51,147 nt of DNA from a virus (taxonomy: Duplodnaviria > Caudoviricetes): positions 1 to 51,147 of the IMG/VR virus record IMGVR_UViG_3300030372_004704. One strand, 5' to 3'. The position numbers were made by a program, and so were the translations under genes. The notes under the pieces are model-generated. The model made no database searches, had not been told where the DNA came from, and saw nothing but the letters and a program-made list of their open reading frames with translations. Shown piece by piece: positions 1 to 51,147 of the stretch (position 1 is its first letter; each line of letters starts with the position of its first letter).

Positions 1-57
1 ACTTATTGGTGTTTTAATATTATTCAATACCTCGTGAGAGCAACCAAGGGCGTTATC

Positions 58-499
58 GCAGTGTTAAACGGTGGGCATACCGTATCCTTACTGCATTATA
101 TTTATCCGTCCTATTTGATACTCAAACAAGAGACTATGCTTATCCTTCCTTAGAGTCCGCACACTCGCTTTTGTTCATCTAACATAAGCATAGTCTCTTA
201 AATATTAGTAGTAAAGACCTGGCTGGCATACCCTGGGCGGAGGATTAATACACATGTGGTCCAAAGCAATGTATGCCAAGAATTAATATTTGATAACAGC
301 ATAAAAACTCTTTTTATAATAATATGATAAGTTCGTTTCAGACCCATGAACGAATGATTTCCTAGCTAAATACCATTGCCTGGCTGGAAGTTGCAGGAGT
401 TATCAAAAAGAATTAGGCGAATAAACCAATTTGCCTCTAATGGGCCTGATAAGTTAAATTTGGTGTTGCTTATCAGGCTCACTCTTAATAAACACCAGA
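58..499 (+). ncRNA. Candidate structured non-coding leader or small-RNA cluster (series of long-range stems)
   Basis: No ORF of 60 aa or more in the track. Consecutive inverted repeats at 58-62/90-94 (inner 68-72/79-83), 128-143/184-199 (16 bp perfect), 224-231/271-278, 289-297/399-407 and 441-453/469-481. Strand is inferred from the downstream genes. Confidence 0.45.
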
Positions 500-506
500 G
501 AAAAGG

Positions 507-755
507 ATGTCATATATGGCAAGCGACGCAAAATTCTACCTAGATAGCTATACAAGAGGTAGAGTAACACAACTTAATGTATCAGATTATGCTACATTAG
601 GTGCTTTATTAGAAGCAGAAAACATTTCAATGGCTAATGCTGTTATAATGTTTAAAGATAAAAATAGTAATCCTAAAGCTGTAGAAGCTAATACTTCTAT
701 AGAAGACGGTGATACTATTGATATTCAAAATGCCTCTAATAAAAGTGGCAAATAG
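507..755 (+). CDS. Ubiquitin-like (beta-grasp, ThiS/MoaD/Ubl-type) protein
   Basis: About 80 aa. TLGALLE helix and IEDGDTIDI strand typical of beta-grasp modifiers; C-terminus NKSG-K. Lies upstream of E2/JAB/E1 genes. The true start may be ATG 516 (AAGGA 8 nt upstream). Confidence 0.8.
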   Translation: MSYMASDAKFYLDSYTRGRVTQLNVSDYATLGALLEAENISMANAVIMFKDKNSNPKAVEANTSIEDGDTIDIQNASNKSGK

Positions 756-765
756 TAATTAACCT

Positions 766-852
766 TTAAAAGAGAGAGTTACGGCTAAAACCACCATCCG
801 TTAAAGCCTCATGGGCAAGTCCCGTGGACGAAGCGTGGTCTCTCTCTTTTAA
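766..852 (+). promoter_or_regulatory. Structured intergenic RNA element between the Ubl and E2 genes
   Basis: 13-bp perfect closing stem TTAAAAGAGAGAG/CTCTCTCTTTTAA enclosing a GC-rich interior with CCAC/GTGG pairing and a CATGGG-CAAGT-CCCGTG hairpin. Confidence 0.5.
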
Positions 853-874
853 TACAAGAGAAAAGAGGTAAAAA

Positions 875-2428
875 TTGAAAGAACAACTAATAGAATTATT
901 AAATGTAATCTTCAAAAGAGATAATGAAGCTATTACTCATATAGTAGATAAGTTTGATTATAAAGAAGAAGATTATACAAGACCACCTGAAAATGTAGAA
1001 CAATTTATAGATGATATGATGTATCAAAATAATGCTCCAGAAGTAAATTGTGAGTTCAGTCATGGTCATATTCATACAGAAGAAACTAGAAGTAATGGCT
1101 TAAAACTACCAGAAGGTACTGTTGAGCTATGGTTTAAGTTCTTCGATGTAAGAACAAGAAGAAAGAAAATATTTAGAACAGGTGATTATTATATGAGATT
1201 AATAAACACAGGTTTTGATAAATGGAGCTGGTTATTTTATATTAAAATGCCAAAAGTAGATGGCGAATCACTTATAACTGAATATGTTTTAGCACAGCAT
1301 CCTCATATAAGCAGAGGCCAAGCTTGTCTTGCAGGTATGGAAACAGGTATAAGAGCATCTATAAATAACTATAATTTCAATGGATTTTTATGGAGAATGA
1401 GAACATTTTTAAATTCATGGAATTTTAGAAGTCCACATCATAATCCTGAAAGATTTGAATATCCTAAGATATTTAAATATGATGATGTTAAAACAATATT
1501 TGATAAAGCAGGAGAAAGTCAAACTCGCATAGTTAATATGAATGCATGGTCATTAGATAATAATAATATAGGTTATCAATTTGATTCATTAATGCTTACT
1601 TCTGCAAGAAAGAAAGAATACGACCCTGAACCTGTTTCTAGAGTTATGTATCATTTATTTGTAGGAAGTTCTTATTTAAATGGAGATAGTTTAAATTATG
1701 GTCAAGTAGGTCAAACGCATATAATACTATATAATTTAGCTCATTGGATAGAAGAGCATATAGATGATACTGAAGGATTAACTATGAAAGAATTGTTAGT
1801 TCTTGCTCATCACATGCTTCATAACTTTTATCATAAAGCTAAAATAGTATCTAGAAATATAGAAGGTACATGGACAGATAATCATAGTAGAATGTCATCA
1901 AATTGGTATAGAGCTGTTGAATCTTGGTATCATTATAGAAATAAATATACAGAGAACCCAGAAAGATTTTCTCATAATAATTCTTCTTATTTATGGTATT
2001 TAAATAAACAAGTTGATAATCCAGGAAGTTGGGAAGTATGTAGAAACTTGATTCAAGAAATACATGATATGAGAGACAGAGCTGAAAGTCATAGAAATGA
2101 CTTAGAATATGATGAACCATCAATAAGAGCTATTAAAAGAAACTTATTTAATGAATTTACAGGGATTTTCAAAGATTTAAATGACATTGAATTTGAAAAT
2201 GAAAGTGAATTTATAAGATGGGTTAATAACTGGCAGCTTGATTCAAATGAATGTAATAACATAGATGATGTAATGAATAAATATCAAGTAAGATTTTTAG
2301 AAATAAAGAAACTTCTTGATGGAATTTACAATCAACTCATAATAGAATATCACGAAAAAGAGCTAAGGAGGCTTACAAATGGCAAAAAACGAAAAAGTAG
2401 TGTGCAAATTGACACTCTCAATTTATAA
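875..2428 (+). CDS. Prokaryotic E2 (UBC-like) domain protein with long C-terminal extension
   Basis: HPHISRGQACL (H142, C151) matches the UBC HPN(I/V)xxxGxICL catalytic signature and is followed by FLNSWNFRSP. TTG start with GAGGT SD. Sits between the Ubl and JAB genes. Confidence 0.75.
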   Translation: MKEQLIELLNVIFKRDNEAITHIVDKFDYKEEDYTRPPENVEQFIDDMMYQNNAPEVNCEFSHGHIHTEETRSNGLKLPEGTVELWFKFFDVRTRRKKIFRTGDYYMRLINTGFDKWSWLFYIKMPKVDGESLITEYVLAQHPHISRGQACLAGMETGIRASINNYNFNGFLWRMRTFLNSWNFRSPHHNPERFEYPKIFKYDDVKTIFDKAGESQTRIVNMNAWSLDNNNIGYQFDSLMLTSARKKEYDPEPVSRVMYHLFVGSSYLNGDSLNYGQVGQTHIILYNLAHWIEEHIDDTEGLTMKELLVLAHHMLHNFYHKAKIVSRNIEGTWTDNHSRMSSNWYRAVESWYHYRNKYTENPERFSHNNSSYLWYLNKQVDNPGSWEVCRNLIQEIHDMRDRAESHRNDLEYDEPSIRAIKRNLFNEFTGIFKDLNDIEFENESEFIRWVNNWQLDSNECNNIDDVMNKYQVRFLEIKKLLDGIYNQLIIEYHEKELRRLTNGKKRKSSVQIDTLNL

Positions 2429-3251
2429 GAAAATAAAACATCTTATATCACTATATCCAAAAACAGAATGGTCTGGTGTAGCATTTTATAATAAAATAGA
2501 ACCAGATAAATATGGTTGGACAACTAATTGGGAGCTTGTAGCATTTTATCCTATTGATTTAGGTAGTAGTGCAGCAACTGAATTTAGTGGTGAAGACCAA
2601 ATAGAAATGATTCAAAAAGCATATGCTAAAAATCCAAAACTTAAAGAATGTTATAAAGGTTTAATACATAGTCATCATACTTTAGGTGGTGGAGCATTTT
2701 TTAGTGGAACTGATAGAGGGCATATGGAAGAAAACGCTAATCAGGTAGGCTATCCATCATTAGTTGTAGCTGATGATTCTACTGGTAGTCCATTTGCATT
2801 TTCATTTAGTTGGGTAGACCAATTAGGTAAAGTACATTGGACTGAAGAAGATGACGGATGTGTAAAGCTTGATTATACAAGTTACAAACCTTCTGGATTA
2901 TTTCAAGATTGTTTAAAATCATTAAAGAGTCAAGAAAAGAAAGTTACAACTTCTTTAACTTATTTTAATGGTCGTCAAGGTAGTTTATTTAATACAGGTT
3001 TATATAATAGAAATAGTATATATCAACCAACTACTAATGAATGGACTGATGATTATTCAGATGATATAAAAGATAAAAAGTATCAAAAATATCTAAAAGC
3101 ATTTAGAAAAGCTGATGCTGATTTCTTTAATTCTGATTTAAATAATGACCCTGATTATGATAAGAAAAGACAGAAAGCTGTTGATACCGAAGCTAGACTT
3201 GATGCCTATTGTGTAGAAAAAGGCTATAATCAAGAGATGGGATGGTTATAA
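2379..3251 (+). CDS. JAB/MPN+ (JAMM) metallopeptidase, deubiquitinase-like
   Basis: E30 (TEWSG), H97-S-H99 and S109-x-x-D112 (IHSHHTLGGGAFFSGTD). AAGGAGG SD. Confidence 0.88.
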   Translation: MAKNEKVVCKLTLSIYKKIKHLISLYPKTEWSGVAFYNKIEPDKYGWTTNWELVAFYPIDLGSSAATEFSGEDQIEMIQKAYAKNPKLKECYKGLIHSHHTLGGGAFFSGTDRGHMEENANQVGYPSLVVADDSTGSPFAFSFSWVDQLGKVHWTEEDDGCVKLDYTSYKPSGLFQDCLKSLKSQEKKVTTSLTYFNGRQGSLFNTGLYNRNSIYQPTTNEWTDDYSDDIKDKKYQKYLKAFRKADADFFNSDLNNDPDYDKKRQKAVDTEARLDAYCVEKGYNQEMGWL

Positions 3252-3437
3252 ATGGCAAAAGATACAATAGAAATACCATTTGATTCTTTTAAAAAGCTGG
3301 TAAGAGCATTTGGTGAAGAATTGTTTAAAAGAAGCCCTGATGCAGATAAAGCAACAGAACCTCTTGATATGCCTTTTCTTGACCATATGCTTGAATTACA
3401 ATTAAAACATACTTTAAAAAAATCAAAGGAGAAATAA
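3252..3437 (+). CDS. Small hypothetical protein within the Ubl cassette
   Basis: 61-aa ORF abutting both the JAB stop and the E1 start. Confidence 0.65.
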   Translation: MAKDTIEIPFDSFKKLVRAFGEELFKRSPDADKATEPLDMPFLDHMLELQLKHTLKKSKEK

Positions 3438-4190
3438 ATGGCAGATAGATTCTTAAGAAATAAGGACTTGATTGACCAAAAGAATCTTGATGAGCTTACA
3501 ATTATAGGAGCTGGTGGTGTAGGTAGTGCACTTATACTATCAGCAGCTATAATGGGCTTTAAAAAGATTCATGTCTGGGACTTTGATGTACTTGAAGAAC
3601 ATAATTTGAGTACAACTATGTATCCAGAGAGTTATTTAGGTGAATCAAAGACAGAAGCAGCTAAAGCTATGGTAAAATACTTTGGTTGTGATACAAAAAT
3701 AATTGAACATGATAAGTTTGGCTATATGGATAGCTTAACACCATGTACAATGATGGCTCCAGATAATATGGAAGTTAGAAAGATGGTATATATGAATTGG
3801 ATACGTACACCAAACAGGAAAGTTCTTGTAGATGGACGTATGGGTGCATTGTCAATGGATATTCACACTGTTGACGCACTTCATGACAGTTATATGAGTA
3901 ACTGGAAACCAAGTAGAGATATACCTGATTTACCTTGTACTGCAAAGCATACAATATTTACAGCTAACATAATAGCTGGCATAATGTTGTCACAAATATT
4001 TAATGTCTTGCATCAAAGGTCATACTATTCGTATATTTGGAAGTCGTTAGCACCGTATATGACTAAAGAGTACGGTAAAGTAAACCCGTTAATCAAAATG
4101 GAGAATAAAAGTGATAAAGAAACAGAAACGCAAACCAGTGTCTCTAAATCCGAAAATTCTTCTAATGTATGGAGCTCCAAAAGTAGGTAA
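3438..4190 (+). CDS. ThiF/MoeB/E1-family Ubl-activating adenylyltransferase
   Basis: RFLRN, IIGAGGVGS nucleotide-binding loop, DFDVLEEHNL, PDNMEVR and VDGRMG motifs. Candidate catalytic C167 (LPCTAK). AAGGAG SD. Confidence 0.92.
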   Translation: MADRFLRNKDLIDQKNLDELTIIGAGGVGSALILSAAIMGFKKIHVWDFDVLEEHNLSTTMYPESYLGESKTEAAKAMVKYFGCDTKIIEHDKFGYMDSLTPCTMMAPDNMEVRKMVYMNWIRTPNRKVLVDGRMGALSMDIHTVDALHDSYMSNWKPSRDIPDLPCTAKHTIFTANIIAGIMLSQIFNVLHQRSYYSYIWKSLAPYMTKEYGKVNPLIKMENKSDKETETQTSVSKSENSSNVWSSKSR

Positions 4191-4782
4191 AACTACTATG
4201 CTCTCTAAATTAGATGATTGTCTGATTATTGACACAGAAAAAGGTACGAATATGCTAGAAGCATACGTACAAGAAGTAAATAACCGAGAAGAGTTAATCC
4301 AAACTCTTAAAGATGCTATGGAAGGTCACGAATTTAAATACATAGCTATAGATACTATTGATAAAGTTGTAGAATGGGCTGAAAAAGCTGTTTGTACAGA
4401 GTATGAAGTAGCATCTATTGCTGATTTAACATTCGGAAAAGGTTATGCGTTAGCTCGTGAGAAAGTAATGAATACTATCAATGCTTTTAGAGACTGTTGC
4501 GACCATTTAATTATCGTTGGACATAGAAAGGTTGCAAGAGCAGTTGTCGATGGCAAAGCTATTGTAGAACCTGAATCTTTAGATATAACTGGTAAGCTGA
4601 AGAATCTGATTATGTCAGATTGTGATGCTATCGGTTATGTCTTAAGGGAAGATGATAAACTAATGGTTTCATTTAAAGCAGATGAATCTATAGAAGCAGG
4701 TAGTAGATGTGAACACTTACGTGGCCAATGTATTGACTTTGATTGGTCTAACATATATAAAAAAGAAAGTGAAGGTAAATAA
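4111..4782 (+). CDS. Phage AAA_24/Sak4-like ATPase
   Basis: Walker A YGAPKVGKT, IIDTEKG, Walker B IAIDTID and the SDCDAIGY motif. Confidence 0.85.
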   Translation: MIKKQKRKPVSLNPKILLMYGAPKVGKTTMLSKLDDCLIIDTEKGTNMLEAYVQEVNNREELIQTLKDAMEGHEFKYIAIDTIDKVVEWAEKAVCTEYEVASIADLTFGKGYALAREKVMNTINAFRDCCDHLIIVGHRKVARAVVDGKAIVEPESLDITGKLKNLIMSDCDAIGYVLREDDKLMVSFKADESIEAGSRCEHLRGQCIDFDWSNIYKKESEGK

Positions 4783-5397
4783 ATGGCAATATTCAGGCCG
4801 CAAGGAAGTAGTTCTTCTGGAAGTAATTTTTATGGAATGTGTAACATAGCTATTTTAAATTTTGAAGAGAAATCTTCAGAATATAAATGGGCTGATATAT
4901 ATCTAGACATAGAAATAAAACAAGAAGGTAGTGATTATACTAAACAATTAAGAATAGCAGGAGACTTAGAAAGAGATACCAATGGTAAAATTTCAGGTGG
5001 TTCTGTTCTTAAAAGAATGTATAATTTCTTTGATATAATAGGTGAAAAAGCAGGATTAACTGTTGATGGTAAATGGGAAACAGAAGATGGTGAAGAAATT
5101 CATGATATAGCTAAGTATCTAAACCAAAAACATTCTGCTAACATTATGCCAGGTACAGACCCTGACTTTAATTTTATTGCTTATGTATATAAAGAAAAAC
5201 CAAAAGAAAAAGGTGGTAAAGTCTATACTAGAGTATTCCATAGAATACAAAATAATGACGATAAAGGCCGCTTACAACTTGAATCAGATGTTAAATGGTT
5301 TAAGAATAAAGGTTTTCTAAAAGAAGCAACTGAAGAAGAAACCTCAACACCAAAACAAAATGTTGAAATGTCTTCAGAAGGTATCGGAAATTTATAG
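4783..5397 (+). CDS. Putative single-stranded DNA-binding protein
   Basis: Lies between the Sak4-like ATPase and the primase-helicase; beta-rich with an acidic tail. Function is inferred from position. Confidence 0.45.
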   Translation: MAIFRPQGSSSSGSNFYGMCNIAILNFEEKSSEYKWADIYLDIEIKQEGSDYTKQLRIAGDLERDTNGKISGGSVLKRMYNFFDIIGEKAGLTVDGKWETEDGEEIHDIAKYLNQKHSANIMPGTDPDFNFIAYVYKEKPKEKGGKVYTRVFHRIQNNDDKGRLQLESDVKWFKNKGFLKEATEEETSTPKQNVEMSSEGIGNL

Positions 5398-7172
5398 TGT
5401 TTGACTATATTGAAATAGCAGTAGGCAGTCCTCGTCACAGAGGGCAGCTTATTGCAAAGTCAGATTTAGTTAAATATATAAATCATGATACTCCACTATT
5501 TAGGTCAGTTTATTTATATGATAAATCCGCTATAGATTATGCCGAATCAAACGGTGGACTAAAGAATTACTTTGGTCAAAGAGCGATAGATTGGATATTA
5601 ATAGATATAGATAAAGGTGATAATAGTGATGAATACACATTAAATAAAGCTAGAAAAATAATAACAGATATTGATGATATGGGAGTAGATATAAACTATT
5701 CTATACAACCATATTTCAGTGGTAGTGGTTATCATTTAGCTTTACCTAATAGTGTATTTAACTTTCCAAGTAGTGATAATATACATTACTTGGTTAAAGG
5801 GACTCTTAAATCTATTTTTGGTGACATAATAGATAGTTCAATATTTATGAGAACAGGTATATATCGTGTTCAACATACAATAAATAAAAAAACTGATTTG
5901 CATAAAATACCTTTAACTGTACCAGAAATCTTAAATAAAGATGTAAAATGGATAAAGGAATTAGCAGAAACTCCAAGAATCGAATTTGCTTATAGTGAAT
6001 TAGTAGGGAATGGAGAGCTAGAAAGCAAAATCGTTAATAGAGCCCCTAGAATGACCCAAATACGAAAAGTAGTTGAACCAAAGGATGTTATACCATGTGT
6101 ACAAGAAATGTTGACAAATGGGCCCCAAGAGGGCAATAGAAACCAAACGCTTATTAGAATAGCATCACATTTCTATAGACATGGAATACCTTCAGAATAT
6201 GCAAAAACCGCTATTTTACACTGGAATAATAATAGTTTAAATGAAAATAGTGTGGTCGAAAAGGTTGAGTATGTTTACAATAGAGGGTATAGATTTGGTT
6301 GTCAAGATGAGATAATGTTAAAGCATTGTAAGACTAGATGTATACATTTCAAAAGAAAAGACTACCTTATAGACATCCTTAATTCAGATGATTTACAACA
6401 AGAGTTAGAGAAACGAATGTCAGCAGATTTTGATGGACGTTCAATACCTCTTGCTGAAATGTTAGGAGTTAAAGGCTCGGATACAGAAATATATCCAGGC
6501 GAATTAGTAACAGTATTTGGGCCTACAGGCTCAAGTAAAACAACATTAGCTCAATGCTTAGCATTAGGTGTTGATTTTGCTAATGATGATATAAATACTG
6601 AATGGCAAATTCCTACATTGTATTTATCTTTAGAATTATCTGCTTGGTACATGCATAGAAGAAATATGCAAATAGTATCAGGATTGACAAAAGAAGAAAT
6701 AAATGACAATCCTAAAAAAGTATACGAAGAACATAAAGATAAATTAAATCATATGGTTATTCAAACAATACCTCCAAACCTAGAACAAATACAAGCAAAA
6801 GTTAAAGAGTTAAGACCAGCATTAGTTATAGTAGACTATATTGATTTAGTTGAAACTCCACCTCATGTAAGGGGAGAGTACGAACAAATCAAATACATAT
6901 CACACTCGCTTTCAAGTATGGCTGTTAATAACGATTTAATAATAATTCAGGTATCCCAAGTATCTAGAGAATACTCTAGAAATGAGGCATTAGATTTATA
7001 TGCTGGTAAGGGTTCTGGTGCAATAGAAAACGCATCACGTAAAGTGATAGGCTTAAATGGTCAAGCTAATTCATCTGAAAAGTCTTTAGAAGTATTGAAA
7101 AATACTGATGGGGAACTATTCAAAACTGATTTAGAATGGCAACCAAGCTTCAGGTTAAGGAGAAAACAATGA
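5397..7172 (+). CDS. AEP primase fused to SF4/DnaB-like helicase
   Basis: AEP motifs LIDID, FSGSGYH and D..IFMRTGIYR; central EGNRNQ plus Cys cluster; variant Walker A GPTGSSKT, SLEL, Walker B VIVDYID, SQVSR and GSGAIE. Confidence 0.88.
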   Translation: MFDYIEIAVGSPRHRGQLIAKSDLVKYINHDTPLFRSVYLYDKSAIDYAESNGGLKNYFGQRAIDWILIDIDKGDNSDEYTLNKARKIITDIDDMGVDINYSIQPYFSGSGYHLALPNSVFNFPSSDNIHYLVKGTLKSIFGDIIDSSIFMRTGIYRVQHTINKKTDLHKIPLTVPEILNKDVKWIKELAETPRIEFAYSELVGNGELESKIVNRAPRMTQIRKVVEPKDVIPCVQEMLTNGPQEGNRNQTLIRIASHFYRHGIPSEYAKTAILHWNNNSLNENSVVEKVEYVYNRGYRFGCQDEIMLKHCKTRCIHFKRKDYLIDILNSDDLQQELEKRMSADFDGRSIPLAEMLGVKGSDTEIYPGELVTVFGPTGSSKTTLAQCLALGVDFANDDINTEWQIPTLYLSLELSAWYMHRRNMQIVSGLTKEEINDNPKKVYEEHKDKLNHMVIQTIPPNLEQIQAKVKELRPALVIVDYIDLVETPPHVRGEYEQIKYISHSLSSMAVNNDLIIIQVSQVSREYSRNEALDLYAGKGSGAIENASRKVIGLNGQANSSEKSLEVLKNTDGELFKTDLEWQPSFRLRRKQ

Positions 7173-7342
7173 TAAAGTTCAGTTCAAATAAAGGTGTACT
7201 TATAGATACAATATCTGTTACAATAAAGATATGGAAACTATATTTCGCTATTTATTTGGGAAAGGAAGGCGCAAATGCCGAAGAAAATAAACAGAAACTC
7301 AAAAACATCCAAAAGTCGCAAAGTAATGATGCACTTGCTTAA
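7169..7342 (+). CDS. Hypothetical protein
   Basis: Track ORF 7136-7342. The likely start is ATG 7169, overlapping the helicase TGA, with an AAGGAG SD. Confidence 0.5.
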   Translation: MIKFSSNKGVLIDTISVTIKIWKLYFAIYLGKEGANAEENKQKLKNIQKSQSNDALA

Positions 7343-7532
7343 AGGTAAAACTTTAAATCAAGCACAAGCAGCAAAACTTTTCGGAGCTTGGAGATTGTCA
7401 GCAATTATATTTAACTTAAGAAAAAAGGGTTTTGACATTATCACAACTCAAAATTCAAGAGGTATATATAAAGGTTTCGGGAGATACCAAATGACAAAGA
7501 CACCTACTGGTCAAAGGATAAAAGCAAGCTAG
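7275..7532 (+). CDS. Winged helix-turn-helix DNA-binding protein
   Basis: LLKGKTLNQAQAAKLFGAWRLSAIIFNLRKKGFDI pattern typical of phage wHTH proteins. Confidence 0.8.
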   Translation: MPKKINRNSKTSKSRKVMMHLLKGKTLNQAQAAKLFGAWRLSAIIFNLRKKGFDIITTQNSRGIYKGFGRYQMTKTPTGQRIKAS

Positions 7533-7533
7533 C

Positions 7534-8010
7534 ATGAATCCAAATTCCATTAGGAAGTCGCGTAGTCCTAAAGAGTGGGAAACGAAGTTTATGCGTAAGC
7601 TTCGTCCCGCTCACGGGACACATGCTAAAAGAATGTTTCATAGGTTAATGAAAAAGTCTTCTACTTTAAAATCTTCATTGAAGAAAAGAAGTAAAGAATA
7701 TGAAGTCAAATTTAGTATATCATTAACAGAAATAAGAGAAATGTTATATTTAGCATATAGTAAACCTTGCAAGTATTGTAAAAAGAAACTTGATGTAACT
7801 AATATGGTTTGTGACCACAAACATCCTATATCAAGTGGAGGAGGTTCATTTAGAAAAAATCTTCAAATGATATGTGCGTCTTGTAATACTAAAAAAGGTC
7901 CTTTAACAGATAAAGAATATAAAATATTCTTAAAATGGATTAAAAAACAAGATACAAGAGTACAGGATTACATATTAAGGAAACTTGCAAAATCAGATGT
8001 ATTTAATTAG
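7534..8010 (+). CDS. HNH endonuclease
   Basis: CKYC...CDHKHPISSGG...NLQMICASCNTKKG. Confidence 0.88.
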   Translation: MNPNSIRKSRSPKEWETKFMRKLRPAHGTHAKRMFHRLMKKSSTLKSSLKKRSKEYEVKFSISLTEIREMLYLAYSKPCKYCKKKLDVTNMVCDHKHPISSGGGSFRKNLQMICASCNTKKGPLTDKEYKIFLKWIKKQDTRVQDYILRKLAKSDVFN

Positions 8011-8018
8011 GAGATATA

Positions 8019-8165
8019 ATGGCATTAAATGATAAGCAAAGAAAGAAAATGAGAGATATAAATAACAAAAAGAAACAAAGAATTTTAAAAGCCACTGATA
8101 ATGGTCGATGTTGGTGGCTTTATCAAATGTTAACATATAACCCTAGATGCAGGACTACTCAATGA
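8019..8165 (+). CDS. Small basic hypothetical protein (48 aa, not in ORF track)
   Basis: AGGAG SD; MALNDKQRKKMRD...RCWWLYQML...; its TGA overlaps the next ATG. Confidence 0.6.
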   Translation: MALNDKQRKKMRDINNKKKQRILKATDNGRCWWLYQMLTYNPRCRTTQ

Positions 8166-8290
8166 AAAAATTAAACAGATTTAAAAGATTTCTTATAAAT
8201 ATACTTTGGAAATTAGGTGTTAAACCTAGTAAATTATCGATACTCTTTAAAGTATCAACAAGGACTATTTATAGGAACTTATGGAAATAA
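8162..8290 (+). CDS. Small HTH protein (42 aa, not in ORF track)
   Basis: PSKLSILFKVSTRTIYRNL is a helix-turn-helix recognition pattern; ATGA coupling with the upstream ORF. Confidence 0.65.
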   Translation: MKKLNRFKRFLINILWKLGVKPSKLSILFKVSTRTIYRNLWK

Positions 8291-8493
8291 ATAACTGTTT
8301 ACAATGTGGTAATGTCGTTTCAGGTAGCGACTGTGGATATTCATGTATGGCATGTGGCTACAGCGAAACTTGAAGCGATATTACACCAAGATTGAGTTCA
8401 ATCAAAGCAACAGGGGTTAGCAAACAATGGGTTAGGAGACTCAATGAAAAAGATGCTAATAGACGATTACATAAAGAAAACGAAAATAAATAG
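8281..8493 (+). CDS. Small Cys-rich zinc-finger-like protein with in-frame TGA (candidate selenoprotein, 70 aa)
   Basis: MEINNCLQCGNVVSGSDCGYSCMACGYSET-(TGA 8371-8373)-SDITPRL...; the frame stays open to TAG 8491-8493 and a hairpin follows the TGA. Confidence 0.55.
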
Positions 8494-9196
8494 ACACGAA
8501 GGTGCAGGACGTTGGTATTCTCAAGGAAAAAGCGGTAACTGGAAACCTTCAGTTACAACAATCATAGGAGAAACTTGTTCAAAAGGTAAATTCTTTGATG
8601 AATGGCTAATGAAAAATGGTTTAAATGCAATTAATCTTAGAGATGAAGCTGCAGAAAGAGGAACAGCTGTTCATGAAAATATAGAACTTTTATTAAACAA
8701 TGAAGAAATTGTTGTTGATAATGAATTTATCCAAAAATCACTAATGTCTTTTGAAAAGTTTTATAACGAACAAAAGCCTAAGGTTTTTACCCAAGAGATA
8801 TTTCTATATCACAAGGATATGCCCTGGGCTGGTACACCAGATATAATAGCAGAAGTAAATGGTAGTTTATCTATCATAGATATTAAAACTGGTGATTATC
8901 GTAAAACTCACGAAATACAACAACTTATGTATATGGATTTATGGAATAAGATATTTCCTGAATGTCCTATTCAAGATATATATGGATTATATACTAAAGG
9001 TAAATGGATAAAAGAACCTAACTACGGATTTAGAAAGTTTGATTCAAGAACAAAAATACATCATAAAGTATATGATTTATGGTGCTTTTTAAACTTTCCG
9101 TATGGTAAACCTAAACCAAAAAGTAAACCTAAGCTTAAGGGGGTATTTAGACTTGGAGATACAAATAATGGAAAAAGCATTGACGAAATGCTGTGA
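8444..9196 (+). CDS. PD-(D/E)XK exonuclease (Cas4/RecB-like fold)
   Basis: PSVTTII, RGTAVH, E..L, AGTPD, IIDIKTG and QQLMY motifs. Confidence 0.88.
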   Translation: MKKMLIDDYIKKTKINRHEGAGRWYSQGKSGNWKPSVTTIIGETCSKGKFFDEWLMKNGLNAINLRDEAAERGTAVHENIELLLNNEEIVVDNEFIQKSLMSFEKFYNEQKPKVFTQEIFLYHKDMPWAGTPDIIAEVNGSLSIIDIKTGDYRKTHEIQQLMYMDLWNKIFPECPIQDIYGLYTKGKWIKEPNYGFRKFDSRTKIHHKVYDLWCFLNFPYGKPKPKSKPKLKGVFRLGDTNNGKSIDEML

Positions 9197-9344
9197 AAGA
9201 GTAAGAGAGCTGGCAAAACAAGTTAGCTCTCTTGAAAAACAACTAAAAGGTGAAAAACAGCTTAGAAAAAAAGCTGAAGACTATGTAAAAGAAGTCGAAG
9301 GTTTTTTAAAAGAAAGCATAAACAAGGAGATAAACGATGAGTAG
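9168..9344 (+). CDS. Small coiled-coil protein
   Basis: Track ORF 9102-9344; likely start ATG 9168 after GGAG; heptad pattern. Confidence 0.55.
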   Translation: MEKALTKCCERVRELAKQVSSLEKQLKGEKQLRKKAEDYVKEVEGFLKESINKEINDE

Positions 9345-9621
9345 AAAAAACTCAAAAGGAAAACCTACTAGAAAACAAATAGATAATTCTATATCTAACA
9401 TAATTCAAACTATTCAAATGTTTGGGCAAAAGTTAGATTATTTAGAAGGTTATGTTAAATCAACAGAAATAGCTCTTGACTTATATACAAAAATGCAAGG
9501 TAATCAAAAAGAATTTATTGATTATATAAATGAGTATAAAAAGAAAAGAGATGAGGCTTTAGCAAAACAAAAAGAAGAAGAAGCTAAAAAAGAAGTAGTA
9601 AAAGAAGAAAAAACTTCTTAA
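9337..9621 (+). CDS. Hypothetical protein
   Basis: 94-aa ORF with AAGGAG SD. Confidence 0.7.
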   Translation: MSRKNSKGKPTRKQIDNSISNIIQTIQMFGQKLDYLEGYVKSTEIALDLYTKMQGNQKEFIDYINEYKKKRDEALAKQKEEEAKKEVVKEEKTS

Positions 9622-9629
9622 ATTAGTAC

Positions 9630-9809
9630 ATGGACTTTTGTGATAAATGTGGAGAAGAGATAAATAACTTAGAACCTTGTTTTAGGTTAGCTTATGGCTT
9701 TTCTCATGAGGGGGATTTTATACAAGATAGTTTCTTAATGATTCATTTAGATTGTATATCAGATGACATGCTTTTAACTAAAATATTAGAGCATATAAAG
9801 AAAAACTAA
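9630..9809 (+). CDS. Small zinc-binding protein (59 aa, not in ORF track)
   Basis: MDFCDKCGEE...IHLDC (CxxC...HxxC). Its stop overlaps the stop of the convergent 594-aa gene. Confidence 0.6.
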   Translation: MDFCDKCGEEINNLEPCFRLAYGFSHEGDFIQDSFLMIHLDCISDDMLLTKILEHIKKN

Positions 9810-11590
9810 ACCTCTTCTTCACTGCTTAAAAAGTCTTTTATTCTGTCATAAGCAAAATCACGTGCTTCTTTTGATTTATCATAAGACCACCTAGCAGCAG
9901 GCTCTAAAGCTTTACCAGCACCATAAAGAGCAGAACCAGCAATAGCTGTACCTCCTATACCTAAAGCAGTTCTACTTGATATAAATTGAGCTTTTTCTAA
10001 AGGATTTAGAGGTCTTTTCATACTCTCTGTATATAATCTATAGTAATCTTCAACAGCTTTATTAAATTTTACACTATGTCTAGAATAAGCACTCATCGGT
10101 CCTCTAGCATCCTCAATAGCTCCACCCTTTAACCTTCCTTTAGTAGGTCTACTTAGCATACCAAATCTTTCTTTAGCATAAGGAGAAAAGGCTTGAGTCT
10201 CAGCTATACCATACTTACCTGTATCAACAATATCATCTAATTGAGCATTTAATTTATCATCATTAAATAGTTTTTTATTATAAACAGTTTCTTTTCTAGG
10301 GCTTCTTTGAACCCACTTTTTAGGAACTTTGTCTGGGTTAATGATAGGAACATTTTTATATTTAACATTTTGAACATTTAATAATGGAGTCTTTCTAAAA
10401 TTAGCCCATTTATCACCTTTTAATTTCATTATCTCTATATCATAAACATCAGTACCAAATATACCAACCTTACCTTTATGTCCATGTTTAGCAGTTTCAT
10501 TAAATACAAGGTTACCATTAAATCCTCCCCAATGATAATTACTTTTACGAGATGGACTGAAATTAACCAAAATAGAACCTTTATCTTTTGTTCTATGTAA
10601 AGCAACTTTATATGTTTTGCCTTCTAAAACCATATGTCTTTCACCTGACTTAATTATTTTATCATAACCTCTTTTTTGAAAAAATCTTCCTAACTTTTCT
10701 AAATGAGCACCTTGTTTCATAAGGCCTGCTTCATGAGCAAGAAAAGCTATTTTAGCTTGACTACTAAACTGAGCATCAATAACTGACTTTTGCATAGCAG
10801 AATGTCTAAAATTAGCAACATTAAGAGATTTAGTACCTTTATGAATACCTTTTAATTTAGGAACTAAACCTTGGTTCCATTTATTTAAAGCTATTTCACC
10901 AATTTCTCTATCTTTTATTCCCATTTTTTTAAATAACCTTCCAGGAGCTTCCCCACCAACACCATATTTAGTATAATTAGCCTCATGTTTTATAAGGTTA
11001 TATAAATCCATTTTTTTTGCTTTTGATAAACCATGTATTTTAACTTGTTGAGCAAAAGCGTTATGCATAACACCAAGTTCTTGTTTACCTAAAAAGGTTA
11101 TTTGTTTTGCAGCTTCTTCAGTTAATTTAGGGTTTTGTAAGACACCTTTGGAATCTCTCCATACACCCATATTTTTATTTACCCAGCTATTTCTATCTCT
11201 TAACACCATAGAATAACCTTTAAATATTCTATCTAAATCCTTTTTTTGTCCAGCACCAAACCCATATTGTTTATAAGCACGGGTTAATTTTTGATTAAAA
11301 ACTTGTTGAGTAGCTGGTTTTACACCTCTAAAAAACTCATTACTAAAAGCCCCCATTTTACCAAGTTTACCAACCCCTTTTCCATAAAAATTAGGAATCA
11401 TTTGCTGCATACTAGTAGCAATACGTTGAAAAGCTCTACCTTTTCCTAATAAAGCTATAGAACCTAAGCCTAACATAGTAGATAAAATTGGATTCTTTTC
11501 TACCCAATTACCAGTACTCTTTATTTGGTTTTCAAAATTCGCAACAAGCGGACTTGACAACTCTTTCATTTTACTTTCAAAATCAGACAT
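9806..11590 (-). CDS. Basic virion/ejection-type protein
   Basis: 594 aa, Lys-rich, with Gly-rich hydrophobic segments near both ends; coupled to the giant gene by a TAATG overlap. Function is inferred. Confidence 0.45.
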   Translation of the reverse strand: MSDFESKMKELSSPLVANFENQIKSTGNWVEKNPILSTMLGLGSIALLGKGRAFQRIATSMQQMIPNFYGKGVGKLGKMGAFSNEFFRGVKPATQQVFNQKLTRAYKQYGFGAGQKKDLDRIFKGYSMVLRDRNSWVNKNMGVWRDSKGVLQNPKLTEEAAKQITFLGKQELGVMHNAFAQQVKIHGLSKAKKMDLYNLIKHEANYTKYGVGGEAPGRLFKKMGIKDREIGEIALNKWNQGLVPKLKGIHKGTKSLNVANFRHSAMQKSVIDAQFSSQAKIAFLAHEAGLMKQGAHLEKLGRFFQKRGYDKIIKSGERHMVLEGKTYKVALHRTKDKGSILVNFSPSRKSNYHWGGFNGNLVFNETAKHGHKGKVGIFGTDVYDIEIMKLKGDKWANFRKTPLLNVQNVKYKNVPIINPDKVPKKWVQRSPRKETVYNKKLFNDDKLNAQLDDIVDTGKYGIAETQAFSPYAKERFGMLSRPTKGRLKGGAIEDARGPMSAYSRHSVKFNKAVEDYYRLYTESMKRPLNPLEKAQFISSRTALGIGGTAIAGSALYGAGKALEPAARWSYDKSKEARDFAYDRIKDFLSSEEEV

Positions 11591-14500
11591 TATTTACCTC
11601 TAGGATGAAATGTTTCACCCTTTTGTATTTGTTTTTTTAATGCAGTTAAATCACCTAATGGAAAGCCCATTAACTTTTCTAATAATCTATTTGGATTTTC
11701 TATAAGATTACCTTTAGCCAATGGAGAAACATCTCTTACCATTCTACCAAAAGGAAGCATTGTGTATACATGATAATTAGCTAGTTTTTCATAATCATTA
11801 TCTAAAAATGCTCTTAAACCTGCAACTGGAAGCCTCATAATAGGAGGAGTAATCATTTGTAATGGAGCTATAGCAGTAGGCCAAGTTCCAAAGAAAGCTT
11901 TATTTCTTTCATTCTCATCACCAAATACCCATTCAGAGGTATCTTTTAACCAGTTATAAGGAGCAGGTAAAGCACTATCAAATAAACTATAAGCAAATAC
12001 ATTAGCAAGAGCTAATACAAATAAATCTGTTTGCATAGTTCTTTTAAATCTTTCAAACTCAGCAGTACCTCTTCTGTAACCTCTAACTTTAGCTTCCCTA
12101 TATACATCATTTCTAAACCTTACAGCATTCCAAGACCATAATTGAAATCTTGTCATAACTTTACCCAGAGCTGTTCTGGCAAACGAAGGACGATAAGGAG
12201 CACTATATAAAAACTGTGTAGCCTTAACTCCTTTTTTAGCTAATTCAACTAAAAATGGATGGTCTGGATTCTTTATTGCTCCACCAAATCTTTCCCAGGC
12301 TTTTATATAATGAGCCATAAAAGCATCTCTACGAAGAGCACGTTCTGGAACAGACATAAATTTAGCAGCTTTTGACATAATGCTTTCACTAACTTTATGC
12401 TTTCTATTTATATCCCTTAAAGTTTCTTTACTCATTTCACCTGTTGCAGTAATCTTTTTAGATATATCAGCAATAAAGTTTTTAACATTAGCAGCCTGAG
12501 CTTCTCTTCCTAATCCAAGTTCAGCTACAATAAACTCAGGTAACACACCATGTTTTACTACAAAGGCATCAACATCTTTTAAAGACTTCCATTCTGGATT
12601 TATTTTTTGTAGTTCAGATACACTTCTTGCTTTTCTTAAATATTCTAAACCTGTTGATTGAATTGTATGTAAAGAACCACCAAATATATTTGCTACAGCA
12701 GATTTAGGATGAGCAAGTAAAGACATTAACTCAAATTTAGCCTCTAAATTAGACCAATGTCTTATATCATTATAATCAACTCTTTCTAAGTCATGTTTAA
12801 CTGTAAGTAGATTTTTGCCTCTTAAACCTAATTTTTTAGCTATTTTATTAGCTTTATCTTTTACATTGTTATCAGCCCACCAAGCATAAGGTGTACCTTT
12901 AACCTTCATTTTAGGGTCATTTAATATAAAGTCAGGTATAATACTAGGACTTCCCATAGATTCAGATATATAAAGCTTTAACCAATTCTGCCATCTAGTT
13001 AATAACGATGTTTTATCACCATAATCTTTTATTTTATGCCACTCATGAGGTTTAGACATGGCTTTTTTAGTAAATTTATTTAATAAATCACGTGACATTA
13101 TTTGTGAAAACTGTTTATAATATGTATTTACTTGGTTACGAGTATATGTTTCAGCAGCAGCTGCATCAATAGACCAGCCTCCTACATGTGCCATACGACT
13201 ATTCATAGAACCTGTCATTTGATTAGCATTATCAAAAGCAGCTATAGGGTCGCTTCCTTCTCTGGTTTTTATATTCTCAACAGCTTTATCAAATAGTTCC
13301 CAATTTTCAGTCCCAGTCATCCAATCACCAGTAAGTGTTTTACTTTTAGTAATAAGTTTTTGAATTTGGATAAGCTTTTCTTCCTTTGACATAACATTTT
13401 CAGGAAGATTTTTTATATAGTCATGGGCTCTCTGAAGAGCATCTAATGCTTTTGATTTACTAAAAAATAAATGAGGATAATAACCTTTTCTAATTCTACC
13501 AACAGGATTTATTTTAAATTTTAAAAGTTTAGTTAAAAGTTTTTGATTACCCATTATCTTAGCTTGTTCAATCATCATAGACCTAGATAAATGCCTTAAA
13601 GGAGTTAAACCATATTTAAGAGGTATACCCTCACCTTTATTAAACGACTTCATTACATCTTTAACAAAAGCTTTATGGTCTATTATAGGTTCTTGTTTAT
13701 TTAAATCATAAAAACCTATAATGTATTTATCCATTGCACCTGGCTCACCTTCAATTGTCTTATACATTTCAGCAAAATGACTATCATATACTTCTTTTAC
13801 TTTTTCAACAATTTGTTTACCAGTTAAGGTCTCTCTTTGGCCTTCAGAGTTTGTTACAATATATTCTTTATCTCTTTTATTATTATAATCACCATCTTTT
13901 AATTCTTGTTTATATTTTTTTCTATACTCATCTGCTTGTATACCTTTTAATTCATTAGGTATCTCTTTACTTCCAAAAATTCTATTTACTTCAGAAACTT
14001 CTGCTTCTGCAACAGCTATTCTCCTTAAAGCTTCACCATCTTTTATTCCATCTAAAAATGCTAAATGTTGTCTTAATTGACCAACTAATCTTTCACCTTC
14101 TTGAACACCTTGTTCTGACATTCTTCCAAGAATATTTTGAGCAGCTTCTATTACATTTGTTGGTTTTCTTACATCACCTTCTACAACTTCACCACCTTTT
14201 TTCTTAAACAAACCCTTACCTTTTAAAAACATTATATCGTATTTCATCATTTCTCTACCAACAGTAGCTGGGAATTGCCACCAATAACGCTTTCTCATAT
14301 CAGGAGTTTTTTCACCAAATAGTTTTTGCCATATAGTCCCTCCTCTAACTTCTTTAAAATAAGCATTCATATCAGCAAAGTCTGCTAAATTCATAGCATT
14401 TAAATCTTTTTCAAACATACCTCTAGTTAAAGCATTTAAATCTTTACCTAATTTATTATTATAAAACTTTAAATTTTCAGCAAGCTCTGTTATTATTTGT

Positions 14501-17500
14501 CTCTTTTCAGAACTTAAAACAGATAAGTCAGCTTTTTCTAAACCTTCAAAACCAGAGAATATTTCATCTATTTCAGTACCTTCAACTTTTTTATCAATAA
14601 ACGATTCATTGACAGTACCTTCTTTAGTTTTATTATTAACTTCAGAATCAAGTTCTGTAGGTTTTTCCCAAGTCTTTTTCATAGATTTTGAATATTCACC
14701 AAAAAATTCTTGAACAACTTCGCTACTAACTTCTTTTGAGTTTAAACCTAATTTAGAAACACTTGTTTTTGCATCTTTCATTTTTAAATGATGCATTAAA
14801 TCTTCATATAATGGGTCATCTTTATATCGTTTTCCCCACTTCTTATCTAATTCATTTATTTTTTCTATAGCACCTCTTCTAAAAGAATTTAACATAAGTA
14901 TATCAGTAATCTTCTTCTCAATAGGAGTTAATTTTTCTTTAAAAGATTTTAATGCCGCATCTATTTCTAGCTGGTCTTTTAAAGCTGAAATATCTTCAAC
15001 AGGTTTTTCTATTTTACCTTTTGGAAAAACTTTCTTTGTTTCTTCTTTTCCATACACTTTTTCATGAGTCTTTATCAAATCATTCCAAAACTCTCTAAAT
15101 TTAGGGTCAGTTCTATCCATACTATAAAAAGCTTCCATTAATTCTTTTCTACCTTTAGCCATTAAATAACTATCTTTTTTTAGCTTTTCAGTAAACTTAT
15201 GGATTTCTTTAAACTTATTAGAGTCTATTTGGTCAAAATATTTAGATAACACTTTAAAAGATACCATATCTGTAAAATCATTTATAACAAAATCTTCAGA
15301 TAGATTTCTTAACTTCTCAAGTATTCTTTTTCTTTCAAGTATATTTTTATATGTGTTATCTTTTAATTCTCTTGCTGTTAATTTATGAGCAAAATATGTT
15401 CCTTTTATTGCATTAACAAATTTAGGATAACTTTTTGATATAATATCTATAGCAGCATCATTCCATAAAAGATTGTCTTTTACATTTTTCACATAAGCAT
15501 TAGGTTTAACTGTGGCAGTAAATCTTCCTAATGCCTTTATTAAATCAGGGTATTTAGCTACTAAATCCGCATGATTAATATAACTTTCTTCTAAAGAACC
15601 TGTTTTTATTCTTCTATAAACAGAATCAGAATAGTCTATACCATTTGCAATTTCAGCTAACTTAGGCAACATAGTATTTTTTACATTATCATTTGGCCAC
15701 ATAACTTTGTTGTTTATACTTTCAGTCATAGTATTTATTTCATGCATATTAAATGCTCTATCAGAAGACCAGTTCCTACTAAACATTCCTTGATTCATTT
15801 TTCTTATTGAATTATACATACCATTATAAGATAAATCATCAAAATCACTCTCTGTTAGTCTAATTTTTTTACCATTTTTTGCTACATCAAAATAAGCATC
15901 GTATAATTTAGTAAACCATAATTTATGATTTTTTAAACCAGCTTCATCTAAAGGGTCAGAAGAAAATGCTATCATTGAAGATGCTAATTTTCTAGCTCCA
16001 GTTACATCTTTTTTAGGTGTTATGACATATTTATCTTTATTTTTTGTAAAAGTTTCCTGACCTTTTTCAAGTAAAGCATTATGAAAAGCTTTTAATAATT
16101 GAACATTATTAGAAGCAGAACCTAACTGATTTCTTCCATCTCTAGCTCTTTCTGAAATCATTACTCTCCAACCTGGCATATATTTCCATACTGCACTATC
16201 TCTTACTTTAGGGTCTATACCAGTTTCTGATATACTATCTTGAATTGTTAATTCTTTTCTAACTTTTTCATTCTTATTATCATAAGTGTATTCTTTTTTA
16301 TTGTCATAAAACTCTTCTTTATTTTTAAACCAAGCATCTTTCCATGATTTTTTAAATCCATCTCCTTTTCCACTTTTTCTTCCACCAAAAAAGATATGAG
16401 CTTCATCACCATCAAGGTCAGCACCGCCTTCTGCTTTCATAGCTCTGCCATGCATTAATACGCCATGGCCTTTTCTTCCAGTAAATCCTTTAAACTTTAA
16501 TACTTGAGCACCACTAGTAGAATCCATAGGAACACGAACAGTAAGAGCTCTCATTACCTCTTCTGCATCTTTTCTAAATCTCCAATTTTTTCCCTTTTTA
16601 TTATAAGCATACCATAAGTCGCCTAAAGTAGTTTTTTCAAACCCTTTTATATGAGTATCTAATTTTAACGCTCTATAAGCTTCATCTAAATAAAATATAT
16701 CATCTCTAGTATTTAATTCAGGAAACTTTTGTTGCATCCATTTATCATAACCTCTCATACGAGCAAGAGCTGAGTTCTTTATTTTAGGTTTAGCTAAGTT
16801 CTCCATTATATAGTTTCTTATAACTTGCACCCTAAAAGGCCTTATATATTTATGTAATAAAACTGGAGTTATATCACCTTCTTTTCCTTTTATTTTTTGC
16901 TTTACAGACCAAGCTTTTGTTTCTTTTATAAGTCTATCAGTACCAGAATTAAATTCAATTAGATTATTGTCAATTTCAGTCATTCTTTCTTGACTCATCT
17001 CTCCAGAAGCAACCATTTCTCTCATAGCTTCTCTATTAAATTTCATTAGTTTTGCATATGCTAGTTCACTAAACTCACTATGTCCATGCTTTATAGCATG
17101 TAATAAGTTATCTATTCCTATATTTTCCATATTATTTAAAATAACTTCTAAATCTTCTTTTCTTGGGTTATTTAGATAATCATCTACCATCTTATTATAT
17201 TTATGTTTACCAACAAATCTATTATAAATAGTTTCTGTAAAAAAATCATTTATCATTTCATTAGAAAATTCTGAAAAAGCATTTTTCCCCATAGACATAA
17301 ACAACTGTTTAGGTATACGTCTTGGGTTTAACATATGATGGTCTTGTAAAACTGAATAATTGTATTTTACATCTTTAACAGGAAGTAAATACTCTATAGC
17401 ATCTAAAGTTAAATTACCTTTTTTGTCTACACTATAATTACCTACTTCTCTTTTCCCAGTTTGTTTTACTGATGACTCTTGCATAATAAAATGTAAACCT

Positions 17501-20500
17501 TTTTTTTGCATAGATTTTGTAGCTGTAGGACCAGCTGAATGCATCATATATTTACCTAATAAAGCACCTAATACTCCATCTGGGCTTGTTATAAATGATT
17601 TATTTTGTCCAGAAGGAGGTTGTCCAGCATCTGCATTTAAAGCGTCAACAACATCATCTCTTACTATAATCATACCATCTACACTAGTTTCGTCATCGGT
17701 ATTTTTATCATTAAGTTTTAATTTTCTTTTTAAAGATTTATCTACATCTTTTACTATAGCATATTTATATAATAAATCACCATCACTTTCTACTAAGTCA
17801 TCAACAAAATTCTTTTTACCATTTCTTGATTCCATATATTCTTTAATAAACTCAGGGTCTGATTTCCATCCAGGAGTAAACCATATTTGGTTTCTTTTAT
17901 TCATTGCTGTAGCACTAGAAATAAATTCTTTATTTTCTGTAACAAAGTCTTTTACAATATTATCCCAAAATCTTTGTTGAGCTGCTTTTGTTTTATATTT
18001 GGATTTTAAGTTAGGATTAATATAATCTGGTCTGAATCCATTCATATTTATATCATATAAAAGATTAGAATAATACATTTCTTTTACATTTTTATCTAAA
18101 CCATAAGCTTTTTTAAAGACACCCATTCCATCTTGTATCTGTTTTAGTCCTTTTTGTCCTAAATTCTTCTCAAGAGCCTTAACAAAAAAGTTCATTTGTG
18201 ATTTATTCTTTAATAAAGGGTGCATTTTAACAAAGATTATTGCATCAGCATCCCCCCTACCACCATAAGGATAGTATCCCTTTTTGAGCATATTTTTAAA
18301 CACTTTGCTTATTACAGACTTATAAGAAGGGCCTTCCCAATTTTCTCTTTCAGATAATTGTCTGTATCTAGATAAAGGTAAATCTTGATAAGCTCCAGTC
18401 TTCCCTTCTGTAATAGTATCGAATATAACAAATGCTGGCTCTTTATCAGTAGATTTACCACCCATTTCTTCATAAACTTCTTCTATTATCTTTTTAGGTT
18501 CAATAACTAACTTTTTATTACCTGCTCTAGTATAAACTTTATCTAACCCAGCAATAGACACACCTCTATCATCTACTCTTAAGTATCTAAGTTGAGTACC
18601 AAAATTCTTTAAAGTAAGCCATTGTCTTAAGTTATTTTTTGCTGCAGGAGTAATTCCTAAAGAAAAACCATCCGCTTTCATTAAATGGTCATTAAACTCA
18701 TCTAATATACCTTCAGAGTCTACTTTTTTATTTTTACCTGAATATTCAGACTTACCTATAATATCCTCTAAAATACTAGCATAGTGCGCTTTTTTAGCAA
18801 GTTTCATTGTAGGTGTAAATCCAGGACTGTCCCAAAGTTCTTTACCGTATTTGTCTATAAAATAAACCGCTCTTTTTTCTAGTTGCCTTTTAGATGCCAT
18901 GCCTATATCATTACCATCTTGAGACTCAGAAGTTTCTAAATCTTCTTCTTTAACAGTAGAATAAGTTTCATCCTTTAACTCTTTTTCTATCTCTTCAATT
19001 TGTCTTGCTATTTTTTTAGCTTCTTTTTCAGCTGTTTTCCTCTGAGAGGCAGATAAGTTTTTATCAGTTGAATCCTTTAAATAAATCTCTAATTCTTGAG
19101 AAAGTATATCCGCTTGGTCATTTAACTCATTTATTTTCTTAAGCTTTTCAGGAGGGATAATGTTTATATCTTTTTCAGAAACCGCTTCTGCTCTTTTATT
19201 TGTTCTAGCTTTTTTCTTTCCAAAAGTAACTGCGTAAATATCTTCTATAGCCTTTTTGCCTGCATTACTTAACTTTCTTGTTCCTATAGCAGCAAATCGT
19301 TTTACAAGTTTAGGTGTTTTGTCAAGCATTCTAAACTTTTTAAGTTTATAATCATATCTATGCCATTTTTTTGAAGCAGTATCCCAAGCGTATACATGTT
19401 TTTTACCAGCATCAATAGCCATTTGAGTAGCCCAACCAGTACCACCTTGTATTTCAGTACCAGCTTTTACTATTTTACCTACAGCATAAAGACCATTAGA
19501 TGTTTTTACTTGCCACCAATTTCTTTGAAGAAGTTTATTTGTAAAGTCTTTAGCCTTTTTACCTTTTAATCTATTTAAACTTTCATCAGCTTTTTTAATC
19601 TTTATATTAGCTTCTGCTAATTCTGCCTCAGTTAAAGGCCTTATCATCCCTGCACTTTTTTTAGCTTTATGTCCTTTAAATGAATAATGAACAAATGGAA
19701 TATCATAGTCTTTACCTATTAAAGCCCAATGAGTGTCTGAACCTTCTGCAGCTCCTGATATACCATGATGAACAACTTTATTTGGTGTAGTTAGTCTAAC
19801 TAATTCTTGACCGCCAACAACTTTCTTTAATTCAGTAAATCCTTCTGGAGTAGGTAGTTTAGTTTTTTTATCTAGAATACCTAATTTTTGCATTAATAAA
19901 TGAGCAGCAGCAGCTCTTTCATCAGGATTTCCATATATTTTTTCGACTTGTTTTAATAGTTCTTTTTGGACTTCTGGTTCAAAACTACTCCATTTTTCTA
20001 ATAAACGAGGGTCTTTTGTAACTGCAAGTTCAGGATTTTTTTGTGATTCTCTTTCTATCTTATCAAGTTGCTTCATTGCTTTAGCTTTATACCAAGGCAT
20101 TTCTTTTCCACCAAAATAAGCACCTAATAAATATTCATAGACCTGTTCAGGAGTAGTAGCTCCTCTCGCAGTAGCAGGTATACCCATAAATAAAGAACCT
20201 GATAAACCTCTAACTATCTTATCAGCAGCTTTATCTCCAGTATTAATAAAATTACCCATAGCTCTAAAAGCTCCACCTGCTACAGCACCACCAAAAGCAG
20301 AATGCATCATAGCATCTACACCTTGTTGCCAAGAACTAATAGCACTAGCAGCACCTAAATGAAATGCGCCTTCTGCCATATGTTTTGCTTGTCCACCTAA
20401 TAGGAAATTACTTGCTGTTTTTACAGCTTCACTTCTTCCTAAAGTAGCACTACTTAATGCAGGTTTAATAACACCCTTAGCTTTTTTTGTAAGCCAATTA

Positions 20501-20961
20501 GCACCCATCATAGGAACTGAACGCTTGTTTAAAGCAGCAGCTGTTTTAGCTAACATAGGGAGTCTAGCCATTTTTAATGGTCCAGCAGCAACCCCTGGAG
20601 CAAAACCAACTAAATGACCTATACTACGAAAAATAGACTCATATTCATTATCAGGAGGGTCTCCAATATCAAATGTAGTAAATCCTCCAAAGAATCCTTT
20701 TCCAAATTCTTTCATTGCTCCCATTATACTAAAGTCTCCCTTATAAAAAGGGATATTATAGTATACTGCATGTTTTTGGATTCTATCTACTTGTTCTTTT
20801 GAAATTACTGCAGGATTTTTCTTATAAGCTTCTATTAAAGTTCTTAGATTAGCTTCAGAAATAGAAGGGTTAAAACCTTCTTCTGTGGCTGCATTGTCCC
20901 CAATAGGATTGTATGGGCTATTTTGAAATGTGGGAAGCTCATAACCTAATTCGTTAGGCAT
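11590..20961 (-). CDS. Giant virion protein, putative virion-packaged two-barrel RNA polymerase with SLOG-like domain
   Basis: GGADLDGD (DxDGD at 16405-16419) preceded by VRVP, VDGMIIVR and ESSVKQ, as in single-chain two-barrel polymerases. SGAAEGSD...GGTGWA...AAIGTR SLOG-like domain. Located in the ejection-protein block. Confidence 0.75.
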   Translation of the reverse strand: MPNELGYELPTFQNSPYNPIGDNAATEEGFNPSISEANLRTLIEAYKKNPAVISKEQVDRIQKHAVYYNIPFYKGDFSIMGAMKEFGKGFFGGFTTFDIGDPPDNEYESIFRSIGHLVGFAPGVAAGPLKMARLPMLAKTAAALNKRSVPMMGANWLTKKAKGVIKPALSSATLGRSEAVKTASNFLLGGQAKHMAEGAFHLGAASAISSWQQGVDAMMHSAFGGAVAGGAFRAMGNFINTGDKAADKIVRGLSGSLFMGIPATARGATTPEQVYEYLLGAYFGGKEMPWYKAKAMKQLDKIERESQKNPELAVTKDPRLLEKWSSFEPEVQKELLKQVEKIYGNPDERAAAAHLLMQKLGILDKKTKLPTPEGFTELKKVVGGQELVRLTTPNKVVHHGISGAAEGSDTHWALIGKDYDIPFVHYSFKGHKAKKSAGMIRPLTEAELAEANIKIKKADESLNRLKGKKAKDFTNKLLQRNWWQVKTSNGLYAVGKIVKAGTEIQGGTGWATQMAIDAGKKHVYAWDTASKKWHRYDYKLKKFRMLDKTPKLVKRFAAIGTRKLSNAGKKAIEDIYAVTFGKKKARTNKRAEAVSEKDINIIPPEKLKKINELNDQADILSQELEIYLKDSTDKNLSASQRKTAEKEAKKIARQIEEIEKELKDETYSTVKEEDLETSESQDGNDIGMASKRQLEKRAVYFIDKYGKELWDSPGFTPTMKLAKKAHYASILEDIIGKSEYSGKNKKVDSEGILDEFNDHLMKADGFSLGITPAAKNNLRQWLTLKNFGTQLRYLRVDDRGVSIAGLDKVYTRAGNKKLVIEPKKIIEEVYEEMGGKSTDKEPAFVIFDTITEGKTGAYQDLPLSRYRQLSERENWEGPSYKSVISKVFKNMLKKGYYPYGGRGDADAIIFVKMHPLLKNKSQMNFFVKALEKNLGQKGLKQIQDGMGVFKKAYGLDKNVKEMYYSNLLYDINMNGFRPDYINPNLKSKYKTKAAQQRFWDNIVKDFVTENKEFISSATAMNKRNQIWFTPGWKSDPEFIKEYMESRNGKKNFVDDLVESDGDLLYKYAIVKDVDKSLKRKLKLNDKNTDDETSVDGMIIVRDDVVDALNADAGQPPSGQNKSFITSPDGVLGALLGKYMMHSAGPTATKSMQKKGLHFIMQESSVKQTGKREVGNYSVDKKGNLTLDAIEYLLPVKDVKYNYSVLQDHHMLNPRRIPKQLFMSMGKNAFSEFSNEMINDFFTETIYNRFVGKHKYNKMVDDYLNNPRKEDLEVILNNMENIGIDNLLHAIKHGHSEFSELAYAKLMKFNREAMREMVASGEMSQERMTEIDNNLIEFNSGTDRLIKETKAWSVKQKIKGKEGDITPVLLHKYIRPFRVQVIRNYIMENLAKPKIKNSALARMRGYDKWMQQKFPELNTRDDIFYLDEAYRALKLDTHIKGFEKTTLGDLWYAYNKKGKNWRFRKDAEEVMRALTVRVPMDSTSGAQVLKFKGFTGRKGHGVLMHGRAMKAEGGADLDGDEAHIFFGGRKSGKGDGFKKSWKDAWFKNKEEFYDNKKEYTYDNKNEKVRKELTIQDSISETGIDPKVRDSAVWKYMPGWRVMISERARDGRNQLGSASNNVQLLKAFHNALLEKGQETFTKNKDKYVITPKKDVTGARKLASSMIAFSSDPLDEAGLKNHKLWFTKLYDAYFDVAKNGKKIRLTESDFDDLSYNGMYNSIRKMNQGMFSRNWSSDRAFNMHEINTMTESINNKVMWPNDNVKNTMLPKLAEIANGIDYSDSVYRRIKTGSLEESYINHADLVAKYPDLIKALGRFTATVKPNAYVKNVKDNLLWNDAAIDIISKSYPKFVNAIKGTYFAHKLTARELKDNTYKNILERKRILEKLRNLSEDFVINDFTDMVSFKVLSKYFDQIDSNKFKEIHKFTEKLKKDSYLMAKGRKELMEAFYSMDRTDPKFREFWNDLIKTHEKVYGKEETKKVFPKGKIEKPVEDISALKDQLEIDAALKSFKEKLTPIEKKITDILMLNSFRRGAIEKINELDKKWGKRYKDDPLYEDLMHHLKMKDAKTSVSKLGLNSKEVSSEVVQEFFGEYSKSMKKTWEKPTELDSEVNNKTKEGTVNESFIDKKVEGTEIDEIFSGFEGLEKADLSVLSSEKRQIITELAENLKFYNNKLGKDLNALTRGMFEKDLNAMNLADFADMNAYFKEVRGGTIWQKLFGEKTPDMRKRYWWQFPATVGREMMKYDIMFLKGKGLFKKKGGEVVEGDVRKPTNVIEAAQNILGRMSEQGVQEGERLVGQLRQHLAFLDGIKDGEALRRIAVAEAEVSEVNRIFGSKEIPNELKGIQADEYRKKYKQELKDGDYNNKRDKEYIVTNSEGQRETLTGKQIVEKVKEVYDSHFAEMYKTIEGEPGAMDKYIIGFYDLNKQEPIIDHKAFVKDVMKSFNKGEGIPLKYGLTPLRHLSRSMMIEQAKIMGNQKLLTKLLKFKINPVGRIRKGYYPHLFFSKSKALDALQRAHDYIKNLPENVMSKEEKLIQIQKLITKSKTLTGDWMTGTENWELFDKAVENIKTREGSDPIAAFDNANQMTGSMNSRMAHVGGWSIDAAAAETYTRNQVNTYYKQFSQIMSRDLLNKFTKKAMSKPHEWHKIKDYGDKTSLLTRWQNWLKLYISESMGSPSIIPDFILNDPKMKVKGTPYAWWADNNVKDKANKIAKKLGLRGKNLLTVKHDLERVDYNDIRHWSNLEAKFELMSLLAHPKSAVANIFGGSLHTIQSTGLEYLRKARSVSELQKINPEWKSLKDVDAFVVKHGVLPEFIVAELGLGREAQAANVKNFIADISKKITATGEMSKETLRDINRKHKVSESIMSKAAKFMSVPERALRRDAFMAHYIKAWERFGGAIKNPDHPFLVELAKKGVKATQFLYSAPYRPSFARTALGKVMTRFQLWSWNAVRFRNDVYREAKVRGYRRGTAEFERFKRTMQTDLFVLALANVFAYSLFDSALPAPYNWLKDTSEWVFGDENERNKAFFGTWPTAIAPLQMITPPIMRLPVAGLRAFLDNDYEKLANYHVYTMLPFGRMVRDVSPLAKGNLIENPNRLLEKLMGFPLGDLTALKKQIQKGETFHPRGK

Positions 20962-20969
20962 AAATCCTC

Positions 20970-22136
20970 CTAATATATAACTTCTGGTTTACCTATAAAC
21001 GATTGGTCGGGAGCTACATTGGCACCTTCATCACCTCCACCAAATAAACTATATGCTGAACCTCCGCCTTGAACAATTCCTATAAGAGATTTAACTAAAC
21101 CTGATTTTACTTTACCTGACATAATATCTTTAACTCCTGAAGTAAGAAACGTACCCCCAACACCAACGCCTGTTACATCTCCTGCAAACCGAGCATCTTC
21201 TGGGTCAAATCCAAGTAAATCTTCTGCTCCCCATTCAACTAACTGCGGAGCAAACCCTGCAGCTACTTGTGTAGTTGTTCCAAATTTACCAGATTTACCT
21301 TTCCATTTTGAATATCTACTTTTAGGCTTTTCTAAATTATCAACCATATCTTTAGCTTTGGCTAAATTATTTTTATATTGAGTAGTTTGAGTTTTGAAAC
21401 CTTTTGAATTTTTAAATTTCGTATATTCAGGATTAGCAACTCTTTTACCATTTATTACTTTAGTTTTTGGAATTTTCTTTCCTGTTGCTTTATCTCTAGG
21501 ATGATTTTTGTCAACATATTTTTTATACTTCTCTTCAGCTTTGTTTTTTATTCTATCAGATTCTTTTATCTTTTTATTGTACTCATCCATCCCAGGTTTT
21601 CCAAATAAAAACTCACTACCTGCTGTAGCTCCAATAACACCAGCTGGTATCAACCAAGGGTTATCTTCCATAAACTGTCCCCAAGTTCGATGAGCTGTAG
21701 GGTTGTATCTTTCTCTAAATACAGTAGAATTTTCTCCACCATCTGCTGTTGCATTTATAAGTTTATTTCTTAAATGAGGATTTTCTCTTAAAACTTCATG
21801 AATCTTATCTAAAGGCATACCGCCTGCTTCAGCATTTGATAAATGCTTTAAAAACTGAGTATTTTGATTTTGTTTTAAAGAATCATAGTATTTTTTAAAT
21901 GTAACATAGTCAGCTTTTACTCCTCTAGACCTTGCTCCTTTTGCAAAATCTTGCCACATTTCATTTAATGGAGGTAATGCATTATTTCTTTCATTATAGC
22001 TACCCTCACTATTTGCTGCATCCCAATTAAATCCCCCTGAATTTGGAGTATACACAGGTAATTTAGAATTAAAATATTCCTGCATGTAAGCATTAGTTTG
22101 CTGATTTTTTAGTTCTTGAAAATTTATCCTAGTCAT
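20970..22136 (-). CDS. Putative internal virion/ejection protein
   Basis: 388 aa with Gly-rich hydrophobic segments and a basic coiled region; function inferred from position. Confidence 0.4.
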   Translation of the reverse strand: MTRINFQELKNQQTNAYMQEYFNSKLPVYTPNSGGFNWDAANSEGSYNERNNALPPLNEMWQDFAKGARSRGVKADYVTFKKYYDSLKQNQNTQFLKHLSNAEAGGMPLDKIHEVLRENPHLRNKLINATADGGENSTVFRERYNPTAHRTWGQFMEDNPWLIPAGVIGATAGSEFLFGKPGMDEYNKKIKESDRIKNKAEEKYKKYVDKNHPRDKATGKKIPKTKVINGKRVANPEYTKFKNSKGFKTQTTQYKNNLAKAKDMVDNLEKPKSRYSKWKGKSGKFGTTTQVAAGFAPQLVEWGAEDLLGFDPEDARFAGDVTGVGVGGTFLTSGVKDIMSGKVKSGLVKSLIGIVQGGGSAYSLFGGGDEGANVAPDQSFIGKPEVIY

Positions 22137-22140
22137 TCTA

Positions 22141-23064
22141 TCACCTTAATTTAATTGTTTGGCCAACAGATATATTACTTATATCAGATATATTAGGATT
22201 TAAAGTCATTAAAGTATCTCTATCTAATCCATACTTATAAGCTATAGTATCAAACTTATCACCCTTTTGTACAAGGTGTACACCTTCTGTAGGAATAGGT
22301 ACTTGTTGTATATTAGGGTAAGGACTTGGGTCAGAGCTTTGGTAACCAGGAAGTTTTTTTGCTATATCCCCTATATATCCCTTTAATTTATTATAACCTG
22401 TAGCATCCATTGCTCCAGATATTACTTTATCAATACCAGTTCCTGTTAAATCAGTAGTATTATCTACTCGATGACTAAAATCAAAGTTAGGGTTAAAACC
22501 CGTTTGTTTACCTGACCTATATGTATATTTAGGGTCTAATAATGCCCCTATCATGCTTTTTGGAGCTTTATATGTTAAGCCTTCTCCTCCCATAATATTC
22601 TCTTTCCAATCCATGTCAAAAGTAGCTTCAAATTTATCTCTATCATCACCTTGTTGACCATAAAATGGAGTGTGATAAAGAACTTCTCCAGGAGAAGTTT
22701 CTTTAGGATATCCTGAACCTGGCCATCCCTTCCAATCTTTTTCATCAGTGTCATAATAAGAAAGCATTCCTAAGTCATTAGTTTTAAATTCTGTCCCATC
22801 TAAAGCTGCTTTTAATAAAGGATTTGATTCAGCAAATTCTCCATATGTTTTATAATCACCATCAGAGCCACCAAGTTCATCTCTCCAATAACTTCTTCCA
22901 TATCCTGTTATATATTCTCCAGCATTTTTTGCTTCTATATCATCTCTTCCAAAAACCTTTTCTGAGCCCATAGCTAACCCTTGGCCTATATTATAACCTG
23001 TATCTTCAGCTGTTTTTGCTGCTAAATAACCAGGTATTTGTAAAGGTGACCAATCTAATGCCAT
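22141..23064 (-). CDS. LysM-domain virion protein
   Basis: C-terminal HLVQKGDKFDTIAYKYGLDRDTLMTLNPNISDISNISVGQTIKL is a canonical LysM. Confidence 0.85.
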   Translation of the reverse strand: MALDWSPLQIPGYLAAKTAEDTGYNIGQGLAMGSEKVFGRDDIEAKNAGEYITGYGRSYWRDELGGSDGDYKTYGEFAESNPLLKAALDGTEFKTNDLGMLSYYDTDEKDWKGWPGSGYPKETSPGEVLYHTPFYGQQGDDRDKFEATFDMDWKENIMGGEGLTYKAPKSMIGALLDPKYTYRSGKQTGFNPNFDFSHRVDNTTDLTGTGIDKVISGAMDATGYNKLKGYIGDIAKKLPGYQSSDPSPYPNIQQVPIPTEGVHLVQKGDKFDTIAYKYGLDRDTLMTLNPNISDISNISVGQTIKLR

Positions 23065-23477
23065 TAATAACCTGCCTTATTCATCATACCACTTAATATT
23101 GATGATTTATCTACATTCCAATTAGTATCTATAGCTGGATTAACTTGCCAAGGCTCAGGATTAAGAGGCTTAAAAGCTTCTGCTTCCCAAGGTTCTTTTT
23201 CTTCCTCTTCAGGATTTAGTGTTGTTATACCAGTTCTATTAGGATTGTTTTTATTTTGCCAATTAGTAAAACCTTGGCTAAAGTTATTAAATGAATTAGT
23301 AGCATTTCCAAGCATTCCTTGAAAAGAACCGCCTACATTTTGTAGCATTTTAAGTAATCCTGGTAAGAATTGACCTTGTAAGTGCTGTTGTTGGCTTATA
23401 GGTTTATAACCTACAGAAAAAGGATTTTGACCACCTGAACGAGGACTATTAGCTGTGCTAAAAGGATTATCACTCAT
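23064..23477 (-). CDS. Hypothetical low-complexity (N/Q/P-rich) virion protein
   Basis: 137-aa ORF, TAATG-coupled on both sides. Confidence 0.55.
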   Translation of the reverse strand: MSDNPFSTANSPRSGGQNPFSVGYKPISQQQHLQGQFLPGLLKMLQNVGGSFQGMLGNATNSFNNFSQGFTNWQNKNNPNRTGITTLNPEEEEKEPWEAEAFKPLNPEPWQVNPAIDTNWNVDKSSILSGMMNKAGY

Positions 23478-24019
23478 TAAACCATTCCCTCAATTCCGCC
23501 TTCTATTAAACCTTGTCCCATACCCATAGTACCTTGAGTTATTAAAGAAGCTTTCATAGCATCATTTTGAATTTGTCCTTGAGCCATATTTTCTCCATAT
23601 GCTCTTAAATTTTTAATAAAACTATCAAGTAAAGAGCCACCAAACTTTTGATTTTGTTGGAATACAGATTGAAAGCTATCTTCTGCATTAGCCATTACCT
23701 TATGGTATAAGTTTTGTGTATTTTGGTTTGCTATACCAGAGAAGCCACCAAGACCTCCACTAGCTAAATTACGTGCATTTTGTAAATTAGCTGAGCCAGC
23801 AAAATCAAGAAAGTTATCTCTTATATTTTGCCGAATATCTTGGTTTCTTTGGCTGTTTATATTTAGAAATTCTGAAGATAAATCTTTATAGTCACCTATA
23901 CTAGTTTTCCATTCATCTAAATGTCCTTTAACATTATCCATAGTATTTCTAAGCTGATGTTGTCCAGCAATACCTCCAGCAATGCTAAGTAAACCTCCGC
24001 CAATTATAGCAGGCCACAT
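23477..24019 (-). CDS. Putative ejection/DNA pilot-type protein
   Basis: N-terminal MWPAIIGGGLLSIAGGIAG and a Gly/Gln/Asn-rich helical body, typical of podoviral small ejection proteins. Confidence 0.5.
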   Translation of the reverse strand: MWPAIIGGGLLSIAGGIAGQHQLRNTMDNVKGHLDEWKTSIGDYKDLSSEFLNINSQRNQDIRQNIRDNFLDFAGSANLQNARNLASGGLGGFSGIANQNTQNLYHKVMANAEDSFQSVFQQNQKFGGSLLDSFIKNLRAYGENMAQGQIQNDAMKASLITQGTMGMGQGLIEGGIEGMV

Positions 24020-24035
24020 ATATAAAACTCCTTAC

Positions 24036-24079
24036 TTTTTATCATTTTAATATAACACATTTATTAATAAATTCCAAAC
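24036..24079 (-). promoter_or_regulatory. Sigma70-like promoter, copy 2
   Basis: - strand GTTTGGAA-N17-TATATTAA-AA-TGATAAAAA, upstream of the ejection/RNAP block. Confidence 0.7.
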
Positions 24080-24086
24080 ATTTTAT

Positions 24087-27000
24087 TTACGCCCAAGCTC
24101 CTGTTACTGTAACACTAAAATTATAAGTGCTTGTACCTGTATCTTCAGTCTTAGCAAATCCTACAAATAATCCATCTCCTTCACTAAATGTATTACTAAC
24201 AGAAACGTCTTGAGTAGTATAGTAATATTTATTAGTTGCTCCCATAGCATTAGTTGCTGTTCCTATTTCTGTAAGTGCTATAGAACTTTGGTCATCAGAT
24301 AAGGTTCCTTTGAATACAACTATCTTCATTGCATCAGAAACAGCAGTAGCTCTAGTAACTATTCTAATATTAGTTATTTTACCATCAGCAGGAGCTATCC
24401 ATTCTACTGCAGGTACATCTGAATATAGATAACCTCCACCTACAGATGCAGATAAAACATTAGCCCATGTTTCATCACCTTTATAAGACGACATATAATA
24501 ACTTGTATCAGATGTTCTACAATAACCACCTGTTGTAAATGTCCATGCTTCATTCATTATACTTTTCAATGTTTGTTTTTTAACTATATGAGAAGTATCA
24601 ATAGTAAGTATTTTTGCAGTATCCGTATCAACAGTACTAGTTACAATACTAGGCATTTTAATTTCACCTAAATGATTTACTGTAAATCTAGGAGTATAAG
24701 TTCCACTACTTGTTTCGTCTTCACAATGTAATAAAAATACATTTTTAAAATCAGCTACTCCATTAGTAGCCCATACTCTTCTTGTTTTTAGAATAGCATG
24801 TTCATCAGTCGTATTAGAGCTACCTACTGAAGGCGCATTAAATGTTTGTTGAATTAAACACATATGGGTACTAGTTCCGCCAGAAGATGTAGGACTAGAA
24901 CCGCTTTCTATTCTAACAGAACTATAAGAATTATCTCCAGCTATTCTAGCTTCATTAGCATCAGAAGCATCGTGTCCAAAAGCTTGTAAATCCATTGCAT
25001 CTTTCATATCAGATAAATCACCCGCTGATAATACTGTCCTTACCTCTGCATCTACATTTATTTTGGAAACATCAAGAGTTGGTATTCTATCAGCAGATAA
25101 TGTACCACTACCTATATTACTAGCATTAGTAGCATCTGTATTAGGAACATTACCAAGACCTATATCGCCTTTATCTAAATCTTCACCATCAATTTTATAC
25201 ATACTACCTGAAGTTAAATCTAAATTTCCATCACATTCTATTTTACCACTTCCATTAGCATTCAATTGTATATCAGCATCTGCACCGTCAACTATAGTTA
25301 TATTACCAGTAGTACTATTACCTGTCTTTAATACAAGGTTATGGTTACCATTTGATATAACATTACCCGCACCACTACCACTACCTACTGTTATATCTGC
25401 AGCTATAGCAGCTGAACCATCAAAGTTATTACCATATATAGACCTTGCTGTTTTTAAGGTAGTTGCATCGGCAGCTAATGTAGCAGCTGCTGCAGTTCCA
25501 CTTGTGTTTTGGTTCCCAGCAGTATTAACTCCAGGCAAATCTATATTACCACTTCCATCAAAAGATACTCCACCTATATTTCTAGCAGTCTCTAAAATAG
25601 TAGCCTCAGCTGCTGTTCCTGAAGTATTTTGATTACCTGCAGAATTTACACCAGGTAAATCTATATTTGCTGAACCGTTAAATGATACGCCTCCAATATT
25701 CCTAGCGGTTTCCAAAACAGTTGCTTCTGCCGCAGTTCCGCTTGTATCTGCTGCATTATTAGGTATATCACCACTAACTAACGCTCCTACAGAAAGAGTT
25801 CCATTACTACTTGTTGTTTTAACTATACCATTACTAGTTGTATTTAATGCTGTTGCTTTAGCGGCTAATGTTGCTGTTGCTGCTAAACCACTTGTATTTT
25901 GGTTACCTGCTGTATTAACTCCTGGAAGATTTATAGATGCAGAACCATCAAAGCTTACTCCGCCAATATCTCTAGCTGTTGCTAAAGTAGTAGCATCTGC
26001 TGCAAGTGTTGCGGTAGCTGCATTTCCTGAAGTATCTTGATTGCCTCCTGTATTAACTCCTGGTAGATTAATATTGCCTGTTCCATCAAAAGAGACACCA
26101 CCAATGTTTCTAGCAGTAGCTAATGCATCAGTTTTAGCTGCATAAGTTTTATATAATATCCATTCACCAGAACCTATCTCATCATCACCAGCTGCAGTTG
26201 CTACATATAATTTATTATCATCGTTAGTATCAAACCATAAATCTCCAGCTGCTAATGCTGTAGGTATTCCATCTTGCCTAAAAACTTTTACTTGAGCTTG
26301 ATTTAATACATTACCTAATCCTACATCACTTTTACTTGTATTAGAATTTAATAAAGTAGTTATAGCAGTTAATCCTGTACCTCCATTTCCTACAGGAAGA
26401 GTACCAGTTACATCATTTGCCATATCTACATTACTTAAACTATTTCCTGTGCCATTAGCATCAAATGTTTTATTTGTTAGTGTATGTGTAGAAGATGCAG
26501 ATATACCACCTATATCTGTTGCTACTGTATCGCCTTCTAATGCTGTGCCTCCAGATGTCCCTATAGCAAGACTGCTTGTACCTGCACCTATGTCGCTTCT
26601 AAATTGCGAATCTGTTCTAATGGTAATAGTTTCATTATCATTAATTTTAATGAATCTTTCTCCACTACCATCTGCTATTCCTAATAACGCTTTACCTACA
26701 GCAGTTGTAGATGTTACACCTGTTCCGCCTTTATTTTCTGCTATTACAGTACCTTCCCATACTCCACTACTAATAGTTCCTAACTCTGTTATGTCTAATG
26801 CATTTACATTGGCTAACGTTGCACTTACTTTAGCTGTATTTGCTGTAACAGAACTGTTATTAGATACCTCTGTATCAAAATCTGATACTTTAGAAGCTGT
26901 TATTGTCGGTATTTCTGCAGCATCAAGAGATATTCTATCGTTATCTATTGTCCCTGTAGTTATTTTTGATGCATCTAAATTAGGTATTCTGGCTGTATTT

Positions 27001-27323
27001 AATGTGCCTCTAGTAATATGGTTAGCACTTGTAGTATCTTTATTTTTTAATTTGTCTAAATTTAATTCTTTTTTTAAATTATTAGATAATGCCCTTTCGG
27101 ATTGTTTAGTTCCATCACCCGCTATTAAAGAATTTGTAGAATATTCTTTATTTTCCTGATTTAAAATTAATTGTAAGAAACCTTCTTTTGTTTTCTTTAA
27201 AGAGACTTTATCAGAACTATCAGCTATTCTATTTAATTCTCTATATATATCTTGCAGAATATTATTTAGCTGTTTTAAGTCTAAATCTCTTAAAGTTTGT
27301 ACAGTTATTCTATTCTTTTTCAT
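24087..27323 (-). CDS. Tail fibre / receptor-binding protein
   Basis: 1078 aa, Thr/Gly/Ala/Ser-rich. IPNLDASKITTG, DVGLGNV and AGDLWFDT fibre motifs plus internal repeats. Confidence 0.8.
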   Translation of the reverse strand: MKKNRITVQTLRDLDLKQLNNILQDIYRELNRIADSSDKVSLKKTKEGFLQLILNQENKEYSTNSLIAGDGTKQSERALSNNLKKELNLDKLKNKDTTSANHITRGTLNTARIPNLDASKITTGTIDNDRISLDAAEIPTITASKVSDFDTEVSNNSSVTANTAKVSATLANVNALDITELGTISSGVWEGTVIAENKGGTGVTSTTAVGKALLGIADGSGERFIKINDNETITIRTDSQFRSDIGAGTSSLAIGTSGGTALEGDTVATDIGGISASSTHTLTNKTFDANGTGNSLSNVDMANDVTGTLPVGNGGTGLTAITTLLNSNTSKSDVGLGNVLNQAQVKVFRQDGIPTALAAGDLWFDTNDDNKLYVATAAGDDEIGSGEWILYKTYAAKTDALATARNIGGVSFDGTGNINLPGVNTGGNQDTSGNAATATLAADATTLATARDIGGVSFDGSASINLPGVNTAGNQNTSGLAATATLAAKATALNTTSNGIVKTTSSNGTLSVGALVSGDIPNNAADTSGTAAEATVLETARNIGGVSFNGSANIDLPGVNSAGNQNTSGTAAEATILETARNIGGVSFDGSGNIDLPGVNTAGNQNTSGTAAAATLAADATTLKTARSIYGNNFDGSAAIAADITVGSGSGAGNVISNGNHNLVLKTGNSTTGNITIVDGADADIQLNANGSGKIECDGNLDLTSGSMYKIDGEDLDKGDIGLGNVPNTDATNASNIGSGTLSADRIPTLDVSKINVDAEVRTVLSAGDLSDMKDAMDLQAFGHDASDANEARIAGDNSYSSVRIESGSSPTSSGGTSTHMCLIQQTFNAPSVGSSNTTDEHAILKTRRVWATNGVADFKNVFLLHCEDETSSGTYTPRFTVNHLGEIKMPSIVTSTVDTDTAKILTIDTSHIVKKQTLKSIMNEAWTFTTGGYCRTSDTSYYMSSYKGDETWANVLSASVGGGYLYSDVPAVEWIAPADGKITNIRIVTRATAVSDAMKIVVFKGTLSDDQSSIALTEIGTATNAMGATNKYYYTTQDVSVSNTFSEGDGLFVGFAKTEDTGTSTYNFSVTVTGAWA
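25410..26130 (-). repeat. Intragenic tail-fibre repeats (approximate bounds)
   Basis: Four copies of L(A/E)TAR(N/D)IGGVSF(D/N)GxxxI(N/D)LPGVNxxGNQ(N/D)TSG plus one degenerate copy (LKTARSIYGNNFDGS). Confidence 0.85.
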
Positions 27324-30300
27324 TATTTAAGCGTCTTAAGTCTATAAACAAATGAGATTGAATCTACATTTCCTTTTTGATTTCTTAATTTTATTTGCAT
27401 AGAACTCCCTTTTGCTCCTCTAGGGAATTTTAAAGAAGCTCCTACATATCTAATAGATGCATGCTCCCAACTTTGGTCTGTAGCTAATACAGAATCAAAG
27501 TCAACAGGATTAGTTCCTAATTGCCCTCTTTCACATAAAACTTCAACTCTTTGGATAGTCCCATTTGCATTCCATAAAAAATAAACACTTTTTACTTTTA
27601 CTATTTCTGATACACTTCTATTATTACTACTATTTGTCATTTCCATATATAAATATTGACCAGGAGAAATATATTTCAAATGCTCTATTTCACCATTTTT
27701 AACAGGATTTTTATTACTAGTTAAAGTTCCAGATACAAATTCTGGCATTGAATCAGGGTTTAAAACAAAAGAATCAGTTTGAGTGCCCAAAGGAGTTATA
27801 GCTCCTTTACTAGGTAATGCACTCATTATAGTATATACAGCTCCAGAATCAGCACTACTAGATTGTCCTGTATAATTTTGGTCAGCAGAAAAATTTGCTA
27901 TTGGTTCAGATATAGGATAGTTTTTATTTTGTAAAGTCATTTTTTGTTGAACACCATCTAAATAAACTTTTATATCATCATTTGCTCCTCCAGATAAATC
28001 TTCAATAGTAGGCGAACCTGCAAATTTTATACTTTTAAAAGTTTTTTTAGCAGCTAAAGTTCCCATATCAAATAATTTACTATCCCAAGACCATGTTCTT
28101 TTTTTATGATTACTATTTCTAAAGTTCCAAATTTGATGACCATCAAGTAATATTGTTTCACCATCTCTTCCAAGACAAGTTGTTTTTATAGCTGGCATAT
28201 CTAAATAATCCCATCTTCCCTTTTTGAAACTATAACAATAAGCTCTTGAAGATTCATCTGTGTAACTTGAAACACCTTCATTATATCCTTGTATTATAAA
28301 ATAAACACAATGATTCTTCCCGTCAAATTGAACAAGTGGTTGATAACCTTCTTGTAAAGCTTTTTCTATAGCTCTTTTATATCCTACATTTCCCTCTGGA
28401 TTAGATTCATTATATAATACAGCATCTCCTATAGGTTCAGCAGAAGTTCCGTTATGATGATACATATTATTTGCATCACAGAAAAACATTCCATAGTCAG
28501 TAACAACAACTGATTTTGAGTTTAATATACCTATACCTTCATTTACAGATTCTATAAAAAATTGGTCAGGATTTACTCTGTATAAATATTCTCTAGAAAA
28601 TACATATAATTTCCCTCCCCATCCAGCTAATGCTAAAGGTTTAGAAGGCATTGCTAAAAGGTCGCTAGCCCAATTAAATACTGAAAACTTACCTGGTTGA
28701 GACCTAAATATAAAATTATCTATATCTGACTGTTCTGGATGCCATGCTCCAGAAACGAAAAGAAAATCGTTAACTGAAGCTGAAATAGAATGATTTATAC
28801 TAGTATTTAAAACAGTTTCTGGAATACCTGTAATAGACTCATATGTTCCAAAAGACTTTTTGTCTTGAATTACAGCTACATACCTCCCAGTCTCATCAAG
28901 TTGAAATTGTCCTGTGGTTGATAAATTTAATTGTTTTATAAATCTAAATTCATCATATGAGTTGTTTCTTCTCCAAACTAATAAATCAGTAACTCTTTTA
29001 CTTAATCCCATCTTCGAAGGACTTGGTAATTTTATAGTAAGAGTCATACCCTCATAATTTTCACCTAAAGAGCCTTCTATAAAGCTTTCAGCTATACCAT
29101 CACCATCAGTATCTAATGAACCTGTGTTAGTACCACCACCACTATCTATAATATCCCAAGATTCACTACTAAGAGGACTGTCTTGGAATCCATCGTATAA
29201 ATAAGACAATCTATATTCAGGGACATCTCCTATTCTAAACTCTCCTACACCTTCTAAATCAACACCCATTTCTTCTATAGAAATATCATGAATTGTTTGT
29301 GATTTATTATGCACTCCTGGTGAAGTTAAATCTGAACCTGAAGCTGTATCAGTATCTGAAGTATTAGTTCCTGCTGTAGAACCTATAAACTCACTAGGAT
29401 ATCTTGTAGCCAATTGTGCTCCTGCTAGGTTATCAAACCCATATGGAGTAACTTCTGTATCAGTAGCAGCATAATTGTAAAATCTATCATAATTATAACA
29501 AGGAACATTTCTTGATTCAGCATCAGTTCCCATTGTTTGCCATTGACTTCTTCTAAAAATAGATATAATAGTTTTTTTATTTTCACTGTCACCACCTAAA
29601 TACAACGGACAATATAAATCGTAAGTACTACCAGCTAAAAAATCAGCTGGAGTTAAATTAAAAAATTTAGGATTTTTATTTATAAGTCTTCTTTTTGAAT
29701 TTCTTGTATCCCCTTCTGAATCGGTTTTATGAAAAGGTCTCATAGGACCTAAATTCTTATTTACAATTGTTTTATGCCATAATGTTGCGTCTTCTTCCCA
29801 TGGAGGTTGGTAGTCTGTTTTTGATACACTATAAGCACCAACCATACTTTCAGCATCGTCGTCACTTCCTACTGTGCCAGATATTAAAAGTGCTGAAGCT
29901 AAAAAATTTGCACCACCATAAGTGTCATAAACAGCCATATTATCTACATTATGCAAATTTATAAACCTTTGTTTTTCTTCATCGTAATCATAATCAATAA
30001 AAGAATTATCAATACTTCTCATAGCACATCTTGGATTTCTTGCTTGATTAGATTCCCAATAACTTCCACCATAAGTCTTCCAATCGGTATCTCCTGATAA
30101 AGTAGACCAACATTGAACTATTCTTCTATTTTCCCATTTAGTTCCTATTGGAGCGTTAACTCCAGAAACAATTGTACTAGGACTTGCTTCACTTAAAAAG
30201 TAATCAGAAGAATCTGGATAAAATCCTCTAACTCTAGTTCTTGTATCCTCACTACCTTCAGGTCCAGAATTATTTGCATGCCAAGTAAAATATCCAGAAC

Positions 30301-33300
30301 CATCTACACCTCCATTAGTCATATTTGTATGATTGTAAGGATAGCTAAAGCTAGTATTAATATCTTCACCATCAATATTGTCATGTGAGCCATAAGTATA
30401 AGCAGTATTAAATATTCTCAGTCTATCAGAAGTACATTCTTGTAAATAATTATTTCCATGCCAGTTGTCTAAATTTGCTATATCAGCATGAGGGCTTCTT
30501 GTATAAAATCCAATATTTTCTACACTACTCCAAGTATTTGTTACATTTATATAATGCCCATAACCATCTTGGCCTTTATAACTATCCCAAGTACTCCATA
30601 TACTATTTGATTCATGTGAATCTATATCTATTTGATTTGTCCCATTTTTATCATGACCATATCTAAATTGGCTATAAGCAGAGTGTCCTTGAGAAGGTGA
30701 AACCGCATTATCTGTACCAAAATTCGCTTCTACATCAATTTGTTTTGTTCCATCACTATCAATTATACCAGGTCTCCCTTGAGTTTCACTGCCAGAGTTC
30801 CATCTTGTTGTTACAGAATCAGTATATTGGTCAGATGTTCCAGATGGAGCTGGTGGAGAAAAGGCTACTGGACTATCATGACATTGAAAAGCTATTGTTT
30901 CGTTATCGTATAATCTAGTTGTTCCTCCATCTATTGTTCCCCATGTATACAAACCCGTATGAGTACCTAAACCCCAAGTGCCAGGTCTGTCATGCATACA
31001 TCCAATCCGACCTCCATATGTAACAAATTCTCCAGATACCTTGCATATATAATTTACTTGATGTGCAACTTTTGTTGAGCCATTATCCCATACTGAATCA
31101 ACATAATCTTCTCCAGCATTAAACCATTCTAAATGAAAAGGTTTCAAAGCATGTCTAAAAGTTTTTGTTACTCTAGGTTTTTGATAACTAGAATCAAAAG
31201 AACTATTTAACCAACCTATATTTTGTCCTAATTTTATAGAAGTATTTTCACCTGCATAATGAGGCATATCACAGTAACCATCAGAATTAGTGGAACAATC
31301 TTGAAGTCTAAGCGCATCATCCCAAGGTCTATAACTTCCAGTTTCTAAAGCATGCCAAAATCCAGCAGGGTCTTTAAACATAGCGCATCCTCTTGCATTC
31401 CTAGTTTTATAAAAATCCCCATAATATAACTTTCTATAAGAACTATCTCTTAGTACTGCTCCAAAAGAACCTGTGCCAGTTTGCCCATCTTCACCATACA
31501 TTAATTCACCTTCTAATTTTGCTTGCACTGAATCTGTATCTTTTACAAATAAATGAGAACCTAAAAATCTTGTGTTCCAGTTATCCATAGATGTTCCATC
31601 ACCAACTAAAGCCTCAACTTTATGAGCTACTAAATAATCTATATTACTTTGTGTCGAATCATATGCTATTAAATTTAAATGATACTTAGCCGCACCATCA
31701 GCCTCAGAAATATTAAGTATTCTTTCAGCATTAGTTAGTGTAGCATCACCAGGACCCTTATCTGCTACTTGGTTTAGTACTCCCTCATTAGATGTCATTG
31801 GATGACAAGTTATTTGAAATTTATCTTTAGGAAAGTATATAGGGTCATCAGTAAGAGGCCTAGAATGACCAGTTGCTTTTGGGTCTAAAACCATGGATGC
31901 ACATTCTTGATAAGGAGGAGTTTTATCAAACATAAAAGCACTTGCATTAGTGCCTTCTTTTAGTTCTGTTGGCCTTATATTATAAAGAAATAAATCCCAT
32001 TTATCATAAGTATCTTCTGGATTTACTTTTTTATACCCAAGCCAAACTCTCCATTTTCCATTACCAGCTCCACTAACAGCCTGGTCATCTAAATGAGCTC
32101 TATTAGAATAAGTTTCACAAACACTTCCTATATAAGAATCTAAAGGTCTATTACTCCAAGTTCTATCAACCCATTCATGTGTACCTGATGTACCGTCAGG
32201 ATTTCTTATAGACCAATAAGGTTCTTCTATTAAACCCTTTCCTGATAAATCACTAACTAAAGATTCGTGTATTCTTGTAAAATTTAATTCATATGTAGTA
32301 GCTGAAACTCTTGGGTTATCTGCATCTTGACCATGCCAATTAACAACATCTAACATCCATATCATAGATGAATGATTAGGATTAGAAGATGTTATCCACA
32401 ATTTTCCATGACCTGCGTAATGATTTTTAGTATAAGCACTTACTACAGGACTACCAGATGTTCCAGTTTCTGCACTAGAAGATTTTATAGTAAAAGTAGT
32501 GTTTTCTTCAGAAATTATTTGATGAGTTCCGTTATAATCATCATGAGAACCAGATATAGTTATCCAATCATCAACTATTAAACTATGACTTCCTATAGTA
32601 AAAGTAGTTGTTGTTGTAGTAGCAGATATATTAGTAATTGCAACATTGTTTAAAGTTACTACTCTTCCATTAATATGACCTTCGCCATCTGTACTTATAC
32701 AATTAGCAATAGTACCTATTGTAAATCCTGTTTCATTTATTACATCACTTAAATCAATACTTGTTATTCTAGATAGAAAAGCTGTGCTAGAAGTTGTGTT
32801 CCCCGTATTTCCTGATGTAGAATATGTATATTGATTATTTGCGCTTGTTATATCTGCATCATTACATTCAGATAAGGCTATTCTGTATAATTTTGTACCA
32901 TCATTTTCTATACCATAAGCCCAAGCTGGAGCCGAATGATGTGCATTGGTGCTATCATGGTCAGAATCATTTCCTAATAAAGAGCCTACATAAAGAAGTC
33001 TTGGATAACTTTGTTTATCACCATAAGAATTAGTTCTACTGTCATGACCTTCTCCAGTACCAGAAGGTACAGTAACTACTTGAAATAAATCTCCATCATG
33101 TAGTTCAACACCTTCTGCACTTTCGTCATCTATTACAGAAGTATCAGCAAATCCTATCTCTTTTATTTTTCTTAATTCAAATAAAGCATCTCCTGCTGCT
33201 GTAGCTCCTGTACTTCCGAAATTATCTCTAGCTCTTTGTTTTGCAACTGCTCCTTCCGTTCCTATATTAACCCTAAGTATCATACCTCTTTTTAAACTTT

Positions 33301-34603
33301 GCCAATGAAAATTATCAGCTCCATCGTCACTTGCAGCTGACCAGTCAGGTTCATATGCAACACTAGCATTTGCTAAACATTTCATTACCCATCCATTTAA
33401 ACTTCTATGGCATGATGGACTTCCAGTTGCTTCTACATCACCACCTCCAAAACTAGCCCCTCTTGAACCATCTCCATATAAACTAGCAGCTCCCGCTATC
33501 ATTCCGTTTGAACTTTTCATACCAGAATGTAGTAAAGGAATTGCTACATTATCAAAATCTAAACCTCCAAATTTAACTGAAGGCTCAATACAAGCAGAAT
33601 TTTCTAAAAAAGTACCATCATGTTCTTCATTTAACTGTTTTCTTTTTATCTGCCCAAACCATTTACTAGGTCTTATACTTGAACTTCCTGTTCCTATATA
33701 TAAATTCTTATTTCTTTCTACAGCATTAATACTATAAGCTCCATCATTTCCTAAAGGAGCTTCTATTTCATTAAATTCAATATTTGAACCATAAATATTT
33801 TCTGCATAAATTGCTCTATGTCCTGAAACACCAAAAAACATATGGCCATTATCTTTTAATATTAACTTTGCAAACCTAAAATTAAAATCACTGTTATAAT
33901 CTAAAGGATAAATCCCACTACCTATAACATTAGGATAGTCACCTTGTACATCAGGAGTTGAAAAATAAGTAGTATTTATATGGTTTGAAGATGGGCCAGA
34001 AGTACTTATAGTTGGTAAATCTCCATAGTAGTTTGATGAAAATTTTATATGTAATTTTTCTAATATAGTCTCCACTTGTGCATTATACCAGGTACTTGAT
34101 ATTTCATTGTATAAAAAACTTCCTACTGGAGGGCCTAATGTTGTAAGTTTGGCTGATATTTTTGTAGCTATATCTGTAGTCGATGTAGAGCCTGTAAGTT
34201 CTATTCTTACATGTTCTTGAAATTGCCTAAAAATAGCATTATCATATTCACCTTGTCTAGCGTTATTTCCATCAATCCAATCTGTTGTACTGGCATCTTG
34301 AGCTAACCATACCCAATATCTTTGATTATAAGTATCAAAATGAAACCATTGTCTTTGATAATTATTTACATTGAAACTTCCGCTATGTTCTTTTATTTGA
34401 AGTCTATAAACTTGGTATCTAGGATTAGACCATCCTGCACCACTAGCAAGCCTATCTTCTTTTATAGATGTTAAAGCGCCTAACTTTGAATTAGATTCAA
34501 TATTTAAAGAATAAACAGCAGACTCTTTAGGAACATCTAAAGTAGAAGGAGAACTTATAACCCCTGTATTAAAGGCTTTTATTTCTTCTAATTCTTTAGG
34601 CAT
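27323..34603 (-). CDS. Large tail protein (tail tubular B/nozzle-like ends with very large central insertion)
   Basis: N-terminal EIKAFNTG...ESAVYSLN and C-terminal beta-propeller-like region (GGKLYVFS, EGIGI, GMFFCD, WSWDSKLFDMG) resemble podoviral nozzle/stabilisation proteins. Confidence 0.6.
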   Translation of the reverse strand: MPKELEEIKAFNTGVISSPSTLDVPKESAVYSLNIESNSKLGALTSIKEDRLASGAGWSNPRYQVYRLQIKEHSGSFNVNNYQRQWFHFDTYNQRYWVWLAQDASTTDWIDGNNARQGEYDNAIFRQFQEHVRIELTGSTSTTDIATKISAKLTTLGPPVGSFLYNEISSTWYNAQVETILEKLHIKFSSNYYGDLPTISTSGPSSNHINTTYFSTPDVQGDYPNVIGSGIYPLDYNSDFNFRFAKLILKDNGHMFFGVSGHRAIYAENIYGSNIEFNEIEAPLGNDGAYSINAVERNKNLYIGTGSSSIRPSKWFGQIKRKQLNEEHDGTFLENSACIEPSVKFGGLDFDNVAIPLLHSGMKSSNGMIAGAASLYGDGSRGASFGGGDVEATGSPSCHRSLNGWVMKCLANASVAYEPDWSAASDDGADNFHWQSLKRGMILRVNIGTEGAVAKQRARDNFGSTGATAAGDALFELRKIKEIGFADTSVIDDESAEGVELHDGDLFQVVTVPSGTGEGHDSRTNSYGDKQSYPRLLYVGSLLGNDSDHDSTNAHHSAPAWAYGIENDGTKLYRIALSECNDADITSANNQYTYSTSGNTGNTTSSTAFLSRITSIDLSDVINETGFTIGTIANCISTDGEGHINGRVVTLNNVAITNISATTTTTTFTIGSHSLIVDDWITISGSHDDYNGTHQIISEENTTFTIKSSSAETGTSGSPVVSAYTKNHYAGHGKLWITSSNPNHSSMIWMLDVVNWHGQDADNPRVSATTYELNFTRIHESLVSDLSGKGLIEEPYWSIRNPDGTSGTHEWVDRTWSNRPLDSYIGSVCETYSNRAHLDDQAVSGAGNGKWRVWLGYKKVNPEDTYDKWDLFLYNIRPTELKEGTNASAFMFDKTPPYQECASMVLDPKATGHSRPLTDDPIYFPKDKFQITCHPMTSNEGVLNQVADKGPGDATLTNAERILNISEADGAAKYHLNLIAYDSTQSNIDYLVAHKVEALVGDGTSMDNWNTRFLGSHLFVKDTDSVQAKLEGELMYGEDGQTGTGSFGAVLRDSSYRKLYYGDFYKTRNARGCAMFKDPAGFWHALETGSYRPWDDALRLQDCSTNSDGYCDMPHYAGENTSIKLGQNIGWLNSSFDSSYQKPRVTKTFRHALKPFHLEWFNAGEDYVDSVWDNGSTKVAHQVNYICKVSGEFVTYGGRIGCMHDRPGTWGLGTHTGLYTWGTIDGGTTRLYDNETIAFQCHDSPVAFSPPAPSGTSDQYTDSVTTRWNSGSETQGRPGIIDSDGTKQIDVEANFGTDNAVSPSQGHSAYSQFRYGHDKNGTNQIDIDSHESNSIWSTWDSYKGQDGYGHYINVTNTWSSVENIGFYTRSPHADIANLDNWHGNNYLQECTSDRLRIFNTAYTYGSHDNIDGEDINTSFSYPYNHTNMTNGGVDGSGYFTWHANNSGPEGSEDTRTRVRGFYPDSSDYFLSEASPSTIVSGVNAPIGTKWENRRIVQCWSTLSGDTDWKTYGGSYWESNQARNPRCAMRSIDNSFIDYDYDEEKQRFINLHNVDNMAVYDTYGGANFLASALLISGTVGSDDDAESMVGAYSVSKTDYQPPWEEDATLWHKTIVNKNLGPMRPFHKTDSEGDTRNSKRRLINKNPKFFNLTPADFLAGSTYDLYCPLYLGGDSENKKTIISIFRRSQWQTMGTDAESRNVPCYNYDRFYNYAATDTEVTPYGFDNLAGAQLATRYPSEFIGSTAGTNTSDTDTASGSDLTSPGVHNKSQTIHDISIEEMGVDLEGVGEFRIGDVPEYRLSYLYDGFQDSPLSSESWDIIDSGGGTNTGSLDTDGDGIAESFIEGSLGENYEGMTLTIKLPSPSKMGLSKRVTDLLVWRRNNSYDEFRFIKQLNLSTTGQFQLDETGRYVAVIQDKKSFGTYESITGIPETVLNTSINHSISASVNDFLFVSGAWHPEQSDIDNFIFRSQPGKFSVFNWASDLLAMPSKPLALAGWGGKLYVFSREYLYRVNPDQFFIESVNEGIGILNSKSVVVTDYGMFFCDANNMYHHNGTSAEPIGDAVLYNESNPEGNVGYKRAIEKALQEGYQPLVQFDGKNHCVYFIIQGYNEGVSSYTDESSRAYCYSFKKGRWDYLDMPAIKTTCLGRDGETILLDGHQIWNFRNSNHKKRTWSWDSKLFDMGTLAAKKTFKSIKFAGSPTIEDLSGGANDDIKVYLDGVQQKMTLQNKNYPISEPIANFSADQNYTGQSSSADSGAVYTIMSALPSKGAITPLGTQTDSFVLNPDSMPEFVSGTLTSNKNPVKNGEIEHLKYISPGQYLYMEMTNSSNNRSVSEIVKVKSVYFLWNANGTIQRVEVLCERGQLGTNPVDFDSVLATDQSWEHASIRYVGASLKFPRGAKGSSMQIKLRNQKGNVDSISFVYRLKTLK

Positions 34604-34604
34604 A

Positions 34605-35081
34605 TTAAGTAGTCGCTATATATACTTCAATATCACAAGATGCTGTATCAGCTTTAGCTGTTATATTTACTAAATCGCCTAACTGGTCTGTAGAAGAAGC
34701 TGCTGTATCTTTAGAATCGAAAGTATTTACAACTCCACCATCTAAATTAGCATTATAAATATATGACTGTCCTTTATCTAAAAGCACAATAAACGTATCA
34801 TTATCTTCATTTTTAAATGTTAAATATATATGATTCGTATCATCAAGATTTGTTATTCTGATATATCTAACATTACCTTCTATATATTGCCCAGCAGCTT
34901 CTGTACTAGGATGAAATGTTAAGATATACTCTTCTGATGTAGTAGCAGTCATTAAACGCTTTACAACATTCTTTATTCCAGTTATAGAAAAAGAGTTCAT
35001 AGAACCCCTATCCTGTCCTCCAAGTATAATACCTTCTTGTAGCTTTACAGTTAATGTGGCTGTCGAAAATGACCTAGCCAT
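34605..35081 (-). CDS. Putative structural protein
   Basis: 158-aa beta-rich ORF (VRYIRITNLDDTN) in the virion module. Confidence 0.5.
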   Translation of the reverse strand: MARSFSTATLTVKLQEGIILGGQDRGSMNSFSITGIKNVVKRLMTATTSEEYILTFHPSTEAAGQYIEGNVRYIRITNLDDTNHIYLTFKNEDNDTFIVLLDKGQSYIYNANLDGGVVNTFDSKDTAASSTDQLGDLVNITAKADTASCDIEVYIATT

Positions 35082-35262
35082 TGTCTTCCTCCTTCTTATA
35101 ATTACATTTTAAATTTTCTAATACTTTTGTTCTTCTTTCTAATTCTTCTACCTTTGTATCTAATTCGTTTTTATCAAATACATATGACATTATTTTATCC
35201 AGCTTAAAATGTTTTACCATTTGATTTGCAACTGTATTTATAAGCATTTTAGGTATTATCAT
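35074..35262 (-). CDS. Small coiled-coil protein
   Basis: 62 aa, overlapping both neighbours. Confidence 0.55.
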   Translation of the reverse strand: MIIPKMLINTVANQMVKHFKLDKIMSYVFDKNELDTKVEELERRTKVLENLKCNYKKEEDNG

Positions 35263-35507
35263 TCTAATTCCATTAACAACTCTTCTAGTCTATCAAATCT
35301 AGTGTCAAGCTGTGTTTCTATTTTAGCAACACTTACTTTTAAATTAGTAATTTCTTTTTCATTACTTTTAACTCTTACAACAGTTTTTTCAGATTGAGTC
35401 TCAAGTGTATCTATTTTACTTGAATAAGTTCCTGTAGTAAAAAACAAAGTACCTGCTACTGTTACTATAGTGAATATATTTCCTACACTTATAGTTGTAT
35501 CAATCAT
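35259..35507 (-). CDS. Membrane-anchored coiled-coil protein (lysis-associated candidate)
   Basis: N-terminal hydrophobic segment followed by a coiled coil. Confidence 0.5.
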   Translation of the reverse strand: MIDTTISVGNIFTIVTVAGTLFFTTGTYSSKIDTLETQSEKTVVRVKSNEKEITNLKVSVAKIETQLDTRFDRLEELLMELE

Positions 35508-35808
35508 CGTGCATTCCTCCTTTTTCCATCATTCTTAAGAACTTATCTTTCAATCCATTACCCGATAGTCTTGCTATTATCTCTACTTGAGCTTTAAATA
35601 TTCCATTAAGTTTCTTTTGTTCCATTTGTACCAACTTTTGTTGGTCTATTAGTTTTATAATAATACCTTCCAACCTCTTGAAGTCTTGGTCTAGTTCGTT
35701 CATAAGAGTAGATTGGATGAACCTGTTTTGTTTCCAAATAAAGAACCCGAACGCCATCGCTACTGCGACTGGTATCCCAAATTGTTCCAAGATTGTAAGT
35801 ATGTCCAT
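35500..35808 (-). CDS. Holin-like membrane protein
   Basis: LEQFGIPVAVAMAFGFFIWKQ single transmembrane segment followed by a coiled coil. Confidence 0.55.
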   Translation of the reverse strand: MDILTILEQFGIPVAVAMAFGFFIWKQNRFIQSTLMNELDQDFKRLEGIIIKLIDQQKLVQMEQKKLNGIFKAQVEIIARLSGNGLKDKFLRMMEKGGMHDD

Positions 35809-36599
35809 TATTTATTCCCATCTATTAGCTCCCCCCATAATGAGGTTTTGCCATTAATTATTTGTACTATATGTACAGTAAATAAACCTCCTCTAAAGTA
35901 ATCAACTACTGCAAAAGCATGTGCCCAATTTATAGCTTTACCACCAAGCCATTTATTTTTTTCAGGACTCATATCTTTTAAACATCCCATACTCCAAGCA
36001 GACTTTGGCCCATCTATATGAGTTACAGAAGCTTGCTGTAATCCGTGATGATGGCCATACATTACATTTGCACCTAACATTAAATGTGCTTTAGCATGAT
36101 GCATACCAGACTTATGGTGCCCATGATAATAATGTAATTTACCTATCTTTAACCATTTTTTAGGCTCTAAATCAGCAGGATAATACTTATATCCTCTTTC
36201 CTTTAATTTAACAGCTGTATCAAACTGGTATTGTGGTAAATATGGATGTTCATTAACAAACATATTACACCATTCATCATGATTACCTCCGCATAAGTAT
36301 TTTTCTTTACAATCTACTTTATCCAAAGATTCATCTATATTATCAAGAAGCTCATTGACAGCTTTAACATCTTTGTCAACTCTAGGTATAATGTACTCTA
36401 ATGGTGGTTTTTTCTTAGCTTTCCACTGCCAATGAGATACACTACCCCATTCACCTAAATCACCCAAATCTATATAGATATCAGGCTTAATTATTTCTAT
36501 TGCTTTCTTTACAACATTAATTGCTGCTTTGTCGTGTAAAGGTGCATGTTTGTCTGGTGTGACTATTGCACGCTTTAAAACTCCTTTATCTTTCGCCAT
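35808..36599 (-). CDS. Calcineurin-like metallophosphoesterase
   Basis: PDKH, LGDLGE, GNHD, YHGH and GHHH motifs. Confidence 0.88.
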   Translation of the reverse strand: MAKDKGVLKRAIVTPDKHAPLHDKAAINVVKKAIEIIKPDIYIDLGDLGEWGSVSHWQWKAKKKPPLEYIIPRVDKDVKAVNELLDNIDESLDKVDCKEKYLCGGNHDEWCNMFVNEHPYLPQYQFDTAVKLKERGYKYYPADLEPKKWLKIGKLHYYHGHHKSGMHHAKAHLMLGANVMYGHHHGLQQASVTHIDGPKSAWSMGCLKDMSPEKNKWLGGKAINWAHAFAVVDYFRGGLFTVHIVQIINGKTSLWGELIDGNK

Positions 36600-36606
36600 A
36601 ACTCTC

Positions 36607-36921
36607 CTAATTTAGTTCTTTGTCTACTTCTCCCCAATCATTGGGATTAGTCCAGGCGGAAGTCGCGTCTTCCAAGAGTTTAAGTGTTTCGTTTCTACCT
36701 AATCTTAAAAACCTATCACCACATTTTAAACATTGCCATAATAAGTTACCATCATAGGTACCTATTATTTCCAAACCTGCAATACTCTTTTTATCGCATG
36801 TAGGGCATTTTTTAGGCCTTGTTTGAAACGTCTCATTACTTTCAATACCAATTCTTTCAATTATATCTCCCTTTTCTCTATCGGTTATATCATTAAGTAA
36901 AACGAATAACTTTTCTATCAT
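36607..36921 (-). CDS. Zinc-ribbon protein
   Basis: CPTC...WQCLKCG. Confidence 0.7.
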   Translation of the reverse strand: MIEKLFVLLNDITDREKGDIIERIGIESNETFQTRPKKCPTCDKKSIAGLEIIGTYDGNLLWQCLKCGDRFLRLGRNETLKLLEDATSAWTNPNDWGEVDKELN

Positions 36922-37100
36922 TATTTTAAAATAGCTTCTTTTACAACATCTTCAACAGAATCATATATTGCAACCAATATTTTTTCTTCTGTTTTTTCTG
37001 ATATAAAAGGTACATCTACATTATCATTTAACTTTTTAATGATTTTTTCTTTCATTTCATCGTTAAATATATAGTCTGCTATCATTTCTTTTAAATCCAT
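36921..37100 (-). CDS. Small hypothetical protein (59 aa, not in ORF track)
   Basis: AAGGAG SD; MDLKEMIADYIFNDEMKEKIIKKLNDNVDVPFISEKTEEKIL...; TAATG coupling. Confidence 0.7.
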   Translation of the reverse strand: MDLKEMIADYIFNDEMKEKIIKKLNDNVDVPFISEKTEEKILVAIYDSVEDVVKEAILK

Positions 37101-37112
37101 GTTATCTCCTTA

Positions 37113-37877
37113 TTAAAAGTCATAGGGTTTTATAAACCCTGTAGTTGTTTTAGTTCGTTCAAATATTTTTATTCTTTGTAGTCCTTTCATAAAATCATCC
37201 ATAAATACTTGGTGAGCTTGTAAATCTAAATTTGGAGGAAACTTATAACCATAAGCTATAGCCCCAGTTGCTAATATTTCATGAAATTGTTCTGGTATAT
37301 CTTTTAAAGGACCACTTGTTGATAACATAGCATCATCTTGGTCTGTTCCTGCAGCAGATTGTGTAAATCTACTTCCAAATGTATCTGCATAAATTCTTAT
37401 ATTAGATGTTCCAGTTATAGAACAAGATTGATAATTACTTGTTCTACCATCTCTTGTAACAGCACTTGTTATTTTTTCAACTATACCAAGTCTTTTATTC
37501 TTTGCTGAAGATACAACATTAGTATCATAATCACTAATCATCCAAAATCGTTTATTATCAGAATTTGCAGTAGGAGTAGGCAGTGCTGTATCAGCACTAT
37601 CATTTGGATTAGATATTTCGTCATCTTGTATTATAGGTTGGCCTATAAGTTTAGGTATTCTAACATCATTAAATTCAACTTTATCTATTTTAATAATACT
37701 AGAATCTAATCCATACCATCTTTGACCAGCTATAGAATTAAGTAAAAATGTTTTTTTAATAGCACCAGTTTTTTCAGCTATTCTATCAGCAGCCATTTCA
37801 ATATACATTTCATATTGCCTACCAGAAACATCTGGATGGTGCATTTTTATTAATTCTGTTATTTGTATTTTGTTCAT
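37113..37877 (-). CDS. Head-tail adaptor / tail tubular protein A-like
   Basis: SIAGQRWYGL and DIPEQFHEILATGAIA patterns typical of podoviral adaptors; position fits. Confidence 0.65.
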   Translation of the reverse strand: MNKIQITELIKMHHPDVSGRQYEMYIEMAADRIAEKTGAIKKTFLLNSIAGQRWYGLDSSIIKIDKVEFNDVRIPKLIGQPIIQDDEISNPNDSADTALPTPTANSDNKRFWMISDYDTNVVSSAKNKRLGIVEKITSAVTRDGRTSNYQSCSITGTSNIRIYADTFGSRFTQSAAGTDQDDAMLSTSGPLKDIPEQFHEILATGAIAYGYKFPPNLDLQAHQVFMDDFMKGLQRIKIFERTKTTTGFIKPYDF

Positions 37878-38788
37878 TTACCACTCTCCACAGGCACTCC
37901 ATCACCATATTTTATCTTAACTAAATTTAATACCTTTGATTGATTAAATAATAACCATTCAGATTGAGATTTTAATAAGTTTACAAGTTCTATATCTTCT
38001 TCATCTTGAACATGATTACTTAAAAATCCATCAACTAAATTAATAGCCATTCCTATGTAAACTGCATTTCTTACATCTTTTGGAATGCCAATAAAAATTT
38101 CAGATTCACGTGTAGAATCAACAATAGAGAAGTTTTGTATACCAGACTGTTCTCCTAAATCATGAGTTACATGAGAAGATATATCTATACCAACTCCAAA
38201 TATTGGAAATGTTATGTACCATATTTTTCCAGCTGGAGCACTACCTCCATTTTTAGGTAGTATATTCATTCCCCCTCCATCATTAATATACCAACAAGGA
38301 TTAAAAGGGTCATTTTCATAATAAAGACTATTCTTATTTTCTGCTCCATGAACTTTATCTATAATTTTTCTAGCATCATAATAATATTGTTCATCAGCAG
38401 TAGTATCTTCATCAATATGATTTTTTCTTGCTACTTTTAAAATTCTTTTTGGATACTCATCAATAAATCTGTTTGCTCCATATGTAGCTTGGTCAGTTGT
38501 ATGGAACCTTCCTCCACTAGCTGTAACATTATCTAAAATTACATCATCTCTTATTAAATTTAACACTTCAATATAAGCTCTTTCAAAGGCTTCATTTAGC
38601 ATTTTATCACCAAATATATCAAAAATTTCTGCACCTACTAAAAACTGAAGATAACTTATAGGAGACTTTCCTCCAAAGTTTATGTCCATAGTTCCTATAT
38701 CATCGCCATAAGGAGATAACCCTAATTCAGATTTACCAGGCAGTGTAATCTGTCTATTTGAACCAGTCAGTTTTTCTTTTTGAGCCAT
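37874..38788 (-). CDS. Putative second adaptor/neck protein
   Basis: 304 aa; DPFNPCWYI...ILP and GIPKDVRNAV patterns; lies downstream of the capsid genes. Confidence 0.45.
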   Translation of the reverse strand: MAQKEKLTGSNRQITLPGKSELGLSPYGDDIGTMDINFGGKSPISYLQFLVGAEIFDIFGDKMLNEAFERAYIEVLNLIRDDVILDNVTASGGRFHTTDQATYGANRFIDEYPKRILKVARKNHIDEDTTADEQYYYDARKIIDKVHGAENKNSLYYENDPFNPCWYINDGGGMNILPKNGGSAPAGKIWYITFPIFGVGIDISSHVTHDLGEQSGIQNFSIVDSTRESEIFIGIPKDVRNAVYIGMAINLVDGFLSNHVQDEEDIELVNLLKSQSEWLLFNQSKVLNLVKIKYGDGVPVESGK

Positions 38789-38889
38789 TACTTACCTTTT
38801 TTCTTTTTATAATGCTTTCTTCTAGTACTTGGTTTAACACCAGAATTATGCTTATTTCCTACACTATTACTATATACTTTTTTTGCCAT
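38788..38889 (-). CDS. Very small basic protein (33 aa, not in ORF track)
   Basis: TAAGGAG SD; MAKKVYSNSVGNKHNSGVKPSTRRKHYKKKKGK; TAATG coupling. Confidence 0.6.
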   Translation of the reverse strand: MAKKVYSNSVGNKHNSGVKPSTRRKHYKKKKGK

Positions 38890-38897
38890 GTTTCTCC

Positions 38898-38925
38898 TTA
38901 TAAGGGGCCCGAAGACCCCTTATAA
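38898..38925 (-). terminator. UUCG-tetraloop hairpin after the capsid genes (terminator/attenuator)
   Basis: - strand TTATAAGGGGTC-TTCG-GGCCCCTTATAA; the U tract is weak. Confidence 0.65.
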
Positions 38926-38944
38926 TTTATTTATTGCTTAACTA

Positions 38945-39409
38945 CTATGATGGGTCTTTTCCTATACCACCAATTGTTAGCATCTCATCTGCATTCCAGG
39001 TTTGAGATATAACAACTCTACAATGGTTAGAACTTTCATCACCAGCACTAGTTACAGCAACTTTAAACCAACTAAACGGGTACAAAGATAAATCAACTGT
39101 ACCAGCTGAATAAGCTAAAGCTGCAGTACTGCTTGTCATAGCTGTTACAATATCATCAGCTACTTTAACATAAGTTCCGCTTTCAGAATCAGAAGCATAT
39201 AAATCAGCAACAACAGCTGCTGCAGGACTTTCGTCTACTTGCAACATACATCCCATTGTTGATAAATTCATGTCTGCTCCAGCTTCTATAACATCACTAT
39301 ATACAGTACCTGCATTAGCCATAGCTAATCCTACAGCATCTAAAACGGTTGAAGGGTCAAGGTTATACATTCTCTTAACACCACCAACATAATCAGTTGT
39401 CCAAGCCAT
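38945..39409 (-). CDS. Putative capsid decoration/minor head protein
   Basis: 154 aa, acidic and beta-rich, directly after the MCP with a GGAGG SD. Confidence 0.5.
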   Translation of the reverse strand: MAWTTDYVGGVKRMYNLDPSTVLDAVGLAMANAGTVYSDVIEAGADMNLSTMGCMLQVDESPAAAVVADLYASDSESGTYVKVADDIVTAMTSSTAALAYSAGTVDLSLYPFSWFKVAVTSAGDESSNHCRVVISQTWNADEMLTIGGIGKDPS

Positions 39410-39420
39410 AATAACCTCCC

Positions 39421-40824
39421 TTAACTAAATTTTAGAACTGCGTGGGTTTCAGGGAGACTAATTTCAAGACCAGCTTCAGTTAAGATTTGGTCTTGACGAC
39501 CATCTACACCGTTATCTTGAACATTAGTTTCTATGAAAGTATCTCGACTAATACCATTTCCACTTAGTGGTCTGTATGCTACATTTTTCATATCTACAGC
39601 AATACAATAATCTTCATATATTCCTCTTAATAAAGGTTCAGCAACAAAGTGAAGGCTACCAAAGATAGTATTTACTTTAGTTACTGAATGCCCAAAGGCA
39701 CCAGGAATATTTTGAACATCAAGTTTGTATTGAGATGAACCAACTGAGTTATTCAAGAAGGAACCATTACCTAATTTATTTAAGTAAGTAATTACTTTTC
39801 TTGAAGCTAACACAAGTTTGTTACCAGAGTTTCCACTTTCAGGAGCAAAGAAATCTTCCATTGCATCTAAGAAAGCATCATAACCAGATGAAGCATAACT
39901 CATTGAGTATATTTTACCATTTTGTTCTGTATAAGGTAGGATACCCCATGATTTTCTAATTGGAGCTGTACCAGCAGTTGTTTCGTATGAGGCAGAACCT
40001 ACACCGAATAACATAGCTAATTCAATATCCATTTTATGTTCCATTAGTTTTTCTGTCCAAACTCTTTGAAACTCATTTGATTTACCACGATACTCTGTTG
40101 CTAAAGCTGTACCAGAGAAAATATTCATTGCAGTTTTAAAAATCTGACAATAACCTTCTCTGTCAAATAATTTATCTTCCCAACTTGTAGGAGTATCAGT
40201 ACCCTCTGCGAAGGCTGAACCAATTATTTGAGCTCTTGCACCAGCTAATATTCTAATTTTAGCTGTATTCACAGGAGCGACTGCTGCACCTGTTGAAACT
40301 AGAGTTAATTCAAGTGGAGTAACATCGATATTAGTATCGCCAGTAGGGTTATTTACTTCTGTAACCCTTCCAGTTACTCTATGAGTATTACTTCCACCAA
40401 AAGTTGAGCCATCAGCAGCATAATCACATTCTATAGCTACTATTTGACCAACAAGTAAGTAGGGCACAGCATTTCTATTTGATGATAATATTTTACCATA
40501 GTCATCATATCCTGATTGTACTTCCATATCGGTTAATAAAGCTTGAGAAGTTGACAAGCCACTTGTTGCCATTGCAGCAGAAGTTTCTTGAGTATCTACT
40601 ACAAAATTTCTACGTTGCCATTGGTGTCGTTGTTCTAAAAATTTAAACACAGGGTCATTAGTTGCCTTTTTAGCTACTTTATTTAAGTAAACAAAAAATG
40701 GCGATTGTTGAGGAGCTAATTCTGCAACTCTCTCTCCAAAATTAAAGACTCTTCGTGTATCATCTATACTAACACCTTGGGCTGTAGCGTATGGGTTATT
40801 ACTAAACACATTTGCATTTGCCAT
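39421..40824 (-). CDS. Major capsid protein
   Basis: 467 aa after portal and scaffold; SPFFVYL, GSAFAEG, YCQIFKT and EHKMDIELAMLFG match HK97-fold podoviral MCPs. Confidence 0.85.
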   Translation of the reverse strand: MANANVFSNNPYATAQGVSIDDTRRVFNFGERVAELAPQQSPFFVYLNKVAKKATNDPVFKFLEQRHQWQRRNFVVDTQETSAAMATSGLSTSQALLTDMEVQSGYDDYGKILSSNRNAVPYLLVGQIVAIECDYAADGSTFGGSNTHRVTGRVTEVNNPTGDTNIDVTPLELTLVSTGAAVAPVNTAKIRILAGARAQIIGSAFAEGTDTPTSWEDKLFDREGYCQIFKTAMNIFSGTALATEYRGKSNEFQRVWTEKLMEHKMDIELAMLFGVGSASYETTAGTAPIRKSWGILPYTEQNGKIYSMSYASSGYDAFLDAMEDFFAPESGNSGNKLVLASRKVITYLNKLGNGSFLNNSVGSSQYKLDVQNIPGAFGHSVTKVNTIFGSLHFVAEPLLRGIYEDYCIAVDMKNVAYRPLSGNGISRDTFIETNVQDNGVDGRQDQILTEAGLEISLPETHAVLKFS

Positions 40825-40890
40825 TGTATAGTCTTTCTACATTTAGTCCTCTCTCAGCTGTCGCGTAGACCTTCGAGTAGGATTAGTTAT

Positions 40891-41781
40891 TTACCAAGGA
40901 TTACTTTTCTTGTAATCATTTATCATTGAATCCATAATTGACTCTTCAGCAGATTGTTGAGTTGGTTGTTGTGATGGCATTACTCCCATAGGGGATGCAA
41001 CTTGTTGCGCCCTAGCCTGTTGATTAAAAGTATCACTAGGCTGTGTAGGTTGCGAAGTTACATTAGCACCACTACCATTCTTTATTCTCCAAAGTTCAAC
41101 TAGGTTATCTACACTTAAAGATTCAGGTTTTGACATTTCGTTTATAAACTGCTTTGCTTCTTGTTCATTAAGACCATGAGTAGCTTGAACTTGTTCATAA
41201 ATTCCACGAATTTGTTGATTTGCTTGTTGTTGAGCCTGGGCTCTTTTTGTATTTTCAACTCTTCGTTGCTGCTCTTTATCAAGTCTTTCTTTTACAATAG
41301 CATTATTATACTCATTTTTTAAAGTACCATATTCAGTCATATCATCACGCCAAGCTTCGACTTCATCGAGATATCTTGCACTAGGACTACTAGGGTCTTC
41401 CATAGCTTCCGCTCTGTTAAACCCTGATGGTCTTCCAGGTTTTGGTGGAGGTGGAGGGAACTCTTCAGGTTTTTCTTCTTGCACAGGAGCTTGAGCTTGC
41501 TGTGTATTTGCCTGAGCTTGCATAGTGTTTAATTGCTGTTTTAATGCTTCATTTTCATTTTTAGCTTTGTCAGCTTCTGACTGCCAATATTGAAATCGTT
41601 TTGCATCATTAGGGTCATTATTGACCTCTGGAGTAGCAATTTCACTTACAACATCCTCACTTACAGGATTAATTGGTTGTTCTGTAGAACCTTCATTTTG
41701 ACCAGAGAAAAACGCATCTTCAACTGATAAATTGGAGCCCTGTTCAGGGGTATCCACGTTCTGTTCGTCTATTTGTGCCAT
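40891..41781 (-). CDS. Capsid scaffolding protein
   Basis: Acidic, Q/P-rich coiled protein (YWQSEADK) between portal and MCP. Confidence 0.7.
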   Translation of the reverse strand: MAQIDEQNVDTPEQGSNLSVEDAFFSGQNEGSTEQPINPVSEDVVSEIATPEVNNDPNDAKRFQYWQSEADKAKNENEALKQQLNTMQAQANTQQAQAPVQEEKPEEFPPPPPKPGRPSGFNRAEAMEDPSSPSARYLDEVEAWRDDMTEYGTLKNEYNNAIVKERLDKEQQRRVENTKRAQAQQQANQQIRGIYEQVQATHGLNEQEAKQFINEMSKPESLSVDNLVELWRIKNGSGANVTSQPTQPSDTFNQQARAQQVASPMGVMPSQQPTQQSAEESIMDSMINDYKKSNPW

Positions 41782-43988
41782 TATTTTTTCTTACCTTTCT
41801 TGGTTGCCTCTTTGCTACCAGAGGGTGAACCAGTTTCTTTAGTAGCCTCAGCAATCTGACGCTTAACTGTAGCTAGGTTATCATCCAATCGTTTTTCAAA
41901 CAAGGTCCCAGAAGCTGCTGCTTTATTCTCAAGTTTATCAAGGTCGGCTTTGAATTTCTCAACTTCGACTCTTTTCCTAAGATTAACCGCCTCTCTATCT
42001 CTAGTCTGCAAGTCACCTTGAAGCTTTTTGATATTTTCCTGAGCTGCTTGTAATTGTTGTGTTAATTGGGTAACCATATCGGTCCTTTGCATGACCCCTT
42101 CCATATCGAATACTTCTGTTTTCTTAAGGACTTCGACTTTATCGACAATTCCTTTAGCATAAGCATCCATATAAAATTCTAATTCTGCATATCTATTTGT
42201 TGGTAATGTTCCACCACTAACTATACTAATATCATATTTACCAACTGTTATATCATTAACAACTTGTATTTCACCAGTTTTATCATCAACTAATTTCTTA
42301 TTAATAACATATTCATTTATAGAGTTGTTTGGTTGAATAACTCTAAATATTTTTTGTGTGCTATATAATTGTTGCATTAAAGGAATAGCAACCTCTCCTA
42401 CTCTACATAAAACTGCTTCAACATCTGCTAATTTTGATTTTATTTTTCTTTGTCCAAATTCATCTAATGCAATTGTAGCTTTATATGTTTCTGGAGCCAC
42501 AGAAGCATTTCCTTGCATTAGTTCATATAAACCTAATTGATGGTCAATATCAGTTTTTGCTGATTGTTCATTAGCATATAATTCATTTGGCAATGGGCTT
42601 GGTTGAACTGAAACTGGAGGCCCATCTGTTGGGTCATAAGGTATAGCAACACCTGGTTGAGCCCATTTTTCTTCAAATTCTTTCATATCAACACTACCTT
42701 CAGGAACTAATATTTTAGTATTAGTACTTGTAGTAGCATGCGCTATTATTAAAGAACGAGTCTTATTTATATACTCTTGTAATCCTTTTACCATTCTTAC
42801 ATCTGATGTAGGATAAGGTGTTCTTGTGTGTAAATTACACATAGGAACAACAGGATAGTCTTCTATAGGTAATATTCTAGAATAAAGTAAAGTTTCTCCT
42901 ATAATTATACATTGCTTTACTCTTTTAGCCATTATCTTAACAACTTCAATTGCACCTTTTAATATTAAATCTTGAAAAGATACTTGTTCTACTTTTATTT
43001 CAGGAATACCAGGGTCAGGAAGTTCTGCTTCAACAGGATAACCAGCTTCTCTCATCCCTTGTTCATCAACAGCCTGTTGTTTCATTATAGCAACTTGTCT
43101 TTGTTCTTCTAATTGAAGTATTAATTGCTGCGCTTGTTTTTCTTCTGTAACTATATTTCCTTGTATTATCCAAGCAGGTCTTTTAATATATTGATTAAAT
43201 TCGTCCTCTTTTAATAAATCTTCTTTTCCAGAAAACTTTTCAAAAATTCTCATTCTTGGGACTTCTAATTTTGTATATCTTTCATATCCTCTAACATATT
43301 CGCTTTGTTCGTGCAATAATCCTACATCTTCTGGAAAGAATACTTCGTTTTGATTGTAGCTTCCAGTTTCTGGGGAGTTAAAATCTTGCTCTCCATTAGC
43401 TTCATCTATCTCTTTTTCATATTTAGGATACATTTTTTTAGCTTGTTCTCTGCTAAATAATCTAGAAACTATAACATTTTCTGCATCATCAAAAAATCTA
43501 TTTCTACTATTTGGGTCTACATATACATCAAGTGGGTCTATATCATGCATACATACTTCTCCCTTACCCATGTCTTTTTCAGGGTCTTGATATACATTTA
43601 TATAGCCTAATCCCATTACATAGTAATCATCTATAGCCTGTTTTATAACAGTTTCACCATCAGATATATCATACATATAAGAGAGTAAAGCACTAAGTAC
43701 TTGAGCTGTTTTGTTATCCGAATCTTCTCTAGGAGCTGCTCTAAAAGAAGGTCTTTTAGCTGTAAGCATTGCTTTAGCAGATTCTACAGCAGGATGTATC
43801 CTATTTATAACAATAGGAGCTTGTCCTCGAGATTCGAGAACACTAGCTTGTTCTGCACTCCACTGTCTACCTAATCGAAATTCTTTATCTTCTTTTGCTT
43901 GTTTAGCCCAAGCATCTCGCTTTTTACTATAATCTTTAAACAACTGAAGCGTTTCAGTTACTATCTTAGGTTGTTTATTTTCTTCCAT
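41781..43988 (-). CDS. Portal protein (P22-like)
   Basis: GRQWS...RGQAPIVINRIHP, PREDSD, DPLDVYVDP, LQEYINK and GKYDISI motifs; follows TerL. Confidence 0.9.
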   Translation of the reverse strand: MEENKQPKIVTETLQLFKDYSKKRDAWAKQAKEDKEFRLGRQWSAEQASVLESRGQAPIVINRIHPAVESAKAMLTAKRPSFRAAPREDSDNKTAQVLSALLSYMYDISDGETVIKQAIDDYYVMGLGYINVYQDPEKDMGKGEVCMHDIDPLDVYVDPNSRNRFFDDAENVIVSRLFSREQAKKMYPKYEKEIDEANGEQDFNSPETGSYNQNEVFFPEDVGLLHEQSEYVRGYERYTKLEVPRMRIFEKFSGKEDLLKEDEFNQYIKRPAWIIQGNIVTEEKQAQQLILQLEEQRQVAIMKQQAVDEQGMREAGYPVEAELPDPGIPEIKVEQVSFQDLILKGAIEVVKIMAKRVKQCIIIGETLLYSRILPIEDYPVVPMCNLHTRTPYPTSDVRMVKGLQEYINKTRSLIIAHATTSTNTKILVPEGSVDMKEFEEKWAQPGVAIPYDPTDGPPVSVQPSPLPNELYANEQSAKTDIDHQLGLYELMQGNASVAPETYKATIALDEFGQRKIKSKLADVEAVLCRVGEVAIPLMQQLYSTQKIFRVIQPNNSINEYVINKKLVDDKTGEIQVVNDITVGKYDISIVSGGTLPTNRYAELEFYMDAYAKGIVDKVEVLKKTEVFDMEGVMQRTDMVTQLTQQLQAAQENIKKLQGDLQTRDREAVNLRKRVEVEKFKADLDKLENKAAASGTLFEKRLDDNLATVKRQIAEATKETGSPSGSKEATKKGKKK

Positions 43989-43997
43989 TTCTACCTA

Positions 43998-44040
43998 TTT
44001 TTCATCAAGTTAATATACGACTATAATGTCATCCAATCAA
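43998..44040 (-). promoter_or_regulatory. Sigma70-like promoter, copy 3
   Basis: - strand TTGATT-N17-TATATTAA-CT-TGATGAAAA upstream of the portal; the -35 lies in the end of TerL. Confidence 0.6.
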
Positions 44041-45514
44041 GCTTTTTCTTCGCATTTAGTGTATTTTCATCAATTTTTTCCCATTGTTTCTTTCTAGACG
44101 GTTTAGCCCCATATAAAGCTGTCCATATAGCATCCATAACATCATCATGTTTTCCTCTAGGATAAGAAAGAAATTCTTGTTGAGCTATATTGTCTTGTGG
44201 TCTAAAGTAAAAAGTACCTTTTGCAAATAATGGAACAAGTGATAATAATCGTTCGCTCTTACGCGTTCGTGGCTTTACCCCTTTTTCTAAACCAGGTATG
44301 TATAAACTTTCTTTTAACATTAACTCTCTTACAGCTGTTCTTAAAGCTTCTTGATAACCAACAGTTTCAATCATCATTCGTCTAGGCCTATACTTCTTAA
44401 AAACTTCAATAAGTTTTCCAGGCTGTTCTGCTGGAGATATTCTATCCCTAAATATATCAATGATGTACTTATTATTATCATAATCAATACCAATTGTAGT
44501 AACAACAAAGTAATCAGCAGTGGAAGAAAGGCTACTAGCAGGGTCAACTCCACAATAGACTTCAACTGGTTTAATTTCTTCTTCATCACCTTTATTCCTT
44601 ACTAGACAATTTTGTCCATTTATTCTTTTATAATCATAATGATGCATTTTTATCCATTCTGGTTTGAACGGAGCCATATCAGGAGATTGTGCTATATTCA
44701 TATACTCTTGATAGAAACCATTTAAGTTTCCTACAGAAGCAAATTCTTTTTTTATTTCATTAATTCTAGACTTTGGAAACCTTTCAGGCCATATACTCTT
44801 TTCATCTTCATCCCATATAGAGAACCATAGCGTATGCCATGCTGGTGAGTCTTTTGCCCAATATAAAAAACAATCTTCAGATATTACCGTACCAATCATA
44901 GCTATTTTACCTTCATCAGATAATGATGGTATTACAGCTTCAGTTACCCACTTTCTATTTTTAGCTCTTGCTTCTGGAGTAAATGCATTTAACTCTGATT
45001 CAAAGTCATCCACTATAATAAGATTAGGTCGAGTATCGCCTTCGATAAATCCCCTAACTCTTTGCCCAGTACCAACAGCTATAAGTCTAGCTCCATTAGC
45101 TAATACAATATCATTATTAGTCCATCTTCTTGCGGTATTAGGACCAAGGTCTCCAAATATATCTGCAAATTTATCCGAGTGCGTTAAATGGTATTTAATA
45201 CGAGATAAGAAGTTTATAGACTGAGTTTGTGATTCAGATATTATAACAATAAATAAATCTTCATCTGTCTTTTTAAATGCTACTCTCCATAAAGGGAAGA
45301 TGAGGGTGGTAACGGTAGACTTCGCTGTACCACGAGGAGCTGCTATTAACACCCTCCTTTTTTCGTCGTTAGCTAGATAAGAGTACACATCTTTATGAAA
45401 GGGTGGTGTACTCTTTCTGAGGGCTGTAGGGAAGCAGTGCCTTCCGAACAGCGCCATATTATTACGAAGCTTTTTTAAAGCTTGCATTTGACTATATTGT
45501 TCTTCGTAATCCAC
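44021..45514 (-). CDS. terL: Terminase large subunit
   Basis: Walker A APRGTAKST, Walker B IIVDDFE, IGT coupling motif, FYQEY, and nuclease motifs GVDPA and HDDVMDA. Confidence 0.93.
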   Translation of the reverse strand: MDYEEQYSQMQALKKLRNNMALFGRHCFPTALRKSTPPFHKDVYSYLANDEKRRVLIAAPRGTAKSTVTTLIFPLWRVAFKKTDEDLFIVIISESQTQSINFLSRIKYHLTHSDKFADIFGDLGPNTARRWTNNDIVLANGARLIAVGTGQRVRGFIEGDTRPNLIIVDDFESELNAFTPEARAKNRKWVTEAVIPSLSDEGKIAMIGTVISEDCFLYWAKDSPAWHTLWFSIWDEDEKSIWPERFPKSRINEIKKEFASVGNLNGFYQEYMNIAQSPDMAPFKPEWIKMHHYDYKRINGQNCLVRNKGDEEEIKPVEVYCGVDPASSLSSTADYFVVTTIGIDYDNNKYIIDIFRDRISPAEQPGKLIEVFKKYRPRRMMIETVGYQEALRTAVRELMLKESLYIPGLEKGVKPRTRKSERLLSLVPLFAKGTFYFRPQDNIAQQEFLSYPRGKHDDVMDAIWTALYGAKPSRKKQWEKIDENTLNAKKKLDWMTL

Positions 45515-46269
45515 TATTCTTCCTTAGTAGTAACTTTAGTTGCTATAAGCTTGTCCTCTTCTTCTCTAAGCTCATCTATAAGCTTAGTATTGCTTATAGC
45601 TTCTAATTTTTCTGTAGTCTTAACAAGTTGTTTTTCTTTCATACCATGCATACCTTGTAGGTTTTCTACAGCACGCATAAGATTAGTAACATCTTTTTTA
45701 TCCTGAGCCATTTCTATAACTTTAGCAAATAACTCAAGAGTATAAGTTTTATCTAATCCATGGTCGGTTAATAAATCTGCAAGCTCTTCTTTTATCATTT
45801 TTTCAAACACCTCCGTTTTCATCATTCGTTTCCACTTTTTAAATTCAGTGGGTGTGTAACTACCAAGAACCATATCTAATGCTAAATTATAGTCCCATGT
45901 AACAGAGTAGGCTTTAGCAAGGTTTTTCATCATATCTTGCTTAGATTTAACCTCTAGCATAGGTTTGCCAGACATTGTGGTATTAGTTTTCCTACCTGAT
46001 ACCTTTAATTTTTTAGAAGCATACTTAGGATTAAAGAAAGTGTAACCCCATGGAAAGCGAAGATATATGTTGTCTTTATTATGATTTGATGGATATTCTC
46101 TCCTATTAATAACTTTAGCAACATAGTCATCATCAGAGATAGCATATTGCCCCACGTCAGCCATTTTCCAGTAGACATAATTAATTCCTTTTTTATCTGC
46201 TTCTTCTTTTCTATAAATCGTATATGTTGTAAGACCCTTATCTTTATGGTCTATATTTACTGTATACAT
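45514..46269 (-). CDS. Putative terminase small subunit
   Basis: Immediately upstream of terL and coupled to it; helical C-terminal half. Positional inference. Confidence 0.45.
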   Translation of the reverse strand: MYTVNIDHKDKGLTTYTIYRKEEADKKGINYVYWKMADVGQYAISDDDYVAKVINRREYPSNHNKDNIYLRFPWGYTFFNPKYASKKLKVSGRKTNTTMSGKPMLEVKSKQDMMKNLAKAYSVTWDYNLALDMVLGSYTPTEFKKWKRMMKTEVFEKMIKEELADLLTDHGLDKTYTLELFAKVIEMAQDKKDVTNLMRAVENLQGMHGMKEKQLVKTTEKLEAISNTKLIDELREEEDKLIATKVTTKEE

Positions 46270-46658
46270 TATCTTAATTCAAAATGTGGAAAATCATCAA
46301 AGTTATTGTCATCTACTTCAAAATTCATATTCCAATCTCCACCCCATCTAAGTTTTATTCCCATAGATTTAGCAATCCCAAGCACAAAACCAGCAAAAAG
46401 ATGAAAACGTTCCCTATCATCCCAATCAATAGGATAAGGGACAACATCAACAGCATTACTTGGGCTAGCGTTGTGACGACCGTTCGGATATTTAACTTTT
46501 GTTTTACCTTCTTCAAATAACTTATCTTGTCTTTCAGCACTTCTATGCCCCTCCAATACTGAACAATCTACATGTTTAATTACTTCATTTAACACCTTTT
46601 TTAAATCAGGATGTATATTTTCCATTGCTTTTTTTGAACGACTACCAAATTTGTACAC
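46269..46658 (-). CDS. M15-family peptidase endolysin (L-Ala-D-Glu peptidase-like)
   Basis: EGHRSAERQ, H...PSNAVD, RWGGDW and DFPHFEL motifs. Confidence 0.9.
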   Translation of the reverse strand: MYKFGSRSKKAMENIHPDLKKVLNEVIKHVDCSVLEGHRSAERQDKLFEEGKTKVKYPNGRHNASPSNAVDVVPYPIDWDDRERFHLFAGFVLGIAKSMGIKLRWGGDWNMNFEVDDNNFDDFPHFELR

Positions 46659-48298
46659 TAGTTACCCCCATTGTTTATTGCGTCTAATAAAACATTTACT
46701 ACTTCATCTTTTGTTTGAATACCAGGTATACTTAAAGAGTAATCATACTCTCCTCCCCCTATATGTTGAGTCTGATGTTTATATCCAGAATAATCCCCAT
46801 ATTCTTCAGGATTTGCTACAGACAATTCATTCCAAAGATTTGAAATTTCATCATCATATCCCAACCAAGGAGCTAAATCTCCTTGCGAATATTCATGAAA
46901 ATCTATTGCATCCATATTTGATGGAATATGGTCTTCTGTAGGAGCTCCAGCAATTCCTTCGTATATCATACCTAAAGGATTAAATTTATAATCTTCTCCT
47001 CCAAGCATTTCAGTACCAGTTGAAATTCCTTCATTTACAATAAGAGGTCGTACTCCATAATTATAAAGAGCTTGACCTCCTCTACTCCATAAAGTATTTG
47101 CCCCAATCATTGGCCCAAGACCTCCTGTAGCAACAAGTGAAGCTAAAAAGGTTGTAAATTCACCTGATGGAGAAGCAAATGTAGGTTTTTGCAATCCAAA
47201 TGTATTTCCTGGCCTGCCAATCATATCTGCATAATCATTTGACCAATCCATATCCCACTGGCTCCAATATTTACCATCTTTTTCTCCAGTATAATACTCA
47301 GGACCATCTAATGATTTAGTAAGTGGATAGTTTGCATTATATTCTAAACCAGTAGAAGTATCTAAATAATTAGCACCACCAGTACTATGCGTTGTGTAAG
47401 TTTTTGTATGTTCAAAAGGATAAGTAGATGTATCTAAATTTCCATTTCTATCAACAGGAACTTGATAGTTGCTACCATCATCACTATACATTCTATATTC
47501 CCACCTTATAGAAGGGTCTTTTGGATTTTCCTGATGTTTATCTGCATCAGCAGGATGAACAGCCCACATTCTAACTCCAGACATTTTAGAGGTATATGCT
47601 GGATGGTTCCATTGGTTAGCATACTTCTGATAGTCTTCAAGAGTATTATCCCAATGCCCATGTTTATCCCAATCTATGTCTCTGCTTTTGTTTCTATGAA
47701 CTTGACCATCATATATCCTACCACTTTTCCCTACAATACTTCCATCTTCATTTCTTAAAGGTTTTGAATCTGAATACATATCATCTGCTCCAAATTCACC
47801 AGTTTCTATATTAGGTATTACTTGATTTCCATACTCTCCTTCTACTGATTCTGGTGAATCTTTAGCTACAAAACCAAGAACACCTTCTATTGCATTTTTT
47901 TCTTCAGTTGTAACACCTTTTTTTTCTGGATTTACGTCTAAATCTTTTTCATTTATAATATTATTAGCATGGTTTGCTACATCATTTATAAGATTACCAG
48001 TACTATCATCACCATCGATATTATCTAAAATCTGTTGTAGTATTTCATCATAATCCAAACCTTCTATTAAGTCTTCATCGTATTGATTGCCATCAACACT
48101 GCCTCCATATGTAAGAGCATCGTTTTTCCAAGTTGAAAAAATATCTGAAAGAATAAAGTTAGTTATAGGATTTTCAGGTAAAGATTTGGTAAGAATATCA
48201 TTTAATTGAATATCGTATTTTATTTGTTGCTGATAATCAGAGGGAATAGACGAATCGTCTATAACAGTTTGAGTTATTTGGTCAAAAGTTTCACTCAC
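46658..48298 (-). CDS. Acidic hypothetical protein
   Basis: 546-aa ORF in the - strand operon; no recognised motif. Confidence 0.6.
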   Translation of the reverse strand: MSETFDQITQTVIDDSSIPSDYQQQIKYDIQLNDILTKSLPENPITNFILSDIFSTWKNDALTYGGSVDGNQYDEDLIEGLDYDEILQQILDNIDGDDSTGNLINDVANHANNIINEKDLDVNPEKKGVTTEEKNAIEGVLGFVAKDSPESVEGEYGNQVIPNIETGEFGADDMYSDSKPLRNEDGSIVGKSGRIYDGQVHRNKSRDIDWDKHGHWDNTLEDYQKYANQWNHPAYTSKMSGVRMWAVHPADADKHQENPKDPSIRWEYRMYSDDGSNYQVPVDRNGNLDTSTYPFEHTKTYTTHSTGGANYLDTSTGLEYNANYPLTKSLDGPEYYTGEKDGKYWSQWDMDWSNDYADMIGRPGNTFGLQKPTFASPSGEFTTFLASLVATGGLGPMIGANTLWSRGGQALYNYGVRPLIVNEGISTGTEMLGGEDYKFNPLGMIYEGIAGAPTEDHIPSNMDAIDFHEYSQGDLAPWLGYDDEISNLWNELSVANPEEYGDYSGYKHQTQHIGGGEYDYSLSIPGIQTKDEVVNVLLDAINNGGN

Positions 48299-48311
48299 TT
48301 ATAGTCCCACA

Positions 48312-49670
48312 TTATGGTGTATCTCCTGTAATTGTTGGACCGCCATCAGCAGGTCCTGTACTTGAATTATTATAATTAGAAGAATCTTCCATAGTAAATG
48401 TTCTATCTACTCTCAATAATTCTATCTTTCTAATCCTTACTTTATGACCACTTGTTGAACTATCAGGACCAATAGCTATATCTAATTGAGTATTTGTTGT
48501 AGTAAATTCCCAAGTTTTATATATGTGAGAATCAGTTGAAATGGCTGAGGCTCCTGAATTATAGTTTGTGCTACCTCCACCTGAATTACCTATAGATACT
48601 TCTACATCTGCATCTGTATAAGACTCATCTGTATCATAAATTTCAACAGTAAGTTGATACTCTACTCCTGATGTAACTACTACTTGAGCCCTCATTGTTC
48701 CTTTAGAAGAAGCGGTATTTGTAATTTGTAAACCTGTTTCACTGTTATCAGTTTCAATAAGAGCAGTACAATTATTAGCAGTAAAAGCTGAATTTGCTAC
48801 TACATCATATCCATCTCCACCTGTAACTGCTGCACTATCATTTACAAAATTCAACATAGTATTATCAGTATTATAACAATTTCCATAATCATTACTACCA
48901 GGACTTGCCTCATCATTAGTAAATGTTTCAGTCATAAATCCATAAGAAGGATTTTTTATATCTTCATCTCCATCACCAAATCTACCCCATATAGTTAGAT
49001 AATTAGAACCTGTACTCCAAGAATTATGGTCAAAAGGTTCTCTACCATTATATACTGTTTTAGCCATTTGATTATCAAACTTTACTTTATAACCTGCAAT
49101 ATCAGACATATGCCCATAAAATGGTTGTGTATTAGAAGCATTTATTGTAACATTAGCACCAATATCGAGAGGAGTTTGGTCATCTATATCTGCAGCATTA
49201 GAACTTGAAGTTCCTCCATTATATGCTACTGTTTGTGGAACACCATCAATCCAAAGTAAAGGGAATAATTCATTTGCTGATGTGTTATCTAATTCTGTGT
49301 CATCAGCAACTGAGTTTCTTTGAAAAGACATAATTACATGCTTCCACTTTCCTAACCAATTATCCTTATGGTCTAATATTCCTATTGTATCAGAGTTTCC
49401 TGTATTATATCCAAGCCTCCAACTACTACCTGAGGAGGCAAATAATAAACCAGGATTAGTTCCTACATTCCAAATTCTTTGAGTGTGGTTCCATTCAGAA
49501 TGCAATTTAAACCAACAACATATTGTATTCCATTCTCCATCTGCTTTATTCCAAGTATCTGCAATAGGAGAATTAAAATGAAGACTATCATTTACTCCAT
49601 CAAAAAACATAGAATAGTAGTCTCTGAATTTATCACCACCTAATACTACTGATTTTCTGCTACCTAGCAT
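48312..49670 (-). CDS. LamG/concanavalin-A-like domain virion protein
   Basis: YSMFFDGVND, TICCWFK, WKHVIMS, LWIDG, FYGHMSDIA and VYNG are a LamG-like pattern; C-terminal carbohydrate-binding-like sandwich. Confidence 0.75.
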   Translation of the reverse strand: MLGSRKSVVLGGDKFRDYYSMFFDGVNDSLHFNSPIADTWNKADGEWNTICCWFKLHSEWNHTQRIWNVGTNPGLLFASSGSSWRLGYNTGNSDTIGILDHKDNWLGKWKHVIMSFQRNSVADDTELDNTSANELFPLLWIDGVPQTVAYNGGTSSSNAADIDDQTPLDIGANVTINASNTQPFYGHMSDIAGYKVKFDNQMAKTVYNGREPFDHNSWSTGSNYLTIWGRFGDGDEDIKNPSYGFMTETFTNDEASPGSNDYGNCYNTDNTMLNFVNDSAAVTGGDGYDVVANSAFTANNCTALIETDNSETGLQITNTASSKGTMRAQVVVTSGVEYQLTVEIYDTDESYTDADVEVSIGNSGGGSTNYNSGASAISTDSHIYKTWEFTTTNTQLDIAIGPDSSTSGHKVRIRKIELLRVDRTFTMEDSSNYNNSSTGPADGGPTITGDTP

Positions 49671-50218
49671 TAATCTTGGATATAACCTATTTTAAGCTTT
49701 AAATCATCATCTGCAGTATATGTTACTGCACTGCCTCTATTTACCGCTGATATCCATATATTTCTTGTAGTATCAGCAGATTTAATAGCAAGACCAATAT
49801 TGTCTTTTTGAGCTACTTTCCATGCTACACCATCAAAATAGTTAGAAACAGTTACAAAACCTAATATAGCTTCTGGAACTGCCCCATCTGCTGCGTCTAT
49901 TGGAGTACCAGCTGCTCCAGTAGCATCTAGCGCACCATCTGTATCCATAAACACAATATCCATAGTTGCCCCTTCATTATCGTCATCTAGGATAGTTATA
50001 GACTGTATAATAGCTGTTCCACCCTTCTCAGACATAAAGTCTACTAACCCTTTTGCTTGAAATATTACATCATCTGTAGCACAAGCCGCTGTTGTAGTTG
50101 TAGGTGTAACAGAGAAAACCTTAGTTTTCATCTCATTTAGCCTATTATTGTTAGAACCCATACCAGGACGGTCTTGAGTAACCGTGGTTCCTGCATTTGT
50201 TATTGTTAATTCACTCAT
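49670..50218 (-). CDS. Putative structural protein
   Basis: 182 aa, acidic and beta-rich; first gene of the - strand operon. Confidence 0.5.
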   Translation of the reverse strand: MSELTITNAGTTVTQDRPGMGSNNNRLNEMKTKVFSVTPTTTTAACATDDVIFQAKGLVDFMSEKGGTAIIQSITILDDDNEGATMDIVFMDTDGALDATGAAGTPIDAADGAVPEAILGFVTVSNYFDGVAWKVAQKDNIGLAIKSADTTRNIWISAVNRGSAVTYTADDDLKLKIGYIQD

Positions 50219-50246
50219 ATCTTCCCCAATTGTTGAAATTATATAA

Positions 50247-50290
50247 TTTTTATCAACTTAATATACTAAAGTCAGTACTATATTCCAAAC
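50247..50290 (-). promoter_or_regulatory. Sigma70-like promoter, copy 1
   Basis: - strand GTTTGGAA-N17-TATATTAA-GT-TGATAAAAA at the head of the structural arm. Confidence 0.7.
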
Positions 50291-50533
50291 TATTTATTAA
50301 ATATAGGTCAATTAGAGTGTGTACGACCTATCTCTTACCTAGGATAGCAGTAACTAACCAAGTTACCGTTCAAGAGTCTGCCTAATTTAGTATCTCCTTT
50401 GAAAAAAAACAAGAAAAAAATAAAAAAATTACCAATAGGGGTCCCATTTAGCAGGTGCCTCGACGATAAATCCACTTATTAGGTTGAATTTTCAAAAAAT
50501 TAGACCGAGAATGCGTGTGGGAGAGATACGTGG

Positions 50534-50662
50534 AACCGCACCCGTTCGATTTCGCCCTATGGCATCCGCCATAGGTTGAAACCGCACATATATCACAGCA
50601 TAGGCTGTGATAATGTACCACAGGCTGGGCTCTCTGCCCCCGCTCACAGTGCAAGCACTGTG
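50534..50662. other. GC-rich tandem hairpin cluster in the divergent intergenic region
   Basis: CCTATGGC-ATCC-GCCATAGG (50556-50575), TATCACAGC-ATAG-GCTGTGATA (50591-50612), GGGC-TCTCT-GCCC and CACAGTG-CAAG-CACTGTG (50645-50662). AACCGCAC direct repeat at 50534 and 50580. Confidence 0.65.
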
Positions 50663-50716
50663 TTTGCATATCTTTAACTAATCGATTAATTATTTAATCA
50701 GAAAGCGAGCTTTCTA

Positions 50717-51031
50717 ATGAAAGAAGTAATGCAATTACTTAAATCTATGCTATCCTCTACGGGTAGAATCATCTTATCAAAGAGTGGTAAGGGTTTCAAC
50801 CTATTTGGTCTCAACCCTGACACTCTTGATGTCGATGCTATAAATGAACTACTCTCTTCGCAAAATATTGCGATGAAAGCAGTACATTTCCCCGCAGAGG
50901 ATATTCCACCTACAAAACCAGGTGAATCTTGGACAACCAAAGATGAATCAGTTTATGTTGGCCCACCATCAGAACTACCTAGTAGTTCCGATGATGAACT
51001 AACAAGCCTGATGTCATCTTACCAAGATTAA
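50717..51031 (+). CDS. Hypothetical early protein
   Basis: 104-aa ORF, first on the + strand after the divergent region, followed by a terminator-like hairpin. Confidence 0.7.
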   Translation: MKEVMQLLKSMLSSTGRIILSKSGKGFNLFGLNPDTLDVDAINELLSSQNIAMKAVHFPAEDIPPTKPGESWTTKDESVYVGPPSELPSSSDDELTSLMSSYQD

Positions 51032-51047
51032 CCCTACTTTGTAGGTT

Positions 51048-51081
51048 AGATTAGGCCTAGCTTATGCTAGGCTTAATCTTT
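51048..51081 (+). terminator. Terminator-like hairpin
   Basis: AGATTAGGCCTAGC-TTAT-GCTAGGCTTAATCT followed by a short T run. Confidence 0.6.
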
Positions 51082-51147
51082 AATTGTAAGTAAATAACAG
51101 CTAGTATTTGTGTATTACTACACATAAGCATAAATTAAAAGGGATTA

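Follow-up and report, generated by a model that had tools for sequence, protein, structure and literature searches.

The closest described systems are the bacterial selenoprotein genes with a bSECIS element, the type of which is the formate dehydrogenase gene of E. coli. The legend of Fig. 2 in PMC13188914 gives for this element a loop of 3–9 nt, a stem of 4–16 bp and a spacing of 16–37 nt, and the same source expects a G within the first two nucleotides of the loop, as a rule with G or U behind it, and sets a minimum free energy (MFE) of -7.5 kcal/mol or lower. Among viruses, the section of a recoding review that deals with viral selenoproteins names two poxvirus glutathione peroxidase (GPx) genes, and for the one in fowlpox virus it describes a SECIS that lies in the coding sequence (PMC8310308). 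According to the relevant part of an ocean survey, viral sequences are lacking or very rare in selenoprotein families (PMC9402790). As far as the accessible texts go, no report of a phage selenoprotein was found in the literature, and the supplements of surveys may list the family unnamed; the words “phage” and “virus” are absent from the main text of some recent prokaryotic selenoproteome papers, and another such paper is without “phage”. A different use of UGA is found in phage Qbeta, where the UGA of the coat gene is read through to give the longer A1 protein; to our knowledge, neither a Cys-aligned column nor a SelB-type hairpin is known for this gene.

The gene considered here lies at 8281-8493 (+) of a phage sequence of 51,147 bp, which is called the window in the following, i.e., the whole stretch of DNA that was analysed; it is an entire virus record and is rated complete. 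The preliminary description of this DNA had proposed the gene as a phage selenoprotein hidden by an in-frame TGA. Comparison with relatives suggests that this is probably right, and that 8281-8493 is a zinc-ribbon selenoprotein gene whose UGA (8371-8373) would be decoded by SelB of the host. The pattern in this single sequence is within chance and exceeds it by far only once the relatives are compared. The comparative pattern consists of an invariant UGA, Cys in homologues at the same column, an open frame and a covarying hairpin that carries a conserved loop at a fixed distance.

The zinc-ribbon gene and its surroundings

The earlier reading of the sequence, a zinc ribbon of 30 codons followed by a TGA and 39 open codons, was confirmed. 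The start codon is the ATG at 8281, and a Shine–Dalgarno-like AGGA (8273-8276, +), the AGG of which is kept in the relatives compared, lies 4 nt 5′ of it. The ribbon part (8281-8370, +) follows the pattern CxxCG-x7-C-x3-CxxCGY, with Cys at codons 6, 9, 18, 22 and 25, and all five Cys columns are invariant in 24–29 aligned sequences. The third positions of codons 6–13 (8296-8319) are near-invariant in 30 relatives, unlike those of codons 15–30, which suggests an extra constraint at the nucleotide level. The TGA at 8371-8373 (+), the proposed selenocysteine codon for residue 31, is preceded by S-E-T and followed by S-D, and the spacer between it and the hairpin (8374-8389, +) codes for S-D-I-T-P and the start of an R. 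The tail of 39 codons (8374-8490, +), which is read only on decoding of the UGA and is predicted to be disordered, contains the motif G-V-S-K-Q-W-V-R-R-L-N-E (8413-8448, +) and is closed by a TAG at 8491-8493 (+).

The tail also contains the conserved AGGAG (8434-8438, +) that forms the ribosome-binding site of the downstream gene, a PD-(D/E)XK-type nuclease gene (8444-9196, +) in the +1 frame that overlaps the tail by 50 nt and matches PDDEXK_1 with E = 7e-4 and 20 bits, under the 22-bit cut-off. Upstream, a small HTH-like ORF (8147-8290, +), with HTH matches that are sub-threshold only, ends in a TAA and runs 10 nt into the zinc-ribbon gene. The order of genes in this replication module is Sak4-like ATPase, primase-helicase, winged HTH, HNH, small ORFs, zinc-ribbon gene and nuclease, and in distant lineages the zinc-ribbon gene is again located behind primase-helicase and HNH genes. 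Other small CxxC-containing ORFs were seen in the same module, i.e., 9630-9809 (+) in the window, with 59 residues and no family match, and 2615-2770 in the relative L048, with 51 residues. Elsewhere in the window there are terminase, portal and major head genes, and its structural arm holds two giant ORFs (11590-20961, -, 3123 codons; 27323-34603, -, 2426 codons). The early region carries a ubiquitin-like activation and peptidase pair (2379-4190, +), in which a ThiF-family E1-like protein (3438-4190, +, E = 3e-15) is encoded directly behind ORF 2379-3251 with its sub-threshold match to Prok-JAB (E = 3e-4). No tRNA genes were found in the window, and tRNA-Sec was absent from the window and the five near-complete relatives that were searched. 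Searches of GenBank phages for cultured relatives (blastn and tblastn with the region, the small protein, the primase-helicase, a 545-residue ORF, TerL and the database proteins P0017 and P0008) returned nothing or matches below 30% identity. Genome contigs scanned with the small protein and with TerL gave zero matches, and no cellular counterpart of the zinc-ribbon protein was found in them.

Structure prediction with AF2 gave four short strands for residues 1–30 (pLDDT 72–78) and a pLDDT below 50 for residues 36–70. Foldseek returned no significant match, the best rows being the ribbons of RPB9, A12.2, C11 and TFS4 (E = 0.2–0.5), and no family was found at threshold in Pfam or at cut-off in NCBIfam. 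The window protein scores 14.1 bits against TFS (cut-off 64.75), the TFS matches overall lie at 14–18 bits (cut-off 65), and HVO_2523 is matched by the homologue P0028 only, at 26.1 bits (cut-off 60). Publicly, the protein has no name beyond “hypothetical protein”, and the gene calls are of two kinds, namely W forms under code 4 (P0002, P0004, P0008 and P0016–P0018) and forms of 30 residues (P0019, P0021 and P0026).

The TGA column in relatives

The locus was judged by criteria for bacterial-type selenoprotein genes that were taken from the methods sections of PMC1088965 and PMC1976440, i.e., conservation of the in-frame TGA between two or more different sequences, at least two Cys homologues aligned with the TGA, and coding that continues past the TGA in the same frame. 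The TGA occupies the column in 148 of 148 instances, which represent 71 distinct versions from about 12 lineages that reach down to roughly 20–40% protein identity. TAA or TAG at this position, which the preliminary description had set against a selenoprotein, occurs in none of the 71 versions. The 21 virome contigs that were found via the nuclease all have the gene with TGA at codon 31; further scans led to 57 non-identical contexts, with TGA in all; and a profile search together with a degenerate scan added 31 loci, which represent eight or more additional lineages. In each of these 31 distant loci the TGA lies exactly three codons past CG[YF] and is followed by acidic residues. The 39 ORFs of the window end in TAA (22), TAG (11) or TGA (6), and in the same relatives the nuclease gene stops with TGA (37), TAA (5) or TAG (4) and the upstream ORF with TAA (50) or TAG (4). 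Compared with the nuclease-gene stops in the same relatives, the invariant TGA gives a Fisher p of 4e-4. Another TGA of the window (35500-35502), the stop of ORF 35500-35808 on the - strand, is followed by 27 open codons and, 16 nt downstream, by a 6-bp hairpin with a GG loop; this hairpin is probably due to chance, the background being 3–8%.

The preliminary description had pointed to small prokaryotic zinc-finger proteins that end their motif in CSD, had assigned the TGA to the Cys of this CSD, and had called for pairs of Cys and TGA at the column. Such pairs were found in three clusters of Cys forms, known from protein sequences only. The first is made up of P0011, P0014 and P0015 (from three contigs), which read on for 22 residues behind the Cys, and the other two are P0012 and P0028, both with S-E-T-C-S-D, the context of the window with Cys for the TGA, and reading on for 18 and 11 residues, respectively. 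In the Cys forms the Cys sits 3 residues past CG[YF], which is the same column as that of the TGA. P0011 shares 64% identity with the ribbon of L138 (E = 2e-13), and P0028 shares 45% with the window protein over 38 residues, straight through the column. When the column was masked (the profile carried C there), the Cys forms matched the profile of the window family with E = 0.011–0.038 in a library of 1.84 billion proteins. A metagenome-scan pattern that demanded a real Cys codon at the column gave no confirmed locus; the DNA of P0008 and P0011 had no match among viral contigs, and P0028 as a query found no relatives. Variants from short contigs, known only as database proteins, have Arg (P0003) or Gly (P0020) at the column, and P0005, likewise a database protein from a short contig, has lost 22 codons in frame, among them those of the second zinc knuckle and the TGA.

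The hairpin and the frame behind the TGA

The hairpin GATTG/AGTT/CAATC at 8390-8403 (+), which had been offered as a bacterial SECIS element, was confirmed as described: a 5-bp stem (8390-8394 with 8399-8403) carries the loop AGUU (8395-8398), which starts 21 nt past the TGA and has a G at its second position. In 67 of the 71 versions, a stem of at least 5 bp bears a loop of 3–5 nt that starts 16–23 nt past the UGA, with G and then G or U at the loop start; the stem is 4 bp long in L120, L133 and L141, and L128 has no hairpin. Counted by lineage, the hairpin is present in 11 of 12, always 16–23 nt past the UGA. The stem sequences are unrelated between lineages and the loop keeps GGU, AGU or GUU (AGUU in the window and GGUU, GGUC, (A)GGU(U), GUU/GUA, GGA and AGUUA in other lineages). 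When 10 sequences from three lineages are aligned without gaps, pairing is seen in 93.8% of the cells, compared with 72.8 ± 3.6% after shuffling (0 of 500 shuffles reach the observed value); five of the eight pairs have changed on both sides, and slid registers pair in 35–52% of cells. Within the window clade (29 sequences), 100% of the hairpin cells are paired, with G-C replaced by A-U in five. A lower stem around the hairpin (8381-8419, +; 8381-8387 with 8413-8419, imperfect in the window) is hinted at by pairing in 82% of the cells of these 29 sequences, with zero pairs changed on both sides, and by its presence in the MFE folds of several relatives (-8 to -12 kcal/mol); it is missing from the fold of the window.

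A comparable hairpin with a stem of at least 5 bp follows 59 of the 1806 TGA sites in the window (3.3%; 7.8% for at least 4 bp) and 6 of the 80 in-frame TGAs with frames open on both sides. The 60-nt fold of the window (-6.0 kcal/mol) is no more stable than shuffles (z = 0.06), and the hairpin alone has -2.4 kcal/mol. Of the four bSECIS constraints, the hairpin fits three. The loop of 4 nt and the stem of 5 bp fall within the published sizes (a stem of at least 4 bp is found in 70 of the 71 versions), the loop AGUU supplies the G, and the spacing from UGA to loop is 21 nt in the window and 16–23 nt in every hairpin-bearing lineage; to this the covarying stems can be added. The free energy of the window hairpin, taken alone or over 60 nt, does not reach -7.5 kcal/mol, a value reached in the L094 family by the hairpin alone (-7.7 to -10.1 kcal/mol) and by hairpin plus lower stem in some close relatives. 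A match to Rfam was likewise not obtained, with none of the SECIS families found in 8000-8700 and one unrelated chance match (E = 6.5). The covariance model R1, made from three distant lineages, missed the window element and gave 37 matches at E 1–10, none of them at 8371.

Of the 70 uncensored versions, 68 have 21 or more open codons behind the TGA in the frame of the ribbon (frame 0), and the other two have 10 and 2. This holds although the next gene differs, being ORF-B in some lineages and another zinc finger or an HTH protein in others, with no overlapping gene in still others. In a null derived from real genes of the phage, the probability that an overlapping frame reaches 21 open codons or more is 0.033 (-1) or 0.131 (+1); 10 of 12 lineages reach this length, and the corresponding binomial P <= 8e-8 assumes independent lineages and is hence overstated. 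Codons 33–38 show synonymous changes only among 30 unique close relatives, bar one Thr-to-Ser, and 11 of 12 lineages have retained an acidic residue at +2. The exception is L048, which has Gly-Tyr behind the TGA and then, after these two codons, TAA TAA, and in which the hairpin contains the AGGAGG of the next gene. The tails range from 23 to 44 codons among close relatives and are poorly conserved across lineages.

The conservation downstream of the TGA, which the preliminary description had put forward as a check, has a mixed origin. The residues just after the column are kept and the frame is open, as described above, and in the L016 and L019 clades and the L094 family a separate +1-frame gene, which takes up much of the sequence behind the TGA, explains part of the downstream conservation. 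In the L016 and L019 clades the +1 frame encodes a G-V-S-K-x-W peptide that is provided with a separate GGAGG and ATG at the hairpin; a GGAGG and ATG of ORF-B are seen at this place in 13 unique versions. A 4-nt length difference leads to the +1-frame peptide, ~31 nt past the TGA, in L016-L018, L019, L043, L044, L079-L087 and L090; the protein of the two sister clades is separate, basic and 40–44 residues long. In the L094 family, a real +1-frame gene starts ~44 nt past the UGA. Throughout L094-L110 this conserved gene has 54–94 codons, ends in G-V-S-x-x-W-x-R-R and overlaps the frame-0 tail by ~75–95 nt, so that decoding of the UGA would leave a long region coding in both frames. In the tails of the L094 family, the conserved motif at the C-terminus is a by-product of this gene and was rejected as evidence for frame 0.

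The arrangement in the window clade is different in that the motif G-V-S-x-x-W-x-R-R lies in frame behind the UGA and lacks a separate start codon: ATG and GTG are both absent from the stretch that leads from the TGA to the motif, and TTG (24 of 30 versions) or TTA (6 of 30) is found instead. The tail of this clade has absorbed the start-less ORF-B motif, which argues for decoding of the UGA. A +1 frameshift joining the ribbon to ORF-B was rejected because of +1 stops between the UGA and the ORF-B AUG in L094, L099, L100, L101 and L109; the +1 frame of the window is also stopped, by a TGA inside the hairpin.

Proposed decoding of the UGA and comparison with known systems

Three other ways of accounting for the TGA were weighed against decoding as selenocysteine. 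Reassignment of TGA throughout the genome of the phage or host, to Trp (code 4) or Gly (code 25), would fit the W at the column in P0002, P0004, P0008 and P0016–P0018 and the G in P0020, but the W is a TGA wherever the DNA was seen (P0002 and P0004 match TGA loci and P0017 matches the L132 type), which makes these residues artefacts of gene calling. TGA also behaves as the normal stop that the preliminary description had taken it for, ending 6 of the 39 ORFs in the window, among them those at 7170-7172, 8163-8165 and 9194-9196, and under code 11 both giant ORFs (3123 and 2426 codons) are uninterrupted, so that reassignment has virtually no chance of being correct. A plain stop is unlikely for other reasons. 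It would leave a 30-residue zinc ribbon, as in the public calls P0019, P0021 and P0026, with a hairpin and a downstream conservation that serve the next gene by coupling, by a ribosome-binding site presented in the loop, or by coding. This would agree with the GGAGG and ATG that ORF-B has at the hairpin in 13 unique versions, with the separate start ~44 nt past the UGA in the L094 family, with L048, where stop codons follow two codons past the TGA and the hairpin holds the AGGAGG of the next gene, and with the thermodynamic weakness of the window hairpin. However, a plain stop does not account for the use of TGA by all 71 versions despite the preference for TAA, and it leaves unexplained both the Cys homologues that read on and a frame that stays open for 21 codons or more across downstream genes that are unrelated; moreover, the next start varies in its distance from the hairpin, from before it to ~30 nt after it, and the window clade has neither a Shine–Dalgarno sequence nor an ATG at the hairpin. 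An arrangement of two coupled mini-genes with a plain stop, which was based on the ORF-B start and L048, became less likely when the Cys forms, the distant lineages and the null for the open frame were taken into account.

Programmed read-through of the UGA without selenocysteine would have a near-cognate tRNA (Trp, Cys or Arg) accepted at low frequency, perhaps with help from the hairpin, and would yield the short ribbon plus a small amount of an extended one, by analogy with the coat read-through protein of Qbeta. An invariant TGA and an open frame are accounted for just as well in this way, the Arg variant P0003 suggests that the residue may be replaceable, and the extended isoform could be the purpose in the window clade, where the tail contains a motif that sister clades encode as a separate protein. 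Read-through is nevertheless quite unlikely: in most lineages the tails lack conservation, are disordered and share their DNA with other genes in a different frame, the opposite of what would be expected if the purpose lay in the extension; the stable sense-codon homologues have Cys and not Trp; and the conserved loop, with G and then G or U at a fixed 16–23 nt, fits a SelB-type signal.

In the selenoprotein reading, which is preferred here, the product would have ~70 residues, i.e., the 30-residue ribbon with its five invariant Cys, Sec31 and a disordered, charged and poorly conserved tail. During infection, SelB-GTP-Sec-tRNA(Sec) of the host would bind the hairpin at 8390-8403, possibly extended by the lower stem, SelB would bring Sec to the UGA, and the ribosome would continue to the TAG at 8491-8493, across the start of the nuclease gene. 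Upon failed delivery of Sec, RF2 would release a 30-residue ribbon without the sixth conserved chalcogen. This presumes SelB with Sec as the decoder and a host that has selA, selB, selC and selD. As for the function of the protein, it is our guess that Sec31 and Cys18 make a redox-active or metal-binding site beside the zinc site of Cys6, Cys9, Cys22 and Cys25, and, equally as a guess, that the protein is a small ribbon that binds nucleic acid or polymerase. A bolder proposal, which is conceivable but doubtful, is that this is the first natural phage selenoprotein family, in which the UGA and SECIS double as a selenium- and SelB-dependent switch and Sec and Cys18 form a redox-sensitive metal site. 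In such a switch, Sec-inserting ribosomes would cross the ribosome-binding site and start of the next gene of the replication module (in the window, the nuclease at 8444), and the selenium status of the host would set the form of the ribbon (30 residues or full length) as well as the expression of the downstream neighbour.

If the selenoprotein reading is true, Sec decoding would extend to bacteriophages, and the family would be the first selenoprotein family known from them. The widespread uncultured phages with genomes of 44–56 kb that carry the gene would then infect Sec-competent hosts, which would be a sequence-based clue to the host. For annotation it matters that standard gene calling gives the 30-residue form or, under code 4, a Trp at the column. 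With ~210 nt, the gene would be a small test system for Sec insertion signals in A/T-rich genomes, for which the published free-energy cut-off may be too strict, and it raises the question of what Sec adds to a zinc ribbon in a replication module.

Among known proteins, the N-terminal ribbons of the TFS/RPB9 type and the HVO_2523 micro-proteins resemble the family in size (~30 residues), in their two CxxC knuckles and in having four short strands; the phage family differs from these by a fifth invariant Cys and the Sec/Cys column, and all matches to them are sub-threshold. Qbeta is similar in that the read-through of a UGA lengthens the protein of a phage gene, but the extension of the phage ribbon is mostly unconserved. 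The poxvirus glutathione peroxidases (of molluscum contagiosum virus and fowlpox virus), as presented in that section of the recoding review, are likewise encoded by a virus and need the Sec machinery of the host (PMC8310308); they are, however, captured cellular genes of eukaryotic viruses with a eukaryotic SECIS, whereas the phage case has a bacterial-type signal. The bacterial bSECIS selenoprotein genes share the most with the phage gene, i.e., an in-frame UGA aligned with Cys, a translation that continues in frame, and a stem-loop in the coding region just downstream, with G and then G or U in a small loop at a spacing of 16–37 nt. Unlike these, the gene described here is a phage gene that has no relative in a named family and a tail that overlaps the next gene out of frame, and in the window its stem is made of 5 A/U-rich bp and misses the -7.5 kcal/mol criterion.
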